NCBI GenBank assembly: GCA_012862495.1
Contig: BLSG01000092.1
Location: forward strand, 15,221-79,220
DNA length: 64,000 bases
Origin: Thraustochytrium aureum
Lineage: Eukaryota
Direction: 5' to 3'
The notes beneath the pieces were generated by a model. It did not search any database and was not told the origin of the DNA. It saw nothing but the letters and a program-made list of their open reading frames with translations. The first letter of the stretch is position 1. Each line of letters begins with the position of its first letter. The position numbers and the translations under genes are program-made. Below, piece by piece: positions 1 through 64,000 of the stretch.

Positions 1-3000
1 TTTTGTTCGCAGGACTCTGTGTGTTCCTCGTTGTTCTTTCAGGAGAACAACGAATGGGTTCTGCACAAGAGTGCTCCTTTGTTCTTGATACGCGAGGGAA
101 GGCGGCGCAGGCGGCGCAGGAGGGCGCAGGCGGCCGGGGGCAGGCAGAGCCGTACTCACCTGGTGCTCGGCGCGGGGGAGGAGCAGCGCGGAACCCGGCT
201 TCATCGCGCTCATCGCAGGCCGCTCGGGCCCTGGCGGCGCCGGTCGGATGGCGGGGCACTATGGAGACCTGCCCCCGACGCAAAGGCTGATGGCGGAGCT
301 CGCGGACCTCGGAGCGCTCAACCCCGTGTCCAGCGCGCTGTCCAGGGACGCCGTGCGCGCGATCGTCAAGCGGGCAAAGGAGGCCAGCACGCGGTGGCCG
401 AGGCGGCCGGAGAGGCAGGAACGAGAGGCACCTGCAACGCAAGCTGTTGACGTCTACGCGCTCGTGAGACAGGCAGCGGAGCGGGACGCCGTTCAGCTTG
501 GATGGGTCGTTGAAGGAGCGCAAAGCGAGGACGCCATCCACGGGGAAGATGAGGGCCAGGCTGTGGTGGCAGCAGAGCTGGCTCAGGCGGTCCCTGCGCT
601 GCAGTATGACGCAGAAATGATCGACACCTTCAAAGTCGTTCTTGGATCTGTTTTCTCACACTGCGCTGGCGGCGAAGCTGTGGCATCGCACGGCTTGACC
701 ACCATCTCGGGCTACATGGCCAGCAACGAGCGCAAGTCCGGGCGGGACGCGCCGAAAGACGAGGCGGTCGTCTCGAGAGCGGGCCNNNNNNNNNNNNNNN
801 NNNNNNNNNNNNNNNNNNNNNNNNNNNNNNNNNNNNNNNNNNNNNNNNNNNNNNNNNNNNNNNNNNNNNNNNNNNNNNNNNNNNNNNNNNNNNNNNNNNN
901 NNNNNNNNNNNNNNNNNNNNNNNNNNNNNNNNNNNNNNNNNNNNNNNNNNNNNNNNNNNNNNNNNNNNNNNNNNNNNNNNNNNNNNNNNNNNNNNNNNNN
1001 NNNNNNNNNNNNNNNNNNNNNNNNNNNNNNNNNNNNNNNNNNNNNNNNNNNNNNNNNNNNNNNNNNNNNNNNNNNNNNNNNNNNNNNNNNNNNNNNNNNN
1101 NNNNNNNNNNNNNNNNNNNNNNNNNNNNNNNNNNNNNNNNNNNNNNNNNNNNNNNNNNNNNNNNNNNNNNNNNNNNNNNNNNNNNNNNNNNNNNNNNNNN
1201 NNNNNNNNNNNNNNNNNNNNNNNNNNNNNNNNNNNNNNNNNNNNNNNNNNNNNNNNNNNNNNNNNNNNNNNNNNNNNNNNNNNNNNNNNNNNNNNNNNNN
1301 NNNNNNNNNNNNNNNNNNNNNNNNNNNNNNNNNNNNNNNNNNNNNNNNNNNNNNNNNNNNNNNNNNNNNNNNNNNNNNNNNNNNNNNNNNNNNNNNNNNN
1401 NNNNNNNNNNNNNNNNNNNNNNNNNNNNNNNNNNNNNNNNNNNNNNNNNNNNNNNNNNNNNNNNCTCCAGCGGCGACGACGGCCATGACGCGCTTCCCGC
1501 AGAGCAGTCGCCGGTCGAAGGCCCTTCGACGAACCCTCCCAAAAGGCGACGGCGGTCGGCTCGTCAAAAGCGTCGAAAGAGGGGCAAAACCGCAGATCTG
1601 GGAGCCCAAGGCCACCAACGCGCCTCGGGCAACGGCAGCAACGATAAAGAGCCGTCCGCCTCGCACCATTCCGCCGCCTCGGAAAACGACGAGGAAGAGT
1701 TCGATACTGTACTTCCAGGGTGCGCAGTCTCCCAGGTGTTTGGACGTGCGCTCGAGATCGACCAAAGCACACTTTCTGTTCAAGTCCCGGAAGTGTATGA
1801 CCTCGACGGAAAGCAAGACCTCGAGGTCAAGCACACCGCTTTCAGGTGCGACGGCTGCACAAACCCAGGCCAACTGCAGGGGACGCGCCTTCAGTGCGCC
1901 AATTGCGAGGGGTTCGACCTCTGCCTAGACTGCTATACGGCCGGAAAGCACGACGCCGACCACCCGTTCTGGGCCTACGGTCAGTCGAAAGCGCTGCGAA
2001 AGCTGCTTCCCCCACGCTCTTCGCCACCGACAGCCGTCGTTGGTGTGCCGTGCGCGCCAGTTTTTGCCGATCCAGCCCGCGCCCCTCACGTGCAGTACAA
2101 GAAGAACGCGGTGTACTTTGAGGTCGTCGTGCAGAAGCCAGCTCGGATGCTACGCGTCGGCTGGGGGCTGCAACGTGCCGAGCACGCTGCACAGCTCGGT
2201 GAGGATGCCAACGGCTGGGCACTTGAGCTCCCCTCAGGTATGCGATTCCACCAAGGGCCGCAGGGCTTGCACGCCACCACCCCCACGCCGCAGTCATCCA
2301 AGGACGCGAGGACGGGCGAAGCCGAGGGGGGAAATACGCAGGCCGCGCTCCAGGCGGGCGACGTAATCTCCTGTTGGCTCGACCTTGACAGCTTCTCGAT
2401 GTTTGTTGCGCTGAACGGAGCGCCTCAGTCAAACGCCGTGTTTTCGATCCCGCGCGACGTAGGCCCGGTCATGCCATGCGTCGGCACCCTCTGCGAAACT
2501 TCCACAGAGCAGAGTCAGCCGCGACTGGACACTCACGCAGAATCCCCACAAGGCCGTGCGGCTGGCGCAGGCGCAACTGACGCAAATCGCAGCACACGGG
2601 GTGGGCGCGGCGCGAGAGCGCGNNNNNNNNNNNNNNNNNNNNNNNNNNNNNNNNNNNNNNNNNNNNNNNNNNNNNNNNNNNNNNNNNNNNNNNNNNNNNN
2701 NNNNNNNNNNNNNNNNNNNNNNNNNNNNNNNNNNNNNNNNNNNNNNNNNNNNNNNNNNNNNNNNNNNNNNNNNNNNNNNNNNNNNNNNNNNNNNNNNNNN
2801 NNNNNNNNNNNNNNNNNNNNNNNNNNNNNNNNNNNNNNNNNNNNNNNNNNNNNNNNNNNNNNNNNNNNNNNNNNNNNNNNNNNNNNNNNNNNNNNNNNNN
2901 NNNNNNNNNNNNNNNNNNNNNNNNNNNNNNNNNTTCAGCACGTTGAAGCAGTTGATGTCTCGGCGCTTGATCAACTCAGCACTCTGCCGATTTTCGCCAG

Positions 3001-6000
3001 GCTCAGCGCCCTCCACGTCCCGCGCATACCTGGCGCGGGGGCCAGGCTCGAGGCCCAGGCGCATTTCGAGCAGGCCCTGCGGGTGGGAGAAGACTTTACC
3101 TTTGACGCACTGGTGTTCTGGGACCCGCCCGAGTTCGGGACCGCGAACAGCGCCAAAAGCCAGTACGTCATCCTCTCAACAGTGAGCGCCAAGGACGCCA
3201 AGGACGCCAAGGGCTTGAAGTCCCCGACCGCGTCGCTTGCCACAACCTTCGGAATCGTCGGGGACGGCTACCTTTTCCTCAAGCGACAAAACGCGAGACC
3301 ATCACTTCGTCGCGCAGCGCGGTCGTCCTGCCCGGTCGCTGGAACCACGTCGCTGTCTCCTTCTACGGCAGCTCCTACAGGGCTTCCTCCGTGTCGTTTT
3401 CCGGTAACGGGCTCTCCGTCAAAAGCGATTCGCGCCGCAAGCGCGGCGGGACGGGCGGGATGGCCTCAGCCGCAGCCGCGTTTGGACGCTCCGCCGAACG
3501 CGACCCCTTCCGTGTCGCGCAGGGATCGCTGCGCAGCGCATGGGGCCTGGCCTCCAGGCCGAACGGGGATGCAGAACCGGGTTTGCCACCGTCTGGAGCT
3601 GCCGCGCACGGCACGGCGCCTTCGGTGGGACGCAAGTGGCCTGGCTCGCCACCCACGACCTGGACCATCGGGGCGAGCTGTGGCCAGAGCCAGAGGCAGA
3701 CCAGAACCCGGCCCAGGGCGAGGGTGAGCCTGCTGCGCAGAGCATCGATGGCACCACGCAAACCACGCTTCGGAACCAGTTCGCGGGGTACATGGCCGAG
3801 GTTCGAGTCTGGAAGCGCGGACTCAGCGCGCGCGAGCTCCTGCCGAGCATGGGGAGGGTGGTCAAGTTGCCATCTTCGCTCGAGCGCCACATCGTCTTCC
3901 GCTTCCGGGCGGACGAGGCTGAAGGGTGCCCGCTTCTGTACATCGCTGGGGACTCCGCCGCGACGCAAATGCATCCTGGCGCCAAGCTGGAGGGAGGCGC
4001 GTCCCTAGACTCGACCTTCATCGCGAGCAGGGCCCGCGCGGCCTTCCTCGGCGAGCAGCGACTCGAAGCTCAGGTTCGACACGGCACAGCGATCGGGCCA
4101 GCTGCGTCGTTTGTGCTAGGGGCGGCCGACGTCCAAGCAGAAGGTCTGTGTGATCGGGTGCTCCTCAAGCTCCTGGGACAGCTGGTTCGACTCGTGGAGG
4201 ACGTTGACGCCTTTGCGGATCGCGAGGAAGGGAACCGCGGCGTTGGGCTTCGGCTCGTTCCGCCCCAGTCGTGCGTTCACCCGCACGTGCTAGTGTTTCT
4301 GCTGATCTATTCCCTGCTGCGACAGGCTGCTGACGCGATTGGCGTCTCGCGAGCGGCGCCGGCCGTGATTCTCGCTCTCGTCCGCTTGCTGCGAGCCAAC
4401 CTGGCAGCGCTGCGTGCGCGGAACATGCAGCCCGCAAGCGTCGGCCTGGGCCCGCCGCCCTCGCCTGCCGCTGGCTCCAAAGTATCCAAGCTGCGCGCCC
4501 TACTGCTCGAAGCCGCCGCCGCCGTCGGCGAGCGTTCGACGCTCGGGCTGGCAATCCGAGACGAGGTCCTTCGAACGCTCTGCGAGTCCGTCACTACTTT
4601 CTACCCCTCACACGACGAACGGCGCGGCCTTGTTTCTGCTCTCGTGGGCCAGCGCAATACCAAGCCGCTCTTGCGCGGCGCTGCCATGAGCGGCGCAGGT
4701 GTGCCGGCAAGTCAGAGCTGTCGCGACCGGTACCTCGAGCTGCTTTCCGAGGCTGTTGCCCAAGACGAGGCGCTTTTGGGCGCGCTGGTGGCTGCACCGA
4801 GCGACGCCCTTGCCTCGCCGCGGAAGAGCAAGGCCGTATCTGGCCTCGCGAGCGCCTCCCCAGCAAATCGTCGCCAAGCGGGAAGCGGCTCGGCAGGGCA
4901 AAGACTGCAATGGACCAGCGTGTTTGTGCGTGGGTCGCTGAGCGGCCGGCACTCGTTTGTCACCGAGTCCGCAGCGGCTGCAGCGGCTAACGCTGGCGTT
5001 ACGCCGAACAACTCTCTCACGAAGCGTACCGTCATCAGATACATGCAGCTCGTCGCGCCGGCGGCCTGGCTGGAGGCGCACAACCTGGACCAAAACGAGA
5101 TGGTCGTCACAAGAACCTGCACTAGTGACAAGATCTCCACCCTCTACACCGACCTGGAGACGCGCGTCGAAGCAGGGGAGATCACGCTCGGGCCGCAAGA
5201 CGCCCCTAGTGAGGACCCAACCGAGCCCGCACAAGCCCTGCAGCACGTCGAGCAGGCCCTCGGCGACCCCGGCGCGCTTGGCGACCGCGAGGTCCCAAGG
5301 ACCGAGGGTCTGTCGGATCGCCTTTCGCCACGGCCCCGTCGTGCGCGACAAGCGGGCGAGCAACTGACGGACGGGAGCGAGCTCCATCCGCAAGGCGCGT
5401 TGCTCGAGGAGCGCCAGTCCATGATGGAATTCGCTGAGACGCTNNNNNNNNNNNNNNNNNNNNNNNNNNNNNNNNNNNNNNNNNNNNNNNNNNNNNNNNN
5501 NNNNNNNNNNNNNNNNNNNNNNNNNNNNNNNNNNNNNNNNNNNNNNNNNNNNNNNNNNNNNNNNNNNNNNNNNNNNNNNNNNNNNNNNNNNNNNNNNNNN
5601 NNNNNNNNNNNNNNNNNNNNNNNNNNNNNNNNNNNNNNNNNNNNNNNNNNNNNNNNNNNNNNNNNNNNNNNNNNNNNNNNNNNNNNNNNNNNNNNNNNNN
5701 GCTCCCGCCCCGATGCAGTTGTGGACCTGCTCAGGCGTGTGCAGATGTACATGAGCGACTTCGAGACAGGTGGGGAATCAAAGGGGAACCAGGCGCCGAG
5801 GAGCCGGCGCGCCCGGGTCGGCTTCTCGAGCTGTTCCTCCGCGGCGCTGAAGAGCCCAAGGACCGACGAACCGCGGACAGGGCCCGCACCGACTCGACAA
5901 GCGATAGCCTCACCACCCACCACCAACCGCCTGCTCGCCAATGGTGGCAAGCCTCGGTTCGCGATACGCTCTCTGGGAGCAGCAGCCCTGGGTTGAACCC

Positions 6001-9000
6001 TCGGCAGACCTACTCTGCTCCAGTCCAGCTCGACGCTGAGCGCCAGTCCCGCTTCTTGACTCTCTCGAGTGACAGCCTCACTTGCACGCACGACAGAAAC
6101 AAGTCATGGGGTTCCGTCCTCGCTCGTCGCGGGTACGCCGCAAACACTGGGGTTCACCAATGGCAGGTGCGCATTTTGTGCTGCAACAGCAAAGGCCACA
6201 TGTTTGTCGGCCTCGCGGCGAAGGACATGCGCCTTGACTCGTACCTGGGCAACGACCGAAAGAGCTTTGGCGTCCTGCTCGCCGGGGACGTCTATTCGGA
6301 CGCAAAGGTCCGTCGACGCGGGGTGTTCCCCAGGGGCAGCTTTGGGACTGGATCGACTGTCCAGCTTTCTTTCGACACGGACCGCGGCGTGCTCCGTGTC
6401 GCAGATGCCGACGGTGCTGTTTGGGCTGCCGGTGAGGTCGAGCTTGCGTTGCCCTCCATGTTTGCCGAGGCGCCGGATGGCATCCTCTATCCGGCGATTT
6501 GCACGTACGAGCAGGGCGACTCTGCAACGCTAGTTGCCTCTGCGCCAGCGCAGGCCGCTCGAGGACACTGGATGGTCGAGACCAAGAGCGACGCCACAGA
6601 CGTCGGCGCGAATCGAGGCCTTCGCGGCCTACTGCGAACACCTGTTCAACAGCGTCGTGGCGGCCCGCGATCACACAGACCCCGACCTGCTCGAGCGACT
6701 CTTGGTAGGTCCCATTTCTGTCCTCTTGCTCGCCCCACTGTTTGACCCCGCGTGGGTGGACCGCGTTGAGCCGCAGTTGAGCTCGCTGCTCCTTTCTCTC
6801 GTTGGGAGCTGTGACGCGCCAGGCTCTGGCGGCACTCCACCGGCGTCCGCGGGTTCGAATCGGCAAAGCAAGATCTCGGAACTCCACGTTCTGCTCGGGG
6901 CTCTTGTTGGGCGTCTGCTCGCGTCAAAGGTGACGAGCGATGCTCGCGAGCTTGAGGCAGACGAGGCGCCTCCCGGAAACGGCTCGGCGCGCCTGAAAGA
7001 GCACGACCCCGCGATTCTCAGCAAGTGGTGCGACGCCGCGCTCGTTGCCCGCGGACTGAGCCAAGCTGGGTGCGTTCTAGCGACGAGCACGCCGCTGCCC
7101 CCGGCGCTAAGGATTGGCGTGTACAAGCAGAGCGAAGATGGCGTCTACCCTGGGGCTGTGGAAGGTGACTTGCACACCAGGGGAGGCGTGCAGCCAACGG
7201 CCGTCGTCCGCAGCGTCCTGGACGGAACAGGCCCTGCAAAGGCGCTGTTTGATTGGGTTGCGCGACACCTCAGCTTCAACCCGAACACCTTGCTGTCTCT
7301 CGGCGGGGCTGACATGGCTGAAGCGACCAACGCAATTCTCGCCGCGCTGCTTCACCACACGGGTTGGCTCGACGTTGGCTTCCGCCTCGGCCAGATTGTT
7401 GACGAGTACGCCGCGGCAGGCAAGCCCGAGCACCGGGCCGATCGGCTGCCCATTGTTCGGCCGGACGAGCGCTTGCTCGAGGTATGGAAAGCCGCGATGG
7501 AGATCAAAGCCTGGTTTGCACGGTACGAGAAGGATGCCGGCGCTGAGGACTCTGGCGCAGTCGGTCGCAGAGTCATGCAAGTCGCCTTTTTATTGCTGGA
7601 CCTAAACCCGTGCTGCACTCTAGCAGAGCACGAGGCAAGCTCGGTGGTCGAGCAGCTCCGCGCCGAGCTTGGCGTTCCGGTGACTCCTGCAAGGCAGTCC
7701 AGCGCCGGGCCTAGAGGTACAGACCCGTCCACACGATCGGCGTTGCTCGCCGCGATCTCAGGAGTCGATGGGCGGCTGTCGCCATTGCCGTTCCAGCGCT
7801 CGAACAGCAGCATTGCGCGCTTTCGGCTGTTTCGCACGCGCCACCGGACCCGCGCCACATTCCATACAGCGATCGCACAGATCACCTCGCTCGTGCACGA
7901 CGTCATCGCTGGCCGGGTTTCAGTCGCTCGGCTGCACACGCGCTTGCTTGCCCGGCGCGCTGCGGGCCGACGGCGGGCTATGGGCTTTGCCGGCCTCGAG
8001 CGCGTGCTCCGCCGCCTGCCGCTCTCCGCTAGCACGATGGCACTGCATTGCGCAGTCCTCGTGGCCGTACCAAGCGCGCTGCGCAACTGGACGTCCGGGA
8101 AAGTGGACACGGCGGCCCAGTGGCACTATTTGCAGGGACTCGAGTCCTGCAGCGCGGAGCTGCTTGGGGAGGTCTCTGGGGCCTTCGCGGGCTTCGGCCG
8201 CGCGACGGCCGAGCTGCTCCAAGCCTGCGCCGCCATTGGTCGGCCGCACGGCGTGGGCCTGCAGCTAGCCCTCCTGGACTGCTGGGGCGTCAAGCTCGAG
8301 CCCGTGGACCACGAGCTGCTGGCGCAGACGCACCTCTTCGAAACGCTCCACCGCATCATGGAGTCGTCCCGCGACGCAATCCTGCTCGGAGCTGGCGAGG
8401 ACGAGGAGCCGACTACAGATGCTTCGGCTGGGGCTGAGCAGTCGAGGGCGGTCGCGGAGCTGCAGCTCATCGGCCGCGCGGCCATGAAAGCCTTTTACCT
8501 GCTGTGCTCGCAGGTAGCAGTTTCGTCGCCCAACTCGAAAGCGGACAAGGGGGCCTTCGGGCCAGCCTTCGGGCCAAANNNNNNNNNNNNNNNNNNNNNN
8601 NNNNNNNNNNNNNNNNNNNNNNNNNNNNNNNNNNNNNNNNNNNNNNNNNNNNNNNNNNNNNNNNNNNNNNNNNNNNNNNNNNNNNNNNNNNNNNNNNNNN
8701 NNNNNNNNNNNNNNNNNNNNNNNNNNNNNNNNNNNNNNNNNNNNNNNNNNNNNNNNNNNNNNNNNNNNNNNNNNNNNNNNNNNNNNNNNNNNNNNNNNNN
8801 NNNNNNNNNNNNNNNNNNNNNNNNNNNNNNNNNNNNNNNNNNNNNNNNNNNNNNNNNNNNNNNNNNNNNNNNNNNNNNNNNNNNNNNNNNNNNNNNNNNN
8901 NNNNNNNNNNNNNNNNNNNNNNNNNNNNNNNNNNNNNNNNNNNNNNNNNNNNNNNNNNNNNNNNNNNNNNNNNNNNNNNNNNNNNNNNNNNNNNNNNNNN

Positions 9001-12000
9001 NNNNNNNNNNNNNNNNNNNNNNNNNNNNNNNNNNNNNNNNNNNNNNNNNNNNNNNNNNNNNNNNNNNNNNNNNNNNNNNNNNNNNNNNNNNNNNNNNNNN
9101 NNNNNNNNNNNNNNNNNNNNNNNNNNNNNNNNNNNNNNNNNNNNNNNNNNNNNNNNCTCTGCGCCGGAGCAGAGCGTGCTCGGTATTGACTCGCGACAGC
9201 TCGCTGCTCTGGCAATCCTCTCTGGCGGACTCGCAAAGCTGTATCCTGGCTCCAGTGCGTTTGTTATCAACGTGGACGAGGCTTCTTGCGCATGGCCTGG
9301 CCGACTGCCTGCAGAACTCAAGGAGCCCGTCGTGGCGCAGGTCACCTTGCCCTTCCAACCCGACGGCCGGCCAGTTGCCAGCGTGTCCAACCTCCAGATT
9401 GTACCAACGATAGACTTGACGGGTACGAGCCTGGCGCGGGACCTCGGCGCCGCAGCGCACGAACTGGTGGAGGTGGCCATCGGGTTTTCTCGCGACGTGT
9501 TGTTGGCTTATCCCCAAACTGCTCGGAGATGCGCCACTCGATACAAGGTTGCGCCCACCCGGGCCTCACTCGACGTCTTCGCGGACCGCTCATCGACCAA
9601 ACGCCTTGGCACTTTGGAGCGTGGAAGCGAGGTGCGGGCGACTCGCCGCGTCGGTTGCTGGGTGCAGCTGGAGCAAGCGCAGGCGCGCTCCTTTGGCGAA
9701 GACGTGCAGGAGGCATGGGTCATCGCGCAAGACCCGGACGACGACTATCTACTCGCTCCAGAGTTCGACGAGGAACCTTCTGGGTCGCAGAGTGCAGTGC
9801 TGGCTGTTGTCTTGGCGCTAAAATCGCTGTGTGAGTTTGCGGACGACGCAAAGCTCGCAGAGCTTGTCGCGGCCTCGATCCTATCCAGCGACCGCCGCAG
9901 CCCTCTCCGCTTGACCGAGCTCGTCGACCTGGCCCTAGACGAGTCGCCAGAGGTAACTCTGGGCGACGTAGGGCTCCTCGAGGAGCGGCTAAGCATGGTC
10001 CACGAGGAGCGGTTTTTGTGCGCTTGGCAAAGCGACCGAGCCAAACCCGGAACCGACGGCGTTGCAAGTCAATCCGGCGCCAAACCAGTTCGCAGCGAAA
10101 ATGGTCAGACGGAGAGCGATCAAGCCAGCACCGACAGCGAGGCGGACCCGCGCACACCTCCACACCGAGGCAGTGCCGGCAAAAAGCCAGCAACGGATGC
10201 AAACGACCAAGCCTCGCAGTCAGCGCAGGCCTTGCTTGCTGGAGGCGACGCGAGTACCAGCGAAGAGTATCAGGGAATGGTGCTACAGATTATGGACATG
10301 GGGTTTCCGCTCAGGTGGGCCGAGTTCGCGCTGCAGCGGACTGGCGATGTAACAGAGGCGATCACGTACATTTGCTCAAACGGCGATGTGTTGGACAGCC
10401 ATATTGTGGCAGCAGCAACCCTGGCGTCAGCGTCGGGTAGGCACAGCGACGTCCACGTCGCAGAAGGCGCTCCAGACGACACGGCCGCTGACGAAGAGCT
10501 TGTCGTCGATAGGCTGATGCATGCTGCAGGCCCTGGCGCGGCGGAAGCGCAGGAGGGGGACGAGGACGAGGTGCCAGATCCTGATCGAACGCCCGCGGGG
10601 AGCGAGCTGGATGAAGACTATATGGAGTTAGACGGCATGGATCTGCCCGGCCTATCCTTCTCAGGCGCCGCCCTGGACAACAGATGCCGTGCTGGACTTG
10701 CCGCCGGCTCAACCAAAGACAGCAGCGAATCGTCTGCGCTGCCGTTTCTCGGGCTGAATAGCGAGAACAAGCGGGCGCTTGCTGGGGCCTGCAAGCGGGT
10801 GTGGGGACCGTGCGCAGACTCGCGAGCCTCGTACGCTGACCTGATCGCAACCTACAGTGTCGGCGAGCTCGATGAGGAGTTGCGTCTTGTGGCTCACACA
10901 GTGAGCGTCTTGCGGGCTCGGTTCCTGCTTTTGAGCGTCCTCTGTGCGGCAGGGCGCGAGAAGGCGTTGCTAGGCGAGCTGCACCAGGTCTTGCAGGCGA
11001 ATCAAGGCGCCATTGAGCGCATCATCCAGGTCCTGGTCATGGAGTGCTTTGTCTCGTACAAGTTTTACACGGTCCCGATCCTTGAGCGCCTCTGCGCCGC
11101 CTGCTCTGGTTGCTCGCACCCGGCGCCCGGGGATCTCTCGCTCCCAAGCTTGGCCAGGCCGCTGGTGCGGTCACTTCTCCAGTCAAGTTCGGGGACGGTA
11201 GAGGAAGTCCTCCTCAGCTCTGTCCGGGAGCACGTCATGAAGGCAGTTTCCGCGGATGTTGTCATCGACAGCCACATTCGCGGACCGGGCGGCGACAGCG
11301 CCGTGGCCGCCCCGTCGTCGTCGATATCGCTGTGGTTTGTCGATTGGGCGACCAAGCTCTTGACGGAGAGCTGGCGCGAGAGTCTGCTGCGCGCGTCTAC
11401 AGAGACGGGGGCGCCGGCCCCCAAGAGGTCTGGGGAGAGCATCCGTATGAAGCTCTTTCGGACTTGGGTGCAGGCCATGCGGTCTCCGAGCTCTGCTATC
11501 AAGTGCAAGGCGATGGATGTGCTTTGCGGGTTTCTTGCGGATGCAGGGGAGGAGGCGCGAAAGTCTGGCTGCTCCGACTTGCCGAGCATGCTGGAGGTAG
11601 TTCCCTACCGTCGCTTGCGTTCGCTGGCTGCCCGCAGTGTCTGGCGCGCAGCCGACGACCCCGACGGTTTTGGCCCTTACGTGAAGGGTCTGGTTCGGCT
11701 TGTGGCTGCGATCGAGTCCTGCCACGCCCTCGACCCCGCGCGGATCAACGGGCCTCCGCGGCTTGGTGGGCTCCGTTTGCGGCCAAAGGGCCATGTCGAA
11801 TTTCGCGAAGCGAATGGGCAGGTGCAACCGCCGCTCAGCGTGCCCTGGACGGTGAGCATGTGGATCCGCTGCGAAAAGGGGTGGGACGGCGCTGGCGGCG
11901 TCGAGGCGGGTCTCCGGCCGCGTCGAGTGCTTCTCAGCCGGTTCCCGGCAACTGCGGCTGCAGCAGAAGGTCGACTCTCTTCAAGCTCGTCTGGCGCGAG

Positions 12001-15000
12001 TCCCCTCCAACTCGTTGCAGCGACGCAAGTGGGCGGGTACGTCGGCGTCGAGTCCGCCAACAAGGGCGAGCGGTCGCTTGGATTCCGCCTCCCTGAAGGT
12101 GCGTGGACGCTGGTCACCTTTGTGTGCGGCCGCCTTCCGCTCGTGGCGACGAGGGCAGGTCGTGCTCGAGCAGGCAGCCGCAGGTCGAGAGGGCGGCGCC
12201 CGGCCAGACACGCCCCTCGCGAGGGCGAGAGCGACTGGGCAAAGGTTGACGCCATGGAAGCAACGAGGCAGGCCGGAAGTCATGACCACAACATCGCCCA
12301 GCGGAGCANNNNNNNNNNNNNNNNNNNNNNNNNNNNNNNNNNNNNNNNNNNNNNNNNNNNNNNNNNNNNNNNNNNNNNNNNNNNNNNNNNNNNNNNNNNN
12401 NNNNNNNNNNNNNNNNNNNNNNNNNNNNNNNNNNNNNNNNNNNNNNNNNNNNNNNNNNNNNNNNNNNNNNNNNNNNNNNNNNNNNNNNNNNNNNNNNNNN
12501 NNNNNNNNNNNNNNNNNNNNNNNNNNNNNNNNNNNNNNNNNNNNNNNNNNNNNNNNNNNNNNNNNNNNNNNNNNNNNNNNNNNNNNNNNNNNNNNNNNNN
12601 NNNNNNNNNNNNNNNNNNNNNNNNNNNNNNNNNNNNNNNNNNNNNNNNNNNNNNNNNNNNNNNNNNNNNNNNNNNNNNNNNNNNNNNNNNNNNNNNNNNN
12701 NNNNNNNNNNNNNNNNNNNNNNNNNNNNNNNNNNNNNNNNNNNNNNNNNNNNNNNNNNNNNNNNNNNNNNNNNNNNNNNNNNNNNNNNNNNNNNNNNNNN
12801 NNNNNNNNNNNNNNNNNNNNNNNNNNNNNNNNNNNNNNNNNNNNNNNNNNNNNNNNNNNNNNNNNNNNNNNNNNNNNNNNNNNNNNNNNNNNNNNNNNNN
12901 NNNNNNNNNNNNNNNNNNNNNNNNNNNNNNNNNNNNNNNNNNNNNNNNNNNNNNNNNNNNNNNNNNNNNNNNNNNNNNNNNNNNNNNNNNNNNNNNNNNN
13001 NNNNNNNNNNNNNNNNNNNNNNNNNNNNNNNNNNNNNNNNNNNNNNNNNNNNNNNNNNNNNNNNNNNNNNNNNNNNNNNNNNNNNNNNNNNNNNNNNNNN
13101 NNNNNNNNNNNNNNNNNNNNNNNNNNNNNNNNNNNNNNNNNNNNNNNNNNNNNNACATGGGCACGGTTGCGTGGGAAGTCGTCGTGGACGCCGGCGGCAG
13201 CGAGCTAGGTCTAGTCTCGTTGGGGGTTTGCGCGAAGGGAGCCGACCTCGCGAAGCGGTGTGGGAGCGACTGCTACACATGGGCGCTAAATTCGAACGGC
13301 TCTGTGGTGCACGACAACGCCGAGCGGTCCTTTCTCCCCGTGTCACTGAAGCCTGGCGACGTCGTGTGCCTCGAACTCAACACCGATGCAAGAATCCTCA
13401 GCGTTGCTGTGAATGGGCGCGACTATGGCGCTGCGTTCACGAGCCGCGACGAGCTGCTCGAGGAGCCTGTTTCGCCCTGCGTCGGTCTTCGGAGCTCCGA
13501 CGACGATGTCATCCGCCGCGTGGGATTGAAGCACGGGCAAGCCTCGGTTGATTACCTCGGGGAGGGCGACCCGCGAAGCCGGTTCGAAGGAAACTGGCAG
13601 AATGGCCGCATGGACGGATATGGGACGCTTTGGATGCGCGACGGGCGGCGCGAGAGCGGCGTTTGGAGCGCTGGGAAGCGAGAAGGGGTCTTCAGGGTCG
13701 ACGCAGCGGATGGCGCCGTGACGTATGTGCTTTACATTGACGGAATGTCTGTCCAAGACGCTCCGATTCCGCAGGAGATGATCAACGAGCTGGAGCAAAC
13801 CCAGCGCGGCTCTACCCCGGGTGAAGGGGTTGGTTCATCAGGCGAAGCGGCACCGAGTGAAAGAGAGGCAATTCAAGGCGATCCGGCGCAGGTCGAACTG
13901 GGCCCCGAGGCTTTGGTGGAGACCGAGGTGCGGGGCTCGCTCATCGCAAGCCGGAACGCGTTGTTCGTTCTGGACGCGGATTCTGCGGGCCCAGGAATCA
14001 AAGTGTCCGACGACGGGCTTTCCGCCGAGTTTGTGGGAACAAGCGCGGGCTCTGGGGCGCGCTCATGCGTTCTTGGGAGCCACGGTTTCTCCAGCGGGGT
14101 TCACTATTGGGAGGTCAAGGTGCAAGGGATGCAGTGGGGATCGACCTTTATCGGCGTCTCGCAGCGCGGCGCTGGCGTGGGGTCGAGTTGGGGCAACGGG
14201 TACGGATTCGTCAACTACCGCGCGACGCACGGCCCGGAGGGGGAGCGCCTCTACGGCTCCTTTTACGCCGTAGGCGACGTCGTGGGCGTGCTTCTGGACA
14301 TGGACCGCGGCCGCTTGCACTTTTTCAAGGACAGCAAAGACTTTCAATCGGGGGAGAAGCAGGTCGTCGTTGATCTGGGGCTTGCCTATTCGGGGGTCCG
14401 CGGGCAGCCAAAGAGGCGTCCGGGGCCCGGCGTGGAAATGCGAGATGCGCCGTCTTGGGAAGGAGACGGTCCCGTGTTCTACCCGTGCTTTGGCCTCTCC
14501 AAGGCTCGCGACCGCCTCTGTCTGGCGCAGACCCGTTCTCTCTCCTTTGGGGCGCTCACCCCCAACGACCGCCTCGCTGATGCTACGGCAACAATCAGCG
14601 CTCTTACGCGATGGGGCGACGACGCTCTTTCCGTAAGCCCTGTCGAGTCCGGGCCCTGCTCCCTCTCGCGCGAGGCTTTTGCCTTGTATTGCCGCTGGCA
14701 CCGCCCTTCGACGAGAGGACCGCAATTTAAGCTATACTGGGCCCTCGGAGGGCTGCCGGTCGAGGTCTCACGTGATCGCAAGGCCTGCGAGGCAGCTTGT
14801 CCAAGCGACGAGCCCTTGTACCCCGGTGATCGGCTCAAGACCGACCGCGGTGCGGTCACTGTCGTCGGGACTCATCGCGGCTGCATCTGGTATGCGGTTG
14901 ATGGCTCTGACACCGCCCTGTTTTGGAGACCCCGCGAGCTCGCTACTCTGCTCTCTGACAAAAAGGTTTCGCGCCTGGACGGTGGGGGGCCTGTGCGGGA

Positions 15001-17071
15001 GGAGCCCCCCCCGAGCGAGTCAGACCAAGAGGTGACCGCTGCCGGCATCCGAGAGAGCGCTTGCGATCCGCGGTGGGGCTTTGCGCAAGATTGCCGCGTG
15101 GTTCAGATTGTGAATCGCGCGTGCGACGAGCGCTCTTGCGAGCCAGAGCAGCTCCACCTTTCCATCCTGCGCCGCGCAGTCGCTGGCGCGATTGCAGGCG
15201 ACTCTGCTTGCGCCCGTGCTATCGGCGAGTTCGACTGGGCCGTGGTCAGGGACCGCTTTCTCGTTTTGCTTGCTTTGAACGTGCGCGCGCGGCGCTTGCT
15301 GCAGTTAGTGGATCTCGAACAGGCCTGGTCGGGCAAGGTGCGCTTTGGCGGCGAGCTCTCCAGCGACGATGCCGCGCTCGGGTCTCTCAAGGCCGTGATC
15401 GAGCGCCTGCGAGGAATTGTCTTCACACGCGTCAAGCTGGCGTACTGGGACTCGCTGCTCCAGCTGTCCACAACGCCGACAATCCCGGCTGCGGACGAGT
15501 ACGACCCACCGCCGGACTTTCCGAGCGTCAAGGTGAACCGAATCCAGGCCAGCGCGCACCTGCTCGCAGCCCTTCCGCCGCGCGAAAAGTTGGCCCGCTC
15601 TGTGTTTGGCCAGCTCATGATAGAGAACGGTCTCGCCTCCTGGACGCCAGCGCGCTGCGTCGCGCCTACTCGCACATCCAAGACGCCAGCCAGAAGCGCT
15701 GCTTCTTCGTCAAGTTTGCGTCCGAGGGCGTCGACGACCACGGGGGGCCCTATCGGGCTGTCTTCCAGATCGCAATCGAGGAAGAGGCCGCTGGGGCGCT
15801 GCGCATCCTCGTGCCAAGCCCCAACGCGGCTGAAGGGGCGATGGAGAACGTGGACAAGCTCATCTTTAGTGCCGCACCNNNNNNNNNNNNNNNNNNNNNN
15901 NNNNNNNNNNNNNNNNNNNNNNNNNNNNNNNNNNNNNNNNNNNNNNNNNNNNNNNNNNNNNNNNNNNNNNNNNNNNNNNNNNNNNNNNNNNNNNNNNNNN
16001 NNNNNNNNNNNNNNNNNNNNNNNNNNNNNNNNNNNNNNNNNNNNNNNNNNNNNNNNNNNNNNNNNNNNNNNNNNNNNNNNNNNNNNNNNNNNNNNNNNNN
16101 NNNNNNNNNNNNNNNNNNNNNNNNNNNNNNNNNNNNNNNNNNNNNNNNNNNNNNNNNNNNNNNNNNNNNNNNNNNNNNNNNNNNNNNNNNNNNNNNNNNN
16201 NNNNNNNNNNNNNNNNNNNNNNNNNNNNNNNNNNNNNNNNNNNNNNNNNNNNNNNNNNNNNNNNNNNNNNNNNNNNNNNNNNNNNNNNNNNNNNNNNNNN
16301 NNNNNNNNNNNNNNNNNNNNNNNNNNNNNNNNNNNNNNNNNNNNNNNNNNNNNNNNNNNNNNNNNNNNNNNNNNNNNNNNNNNNNNNNNNNNNNNNNNNN
16401 NNNNNNNNNNNNNNNNNNNNNNNNNNNNNNNNNNNNNNNNNNNNNNNNNNNNNNNNCCTCCTTGATAAGTTGGAAGACCTCTCCGAGCTAGCGGATTTGC
16501 TTGACGAGAGGGGGGAGATTCCCTTTGCGCAGCGCGCGCGCTTCACCGAGGCAATCGTCAAGCAAGACCTCCTGCAATGTGCCCCACAGATCGAGACATT
16601 CGCGGAGGGGCTGGCCGACGTGCTTCCAGTTCAGTGCTTTGGGCTCTTTACCCCGAGCGAGCTCGAGGTCCTCGTCTGCGGGGGGGCGGGATCGACGTTG
16701 ACCTGTTGGAGCGCGCGACGCAATACGAGGACGTTGACCCGGAGGCGCCGTACGTGCGGCGTTTCTGGGCTGCTCTCCGGGACATGTCGCAAGAGGAGCG
16801 CAGCAAGTTTATCAATTTTGTCTGCGCGCGGTCGCGGCTGCCAAGCTCCGTTGACAAGTTCCCGATGATGTTCAAGATCACGCCGCCTCCTGGTGATGGC
16901 GACAACCTCTTGCCAAAGGCGCAGACCTGCTTTTTTAGCCTCAGCTTGCCGCGCTACTCGACAAAGGAGCTCTGCATGAGCAAGCTCCTCTACGCGGCGG
17001 ACAACTGCAACACGATGGAGGACTATGATCAGCATGACGCGAACGGGTTCGAGGGTCTTTCAGAGGCGTGA
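1..17071 (+). CDS. Giant multidomain HECT E3 ubiquitin ligase (ZZ, SPRY x4, LamG-like x2, SH3-like, UBA, MORN, HECT); probably 5'-truncated at the window edge; split by frameshifts and N gaps
   Basis: Stitched from ORFs 248, 3391, 3540, 5993, 6534, 8504, 15061, 16470 and 16577. ZZ finger CDGC..CANCEGFDLCLDCY..H..H (~1845-1970); SPRY motifs (VYFEV..RVGW, GVHQWQV, VAWEV, GFSSGVHYWEVKV); LamG WNHVAV..FAGYMAEVRVW; UBA MDMGFP..AL; MORN FEGNWQNGRMDGYG; HECT VKFASEGVDDHGGPYR, FTPSELEVLVCG, LPKAQTCFFSLSLPRYS (catalytic Cys 16928-16930); stop at 17069-17071. Confidence 0.9.
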
Positions 17072-17901
17072 CAAGTCAGCAACAGCAGGTAGTAGACGAA
17101 GGCAGGGGAGCAGGTAGCAAGTGCGCATGGCCCCTTCGCGGATCAGCGTCGTTATGCCGCGGCCGCTTGCGATGAGCCCCCCAGCCGCAGAATCAAAGAC
17201 GCCCAACAGCATCGCCCGGCGCCACTTTCTTTCCATAAAAATCGAAACGAGCGCGACGCTTTCCATGTCAACCTCGATGGAACCACAGCGACCCGCTCGC
17301 AATCCCACCGCGTGCACGGCGCGGCCTGTCTCCCCTTGCACGTCCCATTCGCCGCCACCCACATCCAGAGCGCCCAGCCCAGCACGCAGCATCTGCATCT
17401 GCTGCAGGCCCGGCGCAGGTCTAGTCGGCCCAGCAGCTGCTCGTCGTGCCGACGGTGCTGCTCCAAGCCGCACCTGCCAGCGACGGCATCGATGCCATCG
17501 AGCCATCGTCGATGCTCGTAACGTGCTGATCGGCCGCAAGTACTCTGTGTATTGTGCTCACATCAACTCTCTTCTTCTCTGCTCACATGCCCATGCAATC
17601 GATGCCCATGCATGCATGCAAGGTGGGTCAGCTCGTTGATGCAGGCGCAGGAGCAGCAGAGCCCCAACGCGCAGCGGCGGCCGCGGGAGCAGAGCGGTCG
17701 GCGTCGCGGTAGTGGCTGCTGCAGCGCGCGGGCCCTGGGCGCAACCTGCCTGCGCGGTTGCCCGGCTGGAGGGCCGGCGGCGGTCCTCGGAGGGTTGGTT
17801 TTCTGGTTGGAACTGGGCGGAAGGAATCCAACAACCGCCTGGCGCGCGCCCAGCTCGGGAGCTGCTGGCGGCCAGCCGGCTGGCCGGGACGCGCGCTCGC
17901 G

Positions 17902-20900
17902 ATGGAGGGAGATGCGATGGCCGCCCTGGCAGTGACGCTCGTGGGCAAGAGGTGCTTTGAGTCGTTTTGCGCGAGGCTGGCGGGCGGGCTGGAGCACAAG
18001 CTGTCGCAGCTGGACCGGATGCGGAGCGCACCGGATGTGGCCGAGTGCGGGGTTGATATGTATGTGCTTCAGGCGGTGTGGGAAGAGTTCCCCAGAAGGT
18101 CTGCGTTCTTCATGTCCGCAATCAGGGACTGGGTCGAGGCGCCCGCTGGTATGCTGCAGGAGATCGCGGACGCAGTGCTCGAGTGGGGCCAATGGCCGTT
18201 CTCGCTGCAGGCCAAATTCTCGGCCCTGCGGTGGAGCGACGAGAGCCTGACGATTCTCTCCGAATTTCTCTGGTCGCGCACCGTGGCCGACGTACTGATG
18301 CACCTTATGCGGCACGCCAAGTACGCCAGGGACTTGACGGCGGTGTACGGGCTGGCCATAAAGCACATTCGCAACGTGCAGGTTGTTGTTGACAAGGGGT
18401 CGCCGTTCCGCGACCTCTCTTCCCGGCTCACAGCGCAGGCGGTCCTCCAATGGGCCGCCGTGGCGAGCGAGGTCTGCAAGCGCAACCACGCTTTCATCAG
18501 CCGCATGCTCTGCGACGAGGTGCCCTTTGTAGCCTGGACCTTTGTTGACGTTTCGGTGGCCCCTGTGCAGGTGACGCGGGAGATTCTTTCGAGCCTGGTG
18601 GAAGACCTGGCCCAAGCGAAGCAGTCCAAGCCGCAGCGTCTCTCCAAGTTGCTCGTCCTGGACAACGTCATGCAGTGCATCGATTTTGCGCGGCTCGAGC
18701 AGTCCGAGGCCAAATGGGCCGCCCTCTTTCGTGACCTTATCATCCCGCGCATCTACAAGACTGCCGAGCAGATGGCCAAGATTGACGAGCTAAAGGCCGG
18801 GGCGCTGGCCCTCATGCAGACGGTGCTCACGCACGGCCCGCGCGCGCATTGCGAGGCCAACTTTCCCGCGTTTTTCAGCAAGCGCGTGCTGCGCCACCTG
18901 ACAGAGCCGCGCAAGGTGACCCACTCGCTTGATATCATCTTGCGTTCGCTCCGCTCGCCGCGCTTCGCGCGGCCAGTCGTAGCCTGGGACGCCTTCGAGG
19001 CCTACTGCCCGTCTCTCCGAGGGCTGGCGGGGCCCTCGCCGCTGGCGCTCCCGTCCAGCTCGACCTCCAAGATCCTCGAGTCGGTCTTCGTCGAGGTGTT
19101 CGAGCGCCCAAAGTCAAAAGCCCTCACCTCGTTGGGCGGCTCGCTCGCGCTCAACTCGTCCGGAACAGGGCCCGACGCGTCCGCCATCAACCCGTACACG
19201 GTCAACGCTGTGGCGGCCGCCGCAAAGTCTGCATCCTCTGGGGCGCCGTCCCTTGCCGCCGGCGCCCCGGGCTCGCTTGCTCCGAGCGCCCCTTCAAACA
19301 GGGCAGCGAGTACGTGGCGGGCTTGGCGTCGCTCTGGACGAAGGGCTTGCACACGCTCCCAAAGCACCTGCGTGCGTGCAAGCACATCCTGCTCCAAATA
19401 GCCGCGAACGACCTCGATCTGTTCCACTCGCGGGCCCTCAAGGGCTTGCTAACGCTTCCAGATGACCTGTCCAAGTGCCCCACGCCGGTCGCCAACAGGT
19501 CCATCGTGGGCCTCCGGGCGCTCTGGGACGTTTGCACGCCCGGCTACAGCGTCTTCCGAAGGACTGCGGCCAGTCTGGCGGACCAGAGCGCGCAGGCGAT
19601 GCAGACCAAGCTCGGGCCGGTCTTTGAGCTCGCAGCAGAGCGGCTTCCAAGAATGCTGGCACAACTCAACAAAGCGGTCGGCACAGACGCGGTCGGGGCA
19701 GCCGAGTACCCTCTCGCGCCGACCGTCATGTGGGATTCGGCCTGCCGCGACCCTGCCTCGGCGCAAGCCGCGCAGAATGGCAATGCATGCGAAACCGCGA
19801 TCCGCGACGTCGTCGGGGACCGGATGGGCCTGCCGTTCGCGTGGGGAGATCCCGACCGAAGCAGCTTGGAGGTCTTCTCGCTTGCCACGGATGGCGTCGT
19901 GATCGAGCTCCAGCAGCTCGCGGTCCAGCATCACATGTTTGAAGGCGGCTCCGCTTGCGCGTTTCGCGCTCGCAACGAGCGCGACAAGCTCGCCGCCGAG
20001 GTGCAGGTCCAGCACTGGCTCCGAGCAAAGCAGCAGCTTTTCAAAAAGCGACACAACGTGGCAGCGCTCGACTTGCTGCGCGAGCTATTGTACTGCCTGC
20101 CCCTGCTCGTGTGCTCGCCGCTCGCCCCAGAGAGCCCCAGCGAGTCGTTCCTCAAACAAGCAATGCCACCGGCCTCGCTGCTGCTGCACGCTGACTGGTC
20201 GGTTGCGACCGCCGCCTCGCACGCTCTTCAGCGCATCATGGCCTCGGCGCGCTCCGACGCATCGCGCCTTGCCGTCGTCTCCACGCTAACGAGCGCGCTC
20301 CAAGACGCGGTAGGACCTTCCCCCGCCTCGGTTTGCACGACCTTGTCGCTCGTCCGACAGCTTGTGCTCTTGCTCCGCCTTTGGGAACACACTAGAGCAA
20401 GCGCCCCCCTGTCGACCAGCTTGGATCCGGTTGACCCTGCCCGGGTCCAAGACGTGGTCGTCCTCGTTCTAGGCCTGCTGGCGTTTCCGTGCGCAACCGT
20501 TCGCACGCATGCGGTCGAGGCGCTTGAGTGCTGCCGTGCGTTGTGGCCCAGCATACGCGGCTCCGAAACCGTCCTCGCGGTTCTCTCGGGACTCTCCCTC
20601 GCTGCTTTTGAGTGCCCGATGGGGGCCGAGTGCTACTGCGGTGCCGCTGTGGGAGCCCCAGCTGCAGTGGACGTGCCGCGTCGCCGAACCGCCGAGGACG
20701 CGCGCCCCTCGCCGCTCGTGCTGGGCGCTCGAGTGGAGAAGCACCTCAGCATGCCCACCGCGAGGGCGCTCTCGGCNNNNNNNNNNNNNNNNNNNNNNNN
20801 NNNNNNNNNNNNNNNNNNNNNNNNNNNNNNNNNNNNNNNNNNNNNNNNNNNNNNNNNNNNNNNNNNNNNNNNNNNNNNNNNNNNNNNNNNNNNNNNNNNN

Positions 20901-23900
20901 NNNNNNNNNNNNNNNNNNNNNNNNNNNNNNNNNNNNNNNNNNNNNNNNNNNNNNNNNNNNNNNNNNNNNNNNNNNNNNNNNNNNNNNNNNNNNNNNNNNN
21001 NNNNNNNNNNNNNNNNNNNNNNNNNNNNNNNNNNNNNNNNNNNGAGAAGGCCTTTCGGTACACCTCTGGCGCCGGGTTCGCTCGCGACGAGCTCTTTCTG
21101 TGGTACCGAGCTCCGCGGTTGCGCTTGGCAGCAGCCCGGCTAGCGCCGTCTCGTCGCCGCGCAAGCGCGGCACGAGCGGTCGATTTTCCGTCGGTGGAAC
21201 GCCGTCCTCGCCGACGCGACGCCCAAGCGCGGCCCTGGCACGCTTGGGCTCTGTCTCCACCGCCTCCTCCACCAATAGTGCAAATGTACCGCCAGCCTTG
21301 GGCCTGGGCGCAGTCGTCGGCGAGTTGAACGTCGGGTTGGGATCCACCGCAGAGATGGACGCGGCGTGGCGCACGGAGCTCGTTCCGGTGGCCCACCGCC
21401 TTGTGGACTGTCCCGCCATCCACGGCCTTCTGCATCGCGCCAGCAAGCTTTTGCTCCTGTGGCTTCCGCGCCTCGCAGCTTTCACTGAAGATCTCGGCGA
21501 GTTCCAGCTCGCGATGCGCAAGTCTATCGTCAGCCTTGCGCTTGCCTTTGCGGGCTGCGACCCGCAGGCCTGCTCGCTGTCTCCGCACTCGGTGCCTCCG
21601 AGCAACGCAAAGTGGCCGGGTCGCCTGGAGCCGGAGGTCGAGTCCCTGGCGCTCTCTGTTTGGGACGACGCCGAAAGTCTCAAACCAGCGAACCAAGCCA
21701 AGGCCTACCTGAAGCATTCCCTGGAAGAGCTCGTCGGGAAAAGCGCGCACCCGAACTGCACGGCGCGCTTCGTCTCGCTCTTGCTCGACTGGCGAAACGA
21801 CAGACTAGAGTCTATCGAGCACTCTGGCGTGTCGCCCAGGACCGGCGCAAACGACACCTCATCGAAATTCACCATGTTTCTTCGCGCAAGGAGCCACAAC
21901 AACAGCGAAAGCGGAGCAAGCAACGGCTCCGGCGCTGGTCCATCGGACTCGCCCCTGCGGCTTTTGCAAAAGCGCAGGATCGGCGTGGAAAAGGTCTCAG
22001 CGAGTGTACTTCGGCTCATCCTCGCTGCGCACACCAGTTCGATACCTGGCTGGGAAGGCGCCATGCGTCAGTGCTTTGCTCTGATTATCGACATGGTCGC
22101 TGCCGAGACACTCAACGACTGCGACTGGAGCTTGGCCGTCGAGTTTGCGAAGCTCACGCTCCAATGCACCGTGACAGTCTCGTCGGAGCTCCAGTACCTC
22201 GACGACATGCACGCCGTAATTCAGCGGGCCGACTCGGTCTGGCCGCGAGCAGACCGACGCCGGGTTTGGAAGCTTTTGCAGAGGATTGCTGGGTATGACG
22301 AGCTGCGGATCTTCGCCGTTCGCTCGTCTGGCCACGCACCGTTGATGCCCTCGTTTTCGTCGCCTTTGCTCTCTGCGCAGCATGCTCGAATGCCTTCGAC
22401 GGCGGGTCCCACGTCCGGCCACACCTCGCCAACGAACGGCGGCGACTTGCCCACGTCGATACCAGAGTCGCGCCAAGGGCAGGGTATGCTTTTCGAGCCG
22501 CAGCGGCAAGCCATTGCGCAGCGCCTGAATGGTAGCGGTGAGCAGCGTGTCATCGGCGAGGCCGACTTTCGGCGGGTGCGAGATTTGGCCACTCGGACGG
22601 CGGCGGCAATGCTTAGACTGGGCCCGACCGCGCTGGGCACTGTTGCACCTCGTCCAGACGACCTACTATGGGAGTGGCTCTACTATGACGAGCACAGGAG
22701 CGGGCCTGCGCCAGAGGGCCGCCTTCTCGGGAACTACCTCGCGGCGCACTGGCACGCCGGCGACGAAGAGGCGGCTGGGGGCGGCACGTTGCTCCCGTTT
22801 CTCGACAGGTGGTATCAGGAGATCACAGACGGCAACGCGATTTATGCAGACGCCATCTTTGCGTCTATCGCGCGCGCTGTGCGCGTCTGGCTCTTTCGCG
22901 GAACCCATCACGAATTCGTCAGGCCGCTCGAGTCTACGGCGGTGACGTCGATTGCGCTGCTGGGGATCGTTCTCTCACGAACGCACCCCGATGCCCGCCT
23001 CCGCAACCTCGGGTTTGAGTTGCTGGACGTCCTGCAGCGCTCGGCCAGCGAGGAGGGCGCCGCCTCGAGCGCAGACTTTCACCCAGGCAGCACGCTTGGC
23101 TCGCTTGCGGTCGCGCAGCACGAAGACACCGTGGAGCGCGCTGCCAACCGCGCCTGCCACATTCTCGCCCAAGCCTGCCCGCAGCTTGCGCCCTCAGTTC
23201 TGTCGGAGCTTTGCTTTCGGTTGCCTGCGCTGCTCCGCGGCGGACTCGCCAAGCGCGCCATCGCCGCTGTGCTGCCGTGGTGCAGCAGCCAAGCGACGCA
23301 GGTCACTCCGCTCGCCGTGTCCTCGTCGGGCAATTTCTCTGCCACAGCGTGCCTGGCATCAGCTCGGGCAGCGACGATCGCGCAGATGAGCGAGCACGCC
23401 TGCGCGAGGAGGCAGAGCTCCTCGGCATTCCCTACTCATCTCCTCGGCACGCTGACGAGGAGGAGCACCGCAAGAGCGCCTCGAGGGACCTCAACTTTAA
23501 GCACAAGACTGCTGTGCGCCTCCCGGAGCTGTGGGACTGCTCTGTTGTGCTTTTTCGCATGGAGAAGGAGCAAGGCCTCGACCTCCTTCTTCCCGTGTGG
23601 CGCGCGCTTTGCGTGCACCACGCGTCGATGCTGATCGACTTTATGCTCGCGCGCATGCTGGAGTGCGACACGGAGAACCGCGAGGAGCGCCGCAGAATCG
23701 CGACGTTTTGCTGTCAGGGATCGTGCTAGACGTGTTCGACACAGCTCCAGAAACGGTCATGCAGCAGCTTGTCGTGCATGGCTTCTACTCCCTGTCTGCT
23801 GAGGACTTTACGAGCACGCTGTTCCAGACTGGGTTTCGCGCCTCCGTCGACGTCACAAGGCCGGTGGCCTTGCAGCAGTGGATCACACTGGCCCTTCGCC

Positions 23901-26573
23901 AGCAGATCATCGACCCGCTCGACGCGGGGCACGAAGAGGACGCCCTCGATCTCAGCGACGCAGACAGCCTGGCCACGGTGCAGCGCAGCATTTTGGTGTC
24001 GCTGAATCTCTGCGCAGGGGCCGATCGAACGGCGTGCGCGGCTGCTCTCCCAGTGATGATGACCTTTTCGCTCTGCTCTGGCGCGAGTGCGATAGAGTCC
24101 GACGAAGCCAGCGCGTGGGGCGGCCCGCGACCTGAGCATCGGTGCATTTCCCTGCTTCTGTCAGCGGTACTTCACGAACGTATCAGCGTTGCGAATTCGG
24201 CAGCCGCCTTGGGGGCGGCCAGCGCGCCCGAGGGGTCTGTGAAAGGCACCGCAGCGCTGGGCGTTGCGGGCTCTACATCAACAATGTCGCCAGCGCGAAT
24301 TCTCGCGCTGGCGGAGCGTGCTCCGCACGAGTACTCCGACGAGCAGCTGCAGCAAGTGGTTGAAGCGTTTGCGGAGCTGCTGCTGCTGTGCGATCCGAGC
24401 GGCAAGCTCGCCAACCTGTGGTGCCAATACTTGCTTCTAGCGAGCATTGGCATGTACCAGCAGCATATGCACGCGTCGCCTGAGCTCATTGTGCGATGCC
24501 TCAAAGTGTACGGCTTCCTGCGCGCCTGCGTCCCAGGCGCTCTGTGCATCGCATGGGGCGAGCGCGAGCTCTCTGAGGAGGATGCCATCCAAGTGGAGCT
24601 GCTGGCCATTCTGCGCATCTTCCACAGCTCCTGCTCGTCGTGCAACATGGATGTCGCAAGTGCGGCAATGTCTGCAATGACCCACCTTGACGTGCGCTTT
24701 GTGCGTGTCTCTGTGGTAGGCGCCATCCTGGCAACGTATGCCAACCTCGAGGGCAGCCCGCTTCGAGCCACGACGCTGCATTTCCTACTCCGCCTCCCGG
24801 TGCATGAAATCGAGCAGCCCCTCGATTGCGCCCCGTTCCTTTTGGATGGTCTGCAAAGGCGCGTTACCCGCGCAATGCTTGCTGGCGCCGGTGCCGACGG
24901 GAGCGCGCCGTCCGAGCTGACGCTGTTCATTCGGTTTGTCTTTGCCTCAGCGCGGCCGGGCTTTGACATCTTCGTGAGCACGCTTCTTCCGCTCGTCTTT
25001 ATGGAAAAGCTTGCAGGGTCCGAGGTCGTATTCGATTCGATGCTTTCCATTCGCATGGACGAGGCGTTGGCAGACTCTCTCAACTCGTTTTGTGGATGTG
25101 TCCTCAACCGCAAGCTTGCGGGCGAAGCGCTGTCTGGCGTCGCTGACTCGATCGGGACTGAGCGGTTTTGCGCCAGGCTCGCCCGCGCTGCGCACGAGTA
25201 CGGAGCGGACTCGAGGTATCTTGCAGCAGTGTTCTCGCTGTGCACTGCGCTCATCGGCGCGCTGCCTCGGTCCCTCGCCTGCCTGAGGCCAATTGTTCAT
25301 TTGGCCATCACAACCGACGTGCCCCGCATTGACCTCGCGCTCCGACAAGCGAAAAAGGAGTTTTTGGAGCAGGCACAGCTCGTCGCGGAGGAGCGCCGCA
25401 AGCTCGGCCCTACGGCGGCAGCCGAGGACAAGTGCGCAGCGAGCGAGACAGCCAAGCTGATTGAATCAATCGAAGGCCCTGTTGTGTCGCGGTCGCAAAT
25501 CCACGCCTTTGTTGCCGAGTGCATCGAGGAAGAGGCTGCTGCGCTTGAAGACTCGATTTCGGCGGACCTCGCGAGTGCGTGGACGCGAAGTGAGCCAGCG
25601 TCACCACTTGCCTCACGGTCGAGCTGCGACTTTTCTGGGTTTAGCGTGATTGGCGACTCACCTGGGCCGCGCGGCGTGGCTGTTCCGCGTTTTGACACTG
25701 CAACGCGAGTACAAACCGCCGCGCTCATTGCGAACGCGTGTGCCGAGAAAAAGCAGGAGAAGGACCAGCTCCGCAGCCTGAATGAGCTCGCGGACAAGGT
25801 CGGCCTGCAATCGATGCAGACGGGGGAAGGCGTCGCTAGCGCGCAGCAGAAATACGTCGGCAGAGGCGAGCGGGACCTTGTGATGGCCACCAATGAGTGC
25901 TTCTCGGGCGGAGTCGCGTCCTTTGAGGCCGCCAAGTTTCCCTCGCAGGGCTCAGCCCTGGGGGGACTCGGTGACCCAGCAGCAGCAGCAGCAGCAAGAG
26001 GAGGAGGAGGAGAACGAGGAGAACGAGGAGAACGAGGACGGAGAAAACGCGGAGAACGACAGAAGGGACCTTGCGATGGCCGGAGCCGCTCCGCTGCTCG
26101 CGTGCGACAAGACCCGACTGAGAGCCGCGTCCACGATGAGCAACGAGTCCTTCTGCTCCAGCGGCCCTGCGCCGCAGTCGTTCGCGAGCTCAGTCGAGCG
26201 CGTTTTCGGGCAAAGAGGCGTCGAGGTCGCCGTCGAGCGGTTTGTCGCGCAAGAGCCGGCCATCGAGCGTGCCTGGCTTGACTTTTGCTTTGAGGTTGTT
26301 CGGTTTCGTCGTGCGCCGAGCGTCCAGGCGGCCCGTGAGATCGCAAAGCGGTTCATGCAGGTGGACTCGATCGACACGGTCGACCTCGCGCCAGCGGCGC
26401 GGCGCCAAGTGCTGGAGAGCGTCGCCGCGCTGAAGAGCGGCGAAGTCGTTGACGCCGCGATATTCCGGGACCCTCTCGCGGCTTGCGTGGCATATCTAGA
26501 AGAAATTGGGTTTTTGGGGCGATTCATGCGCTCGCCATTCTACGTGGACCGTTTTCGAGGCGCAGCGGCATGA
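17902..26573 (+). CDS. Furry/Tao3/MOR2-like HEAT-repeat scaffold with a C-terminal RGS domain (frameshifted, one gap)
   Basis: Stitched from ORFs 17758, 19314, 20509, 23211, 23531 and 25893. Long helical protein with Furry-like segments (LLLHADWSVATAASHALQRIM; LAQACPQLAPSVLSELCFR..LPW; VWRALC). The C-terminal RGS box is clear: WLDFCFEVVRFRR..AREIAKRFM..VDL..IF..YLEE..FLGRFMRSPFY. Confidence 0.65.
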
Positions 26574-26679
26574 CTGACTGCCCACGAGAGGGGGGCGACT
26601 TGGCGGCCTCGATCGTCCGAGTCGCGTAGATTGAACGGACAGCGAAGTGAACAAGTAGATATATTTTCTTGCGGCGGGA

Positions 26680-29600
26680 CTAGGCGAGCACCTCCTCGTC
26701 GTCCGAGCAGCTGGGGGCGGGTCTTCGACGTCCTTGAGTGGCGGCGGGCAGCGCTCGCGTTTCTGGGCAGGCGCGGGAGAGCAACCCGCCTGGTTGGTCT
26801 CCTCGGCGCTCGCCTTTCTCTTGCTGAAGAACCGGTCCATTGGACCAGCCTTGCGCTTTGCTTGCGGCTGCGCGCTTAATGAATCAGCACGAAGCTTGCC
26901 TGATTTGCTGGCAGGCTTGGTCTGTTTTGCAGCAGCGCTCTTGTCGGCGGAGTCGCTCAAAGGCTGTTTCCCGCTCGTCGGGGGCTTAGCGGCAGAAGTG
27001 GGCGTTCTAGCGAGCTGCGGCGCTGGCGCGCTTACGCGTTCCGATGGCTGCGGCACTGGCTCCCGAGCTGGGGGCTGCGGTAGGGGCGCAACCTGGACTA
27101 GCTTGGCTCGCTTCTTTGGCCTGACGGCTGCTGCCTCGGTCGCACCAGCGCGCAGAGGCTTGGGCTGCGCATTCACTGGGCTGCTCCTGGGGCGTGAGAT
27201 CTTGGGTGCGGTATCCAGCTCTGTCGTTTCTGCAGGCGCCGCCTCCAGCTCTGCTCTTGGTTCTCCGTCGGCAAGCTTTGCACCAACTTGCGCCCCGAGC
27301 CCGTCGCTGACAAAGCGGTCGACAAGCTCTTCGGTGACGAACCAGCGCGGCTTCAGGTCGCCGTCGCGGCGCTCGCGCCTGGCAATCTGGAGAATCTTCG
27401 CCTTGATCTGCGTCTTTGGCGTCGTGTTGCGCACGCCCTGCTCGCGGCGAGCGTCTGTGCTCTGGATGGCGGAAAAACTCAACGCGAAGCGCTTGGTTTG
27501 CTCCACGTGAAAGGAGTCTACCAGGTGCTTCAGGGTCTTGTCGCTGCCATGCACGGCCTGCACCAAGTGCGCGACCTGGTCTTCCGGGAAAGCAGCGGCA
27601 GCGGCTGCGGCAGCGGCAAGCGCATCCCCCGTGGTTGGCGTCTGCGGGCCGCCGGCCTGATTGGCCAACTTGCGTGCACTCGCTGGCGCGTCCCGCTTGG
27701 CCGATGCGGGGGCTTTCCGCTTGCGCGGCATTAGCTCTGCGCAGATCGCCTCCACAGACGGCGCTTCGAGGGGCAGTGTCGCGTTTGTAAATGCCTCGTC
27801 GTTCGGAAGTGCGTCGATCTCGTACCGCAAGAGGTTTTTCGCCTCCTCGCCCTTCTCCCCCGCCCTGATTTTGAGTTCGTCATAGACGATGCCAACTGCA
27901 TAGCGGCCGCACTCCGCACTCCGCGCTTGGGCCACGCGGCGGCGCTTTTTGTTTTTGGGGGGCGGCCTTCCTCCCCGCACTGGCCCTGAGCGGCGGTAGC
28001 CTCGCCGTCATCGTCCGAATCGTCGTCAACCCCAGAGTCGTACTCCACCTCGTCGTCCTGCATTAGCCAACCGTCCTGGTAGTCGAGGTCCTCGCCGCCT
28101 TCCTCCTCTGCTGCGTTGTCACTGTCCGCGATTGACTCGGCGTCATCAGGGATCTCCTCCCACTCGAGGTCGCTCTCCACCTCGTAGTCGAGCGAGCCGT
28201 CCTTTGCGAGGGGGCGGCAGCCACGGATCACGCCGCTGCGCTTTCGAAACGTGCCAAAGTAGGGCGGTCGCACAGACCCGTGGAACTGCAAGAGCTTCTT
28301 GCGGCACTGGTTTGCTGCAAACGCCTCATTCTGCTCGGCGCCTTTCACCGCGCCGCTGTCGCCGCCGACGTCAAGCAGCGAGGCGCTCTTACTTTCGCGG
28401 CGCGCCCGCCGCAGTTCTTGCAGCTCGGCAGCGTGCTGCTTTGCCGCCGTGCGCATCCTGCTTACAAGCGCAGAGAGAGGGAAGGCTTCGCCGGCGACAA
28501 GCGCGGCCTCCATGGCCTCGCGCCGCACTTGCTCGGGGCTCGATGCTGGCGCAGCCGCGCGCTCGCTCACGGGGCTCAGTTCTGGGTTTTCCGCGACAAT
28601 CTCTGGGTTGCGAGGCTCGCTCTTTTTCGCTTTCTGGAAGAAGCGCGTCAGTGGCGGGCCTGCCTTGGACTTGCGCTTCGCCGCCGACTCGGCCTGGCGC
28701 TTGGCCTCGAGCTGTTCCTCTTTCTTTTGCTTGAGCTCTTCTTTCTCGAGCGACTTGCGGACCTTCTCCTCCGCCTTTTGGCGTGCTAGTTCATCTTCTC
28801 GCATGAGCTTTTGCACCTGTTCGATTTCGCGCGCAGCGCGCGCTTCGACCTTGCCGCCAACATTGCGCCGCAGCGTGCAAAGCAAGCGCGCAGCGGCGCC
28901 AACGCGACGGCCGAGGTGGGCCAGCTGCCGCCTGTTCTCAGCCAGTTTGGCGCCGCAGCCTGGTCCAATAGCGACATATTCGCCACTTCCCAGCGCCAAC
29001 CGCGTCCCTGTCCGTGTCGGCGTTTGAGATTGCTGCTTTGAGCTTGAACCCGTAGGCCTTGCGCTCGAGGATGAGGACGACTCTCTGCTCAATAGCGTCG
29101 CGGTTCTTGCCGGGCATCTGCGGGCACAGCATGTCAACAACCTCTTCGAGCGTGCCCTGTTGGCTCTGAACGTGCTGTGCGATAAACTCTGCCGCCGCAG
29201 TGCCGTCCAAGTCGTTCGTCGTGCCAAACGATTCGAGCCCGCCAGCTGAATGCGCGGGCTTCATGATATCGAGGCCTTCGCGCTTGACCAGCTCGACCTG
29301 CTCGTGCAGTTTTTCAAGCCACTCTGCGTATGTGGCGATGCGCGGGTCCTCGTCAGCGGTGACCACGTTCGTCGACTCGCCGCCAGGAGCCGTGCCGCCA
29401 GGCCCAAGAGCCGTCTTCGGCTTTGGCTTGCTCGCTGCTGCTGCATCGCAGGTCTCGCGGAGCGCAGCCAACTCTGCGGACGCCTTGGCGGGCAAGCCCG
29501 CGAAATACTCCTCGGCAAGCCACCAGCGACGCTGGGCGTCCCCAGGGCGCCGCTCGTTGCAGCACATTTTTGCCATCTGCTCGGCAAGGGTGACCTTCGT

Positions 29601-30178
29601 TAGCCCTGCAAGAGCCTCGTTGTCGCTCGCACGGGCGATTTGGAGAAGCGCATTCTTCTGCAAGCCTTCCACGCAGCCTTCGGCAAGGATTTGGGCGAGC
29701 GGCGCAATTCCCTCTTCTGGAAAAGGCTTTGCGGCTCTGGCGCCTTTGGCGGCTTCTGTGGATTGGGCAGACTCGGCCTCCTCGGGCGTATCCTCTGTCA
29801 CGGCGCTGGCTTTGGTTGCAGACCCTTTCTTGGACTTGCTCGCAGCGTGGGCGGCTTGGCACGATTTGATCAGGGAGGCGACCAGGCTTGACGTTTCCTC
29901 GTCGAGCTTGCCCTCCAGGCCCTCATTGAGCCACCACCGCCGCTGTGTGTCGCCTGCGCGGCGCTCAAGGGTGCACATGGACTGTACGTGCTTCCACAAG
30001 TGTTTTTTACTCAGGCTGGCGAGAGCCTCGCAGCCGCTCTCGCGAACCTTGGCGATGACATCCGGTTTCTGCAGGCCCTCGACACACGCCTGCGCCAGGA
30101 GCTCGGCTAGCGCGACTTTGCTTTCTTCTGATAGCAACTCGCTAGCACCTTCAGTTTCTTCGGGCAGCGTCGGTCCCT
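26680..30178 (-). CDS. CHAF1A: Chromatin assembly factor 1 subunit A (p150/FAS1/Cac1); start lies in the N gap; frameshifted
   Basis: CAF1A core KKLLQFHGSVRPPYFGT..P..D..LDYEVESDLEWEE; acidic ED region; KER coiled coil; FAS1-like ERKAYG..WRWE (alternate frame ~28985); PIP-like LTRFF and MDRFF; C-terminal winged helix (LVQAVHG..KTQIKAKILQIARRE..RWFV). Likely stop at 26680 after a -1 shift (SDDEEVLA*). Confidence 0.9.
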
Positions 30179-30919
30179 NNNNNNNNNNNNNNNNNNNNNN
30201 NNNNNNNNNNNNNNNNNNNNNNNNNNNNNNNNNNNNNNNNNNNNNNNNNNNNNNNNNNNNNNNNNNNNNNNNNNNNNNNNNNNNNNNNNNNNNNNNNNNN
30301 NNNNNNNNNNNNNNNNNNNNNNNNNNNNNNNNNNNNNNNNNNNNNNNNNNNNNNNNNNNNNNNNNNNNNNNNNNNNNNNNNNNNNNNNNNNNNNNNNNNN
30401 NNNNNNNNNNNNNNNNNNNNNNNNNNNNNNNNNNNNNNNNNNNNNNNNNNNNNNNNNNNNNNNNNNNNNNNNNNNNNNNNNNNNNNNNNNNNNNNNNNNN
30501 NNNNNNNNNNNNNNNNNNNNNNNNNNNNNNNNNNNNNNNNNNNNNNNNNNNNNNNNNNNNNNNNNNNNNNNNNNNNNNNNNNNNNNNNNNNNNNNNNNNN
30601 NNNNNNNNNNNNNNNNNNNNNNNNNNNNNNNNNNNNNNNNNNNNNNNNNNNNNNNNNNNNNNNNNNNNNNNNNNNNNNNNNNNNNNNNNNNNNNNNNNNN
30701 NNNNNNNNNNNNNNNNNNNNNNNNNNNNNNNNNNNNNNNNNNNNNNNNNNNNNNNNNNNNNNNNNNNNNNNNNNNNNNNNNNNNNNNNNNNNNNNNNNNN
30801 NNNNNNNNNNNNNNNNNNNNNNNNNNNNNNNNCGCTTTGCTCTGGCGCGGCTTGCGGCGCGGCCTGCCCCGGGGCGCCAGTTTGCCTTTTGCTTCTTCCG
30901 GTTTCTTGGATCTGCGGAA

Positions 30920-32275
30920 ATGGCGGATTTGGCCGGGAATGGCGGCGATGTTCGCCGCGTGAAGCGCGAGTCGGCGGCGCCAGAGCCGGCGGACGTCGCG
31001 ATGGGCGTCGAAGCGACCGCGGGAGACGGCGAGACCGTTGCTGCGGGCGCGTGCGGGTCGAAACGCGTGGACGCGCCCAGGGGCAAGCGAAAGGCAGCCG
31101 CCAAGTGCGCTGCACAGGTGCGAAGTAGCAGCAACAGCAGAAGCAGCAGACCCGTGCGGGCGACGGCGCGGAAGCGGCGGCGGAATGGAAAGCAGGAGGA
31201 AACCGTCCCCAACCCGTCGCTGTTTGTCGGCTACGTGGAGGATGGCGAGACGATAGAGATGATCATGAAGAAGTTTGAGAAACTCGAGGAGATCACCCAG
31301 AAAATGCAGGGGAACGCTCCGGATGCGTCGGCTTGCGCAGACCAGGAGAGCGGCTCCGAGGCCGCTGGAGGGCCTTCCGGCGCGAAGCGCGCTGACGCTC
31401 CTCTGGACGAAGCTACGCTCGCCCAGGTTTTCAAGGAGACCTCGTCTTTCACAGTTGAGTCTGCGACACGCGACTTGCAGGATCTTGGGGAGGCCGAGGA
31501 GCTCGAGGACGACGGCTGGGAGTGGGGGGACGTCCTCACGCACACGAACGAAGACGGCGATACCACTTTTCTTATTGGAGACGGCACGGACGACGACCTC
31601 TGGGAGGAGGTCTTTGGGGTGAAAAAGTCGCTGAAGAAGCGGGCCAAAGGCGGCAGCAACAACGCAAACCAGAACAGAAAAGGCCGAGGGGTAGGCCGCT
31701 TGGCCGAGTCGGTGGGCGTAACCCAAGTGGCCTTTGTCTCTGACATGCGCGGCCGGTTCGTTACGGGCCTGAAAAAAATCCGTAAAGTCGACCCGAACGC
31801 CATCGTGTACCAGCGCATCCCGACTGAGATCAGCAGGTCTTGGGCAAAGACGGTAGCACCCTATCGCCCGCGTGCTGCTCGCCACACTCATACGCGGTGG
31901 CGGCCGGACGCCATCACCTGCGCCGAGGAGACATTTGTCGTTGAACAAGGCAAGCCGCAGAATAGCGCCTCGCACGAGGTGGGGCGGATCCTGCAGAGCG
32001 ACTGGGCTTCCCTTGTCAAGGCTCGCGCGCCATTCGAGGGAATCGTGCTGAGCCCGCCCTGGCGCTGCGCGAGGCTCGCCCTTGCGCAAATGCTTGACGA
32101 GCGCACGCAGGACAAGGACGGGGCGGAGCCGAGCAACCCGAACAACGCGGAGCGCGACGGCATCGAACCCGAGGACCTGTTGCGCCTCAACCTGGGGCAA
32201 CGAGACCTGCTCAAGTGCGGCTTTGTCTACATCTGGACGCCAAAGCACTACATTCTGCGCGTGCTGCGCGCGCTC
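30920..32275 (+). CDS. MT-A70-family adenine methyltransferase-like protein with a degenerate SPPW motif; 3' end in the N gap
   Basis: FEGIVLSPPW (32051-32062) at the DPPW position; then EDLLRLNL..DLLKCGFVYIWTPK, typical of the MT-A70 helix plus G-x-(V/L)-(F/Y)-x-W strand; N-terminal FVGYVEDGETIEMIMKKFEKLE motif. Confidence 0.75.
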
Positions 32276-33154
32276 NNNNNNNNNNNNNNNNNNNNNNNNN
32301 NNNNNNNNNNNNNNNNNNNNNNNNNNNNNNNNNNNNNNNNNNNNNNNNNNNNNNNNNNNNNNNNNNNNNNNNNNNNNNNNNNNNNNNNNNNNNNNNNNNN
32401 NNNNNNNNNNNNNNNNNNNNNNNNNNNNNNNNNNNNNNNNNNNNNNNNNNNNNNNNNNNNNNNNNNNNNNNNNNNNNNNNNNNNNNNNNNNNNNNNNNNN
32501 NNNNNNNNNNNNNNNNNNNNNNNNNNNNNNNNNNNNNNNNNNNNNNNNNNNNNNNNNNNNNNNNNNNNNNNNNNNNNNNNNNNNNNNNNNNNNNNNNNNN
32601 NNNNNNNNNNNNNNNNNNNNNNNNNNNNNNNNNNNNNNNNNNNNNNNNNNNNNNNNNNNNNNNNNNNNNNNNNNNNNNNNNNNNNNNNNNNNNNNNNNNN
32701 NNNNNNNNNNNNNNNNNNNNNNNNNNNNNNNNNNNNNNNNNNNNNNNNNNNNNNNNNNNNNNNNNNNNNNNNNNNNNNNNNNNNNNNNNNNNNNNNNNNN
32801 NNNNNNNNNNNNNNNNNNNNNNNNNNNNNNNNNNNNNNNNNNNNNNNNNNNNNNNNNNNNNNNNNNNNNNNNNNNNNNNNNNNNNNNNNNNNNNNNNNNN
32901 NNNNNNNNNNNNNNNNNNNNNNNNNNNNNNNNNNNNNNNNNNNNNNNNNNNNNNNNNNNNNNNNNNNNNNNNNNNNNNNNNNNNNNNNNNNNNNNNNNNN
33001 NNNNNNNNNNNNNNNNNNNNNNNNNNNNNNNNNNNNNNNNNNNNNNNNNNNNNNNNNNNNNNNNNNNNNNNNNNNNNNNNNNNNNNNNNNNNNNNNNNNN
33101 NNNNNNNNNNNNNNNNNNNNNNNNNNNNNNNNNNNNNNNNNNNNNNNNNNNNNN

Positions 33155-34245
33155 GGCTCTCTGAGCGTCATTGGGATCATGCCTCGGTTCCTCTCGGCAA
33201 CCCAAAAGTGGCGCAACTCCATGGCCGTCCCGGGAATAATTTCTAGCGTGTTGGGGTGCGAGAGGTACGCGATCAGCGTGTGCTCGCCCGGGTCCAAATT
33301 GAAAAACTTGGGATAGTATGCCTCCTCGAAGATTGGCCAGCAAGACTGAAACTCCGTCCCGTCGAGCGAGAGGCAAATGAACGAGTCTTGCATGAGGCGG
33401 CGGAACTCGGTCAGGTTGGCCGAGGTTACGACGGACAGCCGCACTTCGAAAGTGCCAGGCACGGCCATTTCGGCGCCCGGGTATTCCACTCCAACTTGCG
33501 GGGTCGCGATGGTCTCGGTCTGTGGCGCGTCGGGGTCCTCCTCGTCCTCGTCCTCCTCGTCCTCGTCGCCATTCTTGCTGGTTTTCTTCAGCGGCTTGGC
33601 GTCATCCGTGTCGTTCTTGGGCACCATGGTGAAGATCGAGCTGGCCATGCTGTCCTCGAGCAGGAGGTTGCCAGACTCTGGGTCGACCAGCTTGGCCACG
33701 AGCGTGTGCTCGCCCAGGGTCAAGTTGGTGAAGAGCGGGAAGCGCGAGAGTCCGAGCATCGGCCAGCAGCTGTAGGCCGAGTCGTCCATGGAGATGCAGA
33801 TGTTGGAGTAGTTGTACTTTTCCTGGAAGCGGGTCACGTTGACGCAATTTGTGTTGACGTTGAGCCGAACTGCGACCGCTGAGCCAGGAACTTGCGCGCC
33901 GGGGAGAGGGTGGACGACCGTCAAGTTGCCGCTGATATCTTCCCAGGCGACGTTGTCCTCTATCGGATCCGGGGGGGCATTTTGTTTGCCTTGTCCAGCG
34001 CTGTCCCCGGCTGCTCTTTCGTCCTCGTCAAACGTTTCTCTGCCGCCGAGCTGCTCCGCGAGGTCTTCAACAGTGAGCTCGTCTTCGTCGAACTCTACGG
34101 CCCCTTTGGCCGTCTCGCTGGCGTTGTCCACCCCGGCGGCCGCCGTGCACTCGTCTGTGCGGCAGGCCTCCTCGGCGTGCGCCGCGCAGCACAGCGCCGC
34201 CGCCGCCGCCGCAGCAGCGCCGAGGGCCCACGAGGTGATCCTCAT
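33155..34245 (-). CDS. Secreted or surface protein with two tandem ~100-aa beta-sandwich-like repeats; 3' end in gap
   Basis: Signal peptide MRITSWALGAAAAAAALCCAAHA; repeats P..G..VPG..V.L.V..ICISMD..SCWPM..P.F.NL..GEHTL.A.L..P and ICLSLDG..SCWPI..PKFFNLDPGEHTLIAYLSHP; many N-x-S/T sequons. Confidence 0.75.
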
Positions 34246-34276
34246 CCTCCGCCTGCCGGCGCCGACAGGCGACCAG

Positions 34277-34331
34277 GCAGCAAGCAGCAAGCAGCAAGCA
34301 GCAAGCAGCAAGCAGCAAGCAGCAAGCAGCA
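34277..34331. repeat. Heptamer microsatellite (GCAAGCA)n, ~7 copies
   Basis: Direct reading of tandem caagcag units just upstream of the ATG at 34245. Confidence 0.9.
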
Positions 34332-34869
34332 GCTCGGCCAGGCAGAGTAAGCTAGAGCGCGACGAGTCTCCCGGTGCTTTCCTTCCCCGCCGGTGCTCCG
34401 CGCACGCTGTGCTATCCTGGACTGCCTCGTGGGACTCACTCGCGCGACTGTTGCGGAGAACAGCTCTCTGTGCGTTGGTGTACTACGAGCAGTTCTATGT
34501 TCCTGAGCGTTGCGAGGAACAGTTCTTTGGGTGTTGCCGTTGCGCGTTGCCGGTGTGGCATGTCGCGTTGCCGATGTGGCATGTCGGGGCTGCTGCGCAG
34601 CGCCTGCTCGGGCGAGCCACGGCCGCGGTGATGGACGGACTTTAATGGCACGGTCATGAGCGAGTCGTTCGAAGTTGAAGGAGGACGAATCGGCGCCGTG
34701 CGGGGCCGCAAACGGGGCGAATGTGAGGCGAACGAACGGTCCACGGACGTGGAAACAACTCCTTGCGGGGGATCGAGGCAGCCGAGGGTTTATTGAGGGC
34801 TTTTTGGCGCTCTCGCCTGGGTTGGACTTGACGCTGAAACCAGCCTGCGCGGATTCTGCTTCTCTAACT

Positions 34870-35949
34870 CTAGAGGCGCGAAGAAGCATACCGCTCGTAA
34901 GGGACGCGGTCGACAAACTCCGAGTTGACCTGCTCGCGGTCGAGGAGGTCGCGAAGCGCGCGCACGACCGGGCCGGGGCGGCCGTCGCCGACCGAGCGGC
35001 CGTCCAGCCGCACAACAGCGCGCACGGTGCCGCCGCCAAACTCGATGATCTCGTTGGCCTTCAGAGCGTCCTGCATCGTGAGGTCGGAAAACTCGGCCCC
35101 GTTGAGAATCCCACGCGGCATGAGCTGCTGGCGCGCCAAGCTGAAGGCGCGCACCACGGTGGTTGATTTCAGGATGCGATCTGTCTTGGGCGACCGGAGC
35201 ACGCCATCGTCGCCGACGAGGCCGATCGAGCCGATCGCAAACTCGGCGATGAGGCCGTCCGGACCAATTTGAAGGCCCAGCGACTCAGGGCGCCCCGTCT
35301 TCTCCTGCGCCTCCATCGTGCAGAGCGCGTTGATCAGGTAGTTGTTGCTCTTGAGCGTAGCGAGGTACTGGTTCTTGAGCGGCACGGACACCGTGGCCTC
35401 GTGGACGATAAAGCCGTCGTCAGGGCGCGGCAGAGGCGCGCCGGGCGCCGGCGGCTTGCCGTTGGCGTGCACGACGCAGTAAAAGTTGCAAATCTCGAGG
35501 CAGGCAGACGGGGTAATGGCAAAGTCACCGCGGCCGGCCGACATCCAGTACCGAACGTAGACGTCGTCGCGCTTGCCGCTGACAGCGATGGTCGACAGGA
35601 TGATCTCCTTGAGCTTCGCCTTTTGCACGGCCGGGTCGGCCGAGCCGAGCCATGCCGCGCGCGAGACGTCGATGCGGGCTTTGCGCGCCGAGTCGAGCAG
35701 CCTGTCCAGGTGGAAGGACAGCCCGTAGCACATGCCGAGCTTGACGTTGGCTGTGTCAAAAACGGCGTGCCCGCGAGTCACCATGTGGTCGTCCACGGGG
35801 ATCTGGAAAAGCGCCGGGTCGCGGGTCACCCCCCCCAGCACGCTCGAGTAGAAGGCAAACACCTCGTGCTTGCCATTCTTGTTCACGCGCGCGGCGTGCT
35901 GCCGCAGCAGCTTGACGCCGGCCTCGCCGCTCACCACCGGGACAGACAT
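34870..35949 (-). CDS. Class IV PLP aminotransferase, plant-type D-amino-acid transaminase / 4-amino-4-deoxychorismate lyase-like
   Basis: FYSSVLGG..IPVDDHMVTRGHAVFDT, HLDRLLDSA, PLP-lysine LKSNNY, IL..TT, VGDGRPGPV; intact ORF from MSVPVVSG. Confidence 0.9.
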   Translation of the reverse strand: MSVPVVSGEAGVKLLRQHAARVNKNGKHEVFAFYSSVLGGVTRDPALFQIPVDDHMVTRGHAVFDTANVKLGMCYGLSFHLDRLLDSARKARIDVSRAAWLGSADPAVQKAKLKEIILSTIAVSGKRDDVYVRYWMSAGRGDFAITPSACLEICNFYCVVHANGKPPAPGAPLPRPDDGFIVHEATVSVPLKNQYLATLKSNNYLINALCTMEAQEKTGRPESLGLQIGPDGLIAEFAIGSIGLVGDDGVLRSPKTDRILKSTTVVRAFSLARQQLMPRGILNGAEFSDLTMQDALKANEIIEFGGGTVRAVVRLDGRSVGDGRPGPVVRALRDLLDREQVNSEFVDRVPYERYASSRL

Positions 35950-36810
35950 CCCACCACCCTCGCAACGAACCGCCCAGCCGAGCGAGTGCAGAATACGCGT
36001 CAGCGCCTTCGCGCCGCGAAGCCACCCGCCAGCGCAAGCGCTTCGTCCAGACCCGCGTGCCGCAACAGCGCCTCCTCGATGCCGAGCCCGAACGCACCAC
36101 TGCTGCTCGGCGGCCACGACGACATGCAATCAATCAAAAAGACGTCCAGGACACGATGCCGTCCTGTGTCTTCCCACCACTCGATCGATGCACGAGCTCG
36201 ACGAGGCCCTTGCGAGGCATGCAGTGCCGCGGCGAGAGTGTGCTCGAACAACTCACTCGCTGCGTCAAGGTCGGTAGGTAGGTAGGCGCTGCACGGACTC
36301 TGCTCGCGTGGTGCGCTGGCGAGTCGCGACCGCGTCAACCGCGGCGCGCCGGCGCAGCAAGTACATCTTGCTGCACGTGTCCCGGGTCTTCTCGGCGCGT
36401 GGGACGCTCGCTTGTTCGCGCGCGAGCCTCGAGCCTGGCTGAGCGCCCGAAGTCAGACGGGGTGACTTGTGCGAGTGCGATGCGTGAGTTGTGCGTTGGT
36501 GCACCAAGTAAGTACGACGGGGTGAGTTGTGTGTTGGTGCACCAACAATCTGGCCCGCAGCTACTCTGGAGAACGAGTTCTCAGTATACCTACCGTGTAA
36601 AACGGCGTCGAAACCGCTGGGCTGGCCGGCGCATCGCTCGGCCCTGCCCGCGCTTGGACTGGCCACCGGCTGAGTTCGGTTCGCGTTACGGATCATCGAG
36701 CGTAGAGGACGCGCCAGGAACGCGGCGCGAAAGGCCCGTGCTCACAAGTGATCGATCGCCGTTGGCCAACAAAACAAGCCGATGGTTCACGAGATTTTCA
36801 ATTAGTTAAT

Positions 36811-37759
36811 TCAAACACTGGTCGCTGGCAGGCAGCTGCGGACATTGTGCGCCCACTCTTTGGCTCTCAGTCGCGCAAAGCTGTGATAATCTTGCCGTGA
36901 CAGCCGAAAAGCCCGATGCCAAGCCTTCGCAGATCGCCATGGGTCAGGCACTTGCACTTTTTCGATCATGTCGAGCCTTTTGACGATGTCCTTATAGAAC
37001 CTTTCCATCTCGACGCTTTTGAGCTCCCTGCTGGTCTCGCCCGTTCTCGACACGCACCGCCGCTGCCGCCGCTCCTCGATCTGCTTTCGCAACCAGATGA
37101 AACCGTTGAGATTGCTGATGAGTTGCGCAAAATGTACTTCCTGGTAGGATTGTAGTCGCGGAAAGCGGCGAAGATCTTGTCGCGCCAGCCCAAAAGCTCG
37201 TCGCCAACACGTCGATGCTCAGGCTCACTTGCTCTGGCTGATGCATGCGCTTCCTCTCACCCTTGAGGAGGCTTAACATGCTCCAGCTTTTGGAACCTCT
37301 GAACGGCGCGCCAAAAAGTAGAGCGCTCATCCGACGGCAGTTGGCTGAGAACCGCGAGCGCGATGTCTGCTGTTGGGGGCTCTTTGGCGCGCAGGAGCTG
37401 GCGCTCAATCAACTTTCTCTGGCTCGCCGCACTCAGCTCAGCAAAGGCAGTGAGCAGCGAGTCCTCAACGGCGATGGTCTCGAATGGCTTCTCACGCCCA
37501 TTCGTCTCTCTTGAGGCACGTTGGTTTGCGGCTCTTTGGGGCATTCGAGGAGACGCCAGCCTCGTTGACCCTCGCAGGCTTGAAGCAAGCAGGGCTTCTT
37601 GCGCAGCTTTGGCTTCGCTCAGTTCAGCGGAAAGCTTGGCGGTCTTCCGCTCGAGATCCAGGCAGACATCAAAGTACGGCCTGCAGCGGCCCTCCAGCAC
37701 CTGGCTCCCGACCACAGCCTCTTCCTCCACATTGGCGCCAACCGGCACGATCGCCCGGA
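36811..37759 (-). CDS. Hypothetical helical protein (C-terminal part; about three frameshifts; 5' end in gap)
   Basis: Protein-like segments chain across ORFs 37257, 36992, 36966 and 36811 (coiled coil DLERKTAKLSAELSEAK ... MERFYKDIVKRLDMIEK); no family recognised. Confidence 0.55.
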
Positions 37760-38361
37760 NNNNNNNNNNNNNNNNNNNNNNNNNNNNNNNNNNNNNNNNN
37801 NNNNNNNNNNNNNNNNNNNNNNNNNNNNNNNNNNNNNNNNNNNNNNNNNNNNNNNNNNNNNNNNNNNNNNNNNNNNNNNNNNNNNNNNNNNNNNNNNNNN
37901 NNNNNNNNNNNNNNNNNNNNNNNNNNNNNNNNNNNNNNNNNNNNNNNNNNNNNNNNNNNNNNNNNNNNNNNNNNNNNNNNNNNNNNNNNNNNNNNNNNNN
38001 NNNNNNNNNNNNNNNNNNNNNNNNNNNNNNNNNNNNNNNNNNNNNNNNNNNNNNNNNNNNNNNNNNNNNNNNNNNNNNNNNNNNNNNNNNNNNNNNNNNN
38101 NNNNNNNNNNNNNNNNNNNNNNNNNNNNNNNNNNNNNNNNNNNNNNNNNNNNNNNNNNNNNNNNNNNNNNNNNNNNNNNNNNNNNNNNNNNNNNNNNNNN
38201 NNNNNNNNNNNNNNNNNNNNNNNNNNNNNNNNNNNNNNNNNNNNNNNNNNNNNNNNNNNNNNNNNNNNNNNNNNNNNNNNNNNNNNNNNNNNNNNNNNNN
38301 NNNNNNNNNNNNNNNNNNNNNNNNNNNNNNNNNNNNNNNNNNNNNNNNNNNNNNNNNNNNN

Positions 38362-41254
38362 GTGCGCGGCGCCGTCGTCGCGGCGGCGCCGTCGTCGCGG
38401 GCTCGCGGGCTCGCCGGGTTCGTTTGGCGCGGGCACGCCCCGCCATTTCGGTGGGCCGGTCGTGGTCCGCGAGGATGCTCGACAAGGCGAGCTTGACCCG
38501 CACGCGGACGCTGCGCGGCAGGCGGGGCCGGGGAAGCGCGGGGATGGGCGAGTCGTGGCGGAGGCCGTCGTGCGGCCGAAGATGGATGGGAGCGGGTGGG
38601 AGATGGTGCCGAAGGTCGACGCTGGCACGTGTGTGACCAAGCTTGTTGTCCAGGCGGTTGGGACGCATGTCGGTGTGCCGCACGGGGCAGGGCTTCGGGC
38701 GCTGATCGAGGCTGTTGGCGACGTGGAGGAGGTCGATCTCGCGCTCCTGAGGCTCCCCTCGCGCGAGTTCTTCCGGGACGTTCTCGGGCCACTCGCGAGC
38801 AAACCGAGCTTGAGCGCGGTCAAGTTGGACGGGGCGCTCTGCTTTGTGCACTCGGCGCCGCTGATGCGCGCTGGCGCTTGCCAGCGACTGCAAGCGGGCC
38901 AGCTTTTGCCAATCGAGCGGATGGCAGTCACCTCGGCGTGGGCGACGTGGTCCTTCCCGCTGGCCGCTCGCACGGGCAAGTGGCTGTTCGGCGTTGCGCT
39001 CGACCTGCGCGGCGAGGGGGCCTGCTCGGTCGAGATCGGCTTTGTGATTCCCGCAGGCGCGCCGCGGCCCGTCGCGCGCTGGGCGCTTGACCCGGAAAAC
39101 GGGCTCGTCCCCTTGACGTCCAGCTCCGCCTCCTGGCCAGGGGCAGGCCTGACGCCTAGCTGGACGCTGCGCATAGGCTCTGCTGACAGGATCGCAGTGC
39201 GCGTGGGCGGGGTCAGCATGCTCGTCATCCAAGTCACCATCGATTGCGACTCCGGTCGCGTCACCTTTTACGCCGACGGGGAGCAGCTTGGCGCGGTAAA
39301 CGTTGACGCCGGCCTTGTCAGCGTCGGCGAGGGGATCACGCCACTTGTTGCCGCCTCTCGCGGGGCCAAGCTCCAGGTCTCCGCCCAGACCACGATGGCC
39401 TTCCCGAACGCCACTTTTGCAGCGTGCCAGCGCGTGCGGGACGACCTGCTGCAGCAAGGGTTCCGCCCGTTCGCGTTGGCCACCGCCGAGCCAGACGAGA
39501 TCGCCCATGCATGGGGCGTGGCCTCGGCGTGCTTTAAGCGCGTCAGCCATGTTGCGGTGTCCAATCTCACGGCCATCACGCAGAGCCACGTCTTTCGCGC
39601 CCTGGACAGGCTTGTAACCTTGGACCTGAGCGGCGCCAGAGCTGGAGACGCACGGTTCGCTTCGCTATGCAGTTGCCTTGCGCGGATCAAGGCGTCCTCT
39701 TCGCTAAAGGCCCTCTTGCTGGACGACAATGGGATTTCGGACCTCGAGCCCCTGCTCGACTTGTTGCGCTCAAAACCAGGGCGCAGACTCGCAAAGCTGC
39801 ACCTCAGCGGCAACCTGCTTGGCCCTGCTGCCGCGGCCGGCCTGGCTGAGGCCCTCGCCACCAGTGCCGTGTGCGTCACGGACCTCGCCCTTGCTCGCAA
39901 CCGGCTCAGAGTCCCCGGGCTCGCTGCTGTGCTTGACGGGCTTGCGTCGGGGCCAGAAGCGCTCAAGGCGATTCGCGCGCTTGATCTCGCGGCCAACATG
40001 CCCGCCCCAGGCTCTCCAGGAGCCGACCTGGACGACGACCTCGAGCCTGGCATGGGCGCGAATTCTGCCGACCTCCGGATCGCGCTGCACGCTGTCTTAC
40101 GCGATTCGAAGATCGAGGTCCTCAACCTCTCGCACAACTGGATCGCGCTCTCTGAGGGGCCGAGCAGCGTCTTTTCGAGGCCGTCGCGAGCGAGCGGGCA
40201 CTCGCGCGGCGGCCCAGAAAGGAGCTCTCATGATGATGCCACTGACATGAGCGCTGCGGCCACATTGAGAGACTTTCGGGCTGTTGGAACGGCGTCTCTG
40301 AGCGGAGCTATCCTCGCGACCCTTGAGCGCGCTGCGACCTGCTCGCTGCAGCGGCTCGAGCTCTCCGCGGCAGATTTCGTTGGAGAAGCGTTTGTCAACG
40401 CGGTTTCCACCGTCGAGAGCCTCTCGGTAGACTTTTCCGAGCGCCCTGCGAGTATCGCGCCGAGCTCGCAGCGCGCGCCGCTCGAGCCGCAAAACGCTCG
40501 ATGGGCTTCGTTGATCTGCTCGATCACCTCATGTACAGGTCGAAAACTTCGACACAGCCGACGTGCTCGAGCCTGGAGCTCACAGCAGCCGACTTTGACC
40601 AGGACGCGGCCGAGTCGCTCGCGCTCCTGCTCCAACGCCCCAATACGCAGCTGGGCCGCCTTTGCCTCTACGGGTGCACCGGCGGTGCCCTTGCTCGCGC
40701 GGCCTGCGGTCCTCGGCTCAAGCACGTCGAGCTCGTCGGGTGCGGGCTCGGGCAAGGTCGCTTGCTGGAGGGGTTCGCAGAGTCGCTCGTCCACATGCCA
40801 GCGCTCGAGCGGCTGGGGCTTCGGGGAAACGGAATCGACGGGGGCGGACTCCGGATGCTCTTGCTGACCGGGAGCGAAACGCCAGCGCCGCGCGTCCTCG
40901 GGGCCATGCTGCGGCAAGTCGACCTCAGCGAGAACCCGATCCCGACCGCGGCCCTGGCGCACGCTTTTGAGGCTCTCAAGGAGAATACCACAATCCGCCG
41001 CCTCGCGTTGAGCGCGTCGCTGGGGCTCTGCACGCCGGTGCCGGCGCCCCCTGACGAGGACTCGATGGTAGCAGGGTTGCTCGCCCAGTTCCTCGAGCTG
41101 GATTCGGTAGATGCGCGAAGGGACCTGATCTGCGACCTGTTTCTCCGGCGGCAGTCTTCGGAGCTCGCCCACGGCGGGCGAGCCCGCTCGCGGTCTGGAT
41201 CTCGAGGCGCACTCTCCGCCGTGGCCGCCAAGGTCGTGGGGCGGCGTCGCCGCC

Positions 41255-41287
<33 letters not shown>

Positions 41288-44200
41288 CTTCGCGCGTTGA
41301 AGTGAGCCACCTCGGGCACTGTTGGTTGGCGGCAGAGCGCCTGCGCCCAGTCGTGCTCGTGTGCCTGGACTGGGTGCTTCAGAACGACGAGGCGGTCACC
41401 CTCGTGGGCGACCTTGTGGTCGGGAGCCGGTCGAGCGTCGGCCTCGCAGCGACCGCGCGGTTCCCGTTCTCTCGCGTCCAAGGAGACTTGGTGCTGTGTG
41501 CGGTCGACAGTTTTGTTGACGCGAGCGCTGTGCGCAGCGTGGAGGGCGCCTTTGTAATCAGCGGCCAGGCGTCATCTCCGACGCTTTGCGCCGACTACCT
41601 AGAGGCCGGCCAGGCGCTGGTTGTGCGCGAAGTTGCCATCAGGTCGCTCCCGGCCAAAATTCGAACGGGCGTGCTCGCCGTGGGAGGCTGCGCGGACCTT
41701 CGCGCGCTTCCGCCAGACCTCCAAGCCCGCCATGTTATCCTTGACGACTTGCAGCTGGCTAGCTTGCCGGGGACCCGCCCTCAAGACCGCACCGTGGCGT
41801 GCAACAAGTTTGATTTGCAGCGCGCAGAGCGGCGCGTCCGCATCCCGATGCAGGTTGACAACACGCGCTGGGCCGGGCTGCGCAGCCTCGAAATCTCCAA
41901 TTGTCCTTTGGTGGAGGCCCTTCCTGCCGGCCTGACGCTCACAAACCTCACGCTCTGCTCGCTGCCTACGTTTGCGTTTGAGACCCAGTCGCCCGGCTTT
42001 CTTTCGGTGGATGGGTCCCTCACGCTCGTGGACCTCCCCTGGGTGGCGAGGCTGCCCGCTGGCATCACGGCGCTCGACGAGCTGGTCATCGCAGAGTGCC
42101 CTCGGCTTGGCAGGCTTTCCCCCACGCTAGTCGTTCGCAGCGTTCTGGACGTTCGACAGTGCCCGATCCGGTTTTTGCCGGGGCGCCGGCATGCTCCGCC
42201 TTGCTGGGGGCAAGCTTTTGCTGGAAGAACTGCCGCGCCTCGAGAGCCTACCGGCGAGCCTTGAGCCCGATGTTATCATTTTGCGGCTCCTGTGCAACCT
42301 TTCCAGCGCCGTGCCAGTGCCCGCGAGCGAGCTCGAGATTTGCTGGTGCCCGCGCGTGCGCGAGTTGCGGTGGCCGCACACTCGCCGGTCTGGCCCGAAA
42401 GGCGCTCCCGCGCTTGGGCTTCGGCGCCTGCACTTGGAGGCCAACGCGAGCCTCGAGTGGCTGGCGCCTCTGGCATCCAACGGTTCTGCACAAGAGGGCT
42501 ACCCCGTGATGATGCGCCCCGGGCCAGACACTAGCGTGACGCTATGTACATGCCCGCTCCTGAGGAGCGTCCCCGTTGCTGCTGGCCGCGTGGGGTCTCT
42601 AGAAATCGATTCGTGCGACGCGATCGAAGAACTGGACGGCGGCGCTGCCTCCCGGTGCCTGACCGTGTTGAGCTGTGCCGGGCTCGAGCGCATCACCGGG
42701 CCGGTCGTTGCCGTCGAGGAGCTCGAGCTTGAGATGCTGTCGGCGCTCGAACGGGTCCCAGCCCTCCAGGTTGGGCGATCGGTGTCGCTGCGCTGGATCC
42801 CGCTCTTGCGCGAGATCGGCAACCTTGGAGTGCCGGAAGGTCAGCAAGAGCTCGAAACGGCGTTTCTGAGCGGGCTCGGGATCGTCCGCACGCCCGCCGC
42901 GCTTCGTGCGCGTATGGCGACCATTTCGTACTGCCCGAACTTGGTCGCGCTCGGGGCGGGGTTGAGCGTCTCGCAGGCGCTTCGCCTGGACCAGCTGCCA
43001 CGACTCGTCGGGTTCCCGGGCTCGGCGCGGGCTGCTGGCTCCGTTGTGATTACAGAGTGCCGCGCTTTGACAGACATCCCCGAAGGGACTATAGCGGCTG
43101 GGTCGACAGTGGCGATCGGAGGGCTCGGCGCGCAGGGCTGGGCGTTGCAGGCCCTGCGAAGCAGGCTCGAGAGCGAAGGCGTCGAGCTCGAGGTGCCAAG
43201 GTACGCACACGCCGCGCCANNNNNNNNNNNNNNNNNNNNNNNNNNNNNNNNNNNNNNNNNNNNNNNNNNNNNNNNNNNNNNNNNNNNNNNNNNNNNNNNN
43301 NNNNNNNNNNNNNNNNNNNNNNNNNNNNNNNNNNNNNNNNNNNNNNNNNNNNNNNNNNNNNNNNNNNNNNNNNNNNNNNNNNNNNNNNNNNNNNNNNNNN
43401 NNNNNNNNNNNNNNNNNNNNNNNNNNNNNNNNNNNNNNNNNNNNNNNNNNNNNNNNNNNNNNNNNNNNNNNNNNNNNNNNNNNNNNNNNNNNNNNNNNNN
43501 NNNNNNNNNNNNNNNNNNNNNNNNNNNNNNNNNNNNNNNNNNNNNNNNNNNNNNNNNAGGCTGCCTTGGCGTTTTGGACCGCGCTTGCCGCGGGGACTGG
43601 TCGCTCGATGCCTCGCGGCTGGAGGCCGCGCTCGAGCGCGGCGACCACGCGGGCCTGCTCATGTTCCTGCGCAAGCTCGCGGCCTCCAAGGAGGGTAAAC
43701 AGCCAGGCACAAACCAGGGGCCTCGCGGCGCGGGTGGTCGAGGTGCTCGATGTCGTCTCCACCACGAGCGAGCGCTCGGTGCGGCGCGAAATCCTGTTGC
43801 GCGTCAACGACAGCGTGGACGCGTGCCACGACAAGCCCATCTGGGCCCTGAACCAGGTCCAGCAGCTCGTGCAGTCCGTTGCGGCTCGAGGAGACCGGGC
43901 CAAGCTCAAGGCCCTTGGCCGCGCCGTCATGCGGCTCGAGATAGTGCACAAGCACGCGCGTGCCCTCCTCGCGGCGCTGGACCCCGACACCGACGACGTC
44001 TGCGTTTTCCTCAGCTTTGAGATAGACCTGCGCGAGCGGCTCGAGCTGCCGGTGTCTGCCCAGGCGATGTGGTTCCCCAACGTTGTACAGATTCCGCCCG
44101 AAGCGCTTGACGCGGCGTGTGAGGAGGCGCTCGCAGTGAGCGAGAGCAGCTTTGAGGCGTGGCTCGTGTCTTGGCCCGAGTGGCAACGGCAGCTCCGCAC

Positions 44201-44447
44201 GGAGGCAGCCGCAGAGATTGACTTTGCCTCGCTGCCGCGCGGCCAGCTCAACAAGCGGCTCTCGGGTGTGCCGACCTCGTTTGCGGGCGACGAGCTGCGC
44301 GAGCCGGTGCTGGTGGGCCAGGCCGGGCCGTACGAGCTTGGCGAGCTCCTGGACCGCTGGGTGGAGACAGGGATGGACTTCAACAACGTGCCGTGGACCG
44401 CAGACTTGGCGGCGTTCCGAGCCGCGCTGCGCGGCCTCGACCTCTGA
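38362..44447 (+). CDS. SPRY + RI-type LRR + second LRR block + NEL (IpaH/SspH-like) E3 ligase domain + U-box-like C-terminus; 5' end in gap; frameshifted
   Basis: SPRY-like GKWLFGV..VEIGF..IDCDSGRVTFY.DG..TPLV (~38940-39380); RI LRRs LKALLLDDNGISD, LAKLHLSGNLLG, LERLGLRGNGIDG; LxxLxIxxCxxLxxLP repeats (41650-43100); NEL FLRKL..V.EVLD..ACHDK..RL..DDVCVFLSF..LRERLELPV..MWF..W..WQ (43560-44200). Confidence 0.8.
41256..41287 (+). repeat. (AGC)n trinucleotide repeat inside the CDS
   Basis: About 10 tandem AGC units. Confidence 0.9.
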
Positions 44448-44696
44448 GAGCAGCTGCGAGAGCGATTCCCTTNNNNNNNNNNNNNNNNNNNNNNNNNNNN
44501 NNNNNNNNNNNNNNNNNNNNNNNNNNNNNNNNNNNNNNNNNNNNNNNNNNNNNNNNNNNNNNNNNNNNNNNNNNNNNNNNNNNNNNNNNNNNNNNCGAGA
44601 GCGATTCCCTTCGAATAGCATGCTACTCTATCGTGTAATTTGCTAACGTGTTTACTACTCACCCTACCGACCCGACCTCGCTACTAGCCGCCCTGC

Positions 44697-45352
44697 TCAC
44701 CTCAGGGCGTGCAAGAACCGCTGGCGGTACAGCGGGTCGTGCGCCTTGTGCTCGTGGGGCGCGGGCGCGTCGAGCTCGTGGCGGATGGAGCGAAGCTTGC
44801 GGACGTGGAACCAGGCCGCCCTGATCATCGACTTGAGGTGCCCGTTCCCCAGCAAGTGCGCCACGCACCACTCGCGCCGCAGCAAGTGCCTGGCCCTCCG
44901 CAGGTGCCCGCGCTGCATGGCGTTGTACGCAAGGTGGATGCGGCACTGGCAGGCAAGCGCCTGGTCGCCGAGCCTGTGCGCAATGCGCAGCTGCTTCCTC
45001 GCCATCAGCTCTGCGGCGTCAATCTGCTTGCACAGAAAGTGCCCGCCCCCGAGCGTGGAAACGTACGCATTCGCCGTCACCAGGCCGATGTGAAGGTTGA
45101 GCACCGTGGCCACGCGCTCATCCCAAGCGAGCGCGCCCCACGTGACCGGCTGCATCCACGCCGCGGCGCCCAGCTCCACAACAACGAGGCCCAGCCGCCC
45201 GTCCCCGCCTTCCTGCAGCCCGTCCTCGCCCAGCCCAAACGACCGCAGCCTCCATCCGCGTACCGCCGCGCACGGCCTCGCCCTCCGCAGCTCGCCTCCC
45301 TCCGTGCCAGCAGCCGCCGGCGTCCACGTGCCGAGCCATCCTCGCGCGTCCT
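44697..45352 (-). CDS. DUF4807-like TPR-helical protein (5' end in gap)
   Basis: W..STLGGG..A..QL.IA..LGD..L..C..H.AY..Q.G pattern resembles DUF4807 (C. elegans F58A4.6-like). Confidence 0.55.
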
Positions 45353-46247
45353 NNNNNNNNNNNNNNNNNNNNNNNNNNNNNNNNNNNNNNNNNNNNNNNN
45401 NNNNNNNNNNNNNNNNNNNNNNNNNNNNNNNNNNNNNNNNNNNNNNNNNNNNNNNNNNNNNNNNNNNNNNNNNNNNNNNNNNNNNNNNNNNNNNNNNNNN
45501 NNNNNNNNNNNNNNNNNNNNNNNNNNNNNNNNNNNNNNNNNNNNNNNNNNNNNNNNNNNNNNNNNNNNNNNNNNNNNNNNNNNNNNNNNNNNNNNNNNNN
45601 NNNNNNNNNNNNNNNNNNNNNNNNNNNNNNNNNNNNNNNNNNNNNNNNNNNNNNNNNNNNNNNNNNNNNNNNNNNNNNNNNNNNNNNNNNNNNNNNNNNN
45701 NNNNNNNNNNNNNNNNNNNNNNNNNNNNNNNNNNNNNNNNNNNNNNNNNNNNNNNNNNNNNNNNNNNNNNNNNNNNNNNNNNNNNNNNNNNNNNNNNNNN
45801 NNNNNNNNNNNNNNNNNNNNNNNNNNNNNNNNNNNNNNNNNNNNNNNNNNNNNNNNNNNNNNNNNNNNNNNNNNNNNNNNNNNNNNNNNNNNNNNNNNNN
45901 NNNNNNNNNNNNNNNNNNNNNNNNNNNNNNNNNNNNNNNNNNNNNNNNNNNNNNNNNNNNNNNNNNNNNNNNNNNNNNNNNNNNNNNNNNNNNNNNNNNN
46001 NNNNNNNNNNNNNNNNNNNNNNNNNNNNNNNNNNNNNNNNNNNNNNNNNNNNNNNNNNNNNNNNNNNNNNNNNNNNNNNNNNNNNNNNNNNNNNNNNNNN
46101 NGTGGCGGGCGGGACCGTCCTCGCACGAGGCTGAACGGGGCGCTCGGAATCGGCAGGCGCACTCGTGAAGCGCAGCGCATTTCGACGCCTCGCGGGCCGT
46201 TGCAAGCGAGAAGCGCACGCCGGCCCAGCGCCAAAGAGGGTGAGAGG

Positions 46248-48908
46248 CTAGAGCAGCACGACTTCGCCCGCGTCGGTCTGGCCGTCCTGCAGGCGGGCAC
46301 CAAACGTGCGGCCAGTGACGGCCTGGGTCTCCTTGAGGACATCGCGCAGCTCGATCTGCTTTGTCTGGATCTCCCGGAGGAGCTCCCGCGCGAGCTGGAC
46401 TCGGTAGAGGTTGGGCAGCATATCCTTGTACGCGCGCGCGAGGATGACTGCGAGGACGTTGAAAATAATGAGGGCGATGAAGAAAAAGAAAGCGTCCCAC
46501 AACCCTTTGGTTGTGCAGAGCTCGCGCACGGCGAATCCAAAGTCGGTCCCGATGGACTCGCACGCTGTGAGGCCGACAATCGGCGCGTAGAGGTCGGTCG
46601 AACGGTACAGGTCGACTGCGGGCAGGCTCGAGTTGCACAAATCTAGCGCCGAGTCCGGGCTGGAGAGAACATCATAGTGTCTCAGGTTTGCCTGCAGGAG
46701 GGCGTTGCTGTACGGGTTGAATGTGGTACCCGAGAAGGAGCAGGACGATATGAACGCCGCCACGTTGAACTGCGACACGAGCTCGTTGTCGTTGTAGGCG
46801 ACCTTGTACGGGTAGCGGAACATGTAAATAGCAGCCGCGATCTGCTCCTCTGGCGGACTCTGGATGCTAGCCACACTCGTGTTGGCTAGCAGCATGCTCG
46901 GCGAGGAGCACAGGTCGCTGGCAAAGGTCAACACAGCGGCGGCAACGGCCAGCACGATCCAAGTCAAGAAGCAGGCGACCACTAGAATCGGGCGCAACTT
47001 GCTGCCGAGGTGGTAGCTCATTCGCGTACAGACGATCTTCTCCTTGCCCCACTTGAACGTGCAGTACGTGAGCAACAGCGAGAGGATCGCAAAGGCAATC
47101 ACAATCGCCAAAAGCAGCACGAGGCACACCCAGGTGATTTCGATCCACGACGTGTACGTCTCAAAGTCGTCAAGCTCGGCCACGACGACATTGATCGGAT
47201 CGACGAGCGCGACATAGCTCTCCAGGAACGCTGCCTCTTGCTGAAGCGACGCCAGATCAGCCGCAGAAAAGAACGCCCCGCACTCTGCCTCGACGTCCAA
47301 AACGGCGTCAAGGGCGGCAGCACTTCGCTGCTCTGCGTCTGTAAAGCTTCGCACGACTCCCTCGCTCATTCTCAGCAGGCTCCGAACGGTCTGCCGAAAC
47401 TCGCCGCTGAGGAAAATGCCGATCGGCGTCACTGCGAGCGTGCTGGACATCAGCACCAGCAGTAAGATGCGCACGCGAAAGCCGCTTGGCATCAGCGCGG
47501 CCTTGAGCTTGGCCTTGAGGCCCATAATGTCTGTGCGAAGCCGCTGCGCTTTGAACCGCCGCCTGGTCAGGGTGGCGCGATCAGTGATGTTGCGGACGAA
47601 TTGCCGCGTGCTCGACAGGGAGTGAAGGTGAGTGCCGCGACCGCCTCGCGACCGAGCCGCCGCGGTCGCCGGACCTGTTTGAGAGCGGGCCGGTTGCTCC
47701 GCGGCGCGGCCTGCCTGGCCGTCCGTTAGCGGGACCATCTCGACGTCAGCCCCAGCATGCGCCTGATACCCGCTTTGGCCTGCGTCTAGTGCCAACCTTT
47801 GCGTGCCTTGCTCGTTCGCCACCGCGTCAGCTTGAGCGCAGGCGGCATCTGCAGAGCTAGGCCGTTCCGACGGAGACGCATCTGCCTCGCTCAGCGGCGC
47901 GGGCCAAGGAGGGGAGCCAGCCCCGTACGGGTCCGCGGGGCGCACGGTTTGGCAGCACGGCGCGCAAATCCCGCAAAGCAGCACGGCGCAAAACCCACCG
48001 TGAACCTGCCCGAGGAGCGCGGCCTCCTCGCTGCTCTGGCCGCAGCATGACCGGCAGCAAGGAGAACACCGCCCGCAAGCGCGGCAAAACTTGGACATGC
48101 GCTTTACAGAAAAACAGGCTGTGAACCACGGGTTGCAGATGCAGATCAGGGCCGCGATGATCAGGAACGGGACGCCCGTGAAAGCGACGCCCTCCGCGTA
48201 GGCGGTCCAGTTCGGGGTGCTTGGGTACTGAAACAAATTCGTCCTGTTGAAGAGCCTTGGAAACTGGTGAAACACCGGAACGAACCAAGGCGTTAAGAAG
48301 ATCGTGTCGGTCTGGCAGTTTAATACAAACCAGCCCACGTCGGAGACAACGACCGAGGACTGGTTGAACGCCGAGGCGTTCCAGTTTTCAATCAGACCGG
48401 ACTCCACGCTCACTGTGCCCGTAAAATTGTACGCCGTGTTCGAGAACTCTAGCACATCATTCTCGTACAGCACGAATGAATCGAACGACGGGTCGTACCC
48501 AGAGACGTTCCCGTACGTCACAATCGGAACGGCCAACAGGTCTGTGTACATCCAGCACTTCAAATTCAGATACCAGGTGCTCTGCTGCTGCCCTTGGGTT
48601 TCGTCGGCCCTGGAGAGGTCCACCAACGGCACTGCGAAGTCCTTTCCGCCGTCGTAGGCAGCTGCGAGAATGGGTATTTCCCCGCGAGACTGGCCCGTCT
48701 GCAACATGGGCGATGAAGGCCGAACGAGTACAGCCAACTCTTGTGGCCCAAGGCCGCCCGATATCGTAGAGGTCGTGATTGGCAAGGACTGGAGAGGCAC
48801 GTTTCGATCTGCGATACCATACGCGACCTGCGGCAGGTAGTCCCTGAATATCCCTTCCGCGAGACTGGGCGACGCATAGTCAACGGCGGGGGCGGCAGGT
48901 CGATCCAT
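46248..48908 (-). CDS. Tweety (TTYH)-like five-TM membrane protein with a long N-terminal luminal extension; true start may lie upstream
   Basis: Five hydrophobic helices in TTYH spacing; TM4 followed by SDLC..P; C..I..ELC..GLW before TM5; glycosylated N-terminal region; Cys-rich loop after TM1. Confidence 0.6.
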   Translation of the reverse strand: MDRPAAPAVDYASPSLAEGIFRDYLPQVAYGIADRNVPLQSLPITTSTISGGLGPQELAVLVRPSSPMLQTGQSRGEIPILAAAYDGGKDFAVPLVDLSRADETQGQQQSTWYLNLKCWMYTDLLAVPIVTYGNVSGYDPSFDSFVLYENDVLEFSNTAYNFTGTVSVESGLIENWNASAFNQSSVVVSDVGWFVLNCQTDTIFLTPWFVPVFHQFPRLFNRTNLFQYPSTPNWTAYAEGVAFTGVPFLIIAALICICNPWFTACFSVKRMSKFCRACGRCSPCCRSCCGQSSEEAALLGQVHGGFCAVLLCGICAPCCQTVRPADPYGAGSPPWPAPLSEADASPSERPSSADAACAQADAVANEQGTQRLALDAGQSGYQAHAGADVEMVPLTDGQAGRAAEQPARSQTGPATAAARSRGGRGTHLHSLSSTRQFVRNITDRATLTRRRFKAQRLRTDIMGLKAKLKAALMPSGFRVRILLLVLMSSTLAVTPIGIFLSGEFRQTVRSLLRMSEGVVRSFTDAEQRSAAALDAVLDVEAECGAFFSAADLASLQQEAAFLESYVALVDPINVVVAELDDFETYTSWIEITWVCLVLLLAIVIAFAILSLLLTYCTFKWGKEKIVCTRMSYHLGSKLRPILVVACFLTWIVLAVAAAVLTFASDLCSSPSMLLANTSVASIQSPPEEQIAAAIYMFRYPYKVAYNDNELVSQFNVAAFISSCSFSGTTFNPYSNALLQANLRHYDVLSSPDSALDLCNSSLPAVDLYRSTDLYAPIVGLTACESIGTDFGFAVRELCTTKGLWDAFFFFIALIIFNVLAVILARAYKDMLPNLYRVQLARELLREIQTKQIELRDVLKETQAVTGRTFGARLQDGQTDAGEVVLL

Positions 48909-49946
48909 TTCCGCGCGGTCCGTCCCGTCCGTCGGCCTGAGCCCAGCAAGCTGCGCACCGAGGGGTCCTTACCCCACGCGCGCCGTGGCNNNNNNNNNNN
49001 NNNNNNNNNNNNNNNNNNNNNNNNNNNNNNNNNNNNNNNNNNNNNNNNNNNNNNNNNNNNNNNNNNNNNNNNNNNNNNNNNNNNNNNNNNNNNNNNNNNN
49101 NNNNNNNNNNNNNNNNNNNNNNNNNNNNNNNNNNNNNNNNNNNNNNNNNNNNNNNNNNNNNNNNNNNNNNNNNNNNNNNNNNNNNNNNNNNNNNNNNNNN
49201 NNNNNNNNNNNNNNNNNNNNNNNNNNNNNNNNNNNNNNNNNNNNNNNNNNNNNNNNNNNNNNNNNNNNNNNNNNNNNNNNNNNNNNNNNNNNNNNNNNNN
49301 NNNNNNNNNNNNNNNNNNNNNNNNNNNNNNNNNNNNNNNNNNNNNNNNNNNNNNNNNNNNNNNNNNNNNNNNNNNNNNNNNNNNNNNNNNNNNNNNNNNN
49401 NNNNNNNNNNNNNNNNNNNNNNNNNNNNNNNNNNNNNNNNNNNNNNNNNNNNNNNNNNNNNNNNNNNNNNNNNNNNNNNNNNNNNNNNNNNNNNNNNNNN
49501 NNNNNNNNNNNNNNNNNNNNNNNNNNNNNNNNNNNNNNNNNNNNNNNNNNNNNNNNNNNNNNNNNNNNNNNNNNNNNNNNNNNNNNNNNNNNNNNNNNNN
49601 NNNNNNNNNNNNNNNNNNNNNNNNNNNNNNNNNNNNNNNNNNNNNNNNNNNNNNNNNNNNNNNNNNNNNNNNNNNNNNNNNNNNNNNNNNNNNNNNNNNN
49701 NNNNNNNNNNNNNNNNNNNNNNNNNNNNNNNNNNNNNNNNNNNNNNNNNNNNNNNNNNNNNNNNNNNNNNNNNNNNNNNNNNNNNNNNNNNNNNNNNNNN
49801 NNNNNNNNNNNNNNNNNNNNNNNNNNNNNNNNNNNNNNNNNNNNNNNNNNNNNNNNNNNNNNNNNNNNNNNNNNNNNNNNNNNNNNNNNNNNNNNNNNNN
49901 NNNNNNNNNNNNNNNNNNNNNNNNNNNNNNNNNNNNNNNNNNNNNN

Positions 49947-50861
49947 CTGCCGCTGGCCGGCACCTCGCTGTACGTTTGCTGGGGCGCCATCTTTCAGTTC
50001 ATGATGGAGGTCTCTAAGGCCAAGGGGTGCGGGCCGGGCGAGTGGCCCGGCGAGCTCCTCAACTGCTCCACGGAGGCTTGGCAGCAGCACGACGTGTTTG
50101 TGCAGGCCTACGTGGACGTGACGTCCACGGCGATTGGCTGGCAGTCGAGCTCGCAGCTTCTCATGTTTGTGCTTTCAGGCTGCACGTTCCTGCACACCGA
50201 GTGCGCGCGGCGCGGGGTCAACCCGCTCGTCTCGATCAGCTATGTGCTTGTCGGGTTTCTGGGCGCCATCTCGCTCGCATTCCCGCTGTTGTTCGCGCAC
50301 CTCTTCGTCCTGCGCGGGCACAACGCAAGCAAGGCTGTCACTGTGCCCGTCGTGCTTGTGGTTTGCAACCTCCTCGCAATGGGCGGGGTCTCACTGCTGC
50401 CCCTCACGTATGAGACCCACCGGCACACCGTCTATCGCTGGGCCCTGCTGCTTGTGCACTTTATCCTCGCGCTGCCCTGCCTCGTGGGCCGGCCCCAGAT
50501 CGTCAACAGGGAGCAAGCAAGCACCCAGCGAAACTACTTGGCGGCGTTTTACGGGTTCTTGGCGGGGTCTAGCTTGCTCATGCACATTAAGAACGTCTCG
50601 CTGGCCGCGCTCAAGTTGGACTTGGCTGGCGAGACCCCCGCGGGCATTGCCGTGGAGCTCTTTCTGGGCCCGTTCGAGGTCTCCTCGTGCCAGTACTCGA
50701 TTTCGTTCGACGTAGTTTTCACCAGCTTGGCCGTCATGGCGTTCATGATCGGCTCCAACTTTGGCCGAGGGCTCATTTTCGCTGCGCTCACGCCGTTTCT
50801 GAGCGTTGCAGTCACGTTCCCGATGTTCTTGGCCCTAGAGCTGCAATCTGCGAGCGACTAA
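49947..50861 (+). CDS. Multi-pass membrane protein with internally duplicated DUF2834-like motifs (5' end in gap)
   Basis: About 7-8 hydrophobic segments; repeated ISLAFPLLFA / SVAVTFPMFLA motif. Confidence 0.55.
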   Translation: MPLAGTSLYVCWGAIFQFMMEVSKAKGCGPGEWPGELLNCSTEAWQQHDVFVQAYVDVTSTAIGWQSSSQLLMFVLSGCTFLHTECARRGVNPLVSISYVLVGFLGAISLAFPLLFAHLFVLRGHNASKAVTVPVVLVVCNLLAMGGVSLLPLTYETHRHTVYRWALLLVHFILALPCLVGRPQIVNREQASTQRNYLAAFYGFLAGSSLLMHIKNVSLAALKLDLAGETPAGIAVELFLGPFEVSSCQYSISFDVVFTSLAVMAFMIGSNFGRGLIFAALTPFLSVAVTFPMFLALELQSASD

Positions 50862-50953
50862 CACTGCACCAACAAACGAATCATCAGTTCAATTCCGGTG
50901 CTCTAGTCCCCCCATCCAACGGCCCTGGGCCACAACGCGCGCCGGGGCCCATC

Positions 50954-51823
50954 TTAATGAGCCAGCGCTGCAGGCTCCACAGCGCCTTCGGGCGTTGGGC
51001 CCGATCCCTCAAGCTCGCCTGCGCCAACGGCGGCCTCACAGGCAGCCGGCTGCGACTCCGGCTCGAGGTCGGTCGGTTCGGCTTGCTGCACAGCAGCGCG
51101 CTCCAGCCGCTGTTCCTGCGCCTTGAGAACAAGCAAGTGGTGAATGCACTCTAGCACCACGGCCCGCTCCTTGTGGATATCGGATCCGAGCAACTTGCGA
51201 AGCAGCGACGGGCTGCCCCCAGGGCGAGCTGTGGCATGAAGGAAGCGCTTGCGCTCGGCCTTTTTGCGCTGCGTGATGAGCTGCTCCGTCCGGGCCTGCT
51301 CGTCGTGCGAGAACGTGCATCGCCGGCCGTGCCGACAGCTACCGCGCAAGAACCACCTACACAGCGTTGGCCCGCGGCGAGTCTTGGCCGCTTCGTCGTC
51401 GCCGGCTTGCTCTGCAGCCGCAGCGGACTCGTCGGGCAGCGCCTGACTTGTAGCAGCAGCTTGCTCGGCGGTGCGCCTTTTCCACATTCTGCTTGGTGGG
51501 GTAGTTGCGTCGTCGCGCCTCGCGCCACGCGGCGACCTCCGCGGGAGTGGTGCCGACGCTGTGCGCCGCCAGATACTTTGGCGCGAGAGACTCGATCCCC
51601 CCGCTGCTCTTGGCCTTTTTGTTGTTGCGCCCGCGCTGCTCTGGCTCAGCGCGACGCTTGCGCTCCGTGTTGCTGTGGCGACCCGGAGCCCGCAGCGCCG
51701 CGTCCTTGGGTGCCTTGGCAGGGCCTCGGGCCGGCTCCCGACGCCGGTCGCCAGGATCACGCCGGGGGGGGCTACTTTCGTCTCGGCCCGCCCGAGCCCG
51801 CTGCGGCGGGGCAGCTCGTTCAT
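50954..51823 (-). CDS. NUFIP1: NUFIP1/Rsa1-like snoRNP assembly factor with a CCCH zinc finger (frameshifted; 5' end uncertain)
   Basis: An alternate frame at ~51480-51560 reads TPAEVAAWREARRRNYPTKQNVE (NUFIP1 signature); CRWFLRGSCRHGRRCTFSHD; C-terminal SLLRKLL..DI..ER..VLECI. Confidence 0.8.
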   Translation of the reverse strand: MNELPRRSGLGRAETKVAPPGVILATGVGSRPEALPRHPRTRRCGLRVATATRSASVALSQSSAGATTKRPRAAGGSSLSRQSIWRRTASAPLPRRSPRGARRDDATTPPSRMWKRRTAEQAAATSQALPDESAAAAEQAGDDEAAKTRRGPTLCRWFLRGSCRHGRRCTFSHDEQARTEQLITQRKKAERKRFLHATARPGGSPSLLRKLLGSDIHKERAVVLECIHHLLVLKAQEQRLERAAVQQAEPTDLEPESQPAACEAAVGAGELEGSGPTPEGAVEPAALAH

Positions 51824-52399
51824 NNNNNNNNNNNNNNNNNNNNNNNNNNNNNNNNNNNNNNNNNNNNNNNNNNNNNNNNNNNNNNNNNNNNNGGACCAGC
51901 TCCGCTGCCCCAGTAGTTCATTCTCCAGCCCTCTCGCCGGGTGGGCAGGGCAGCCTGGCCACCCTTGCCCAGCCCGCTGCGGCCCGCGAGCGAACGGGCG
52001 GCGCAGCTCGACTTCGCCCGGGAGAGAACGGGTGGTGCACGCTGGGCGCCTCGGCGTCAACTCCCTCCGCCCACAAGACCAAGCCTCTCGCCCCCCAGGG
52101 GGCGGCGCAGCAGTGCGCGATGCCAGCGCCCTGACCAGCGAGCAAGGGAGCGAGCGAGTCCGCCGAGCAGCGACGGGCCAATCCACCGATCGAGGTCTGG
52201 CGGCGTGGGCTCCATGAAGGTGGAGGAGGGTCCAACTCCAATGCTGCATCCCGCGGCGCCTCGCCCACGCCCCGCGCGCGCTCCAGAGACGTGAGGAGCC
52301 CGCGCGCCAGCTCGCCCGCCGCGCGCTGTCTGCACACCCGCGCGGCGGCAAGCAGGTACAGAGTTGGTGGCATTCTTCGTTTCCTTTGTTTCATTCGTC

Positions 52400-52984
52400 A
52401 TGGCGAGGAAGAAGGCGGCGGCGGCGGCGGCGGCGGCGGCGAGCCCGAAGCACGGTGAGAATTCCGGCGCCGGCGCGGAGGCGCCTGTGGTGGGCGACGA
52501 GGCCAAGGGCGTCCCCTCGGTCGCCTTCGTTTTGCCTGTCGTGCTTGGCGCCGTGCGGTTCAGCGGGTTCGAGTGGACCGACGAGCTCCTTTGGTTTGGC
52601 CAGCTGGTCGTGGTGGCGGAGGCGCTCCTTGCGCTCGCCGTGCTCTGGTTGATCAAGAGAAAGGTGGAAGGCGCCGCTGACGTGCTCTCCAAGCAAAAGG
52701 TTCGCGCGCACAAGCCTGCCGAGGCGCTAGGCGGGGAGGCGACCCTCGAAGAGACCAACATGCTCGCGTGGGAGCTCGCCCAGCTCTCTGCGGCGCAAAA
52801 GCCAGTGTTGATCGGGGCATTCGTGGCGTTTGCGATTCCGATGGCGATGGGCGTCAACCAGCCCGTGATGCTGCAGGCGCTGCTTATCCCCGTCGAGCTT
52901 GTGCGACTACCGCTTTTCCGCAAGTACATTTTGGGTGGCGCAGTTGCGCCGGCCGCAGCGGCGCCCCGGGCAAAAGCCGAGTAG
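52400..52984 (+). CDS. PHO88/SND3-like ER membrane protein
   Basis: TM hairpin, WE..QL, hydrophobic segment, G.NQPV.LQ..L.P..L...PLFRKYILG; clearly paralogous to the gene at 53676-54660. Confidence 0.6.
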   Translation: MARKKAAAAAAAAASPKHGENSGAGAEAPVVGDEAKGVPSVAFVLPVVLGAVRFSGFEWTDELLWFGQLVVVAEALLALAVLWLIKRKVEGAADVLSKQKVRAHKPAEALGGEATLEETNMLAWELAQLSAAQKPVLIGAFVAFAIPMAMGVNQPVMLQALLIPVELVRLPLFRKYILGGAVAPAAAAPRAKAE

Positions 52985-53675
52985 CGCACCGCGCCCGCTT
53001 GGCAAGCCTCGGCGCGCTCTGCTCCGCGCGCCGCAATCGACCACCACCAACCCCTGCACCTGCCTCAAGAGCCCAACGCGCGCTCTTCGTCTGTACATCG
53101 CAAGGACCCGTGCCTCTCTAGAGCTAGTAGAGAGCTCTCCAGGGAGAGATTGTTAGATGTATTTGCCTACAGGCCAAACTCGGNNNNNNNNNNNNNNNNN
53201 NNNNNNNNNNNNNNNNNNNNNNNNNNNNNNNNNNNNNNNNNNNNNNNNNNNNNNNNNNNNNNNNNNNNNNNNNNNNNNNNNNNNNNNNNNNNNNNNNNNN
53301 NNNNNNNNNNNNNNNNNNNNNNNNNNNNNNNNNNNNNNNNNNNNNNNNNNNNNNNNNNNNNNNNNNNNNNNNNNNNNNNNNNNNNNNNNNNNNNNNNNNN
53401 NNNNNNNNNNNNNNNNNNNNNNNNNNNNNNNNNNNNNNNNNNNNNNNNNNNNNNNNNNNNNNNNNNNNNNNNNNNNNNNNNNNNNNNNNNNNNNNNNNNN
53501 NNNNNNNNNNNNNNNNNNNNNNNNNNNNNNNNNNNNNNNNNNNNNNNNNNNNNNNNNNNNNNNNNNNNNNNNNNNNNNNNNNNNNNNNNNNNNNNNNNNN
53601 NNNNNNNNNNNNNNNNNNNNNNNNNNNNNNNNNNNNNNNNNNNNNNNNNNNNNNNNNNNNNNNNNNNNNNNNNNN

Positions 53676-54660
53676 CGAGCTCGCCGCGCGCTTTCGCGAC
53701 GTCGAGGAGAGCAACTAGCGTCTCGGCGCTGCCGTAATATGCGGCCCAGTGCAGCGCAGTCCACCCGTCAGAGTCTTGCACGTCCAGCGCGGCGCCATTG
53801 TCAAGCAGGTGGCGCACTGTAGGGACCATTTGCGCACTCGCATATTTTGCGGCAATCATGAGGATCGTCCAGCCTCCGACGGGCGTCGGCAGGTCGACCA
53901 GTTTGGCCTCAACAGCAAACTCGGCCACGGGCTTGCAAGCGGCGACCTGCGCGCTCGCGTCCAGGCCCGCCCGCGCTGCCCGCAAGATATCGGCGACAAG
54001 TTTCTCGGACAGCTCCTTTGAGCCGTCGCTGACGCCCAGCTCGATGCCGACTTTGGCGTCGGGCGCGAGCTTTTCCTCGACGAGCTTGGTCCGGGCAGCG
54101 GCCTCGTCAGCCTTCTTCGCAATCCCCTCGAGGTGCGCCTTGGCTTCCGCCTCGGGGATGGCGCCCCAGGGACGGGCGAAGCGGATGCCGAGCGCGCGGG
54201 AGCGGAAAACCTCTGACCGCACAAAGGTGACCGGCATGAGCACGATCTGCAGGAGGATGGGCTGGTTGTACCCCAAGAAGTAGGGCACGGCAAAGACGGT
54301 CACGAGGCTGATCAGCAAATCACGCTGCAGCTGGTACACCTTGCGCAGCTCAAATTCAGCGACCTTGACGCTGCAGAGCGGCTGCTTTAGTTGCTCCTCG
54401 GTCGCCGCGCCATACGACTCGGTGGGCACCCAGATCACCCTGTCCCTGTCCGCGGCCCTCCTCACCATCGAGCTGATATACACCGACACCAGCAAGAGCA
54501 CGGCGGCCTCGATCACGACCATGACCTGGCCAATCATCACGCGCTCCGCGGTCCAATCGATGTCCTTGGCCAAGTACAGCAGCGGGAGGGCCAGCAGCGA
54601 GGTGGGCACATCCTTGGACCCATCGAACAGCTCCTGCACGCTCGCGCCGGCGCCGCTCAT
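53676..54660 (-). CDS. PHO88/SND3-like protein fused to ankyrin repeats (3' end in gap)
   Basis: KDIDW, FELRK, GYNQPILLQ..P..FR..LG..ARPW; ankyrin GWTILMIAA..V..LL..GA.LD.QD.DGWTALHWAA..G. Confidence 0.7.
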
Positions 54661-54682
54661 CGCGGCCGCTAGAAACCGTCTG

Positions 54683-54741
54683 CAACCCAGCCACCCAACC
54701 AGCCAACCAACCAGCCAACCAGCAAGCCAGCAAGCAAGCCG
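54683..54741. repeat. Degenerate (CAACCAGC/CAAGCCAG)n tandem repeat in the 5' region
   Basis: ccacccaaccagccaaccaaccagccaaccagcaagccagcaagc. Confidence 0.7.
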
Positions 54742-55167
54742 ACGCGCCAGCCCAGGCAGCGAGCGCCCAGCGGCACAAACAAACGATGCGCGTCTGCGTG
54801 CGCTCCGCCCCAAAAAAGCATCTTGACTCTTGAAACTCGTCTAGACTCTTGACATCCAAGACAAGCGTTGCCATTCGCGGGTTAGGGTGCAGGTTAGCGA
54901 AACCAGGGCGAGAGAACAGCAGGGCGGACACGGAACTGGGCAGCGAGTTCCAGGCAGAGCTGCTTGAGAGCGTGCGTGCGTGCTGGCGTGTGGGCGATCG
55001 TGCGATCGTGCGGGGCTCGAGGAGGGCCGGCCGTGCGCGAGCGCCTCGCGGCTTCGAAAGGCGCGTGGCTCTTGCCGGCTGCTGTCGAGCCGGTTGCTGT
55101 GGCCTCACTGCTTCGCGTTGGGTTGTTGGTTGGGCGCATCCGTGGCGCAAGGCGCACGTGGACCGTC

Positions 55168-55231
55168 TGCGCTTGACGCGCTTGAGGCGCTTGACGCGCT
55201 TGAGACGCTTGAGACGCTTGAGGCGCTTGGC
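55168..55231. repeat. 9-bp tandem repeat (RCGCTTGAS) x7 between divergent genes
   Basis: gcgcttgac gcgcttgag gcgcttgac gcgcttgag acgcttgag acgcttgag gcgcttggc, with another copy near 55241. Confidence 0.85.
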
Positions 55232-55345
55232 GCGCGTACGGGCTTGACGCGGCACGTCCACGCTGCGCGAAGGCTCGCGGGACGGGGCGCGGAGGCTGCG
55301 GCGTCACTTGTCCTGCGTGCCTGCGTGGAACCGCGCTCCTGCAAC

Positions 55346-57419
55346 ATGCTGAATGTGCGAGATGCAAAGCGGCCAAGCAGGGACGCGCTGAGGGATATGG
55401 GCGGTGCGCGGGTGGAGAAGAGGCCGAGGCGAAACGTCGTAGGGCGCACGCTGGCAGTGATCGCGGCGGGCTCGAATGCGGGGGCAGGCATGCAACGCGG
55501 CACGGCAGCCCAGAGCACTTGGGCCTCGCGCACAGGTAGTAGTGGGAACGGTCTGGCCCCTGTGCCCAGAAAGCCTGCGTTCGATGTCCTGCCGGACGCC
55601 CAGGCGCAGAGTCCCAAGGAGGACCGTGGCCCCCGGCTCCTCACGTTGGACGACGTGAGCCCGCGGCTCGCCAAGAAGCGGGTGACGAGGCGCAGCAAAG
55701 GGGCAGGCGCAGCAAGTGAAATCAGCAGCAAGAACGACGGGCCGCGCCCGCGCGTTTACGGCTCGCACGGGCATCGCCGAGTCGTCCAGAGGCAGGCCTT
55801 CCTGCAAGGCAAGTTTGGCTCTTCTCCGTCACAGGCCAGGCAGTGAGCTAACGTTTTCATTTGCCTGCAGCGACGCAAGGAAGCGTCCACTTCGACCCGC
55901 GTGTGCGCGTGTCCTCCTTTCAGGGCGCAGACCCCGTAGGTTGGCTCAAAGCCAGATCGCATTCCAAGTAGAAGAGAGAACCAACCGCCCGCCCGCACCC
56001 CCACGTAGATGAGGCCGACCGCCCCCCGCATACAGACCCGGCCGCCCCAACTTGGGCGGCCAGGCGGGTAAAAGATCACGTAGAATCCGCTTCCCTTTCT
56101 CCCGCGCTCGATGGCCACGAGCACGCTATTGACACCTCTTTTCGCGCGCAGGCCAGTGTCCTCGCCTGCGAGCCCGACACGCCGCTCGCGGCGCAGCACC
56201 CCGGTCTCGTCGCTTCCGCCCCCGCAATAACGCAAGAATTCCAGCTCGAGGACGACAAGCTCCTCTCGTTCACCGCCGAAGGCCCAGGCGCGGGCGAAGA
56301 CGAGCAGAGCGCCGAAAGCAGCGACGCGGCGTCGTTTGGGCTCTCGACGTCACCAATCATTGCAAGTCGCCACGTGCCGGCAAGGCCCGTCAGAAGCCGA
56401 GCACCATGCTTGCAGACGCCGGCGGCGAGGCCCAAGTCGGCTCTCCGGGCTCTTCCGCAATCTCAGCCACAAGATCTTGACCTCCAGGCGGCTGAAGCGG
56501 GCCCAAGAGCAGAGGCCAAGCGTGGGACTCTGAAGGACCTCGCCGAGGCGGCCGAGGTCGCCGCAAGTGCGGCGGCGAATCCGTCCCCCGACGTTTCCAT
56601 TCCGGACACTGACCCGCCGGAAGCTGCCAACGCTGACGCGGCCTCGACCTCGATGACCGAATCTCCTGGCAAAGGGGAGATTGCGACCTTCACTTCCATG
56701 GCGGCTGCGCCAGATCTGTCAGCGGTGGCTGAGAGTGCCCCGTCGCCGGGTTCTCTCGACGAAGACCAAGCCGTCCCGTGCTCCGATACAGAGGCCGACG
56801 ACCGCGAAAGCGAGGACTCGGCGGGCTCCGAGAAAGGCTCCGCGAATTCCCCCAGCCGCGGCTGTTGAGAGCCCAGGGAAGCNNNNNNNNNNNNNNNNNN
56901 NNNNNNNNNNNNNNNNNNNNNNNNNNNNNNNNNNNNNNNNNNNNNNNNNNNNNNNNNNNNNNNNNNNNNNNNNNNNNNNNNNNNNNNNNNNNNNNNNNNN
57001 NNNNNNNNNNNNNNNNNNNNNNNNNNNNNNNNNNNNNNNNNNNNNNNNNNNNNNNNNNNNNNNNNNNNNNNNNNNNNNNNNGAGAATAGCCCAGCGACGC
57101 CTTTCAACATTCGGGACGGCCAACGAACGGGTGTTGCGATCAAGTTTACCGGAATGGACTCGCTTCAGCGGCTGCCCACCGCCCATGCGCGCACGACGTG
57201 CTCGCGCAACCCAAGGTGGACGAGGGCCTCGCCCGGCAAGCCCAACGCGTACGAGCGCTACAAAGCGCTTCGGCGTTGTGCGCTGCAGCGGCTAGGCCAC
57301 GTGCTGCCGGGGCGGTGGCGCGGACCAGGCTAGCTGCAAGGCTCGCCGCGCGCCGCAGGAAGCGCTGCGGGGTTGCTTGGACACGGATCAGCTTGCTCAC
57401 GATCATCGGTTTTCTTTGA
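55346..57419 (+). CDS. Hypothetical low-complexity/disordered protein with one probable intron and several frameshifts
   Basis: Coding-like segments chain from MLNVRDAKRP through a probable intron (55809-55870) into an acidic S/E/A-rich region (ORF 56374); 3' end uncertain. Confidence 0.45.
55809..55870 (+). other. Probable 62-nt GC-AG spliceosomal intron
   Basis: AAG|GCAAGT donor, GCTAAC branch site, pyrimidine tract ttttcatttgcctgCAG acceptor; removal skips the TGA at 55844-55846. Confidence 0.6.
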
Positions 57420-57514
57420 TTTGCTCTCCAGAAAGCTGGAGCGACCCGCTCCTCGCCGCAGTAGCGCTTGAGGCATCGGCAGACATGCGGCGCTCGGCTC
57501 CCGCTGGAGCGCCT

Positions 57515-59007
57515 CTACTTGAGAAGCTTAAAGTGGTGGTTCTTGAGCCGCGTGAGGGCGTGAAAGCCAAACTGCGACAGCGAGAGCCCCTTGCCGGTGT
57601 CCTTGCGCCCTTGCCATGGCATGTACGGGTCCAGGTAGTCTGCGCGGTTCATGAAAACAGTGCCGACGTCCACGCCGTCGGCAAAGCGCTTCGCCTTGGC
57701 TTCGTCGTTGGTAAAGATTGGGGCCGTGAGTCCGCACGTCGACTTGTTGATGCCTGCGACAGCCTCTTCCATCGAGGCCACCTTTTGGAAGGCAATGAGC
57801 GGGCCGAACGACTCGTGCGTCATGCACTGCATCGAGGCGTCGCAGTCAGCGAGCAGCGTCGGCTTGAAGATGCGGGGCCCGCCAGCGTCCGCCGCAGGCG
57901 TGTCGCCGCCGATCACCACACGCGCCCCCTTGGCGCGAGCATCCGCGACGAGACCGGCAAGGTACGGAATGGCCTGCGGCTGCGCCATCGGGCCCACCGA
58001 CGTCGCCGGGTCCATGGGGTCACCGGTGCCGTATCCGCGCTCCACCTCGGCGCGCGCCATCTCGAGCACGCGGTCGTACTGGCTTTCGTGCACAAAGACG
58101 CGCTCGATGCCGCAGCACGACTGTCCGGCGTTGTAGAGGCCACCGTCCACGAGCGTGGCCACCGCGACGTCGAGGTCTGCGTCCTCGGCCACGTAGGCGC
58201 CGTCGTTGCCCCCCAGCTCGAGCGTGCAGTCGATGAACTTGCGGCTCAGCCCGACGCTCTCGTTGACGGCGCGCCCGCCGGGGATCGACCCCGTGAACGA
58301 AACAAAGTCGTACAGCCCGTCCCGAATGCCTTTGTGGACCACGTCGTAGCTGCAGGTGAGCGCGCTGACCAGGCCATCGGGGACCCCTGCGTGCGCGAAG
58401 GCCATGGCGAAGTGGTTGCTGATCAGGGGGGTGCGAAACCCGTGGCTCAGCACGACAGCGTTCCCAGCGAGCACTGCCGGCACGACCGAGTTGACCGCTG
58501 TCAGAAGGGGAAAGTTGTATGGGGCGAGGGTGAGCACGACGCCGACGGGCTCGCGCACGATCGTGCGGTGAAAGTGCTCGGTGTCGCTGTTGTTGGTTGT
58601 GGCGCCGAGCACGACGTCCCCGAGCGCAGCAGGGGCGAGGTCCATCATTGCAAGCGTGCGCTCCTTGAGGCCGCGGATCTCGCCGGTCGAGTTGGTCAGC
58701 GGCTTGCCCATTTGGCCCGTGATGTCCTTGGACACCTGCTCCGCGTTGGCAGCAAAGTACTCGAGGAATCGCTCACAAGCCTTGACGCGCTCTTGCACGG
58801 AGGTCTTCTTCCACTCGCGCTGAGCTGCGGCCGCTTTCGCCTGCTGCGCTGCGACGGCGCGATCGTCCATGAGCTCGACCTTGCAGTACGTCTCGGCGTG
58901 AACGGGTTGTCCACCTCGAGCACGTTCGGCGCTGTCGCCATTCCGCGCGAGCCGGCCACCACGCGAGCCGCACTCGCAGCTGCCGCAGCGCCTCCACGCC
59001 GCATCAT
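57515..59007 (-). CDS. NAD(P)-dependent aldehyde dehydrogenase with a probable mitochondrial presequence (one -1 frameshift at ~58898)
   Basis: PYNFP, FTGS, LELGGND, GQSCC (catalytic Cys), ESFGP; N-terminus MMRRGGAAAAASAARVVAGSRGMAT..VDNPFT in ORF 58696. Confidence 0.92.
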
Positions 59008-59751
59008 CTTGGAGGTTGCAAAGGACGACGCAACCGGCGCGACAAGAAGACGCTGTCTCGAAAGCCTGGCGAGGTTGCCCTTTTTCAGTTTCAGGCGCTC
59101 GCGTTGCACGAGTCCTCGAAACTCGCGCAAGCCAGCGGCCCAACTTCGCTCCTGCTCGCCCTGTCCAAGCTTGGAGCTCGGCCGCCGTCCTCGCGGATGT
59201 CAAGTTGGGGCTCTGCTGCCGGCCTGCGTGGGATGGCGGAGGATGCCACGCGTTTCATCAGCCCCACCTTGTAGGGCGGTCTCGCAGGATACTTGGAGGG
59301 AGGGAGGTGCGCATTGACTTTGATCGAGAGGACGACCGCGTTGCCCGTCTCGGGCGCCAAGGTGGCAGCCCGCATGCGCAGGCTGTCGTCGTTCGATCAA
59401 GAAAGCGCCGTGGAGCTCTCTCTTGTCTTTGGAAGCGGCAGGCTTGTCATCGTGCCAGGTGTGCGTGCGCAAAGGCCTCTGCCGTGCTGGGCGAGCCCGT
59501 CGCTCTGGCAGGCCCTCCAATCGTCGCAGTGTCGTCGCCGCAAGCAGAATCGAATTGGCAGCACGCAGCACAGTACAGTATACCATTGCTAACCGCGCTC
59601 AACGCAACGCGAGCTGCCGGCGGCGAATGCAACACGGACGGCGCGGCCAGTGTGTCTCAGCCGGCCGAATCGGAAAGAGCAGGCACAAACTGGCGCGGGC
59701 GGCGACAACAAGGGGTTTGTGCGCGCGTGGGGAGCGAGGCAGCGCTGCGCT

Positions 59752-60198
59752 ATGGATGGCATAATTGTTGAAGGGCTGAACAGCGCCGTGGCGGGCGAAA
59801 CAACGCCACTCCTGGACTCGGGGACCAAGGCGATCGACACGACCTACTACTGGGGCCTGCTCGGCCTCACGATTGCTATGGAGCTCGTCGGGACGGTCTG
59901 CATGCAGCTAAGCGATGGGTTCGCCAACTTTTGGCCTTCAGTTGGCATCTTTGTGGGCTATGGCATTGCCTTCTCCATCTTCCCGTTCGCACTGCAGGGC
60001 ATCGATCTCAGCGTGGCGTACGCAGTGTGGAGCTCTACAGGGATCGCGCTCACGACGGTGTGGGGCTATTGTTTTGCCGGGGAGACCGTGAGCCCGCTCA
60101 AGGTCGCCTGCATTTCGGGCATCTTGGTCTCCGTCGCGGGCCTCAAGCACGCCGAGGGCGTCGACGCCGCCACCCGAGCTGCAAGCATCGATGGGTAG
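59752..60198 (+). CDS. Small multidrug resistance (SMR/EmrE-like) four-TM transporter with an N-terminal extension
   Basis: W..L..TIAMELVGT..MQLSDGF (conserved membrane Glu), IDLSVAYAVWSSTG, GE..SPLK..G..L. Confidence 0.9.
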   Translation: MDGIIVEGLNSAVAGETTPLLDSGTKAIDTTYYWGLLGLTIAMELVGTVCMQLSDGFANFWPSVGIFVGYGIAFSIFPFALQGIDLSVAYAVWSSTGIALTTVWGYCFAGETVSPLKVACISGILVSVAGLKHAEGVDAATRAASIDG

Positions 60199-61191
60199 AG
60201 CTGGGCAAGTACTGGTACCGGTACTCACTAAGGAGCTCACTTCTGATCGAAAGGACGGGTTCAGGTCCGGCTTGGGACGGACGGACAGATGGACGACAGA
60301 TGGACGACAGTCTTGCTATCTCCCCAGAGGTTGCCGATGGTTGTATTTTGCGCAAGGGACAAAGGCTTCCATTTGTGAGTACTCTACACAGCCGCTCGTG
60401 CGAAGCAGAGCCGTCACACGGCGAGGAAACACCAAATTTCGAAGCAAACAGCGTCTCGGAGGAAGAAACCGAGGGTGTCCGTTGAGGACGACAGGTAGGC
60501 TGCAGGTGTTGATGAGATAACATGCCTGGTGCGGGCCAAACGTCCGACGGCGTCGGACGGCAAAGCCTTCTCACTAGTGATGAGTGGGTGGCGTGAGGGT
60601 GTTGAAACTGCAGCCGTGCGGCCGCATCTCCTAGCCCTCCGCTCAGCGAACCTAATGAGAGACGACTTGGCCGTTGAGTTGTTGCGACCTTTGGCAAAAC
60701 AAACAGAATCTGCCTTGTACCGCACTCCGACATTTGCTCAATCAAATCTCCGCTCTACCTGAGCGCCTAGCGAGAACAGCAAACGCTGAGTGCATGGCGG
60801 AAACAGTCAACGGCTCCCTGAAGCATCCTGGTTGGAAACGGCACGGCTCGGCCGGGTTTCGGTGTGTTCGGGATGCTCAAGGGGCCGATGTGAGCGAGGG
60901 CGTCGCGAATTTCGAACTGGCCAGGCATCGCTCTTGCTTTTTTTTTGCGTTTGAGTCACAGGCGCTTCATCGCTCATCACACTCGTACTTAGCTTCGAGT
61001 AACCTATGAAGCTGCCGTCGCGCGGTTTGGTCGATGACATGTGAATCGCTTTGACCAGACACCTAGCTCACAAGAGCCAGTTTCGCTTGAAACGGGCAGC
61101 GTAGAGCGCAGAGCAACGTCGGCAACCGGAGCGAGCACACGTGGCTGACGTCCGTGGTCGATCGGCAGGTCAGGCGAGGCGGCAGGGACGG

Positions 61192-63389
61192 ATGATGAAA
61201 CCTCGGGCCCCGCGAGTCGCAGGGCTTGCGGTGCTCCTTCTTGCAGCAGTAGGTCCACACCAGTCGCAGGCGTTTGACTTGGTTTCCCATACCACTGGGG
61301 CGTGCACGACATACCCGGACGATGGGTACTGTGCGGAGGTCGGGATGGGGGGCCTCGAAGTGTTTCGTAAGTTCTCNNNNNNNNNNNNNNNNNNNNNNNN
61401 NNNNNNNNNNNNNNNNNNNNNNNNNNNNNNNNNNNNNNNNNNNNNNNNNNNNNNNNNNNNNNNNNNNNNNNNNNNNNATCAAAGGCTCCGAAGCCCAAAG
61501 CGTCCAGCCCAGGCGAACTAACGATTGTCCGTGCAGTCTACACTGGAATCGACATCGCTGCGAACGACGCCCGGCTACAAAACGACATCCAGCTCATCGA
61601 GCGCGCCGCTCAAACCGTCGCAGGGGTCGAGTGCACCAATGCGTTCAAGTTGGTGGTTTGCGCCTCGTGGTATCCGCCGTGTACCCCCGAGGGCCTTCCA
61701 AGGCGGCCGTGCAAGAGCCTCTGCGAAGAAACGCACGCGAAAACGTGCACGAGCGCATTCCAAGTGGCGGACTCTGCAGGACTGGGCGGAAAGGTCTTCA
61801 AGTGCGACGCGCTAATTGGTGACGAGTCAGTCGCAGAGGCGTACGTCTTCAACGACTATCTCGCCGAGTGGGAGGGTCGGCCGCAGTTTGTGGAAGAGGT
61901 GTATTCCGAAGACATACTCGGGCGCACGGCGGACCTCTCCTGCGTAAACCAGGACATTCAGTCTGCGACGTGCAAGGCCACAACGTGTCCGAACCCAACG
62001 GTTCTGCGCCGGTATCCAACGCTCAAAGACCTCGCCAAAGGCGACTACTCGTTCGTTAACCCAAACGACATCGAGTACTGCGCCAGCCTGACAGAGGTCA
62101 ACAACTGCTCGAGATGCTTTGATGCCTGTCTTGTCGAGTGTCCAGACCCACTGCTCTACTCCAAGTTGGAATACGCTCGCCTTTCGGTCGCAGTTTGGGC
62201 TCCCGGCATCATTGCTCTCCCCCTATCTCTCCTGGTGCTCGCTGGGGAGCGTCGAAAGCTGGCCAGACTGCGGAAGCGCGACTTCACCGACTATCTCGTC
62301 GGCATCTGTGCGGCATTGGTTCTATTTCTCGTCCTCATTGACTCGATTCCTGCTTTGCTATTGGGCTCTGACATAGGCTGCGCAGGGGAGGGTGTCTTCA
62401 GCTTTTACACGAATATAGACGGCTCAGATTGGTGCCAGTTCGCCCTGGTCAAGCCCAATGTGCTCCAGTCGCTCCTCTTCGCGGTCGCAGCGCTGCTCTA
62501 TAAAGTGCGCAAGCAGCTTGCAGCGAGCAAATCCATGACCAAGTACACGCCGTCGAAACTGTTTCGGCGTGCCGCAGCTGTTCTAGTCTTTGGCGTCCCG
62601 CTTGTGCTCGCCGCCGCGAGCTTTTCACTACAGGCCGACTCTCTTTTTCTGGCTTCAGCTTCCTATCGCGTCGCGAAGGAAGGAGGTCCAGTGCGGTACC
62701 CTTCCCTCTTCGTGCCAAACCAGCTCAGATACCTCTTCACGTGCGGACCCAAGTTCACCACGGTCACGGAAGAGGTTTTTCTGATCCAGGCCCCACTAGT
62801 GATCGCGGGTGTGGTCTCGACGGGGCTCTCGATTTCGCTGCTGCACCTCGTGAGCTCAATGGCAGTTGGAAAGGGTTCCGCGCAACGCAGCACCAGATCG
62901 GGCCCGACCATGTCTCCGGTGCTCTACACGCTCGCAGTTTCAATGTTGCGGTTTGCTTTCATTTCGGTCTTTCTCACAATTTTCAACGTCGTGGCAACCT
63001 TGCTCTATCTCACCAATGCCATGCAGTTCGGTGAGGAGCTGAGCGACTTCCAGCAGTGCGTGTTGAGCGGAATTCGGCCCGACTCGTACGAAGACGGCAA
63101 GCTCGTGAACTCGAATCTGACCTCATTGGTGAACCCGGACGTCTCGCTCGAGGGCCAACTTGCCTTTTGCGGCGATATTCGCAAGAGCAAACCGCCGTTC
63201 TCGACGCTGCTCCTGCTCAACTTGAGCCAGAGCTTGCCTTTGTTGATGTTTGGGGCGGTCTTCGCGGTTCCAGCGCTTAATCAGTTGCGGAAGAAGGCGG
63301 CGAGTAGAGGCAAGAGCGTGAGCCCAGGAGCAGGACTGAACTCGAAGTCGGTGCTCCCCAGCAGCGCTCAAACTTCCACTGGCAAGTAA
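61192..63389 (+). CDS. Frizzled/Smoothened-like (class F) GPCR: signal peptide + Fz cysteine-rich domain + 7TM
   Basis: Signal MMKPRAPRVAGLAVLLLAAVGPHQSQA; CRD C..F...C..WYPPC..PCKSLCE..C..C; linker CP.P..C..CP.PLL; seven hydrophobic helices with Cys in ECL1/ECL2 and a Cys pair in ECL3. Confidence 0.8.
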
Positions 63390-64000
63390 GTAGAGTGTTG
63401 TAGGCCTGCCAGTGTAGATAGATAAGTGAAAAGAGTACTTGGCCCAACAACAACATTTTGGCAGAAGCGAGTCGCGGCCTCTCGGCTGACAGCAGCCTGA
63501 AATCAAACCAAAAAAACGTTTGCATTTTGCAAACGCTTTGCCCATCGGGACACGAGTCCCGAGCAACGGCGTTGCGCGACGACCAATGTCGTCCGTGGCA
63601 AACTGCCGACAGAGTTGTGCTTGTGCGAGGTGCTCGCTCGGGTCCCCCTCGCGGATGGTATCGCGCTGCCAGTCCCCACTGGCAGAGCACTCGAGACTTC
63701 TTCTCTCAGGAGCGATGAAAAGCAAGCGAAACCGCCACTCTTCAACAGGCAGGCAGCCACCTTCCTTCCCTCATCAGCCTACTTGTAGCGAGGTTCATCA
63801 AGGAGGACCGGATTTTCTGTGTCGCACCGAATGGCGGCTGATGCATCGGGTTCGCAAACCCGCTCCGCATAACTCTCCCGACTCGGCGATCTCCCACCGC
63901 CTGCGCCGGCCGCAGTGGTTTTGAGCGGGCACGTCTCGGGAATCACAAGAGTAGCTTTCAGCGCGCTTGGCCTGCCCCTGCAAGGCCGCTTGAAAAACAA

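Follow-up and report, generated by a model that had tools for sequence, protein, structure and literature searches.

The window, a 64,000-nucleotide stretch of Thraustochytrium aureum DNA, holds a locus on the forward strand that reads, from N to C terminus, as a degenerate SPRY domain, ribonuclease-inhibitor (RI)-type LRRs, Cys-type LRRs, a NEL ubiquitin ligase domain, and a U-box-like tail. A second NEL was not found in the 64,000 nucleotides. The features of the locus are listed below, with other sequencing runs referred to as X1, X2, and X3.

38582..44447, +: whole gene, first in-frame ATG (predicted start) to TGA, about 1,860 codons, intron-free reading
38924..39406, +: degenerate SPRY-like domain, Pfam SPRY 15.5 bits (cut-off 26.3), also seen with a subfamily profile
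39611..41025, +: RI-type LRRs, 6 strict repeats plus about 6 loose ones, interrupted by an insertion at around 40150-40300
40496, no strand: frame break 1, single-base run, absent from X1 and X2
41150..41300, +: linker rich in Ser/Arg; the contigs of other runs end at its trinucleotide repeat (about 41247-41293)
41674..43090, +: Cys-type LRRs, a 22-residue unit common to bacterial-type NEL-U-box proteins
42180, no strand: frame break 2, single-base run, absent from X1, X2, and X3
43220..43557, no strand: assembly gap, 338 N, with 55 letters in its place in one X2 contig, frame kept (by arithmetic)
43560..44213, +: NEL catalytic domain, helical core, Pfam PF14496 78.3 bits
43595..43717, no strand: frame breaks 3 and 4, single-base runs, mutually cancelling
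43824..43832, +: catalytic C-x-D motif, Cys 43824 and Asp 43830, aligned with the IpaH C-x-D
43992..43994, +: distal catalytic Asp, corresponding to IpaH9.8 Asp397 when residues are counted in the alignment
44268..44444, +: predicted U-box-like (zinc-free RING-fold) domain, from an AlphaFold model (pLDDT 89.7), fold searches, and a chain of profiles

Extent and integrity of the gene

The SPRY–RI-LRR–Cys-LRR–NEL locus is real and very likely a single gene. The initial annotation had made this depend on the frameshifts being errors and on two gaps. The inner gap was bridged in frame, and the outer gap (37760-38361) probably lies outside the gene since the first in-frame ATG is at 38582; upstream of this predicted start, the frame stays open up to the gap border at 38362. 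No one contig covers the gene end to end. Nine intact relatives have the same architecture, and the four gene pieces fit, in order, a profile built from them.

The frameshifts are most likely assembly errors, as had been proposed, with one-base differences in other contigs at three of the four breaks and weaker evidence at the fourth. Breaks 3 and 4 were each assessed from one contig of a related strain: break 4 (43717) shows a one-base length difference in X3 only (contig depth 3.6), and at break 3 (43595) the only hint comes from one X2 contig, whose loose end is 9 letters long. Positions 23-54 of the NEL profile match 43595-43717 only in the shifted frame. Because these two breaks cancel, they would, if real, scramble 41 codons without producing a stop. 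Introns were ruled out as the cause of the breaks, since the other contigs differ by one base and skip nothing.

A decaying pseudogene in the sequenced strain, or two genes (SPRY-LRR and LRR-NEL), would account for the four breaks in the assembly and the degenerate SPRY domain, and neither a single contig nor a transcript was found to run across the whole locus. Both versions are very improbable, given that breaks 1 and 2 are missing from the contigs of two studies, all four breaks fall in single-base runs, every piece is stop-free, other genes in the window have the same frame-split appearance, and intact relatives exist, some with transcript-derived members. X2 differs from the window at 36 bases, 20 silent and 16 missense with no stop, where 26.7% silent is expected; the rough dN/dS is 0.29 (p 2e-4, uncorrected for transition bias). 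As read from these sequences, the differences between strains look purifying in pattern. None of the runs listed as carrying the locus is recorded as RNA; our guess is that X2 and X3 are RNA.

Bacterial contamination was ruled out by the eukaryotic neighbors (CAF1A and a Frizzled domain) and the GC content of the gene, 67% compared to 64% for the window. A viral insert was rejected on pattern scans of viral contigs, which confirmed no relative, and a phage search with one weak match.

Sensor modules, catalytic core, and tail

The SPRY-like domain reported by the initial annotation is present but degenerate and scores below the Pfam cut-off; it is much further decayed (15.5 bits) than in relatives (41-69 bits). 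With a profile built from the nine relatives it reached 10.5 bits, its two halves being correctly ordered with domain scores of 2.6 and 5.3, whereas 500 shuffles and the reversed sequence gave at most 1.8 per domain. The estimate of roughly ten RI-type LRRs was a fair one: six strict, Asn-bearing repeats span 39704-40909, and about six looser ones were identified by eye. A second, Cys-containing LRR class before the NEL was also borne out, with eight strict repeats within 41674-43043. A Cys-LRR profile made from 323 units of bacterial-type relatives matched two pieces of the gene (E 4e-7 and 2e-6), compared to no more than 2.4 bits on the reversed sequence.

The two LRR classes are distributed differently. 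The 22-residue Cys-type repeat occurs in 41/51 bacterial-type relatives and 54/63 eukaryote-type relatives without SPRY. At least three strict RI-type repeats were found in all nine SPRY-bearing relatives but in 0/51 and 0/63 of those two groups. Since the Cys-LRR is shared and the RI-type repeats are confined to SPRY-bearing relatives, the earlier suggestion that eukaryotic recognition domains were added to an LRR-NEL unit holds up, with the LRR-NEL part being the older. Identity is 21-37% in the sensor parts and 44-54% in the NEL, a far quicker divergence of the former.

The NEL assignment is secure, with Pfam PF14496 scoring 78.3 bits in 43719-44444 against a cut-off of 24 (E 6.9e-22) and the family profile finding IpaH/SspH/SlrP at E 1e-25 to 1e-17. 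The NCBIfam IpaH model gave 40.9 bits against a cut-off of 550, and the NCBIfam equivalogs were far under cut-off. All three catalytic residues are kept in the window copy. In the family alignment, the Cys and Asp of the C-x-D motif are found in 81/82 eukaryote-type rows (one gap) and 64/64 bacterial-type rows; the distal Asp is found in 80/82 (two Glu) and 63/64. Evidence for the helical-core fold comes from a model of the relative P0001 rather than of the window's own core (pLDDT 89.9; Foldseek IpaH3 E 4.5e-6, SspH2 E 1.9e-5), whose top ten Foldseek matches were IpaH/SspH/SlrP. Judging from these conserved residues, the window protein is quite likely catalytically competent.

The initial annotation was right that a NEL is present, but it overlooked the final ~60 residues: the catalytic unit combines a NEL with a predicted U-box and is not an IpaH-type NEL. 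IpaH and SspH cover only positions 3-244 of the 291-position family profile, their match stopping at 236-244, and the tail occupies the site of the IpaH helical thumb, the E2~Ub-binding subdomain (PMC12506513). The last 60 residues are predicted to adopt a U-box/RING fold. Among the 32 Foldseek matches listed for the window tail, all were of U-box or SP-RING type, the top one being Prp19 (probability 0.91, TM 0.68); we take the spliceosome entries among the matches to be Prp19 chains. The best 50 listed from a fold search over 48,161 chains were RING, U-box, or SP-RING. The superposition on Prp19 had a Z of 5.1 and an rmsd of 2.1 over 52 of 56 residues. The fold searches scored modestly (Foldseek E 0.14, Z 5-6).

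By sequence, the eukaryote-type tail is tied to solved U-boxes by an indirect chain through the bacterial-type tails. A profile of 20 bacterial-type tails matches LubX (E 3e-8) and Prp19 (E 5e-7), and the bacterial-type and eukaryote-type tail profiles match each other (97.5%, E 7e-12). On the bacterial-type profile the window tail scored 17.6 bits, compared to below 0 or nothing for four canonical NELs. Pfam U-box matched 3/20 bacterial-type tails (best E 0.003) and 0/8 eukaryote-type tails, the window's included. Searching PDB sequences with the profile of eukaryote-type tails also gave no U-box. The window tail has no Cys or His.

The loop-2 proline and the linchpin arginine are functional positions of U-boxes. 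Their roles have been discussed, as has the ability of Asn to serve as a linchpin, as in Rbx1 (PMC7667886). The loop proline is present in 42/64 bacterial-type rows but in 3/82 eukaryote-type rows, and the full pattern of loop-2 proline and basic linchpin in 20/64 and 0/82. Instead, 68/82 eukaryote-type rows have a near-constant Asn at the linchpin place. Going by the residues, loss of the loop proline could mean that E2 binding was lost.

Relatives and direction of transfer

Rather than being a one-off, the gene belongs to a sizeable thraustochytrid family. The nine intact SPRY+NEL relatives have 1,408-2,418 aa (P0001, P0002, P0025, P0026, P0030, P0036, P0041, P0048, and P0052); all but the first two were found among 41 proteins scanned. 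Transcript-derived members, P0015 and P0163, fall in the clusters of P0001 and P0026. The protein P0030, Hondaea fermentalgiana GBG26008.1, and the P0001 and P0026 clusters have the same order of SPRY, RI-LRR, Cys-LRR, NEL, and tail, with 44-54% identity in NEL plus tail and a SPRY domain far better preserved than in the window copy. GBG26008.1 is annotated as 'Ryanodine receptor', and the papers found never describe these relatives as ligases. Across the eukaryotic family the N-termini vary (SPRY/RI-LRR, ARM, SAM, and TPR), kinase domains also occur as partners, and Hondaea has eight paralogues.

Bacterial proteins of Candidatus Rhabdochlamydia (MGR3911938.1), Endozoicomonas (WP_252022682.1), and a gammaproteobacterial MAG (locus L001) have the same order of Cys-LRR, NEL, and U-box-like domain. 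They differ in having no SPRY or RI-type LRR and a tail nearer the canonical U-box. These proteins carry only the NEL annotation. Taxon names are available for only 3/64 bacterial-type rows. A scan with seven bacterial-type proteins returned one locus out of 84 candidates. Pattern scans based on the eukaryote-type alignment gave 20 candidate stretches in viral contigs and 65 candidates in GTDB genomes with no relative confirmed in either set; these used two short, clade-specific patterns and are weak for absence. Plasmids had only canonical NELs (167 records, none at 80% coverage), and phages had one weak match. ESM Atlas searches with the NEL-tail unit and with the SPRY region gave no usable match.

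The eukaryote-type proteins form one clade (support 96/92 in one tree and 100 in another), whose named members are almost only thraustochytrid; records under a dinoflagellate name may be contamination. This clade groups with the bacterial-type NEL-U-box proteins, apart from the canonical NELs (96/91; 99). The SPRY subfamily does not group clearly on the NEL core alone; with the tail added it does (81/97) and divides into two old lines.

The LRR-NEL-U-box core very likely passed from bacteria to a protist. Birth of the unit in protists, followed by passage to bacterial symbionts, would fit with U-boxes being eukaryotic modules. In both ML trees the eukaryote-type clade lies within the bacterial-type radiation, but an AU test did not reject a separate bacterial-type clade (p 0.495), which leaves the two groups as possible sisters. 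The reverse route is nevertheless improbable: canonical NELs are bacterial and fall outside both groups, the eukaryote-type clade is a single branch, its named members nearly all thraustochytrid, that the ML trees put inside the bacterial-type radiation, and the more canonical U-boxes are the bacterial-type tails.

Proposed mechanism and biological role

The window gene is, as a reasonably likely reading, an intact nuclear gene for a cytosolic cysteine-relay E3 with a bacterial-derived LRR-NEL-U-box core, added SPRY and RI-LRR modules, and a U-box that docks E2~Ub. The SPRY domain and the two LRR arrays would bind a target; by analogy with IpaH/SspH, the NEL-adjacent LRR may restrain the enzyme until then. 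The U-box-like domain, at the place of the IpaH thumb, would dock E2~Ub, and ubiquitin would be handed to the NEL cysteine as a thioester, much as RING1 supplies the RBR catalytic cysteine. Transfer to the cysteine rather than directly to a lysine is suggested by the missing loop proline and linchpin arginine, a step weakened by the Asn linchpin of Rbx1. Finally, the two aspartates would aid transfer to the target lysine. A crude hydropathy analysis found no clear membrane helix or signal peptide in the window protein or the nine relatives.

Compared to the known NEL ligases IpaH, SspH1, SspH2, and SlrP (PF14496; PDB 3CVR, 3G06, 9H6W, 6LOL), the window family has the same arrangement of LRR followed by a helical NEL core, the C-x-D motif and distal Asp, and the same predicted core fold. 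In contrast, the window gene is eukaryotic and adds SPRY and RI-type LRRs, another LRR class (22-residue, Cys-bearing) adjoins the NEL, and a predicted U-box-like domain stands in place of the helical E2~Ub thumb. Unlike a bacterial type III-secreted effector, the gene has eukaryotic neighbors and sits in a thraustochytrid clade. U-box ligases (Prp19, E4B/Ufd2, CHIP, LubX, and AvrPtoB) share the predicted zinc-free RING fold with the window tail, which differs in falling below Pfam detection, having neither loop proline nor linchpin arginine, and being joined to a catalytic domain that carries a cysteine.

RBR ligases (HHARI, Parkin, and HOIP) may share the logic of a RING-fold E2 dock serving a cysteine elsewhere. 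Their E2-docking RING lacks the Arg linchpin and their catalytic cysteine is on another domain (PMC5462532). The window protein differs in having no zinc ligands and an unrelated, helical NEL as its catalytic domain, and RING1-IBR-RING2 had no Pfam match in the window or relatives. The arrangement suggests another independent RING-to-cysteine relay beside the RBRs. TRIM proteins and NLRs likewise couple an output module to a sensor made of SPRY or RI-type LRRs (PMC8195603); no Pfam match to a B-box, zinc RING, RING-B-box-coiled coil, or NACHT/NB-ARC was found in the window or relatives.

The tail is probably an E2 dock. In the same single gene with an active NEL, it could instead be a second, RING-type ligase site (elongating chains or working with a different E2) or a structural relic, with the E2 bound elsewhere. 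Pro and a basic linchpin are frequently retained in bacterial-type tails, as in free-standing U-boxes (full pattern in 20/64), and eukaryote-type tails lost the Pro (3/82) but keep the Asn (68/82), a residue that Rbx1 uses as its linchpin (PMC7667886). We regard these alternatives as unlikely because the tail begins where the IpaH match stops, replacing the only known E2~Ub-binding subdomain, and the NEL cysteine and tail are conserved together family-wide.

Whatever its chemistry, the protein could be an ordinary housekeeping or developmental ligase with no defense link and its bacterial origin old history, a role compatible with the relay. We put the chances of this role at about even. The SPRY subfamily keeps one architecture across nine clusters at less than 50% identity and in two old lines, the strain differences look purifying, and the adjoining genes are housekeeping genes. 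On the other side are the fast divergence of the sensor parts relative to the NEL, the expansion and shuffling of the wider family (the Hondaea paralogues and the ARM, SAM, TPR, and kinase partners), and the joining of SPRY to an E3 as a known theme of immunity (PMC8195603). A role in defense, which the initial annotation suggested along with xenophagy, is possible but less likely than not. Export by the protist as an effector on hosts or prey is highly unlikely: E1, E2, and ubiquitin are native to a eukaryotic cell, the protein is large (about 1,860 aa), and crude hydropathy gave no clear signal peptide or membrane helix, even though all studied NELs work inside the cells of another organism (PMC9320238).

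The broadest reading is doubtful as a whole. In it, a new RING-cysteine hybrid E3 class from host-associated bacteria (chlamydiae, Endozoicomonas, and others) would have been captured once by a thraustochytrid ancestor and developed into a host family of sensor-ligases. The SPRY/RI-LRR branch would be TRIM-like, providing cell-autonomous immunity to giant viruses or to bacteria inside the cell. If true, a bacterial weapon was turned into host defense.

Reviews treat the NEL ligase domain as found in bacteria only. In the openly searchable literature, we found no description of NELs in thraustochytrids or of this kind in other eukaryotes, nor of a NEL–U-box fusion, and the term NEL is absent from four supplements of PMC12221091. 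What comes closest is a report of a 'NEL'-like part in the NLRs of algae, which depends on an LRR superfamily label (PMC7145615). A eukaryotic lineage with many catalytically intact-looking NEL genes would widen the range of E3 types in eukaryotes. It would also be one of the few instances in which a host genome has acquired a ubiquitin-system effector from bacteria. A U-box at the thumb's place would mean that NELs can swap the part that binds E2. No NEL transfer intermediate has been captured structurally (PMC12506513), and NEL-U-box proteins would offer a natural means of studying how E2~Ub gets to the NEL cysteine. Proteins of the family are already public under NEL tags or misleading names, with the U-box tail unannotated, so their occurrence in eukaryotes is visible to anyone who looks.

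Continuity and domain order of the gene

The plus-strand stretch 38363-44447 consists of five overlapping open pieces without stops. The first in-frame ATG, the putative start, lies at 38582 and gives a probable single gene of about 1,860 codons. The NEL was found by Pfam in 43719-44444 (78.3 bits against a cut-off of 24); SPRY and LRR families reached only scores below their Pfam cut-offs in this gene. A degenerate SPRY domain was located at about 38924-39406 with a profile built from nine relatives (10.5 bits; shuffled and reversed sequence gave at most 1.8 per domain), and a repeat scan placed two classes of LRR:

39704-40909, + strand: RI-type LRRs, six strict repeats
41674-43043, + strand: Cys-type LRRs, eight strict repeats

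The order SPRY, RI-type LRR, Cys-type LRR and NEL, as proposed in the initial annotation, is thus borne out by the Pfam match, the SPRY profile and the strict repeats of both classes.

The four frameshifts, on whose being errors the single-gene reading depends, were examined by comparing contigs from four of six public sequencing runs with window 37000-45400. One-base differences from the window were seen at 40496 (runs X1 and X2), 42180 (X1, X2 and X3) and 43717 (X3, depth 3.6). At 43595, one X2 contig departs with a 9-letter loose end that is compatible with a one-base difference. All four breaks sit in single-base runs and are most likely assembly errors. The third and fourth cancel each other, and between them the NEL profile matches in the shifted frame only (11.6 bits). 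The inner 338-N gap is spanned by 55 letters in one X2 contig, and the frame is kept. X1 may be the sample from which the window derives; X2 and X3, tentatively RNA runs, belong to another study and diverge from it by some 1-2%. None of the contigs in the runs compared covers the whole gene. Among 40 of 66 difference rows listed, 36 in-gene base differences comprised 20 silent changes, against an expected silent share of 26.7%, 16 missense changes and no stop, with a rough dN/dS of 0.29. A 33-base stretch at 43724-43756 has a second match in X1, X2 and X3, to an unrelated contig of greater depth, possibly by chance.

NEL core and predicted U-box-like tail

The NEL core is predicted to share its fold with IpaH, SspH and SlrP. 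The family profile aligned with all three (E 1e-25 to 1e-17), and they were the first structural matches of the NEL-region model of a relative, P0001 (pLDDT 89.9). The cysteine of the C-x-D motif and two aspartates are named as catalytic in NELs (PMC9320238, excerpt). For residue counts, 8 short rows and 7 near-duplicates were removed, leaving 82 eukaryote-type and 64 bacterial-type rows, a split that rests on score rank and tree and not on taxon names. The catalytic cysteine and first aspartate were present in 81/82 and 64/64 rows, respectively, and the distal aspartate in 80/82 and 63/64.

The match between the family profile and IpaH ends at position 236-244 of the profile's 291; the NEL C-terminal subdomain is described as the E2~Ub-binding thumb (PMC12506513, excerpt). 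The last 60 residues of the protein studied here are conserved, yet unlike the IpaH thumb. This tail, absent from the initial annotation, is predicted to be a U-box-like domain in place of the thumb. When the tail encoded in the window itself was modelled (pLDDT 89.7), Foldseek gave no match under E 0.001; the matches listed were U-box or SP-RING entries, with Prp19 at the top (prob 0.91). An independent structure comparison covered 48,161 chains: four reached a Z of at least 5 in the first pass, and the 50 chains listed were RING, U-box or SP-RING by title or our own reading. AvrPtoB scored Z 6.1 (rmsd 3.5 over 79) and Prp19 Z 5.1 (rmsd 2.1 over 52 of 56). Since such Z values alone would be weak, the U-box assignment rests on the uniform match list and on a chain of sequence comparisons. 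The tails of distant relatives resemble plain U-boxes: a profile of 20 bacterial-type tails matched LubX (E 3e-8) and Prp19 (E 5e-7), and it matched the eukaryote-type tail profile at 97.5%. Pfam U-box was found in 0/8 eukaryote-type tails, and a direct PDB sequence search with their profile found no U-box. The loop proline occurs in 42/64 bacterial-type versus 3/82 eukaryote-type rows. At the linchpin place, where the alignment is loose, Arg stands in 23/64 bacterial-type and Asn in 68/82 eukaryote-type rows. The RING1 domains of RBR ligases have no linchpin (PMC5462532, excerpt), yet Asn can act as one (PMC7667886, excerpt), so this observation cuts both ways.

Eukaryotic and bacterial relatives

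With the NEL piece as query, 14 longer relatives were found. At E 0.001, a profile of 11 NEL regions matched 1,803 cluster representatives; 190 remained at 1e-30, and the top 150 were listed. In nine relatives LRRs separate a SPRY from a NEL, and the clusters of two of these include transcript-derived members: P0015 (1,952 aa) and P0163 (1,671 aa, labelled complete in its listing entry). Named members of the high-scoring group include Hondaea fermentalgiana (8 proteins) and Thraustochytrium sp. LLF1b. An MMETSP0958 record, presumably Aurantiochytrium, is printed with the taxon id of a fungus; swapping two of its digits gives the id of A. limacinum. Records from NCBI that lie on 6-11 kb contigs (P0006, P0023, P0025, P0061, P0078, P0168), one labelled Durusdinium trenchii, also fall among the thraustochytrid proteins and may represent a thraustochytrid within a dinoflagellate culture. 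Further members bear ARM, SAM or TPR/kinase domains, in TPR-NEL-kinase, ARM-NEL and SAM-NEL architectures (P0046, Hondaea GBG33660.1; P0006, P0027, P0028, P0072, P0167, P0022, P0044); tubulin, PRP6 or PCI fusions (P0173, P0168, P0072) could be artefacts of gene-model merging. Given the named members, the window probably comes from a labyrinthulomycete; a search with a neighbouring gene did not decide the matter. A literature search, beyond whose reach most subscription papers lay, found no description of a eukaryotic NEL-U-box family. The NEL itself is already tagged in database entries; what is unexpected is its eukaryotic home and the predicted U-box where a thumb was expected.

A taxon name (Candidatus Rhabdochlamydia, Endozoicomonas or a gammaproteobacterial MAG) accompanies 3/64 bacterial-type rows, and some of the others could be eukaryote-encoded. 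Among the 51 bacterial-type proteins over 450 aa, 41 share with the window's gene the 22-residue Cys-type LRR and none has RI-type repeats; no SPRY was found among 66 scanned. In the NEL-core tree (75 rows), the eukaryote-type rows fall into a single clade (96/92), whose sister group (94/89, unstarred) includes the Rhabdochlamydia and Endozoicomonas proteins; canonical NELs fall outside. A mixture-model tree (45 rows) recovered this clade again (100), within the NEL-U-box group and with its sister not resolved, and a separate bacterial-type clade was not rejected by the AU test (p 0.495). The simplest reading is a single transfer from bacteria, followed by expansion and shuffling. The NEL core alone did not resolve the window's position among eukaryote-type rows; a tail-inclusive tree (21 long-branch or fragment rows removed) put it together with three fragments and the nine SPRY-bearing proteins (81/97), and FastTree placed it with the SPRY group at 0.963.

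P0091 combines bacterial-like residues near the catalytic cysteine with a eukaryote-type tail, on a long branch at the eukaryotic clade's base. Most of P0089-P0160, with L001:3-875 of the gammaproteobacterial MAG, form a large bacterial-type LRR-NEL-U-box family without annotation that includes Rhabdochlamydia and Endozoicomonas, the latter with near-identical neighbouring accessions. These proteins are candidate effectors bearing a hybrid ligase module.

Proposed mechanism and neighbouring loci

By analogy with IpaH/SspH and RBR biochemistry, the SPRY and LRR arrays would bind a target, the LRR might autoinhibit the enzyme, the U-box-like tail would dock E2~Ub, and the NEL cysteine would carry ubiquitin as a thioester before transfer to the target. 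A role in defence is possible: the sensor parts are more diverged than the NEL (21-37% versus 44-54% identity), SPRY-E3 fusions are a theme in immunity (PMC8195603, excerpt), and a persistent virus is reported from Aurantiochytrium (PMC12606086). Rapid LRR divergence is widespread, however, and the stable architecture of the SPRY subfamily fits a housekeeping role as well.

Elsewhere in the window, long gap-broken frames lie at 1466-15877 (+). SPRY is accompanied there by a ZZ zinc finger at 1466-2623, and two SPRY occur with MORN at 13157-15877; the whole is possibly a single giant SPRY/ZZ protein and perhaps another ligase. Chromatin assembly factor 1 subunit A domains at 26499-29260 (-) are split over two overlapping frames, which suggests further frameshift errors in the assembly or an intron. 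The other neighbours are:

34873-35958, - strand: class IV aminotransferase, with relatives in protists and bacteria
44700-45350, - strand: DUF4807 protein
57518-59254, - strand: aldehyde dehydrogenase
61479-63386, + strand: Frizzled-domain protein

Follow-up and report, generated by a model that had tools for sequence, protein, structure and literature searches.

A Thraustochytrium aureum gene that likely encodes an LRR-NEL ubiquitin ligase with a predicted U-box-like tail

NEL ubiquitin ligases are known as bacterial type III secreted effectors, such as Shigella IpaH, Salmonella SspH1, SspH2 and SlrP, and rhizobial NopM, in which leucine-rich repeats (LRRs) are followed by the NEL domain (PF14496). 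In the accessible part of PMC9320238 they are called exclusive to pathogenic or symbiotic bacteria, and its section 3.3 gives a C-x-D nucleophile and a second Asp as the residues that define them. The C-terminal subdomain of classical NELs is a thumb that binds E2-Ub, according to the available text of PMC12506513. U-box ligases (Prp19, CHIP, Ufd2/E4B and the bacterial LubX, AvrPtoB and NleG) share a zinc-free RING fold. Canonical U-boxes need no catalytic Cys. In RBR ligases (Parkin, HHARI, HOIP), a RING-like E2-docking domain is combined with a separate catalytic Cys, and their RING1 domains appear to lack the linchpin (PMC5462532, part available). Bacterial NELs and U-box ligases are listed separately in the accessible parts of PMC13720258 and PMC12591485.

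The gene described here lies in a 64,000-nucleotide stretch of Thraustochytrium aureum DNA, referred to as the window. Like the NEL effectors it has LRRs followed by a NEL domain, with the C-x-D motif, the second Asp, the W-x-x-W motif and the NEL fold over residues 1-165 of the structure model. Compared to these type III secreted proteins, it is eukaryotic by context and clade and about three times longer, with a SPRY domain and RI-type LRRs. It reads C-x-D-K-P where they have C-E-D-R, a U-box-like fold replaces their helical thumb, and it falls far under the NCBIfam cut-offs for IpaH, SlrP and SspH2. The gene likely works as a NEL ligase, yet it departs from two defining features of the group, namely being a secreted bacterial effector and carrying the helical thumb. 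Its parts are as follows.

38582..44447, plus strand: whole gene, likely a single SPRY-LRR-LRR-NEL-U-box ORF of ~1,850 codons; the putative start is the first Met of the first ORF piece
38582..40495, plus strand: N-terminal part, a SPRY-like domain and then RI-type leucine-rich repeats (homologue-profile E 5.8e-13)
40501..43219, plus strand: further RI-type repeats, then Cys-containing LRRs (homologue-profile E 1e-20 and 1e-19)
43220..43557, no strand: 338-N scaffold gap inside the gene, where one contig of run X1 puts 55 letters and keeps the frame
43560..44219, plus strand: NEL catalytic subdomain, its first helices split over two frames and continuous from about 43720
43824..43832, plus strand: C-x-D catalytic motif, Cys at 43824-43826 and Asp at 43830-43832, aligned with the C-E-D of IpaH
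43992..43994, plus strand: Asp equivalent to Asp397 of IpaH9.8, from alignment to 3l3p with the numbering of PMC9320238
44256..44444, plus strand: predicted degenerate, zinc-free U-box/RING-fold domain in place of the helical E2-binding thumb (structure model and tail profile)
44473..44595, no strand: 123-N gap, likely a contig overlap joining the end of the gene to a DUF4807 gene, with an identical 16 bases on either side

The assembled gene is not continuous: its frame breaks near 40.5, 42.18, 43.6 and 43.72 kb, and an N gap interrupts it. Public contigs give a tiling of 38808-43595 whose sequence departs from the assembled one at the breaks, and a single contig (run X1, 38 letters on its shorter side) crosses the left gap. 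Because the contigs bridge this gap and differ from the assembly at the breaks, the NEL domain likely ends one SPRY-LRR-LRR-NEL gene of ~1,850 aa, as in Hondaea and marine-transcriptome homologues; this length is arithmetic from the contig comparison, and the homologues have 1,400-1,940 aa. The 40.5 kb break is at variance with contigs of X1 and X2 and the 42.18 kb break with contigs of X1, X2 and X3; the 43.72 kb break is contradicted by one X3 contig only (depth 3.6), and the sole contrary sequence at 43.6 kb is a loose end of nine letters. A profile of nine SPRY-type LRR-NEL homologues matches five separately scored ORF pieces, broadly in gene order, and its sole other clear match among the 151 window ORFs is a SPRY gene at 13 kb. 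In Pfam, the N-terminal part matches SPRY at E 0.021 and LRR_4 at E 6e-4, both under gathering; the SPRY domains of the homologues score E 1e-10 to 1e-19. The region 40501..43219 gives tblastn matches to the homologues P0002, P0003 and P0006 and a weak pairwise match to a bacterial protein (P0128, E 2e-4), and Cys-containing LRRs of the same kind precede the NEL in bacterial NEL-U-box proteins. These LRRs are likely substrate-binding and autoinhibitory. The bridging contig, the homologue profile and intact homologues place the N-terminal LRR region and the NEL in one protein, the LRR scores of the window alone being under the Pfam cut-offs.

The NEL-bearing piece comprises 915 bases (43558-44472) between the two N gaps. 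The original prediction described the flanking genes as clearly eukaryotic, and the flanking ORFs do belong to eukaryote-type Pfam families (e.g., Pho88, CCCH zinc finger, Fz, SPRY/MORN and DUF4807); the flanks by themselves gave no linkage because the piece lies between gaps of 338 and 123 N. That the NEL sits in the gene of the protist itself is instead supported by the bridging contig, the 16-base overlap at the right gap, a host-like GC3 (0.86; the nine flanking ORFs in correct frame span 0.70-0.89, with a tenth, Cac1, excluded because its frame was wrong) and homologues on 0.9-Mb contigs of Hondaea. Six of the nine listed public runs contain the 915-base piece (five studies); the contig comparison covers four of them, of which X1 and X3 may be RNA. 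Run X2 matches the NEL and its flanks alike, with 17 of 18 pieces at 99% or more, and could be the sample from which the assembly came. A tblastn search with seven homologues found one NEL within the window, and an Rfam search of the window returned no match.

The original prediction had recognized the NEL from its motifs and proposed a Pfam profile search, a structure model with Foldseek and a phylogeny as checks. The presence of the domain is confirmed, with a match well outside what chance would give. All quoted motifs are present, including the Cys codon TGC at 43824-43826. They do not share a single frame: AALAFW and everything from LAARVV onward lie in one frame and LMFLRKLAASKE in another, which places the frame breaks near 43.6 kb and 43.72 kb. 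Past the predicted end at 44200, the frame stays open until a stop at 44445-44447. Translated in this frame, 43560-44444 reaches 82.1 bits against Pfam NEL PF14496 (gathering cut-off 24; E 5e-23; profile positions 41-222 of 223), and all 12 PDB sequence matches at E<=10 are NEL ligases (SlrP, IpaH and SspH; E 3e-9 to 1e-5). A structure model of 43725-44444 (240 aa, built with 105 sequences) reached a pLDDT of 96.5. It matches the solved folds of SspH1, SlrP and IpaH with VIA Z 9.6-11.0 and rmsd 4.1-4.6 over 152-160 residues (best SspH1, VIA Z 11.0, rmsd 4.1 over 159 residues), and Foldseek ranks 1-11 are all NELs. This match is confined to residues 1-165, so the helical C-terminal thumb is missing from the window protein.

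The catalytic Cys sits within D-A-C-H-D-K-P. Every eukaryote-type relative with a residue at the respective column has the Cys (84 of 84) and the C-x-D Asp (83 of 83), and 84 of 86 have the Asp397 equivalent. These sequences are mostly 35-57% identical to the window, and such conservation therefore implies that catalysis is under selection.

The last ~63 residues are predicted to adopt a U-box/RING fold. Residues 178-240 of the model match RING and U-box chains, and the tail folded alone has a pLDDT of 92.5. All fold scores of the tail (Z 4.0-5.9) lie below the caution level of 8 set for the tool, with Foldseek E values of at least 0.16; they include the Prp19 U-box (VIA Z 5.6, rmsd 2.1, 52 of 56 residues) and AvrPtoB (Z 5.9, rmsd 2.6, 68 residues). 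Among the 50 matches listed, 44 are ubiquitin or SUMO ligase entries and six are spliceosome chains, three of them named Prp19 or PPIL2, and a Prp19 U-box dimer is among the best. A sequence profile of the tail matched Prp19 (E 7.6e-6), LubX (1e-4) and PPIL2 (5e-4); the link from the window to U-boxes is indirect here, because this profile was built from 10 bacterial tails plus that of the window. Pfam U-box (PF04564) had no match in the window tail or in four bacterial tails at E<=5. Compared to established U-box ligases, the window tail has degenerate loops without the loop-2 Pro and the basic linchpin, and it is fused directly to a putative Cys-dependent catalytic domain.

A tail profile reached at least 14 bits in 85 of the 86 eukaryote-type proteins and 56 of the 57 C-x-D-R proteins long enough to hold a tail, the profile having been built from the same sequences that it scored. 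None of 79 NEL loci from bacterial genomes (from the best 80 of 217 matches) carried the tail, all scoring under 5 bits. In bacterial tails the Cys of the first U-box loop is present in 96-100% and the loop-2 Pro in 82-89%, and Chlamydiota tails are the more canonical (Cys 100%, loop-2 Pro 82%, Arg 64%). Eukaryote-type tails (n=86) have lost this Cys, the loop-2 Pro is gapped in 98%, and 84% have Asn where most Chlamydiota tails have Arg, a column that corresponds to the linchpin position in our own alignment. With these conserved U-box residues lost, the eukaryote-type tail may no longer bind E2. Its W, G and D positions are conserved in 89-96%.

A search of 1.84 billion cluster representatives retrieved 388 proteins at E<=0.001, 74 of them at E<=1e-30. 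The top 150 fall into a C-x-D-K-P group and a C-x-D-R group. For nine of the 16 C-x-D-K-P clusters looked up, the source is named or is a transcriptome, and for none is it a named bacterium; the group was labelled eukaryote-type for this reason. The nine are two from Hondaea fermentalgiana (on 883- and 939-kb contigs), four MMETSP/EukProt entries and three CAK accessions. The latter, automatically named ipaH7.8, SlrP and ipaH4.5, presumably come from a Durusdinium assembly, and no paper reporting contamination behind them was found in the literature searched. The identity of the window protein is 43-57% with the Hondaea proteins and does not exceed about 37% with the bacterial sister group. 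Members of the family carry additional SPRY, SAM, TPR, kinase and ARM domains, some probably through fused gene models. A crude hydrophobicity rule, applied to 52 long eukaryote-type proteins, flagged a membrane-like segment in six and a signal-peptide-like start in none. A homologue search at near length gave no match, and a profile search of longer proteins returned eight unrelated giant LRR proteins. The GenBank names of the two Hondaea proteins, 'Tubulin beta chain' (GBG28338, P0005) and 'Ryanodine receptor 1' (GBG24240, P0013), conceal the NEL; in both, the gene model seems to have absorbed a neighbour (tubulin and an ODAD1 coiled coil, respectively). The MMETSP headers of the P0003 cluster (member P0010) and of P0056 give taxon 87120, the fungus Rhizopogon, probably transposed from 87102, Aurantiochytrium limacinum.

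The C-x-D-R proteins are mostly without known taxonomy. The U-box tail was found in 12 of 70 metagenome loci (two identical), and several of these have bacterial neighbours: Der, GltB, PepA, RpoD and a secretin. The tail profile has matches in 11 of 401 genomes belonging to the phylum of a Chlamydiales MAG, and NEL and tail share one ORF in 17 of the 20 Chlamydiota loci cut out, from nine genomes. As judged from sequence, the LRR-NEL-U-box cassette is common to the eukaryote family and an overlooked bacterial branch (nine of 401 Chlamydiota genomes). The bacterial proteins, from Chlamydiota and other uncultured bacteria, share with the window gene the cassette, similar repeats and the same side of the NEL core tree. 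They differ in being mostly 500-900 aa long, in reading C-x-D-R, in their more canonical U-box and in their neighbours.

One 1.7-Mb single-contig genome of the chlamydial phylum (G225) contains 14 U-box-tail matches in frames of 622-2,405 aa, with the NEL core in all three loci checked (L209, L219 and L222), a large expansion of an effector family. The NELs of Chlamydiota fall into two separate lineages, of which one (L010, L037, L141 and L202) ends in a short helical tail and the other (L205-L224) in the U-box tail. Outside the chlamydial branch, NEL-U-box genes lie beside Der, GltB and PepA (L131:6675-8750 and L130:1463-3643; one contig has 468 kb). A viral origin is not supported: a search of viral contigs with the mixed alignment found no relative, and one with the bacterial alignment found 50 viral-collection loci, mostly IpaH-like and none with the tail (all under 5 bits). 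The viral collection also includes two metagenomic contigs of low GC (0.33-0.34; L124 and L125) whose 933-aa NEL protein has a short tail and is unlike the IpaH-type loci. No match came from phage records, and the 191 plasmid records that matched are classical NELs, each covering less than 80% of the query.

Trees were calculated from the NEL core only, excluding the tail, and are unrooted. In an 85-row tree (LG+C20; bootstrap not settled), 34 of the 35 eukaryote-type rows form one clade (100/99) and the 23 thumb-type rows form another (97/81). The exception, P0121, is a long branch outside the eukaryote clade, though its tail is eukaryote-type. The eukaryote clade is placed among bacterial U-box NELs with 87/82, and the sampled Chlamydiota branch is not nearest to it; support for nesting within bacteria is weak (87/82 and 89/83). 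A 50-row tree (LG+G4), from which nine long-branch, 19 eukaryote-type and seven thumb-type rows had been removed, split thumb from U-box NELs with 98/95; on these rows the AU test did not reject monophyly of the bacterial U-box NELs (p 0.388). From sequence, a single origin of the eukaryotic NEL family is well supported. The original prediction had left the choice between horizontal transfer and an ancient eukaryotic branch open, and the data lean to transfer. A bacteria-to-protist transfer is likely, not proven, because of the taxonomic distribution and the more canonical bacterial U-box.

On balance we favour, with reasonable confidence, a cytosolic LRR-NEL ubiquitin ligase of the protist itself, with a C-x-D motif, a predicted U-box that docks E2~Ub for transfer to the NEL Cys, and a cassette obtained from an intracellular bacterium. 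The U-box-like tail would dock E2~Ub, the NEL Cys would accept ubiquitin as a thioester, and the two Asp residues would help to pass it on to a substrate lysine, the substrate being bound by the LRR/SPRY region. This region may also autoinhibit the enzyme, as described for IpaH/SspH in section 3.3 of PMC9320238. Loss of the linchpin would fit a domain whose role is to bind E2~Ub and not to activate direct transfer, as reported for RBR RING1 in the accessible text of PMC5462532. The likeness to RBR ligases lies in the proposed logic only, no homology having been seen, and the catalytic part of the window protein is a helical NEL subdomain placed before the U-box. An ancestral labyrinthulomycete would have acquired the LRR-NEL-U-box cassette in a single transfer from an intracellular bacterium, and the gene would then have duplicated and taken up eukaryotic domains (SPRY, SAM, TPR, ARM and membrane segments).

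Alternative readings concern the origin of the family and the work of its tail. The eukaryotic family could be an old sister lineage or the donor rather than the recipient, a view that touches the origin only and overlaps with the reading above. Its clade has a long stem and deep diversity, and neither the AU test nor the unrooted trees speak against it. We consider it doubtful, as named members are limited to Hondaea, marine transcriptomes and three automatically annotated CAK entries, NELs are spread over several bacterial phyla, and the bacterial tails are nearer to canonical U-boxes. Similarly, an active NEL ligase might carry a degenerate U-box that does not dock E2, the tail serving in dimerization or in binding of ubiquitin or substrate, with E2 bound elsewhere. 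The loss of the first-loop Cys and the loop-2 Pro agrees with this, as does the Prp19 dimer among the best structural matches. U-box 2 of LubX, which binds substrate and not E2, is a precedent. This reading is unlikely, given that the tail occupies the place of the missing thumb, that no other candidate E2-binding part was seen and that the W, G and D positions are still conserved.

Other explanations question the copy in the window or its place of action. It would be a decaying pseudogene if the frameshifts were real, and this would agree with the weak N-terminal domain scores and with the four breaks, those at 43.72 and 43.6 kb being countered by a single contig of depth 3.6 and a loose end, respectively. 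Decay is nevertheless improbable: contigs of two studies differ from the assembly at 40.5 and 42.18 kb, four pieces are without stop codons, the catalytic residues are intact, and the conclusion on the family is independent of this copy. Export of the protein to act in another organism, in the manner of an effector, is brought to mind by the bacterial relatives, which are or likely are effectors. Some labyrinthulomycetes parasitize plants and shellfish. With cytosolic eukaryotic domains in family members and no signal-peptide-like start by the crude rule, such export is very improbable. Bacterial contamination scaffolded into the protist assembly would account for a 915-base piece between two N gaps; it is hardly credible beside the bridging contig, the host-like GC3, the higher identity to Hondaea proteins on 0.9-Mb contigs than to the bacterial sister group, and the strongly supported eukaryote-type clade.

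If labyrinthulomycetes domesticated a hybrid class of E3 that arose in intracellular bacteria, their NELs would form the first such family of eukaryotes and would add another, independently assembled type of transthiolating E3 to the eukaryotic set. In the literature searched, mostly open-access main texts, no earlier account of eukaryotic NELs was found, and none of NEL-U-box hybrids, of IpaH in Labyrinthulomycetes or of NEL transfer to stramenopiles; a description of bacterial LRR-NEL-U-box proteins was likewise not found there. The texts of PMC4209131 and PMC3417536 contain neither 'NEL' nor 'IpaH', and PF14496 appears only as a search model in the accessible parts of PMC6557245 and PMC7029713. 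The 'NEL' of algal NLR genes in the available text of PMC7145615 was set aside as an ODAL/LRR superfamily match and not the NEL catalytic family. Databases already contain automatically annotated eukaryotic NEL entries. Three findings go beyond the original prediction: how large the family is, the complete SPRY-LRR architecture and the U-box-like tail.

A native, expanded eukaryotic NEL family breaks the bacteria-only rule, and it would rank among the rare instances in which a eukaryote has taken a bacterial enzyme of host manipulation into its own ubiquitin system. Since the thumb has been naturally swapped for a U-box, E2 recruitment in NELs is likely modular. We regard it as evenly balanced whether NEL-U-box proteins form an undescribed RING-Cys hybrid class of E3 that arose in intracellular bacteria and was domesticated by labyrinthulomycetes as an expanded ligase family. 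With them one can ask how a RING-type domain comes to feed a catalytic Cys instead of activating E2~Ub, a change studied so far mainly in RBR ligases. A defence role against intracellular bacteria or viruses may be speculated upon.

Several minor features of the window were observed elsewhere. Long ORFs at 9158-15877 (plus strand) flank an N gap, have UBA-like, SPRY and MORN matches and are possibly one large ubiquitin-system gene. A convergent Pho88-family pair lies at 52295-52981 (plus strand) and 53677-54840 (minus strand), the second member being fused to ankyrin repeats. At 46170-46248, one X3 contig skips 77 bases and has five other letters instead, without GT-AG ends; this skip lies near the stop of a 906-aa minus-strand ORF.
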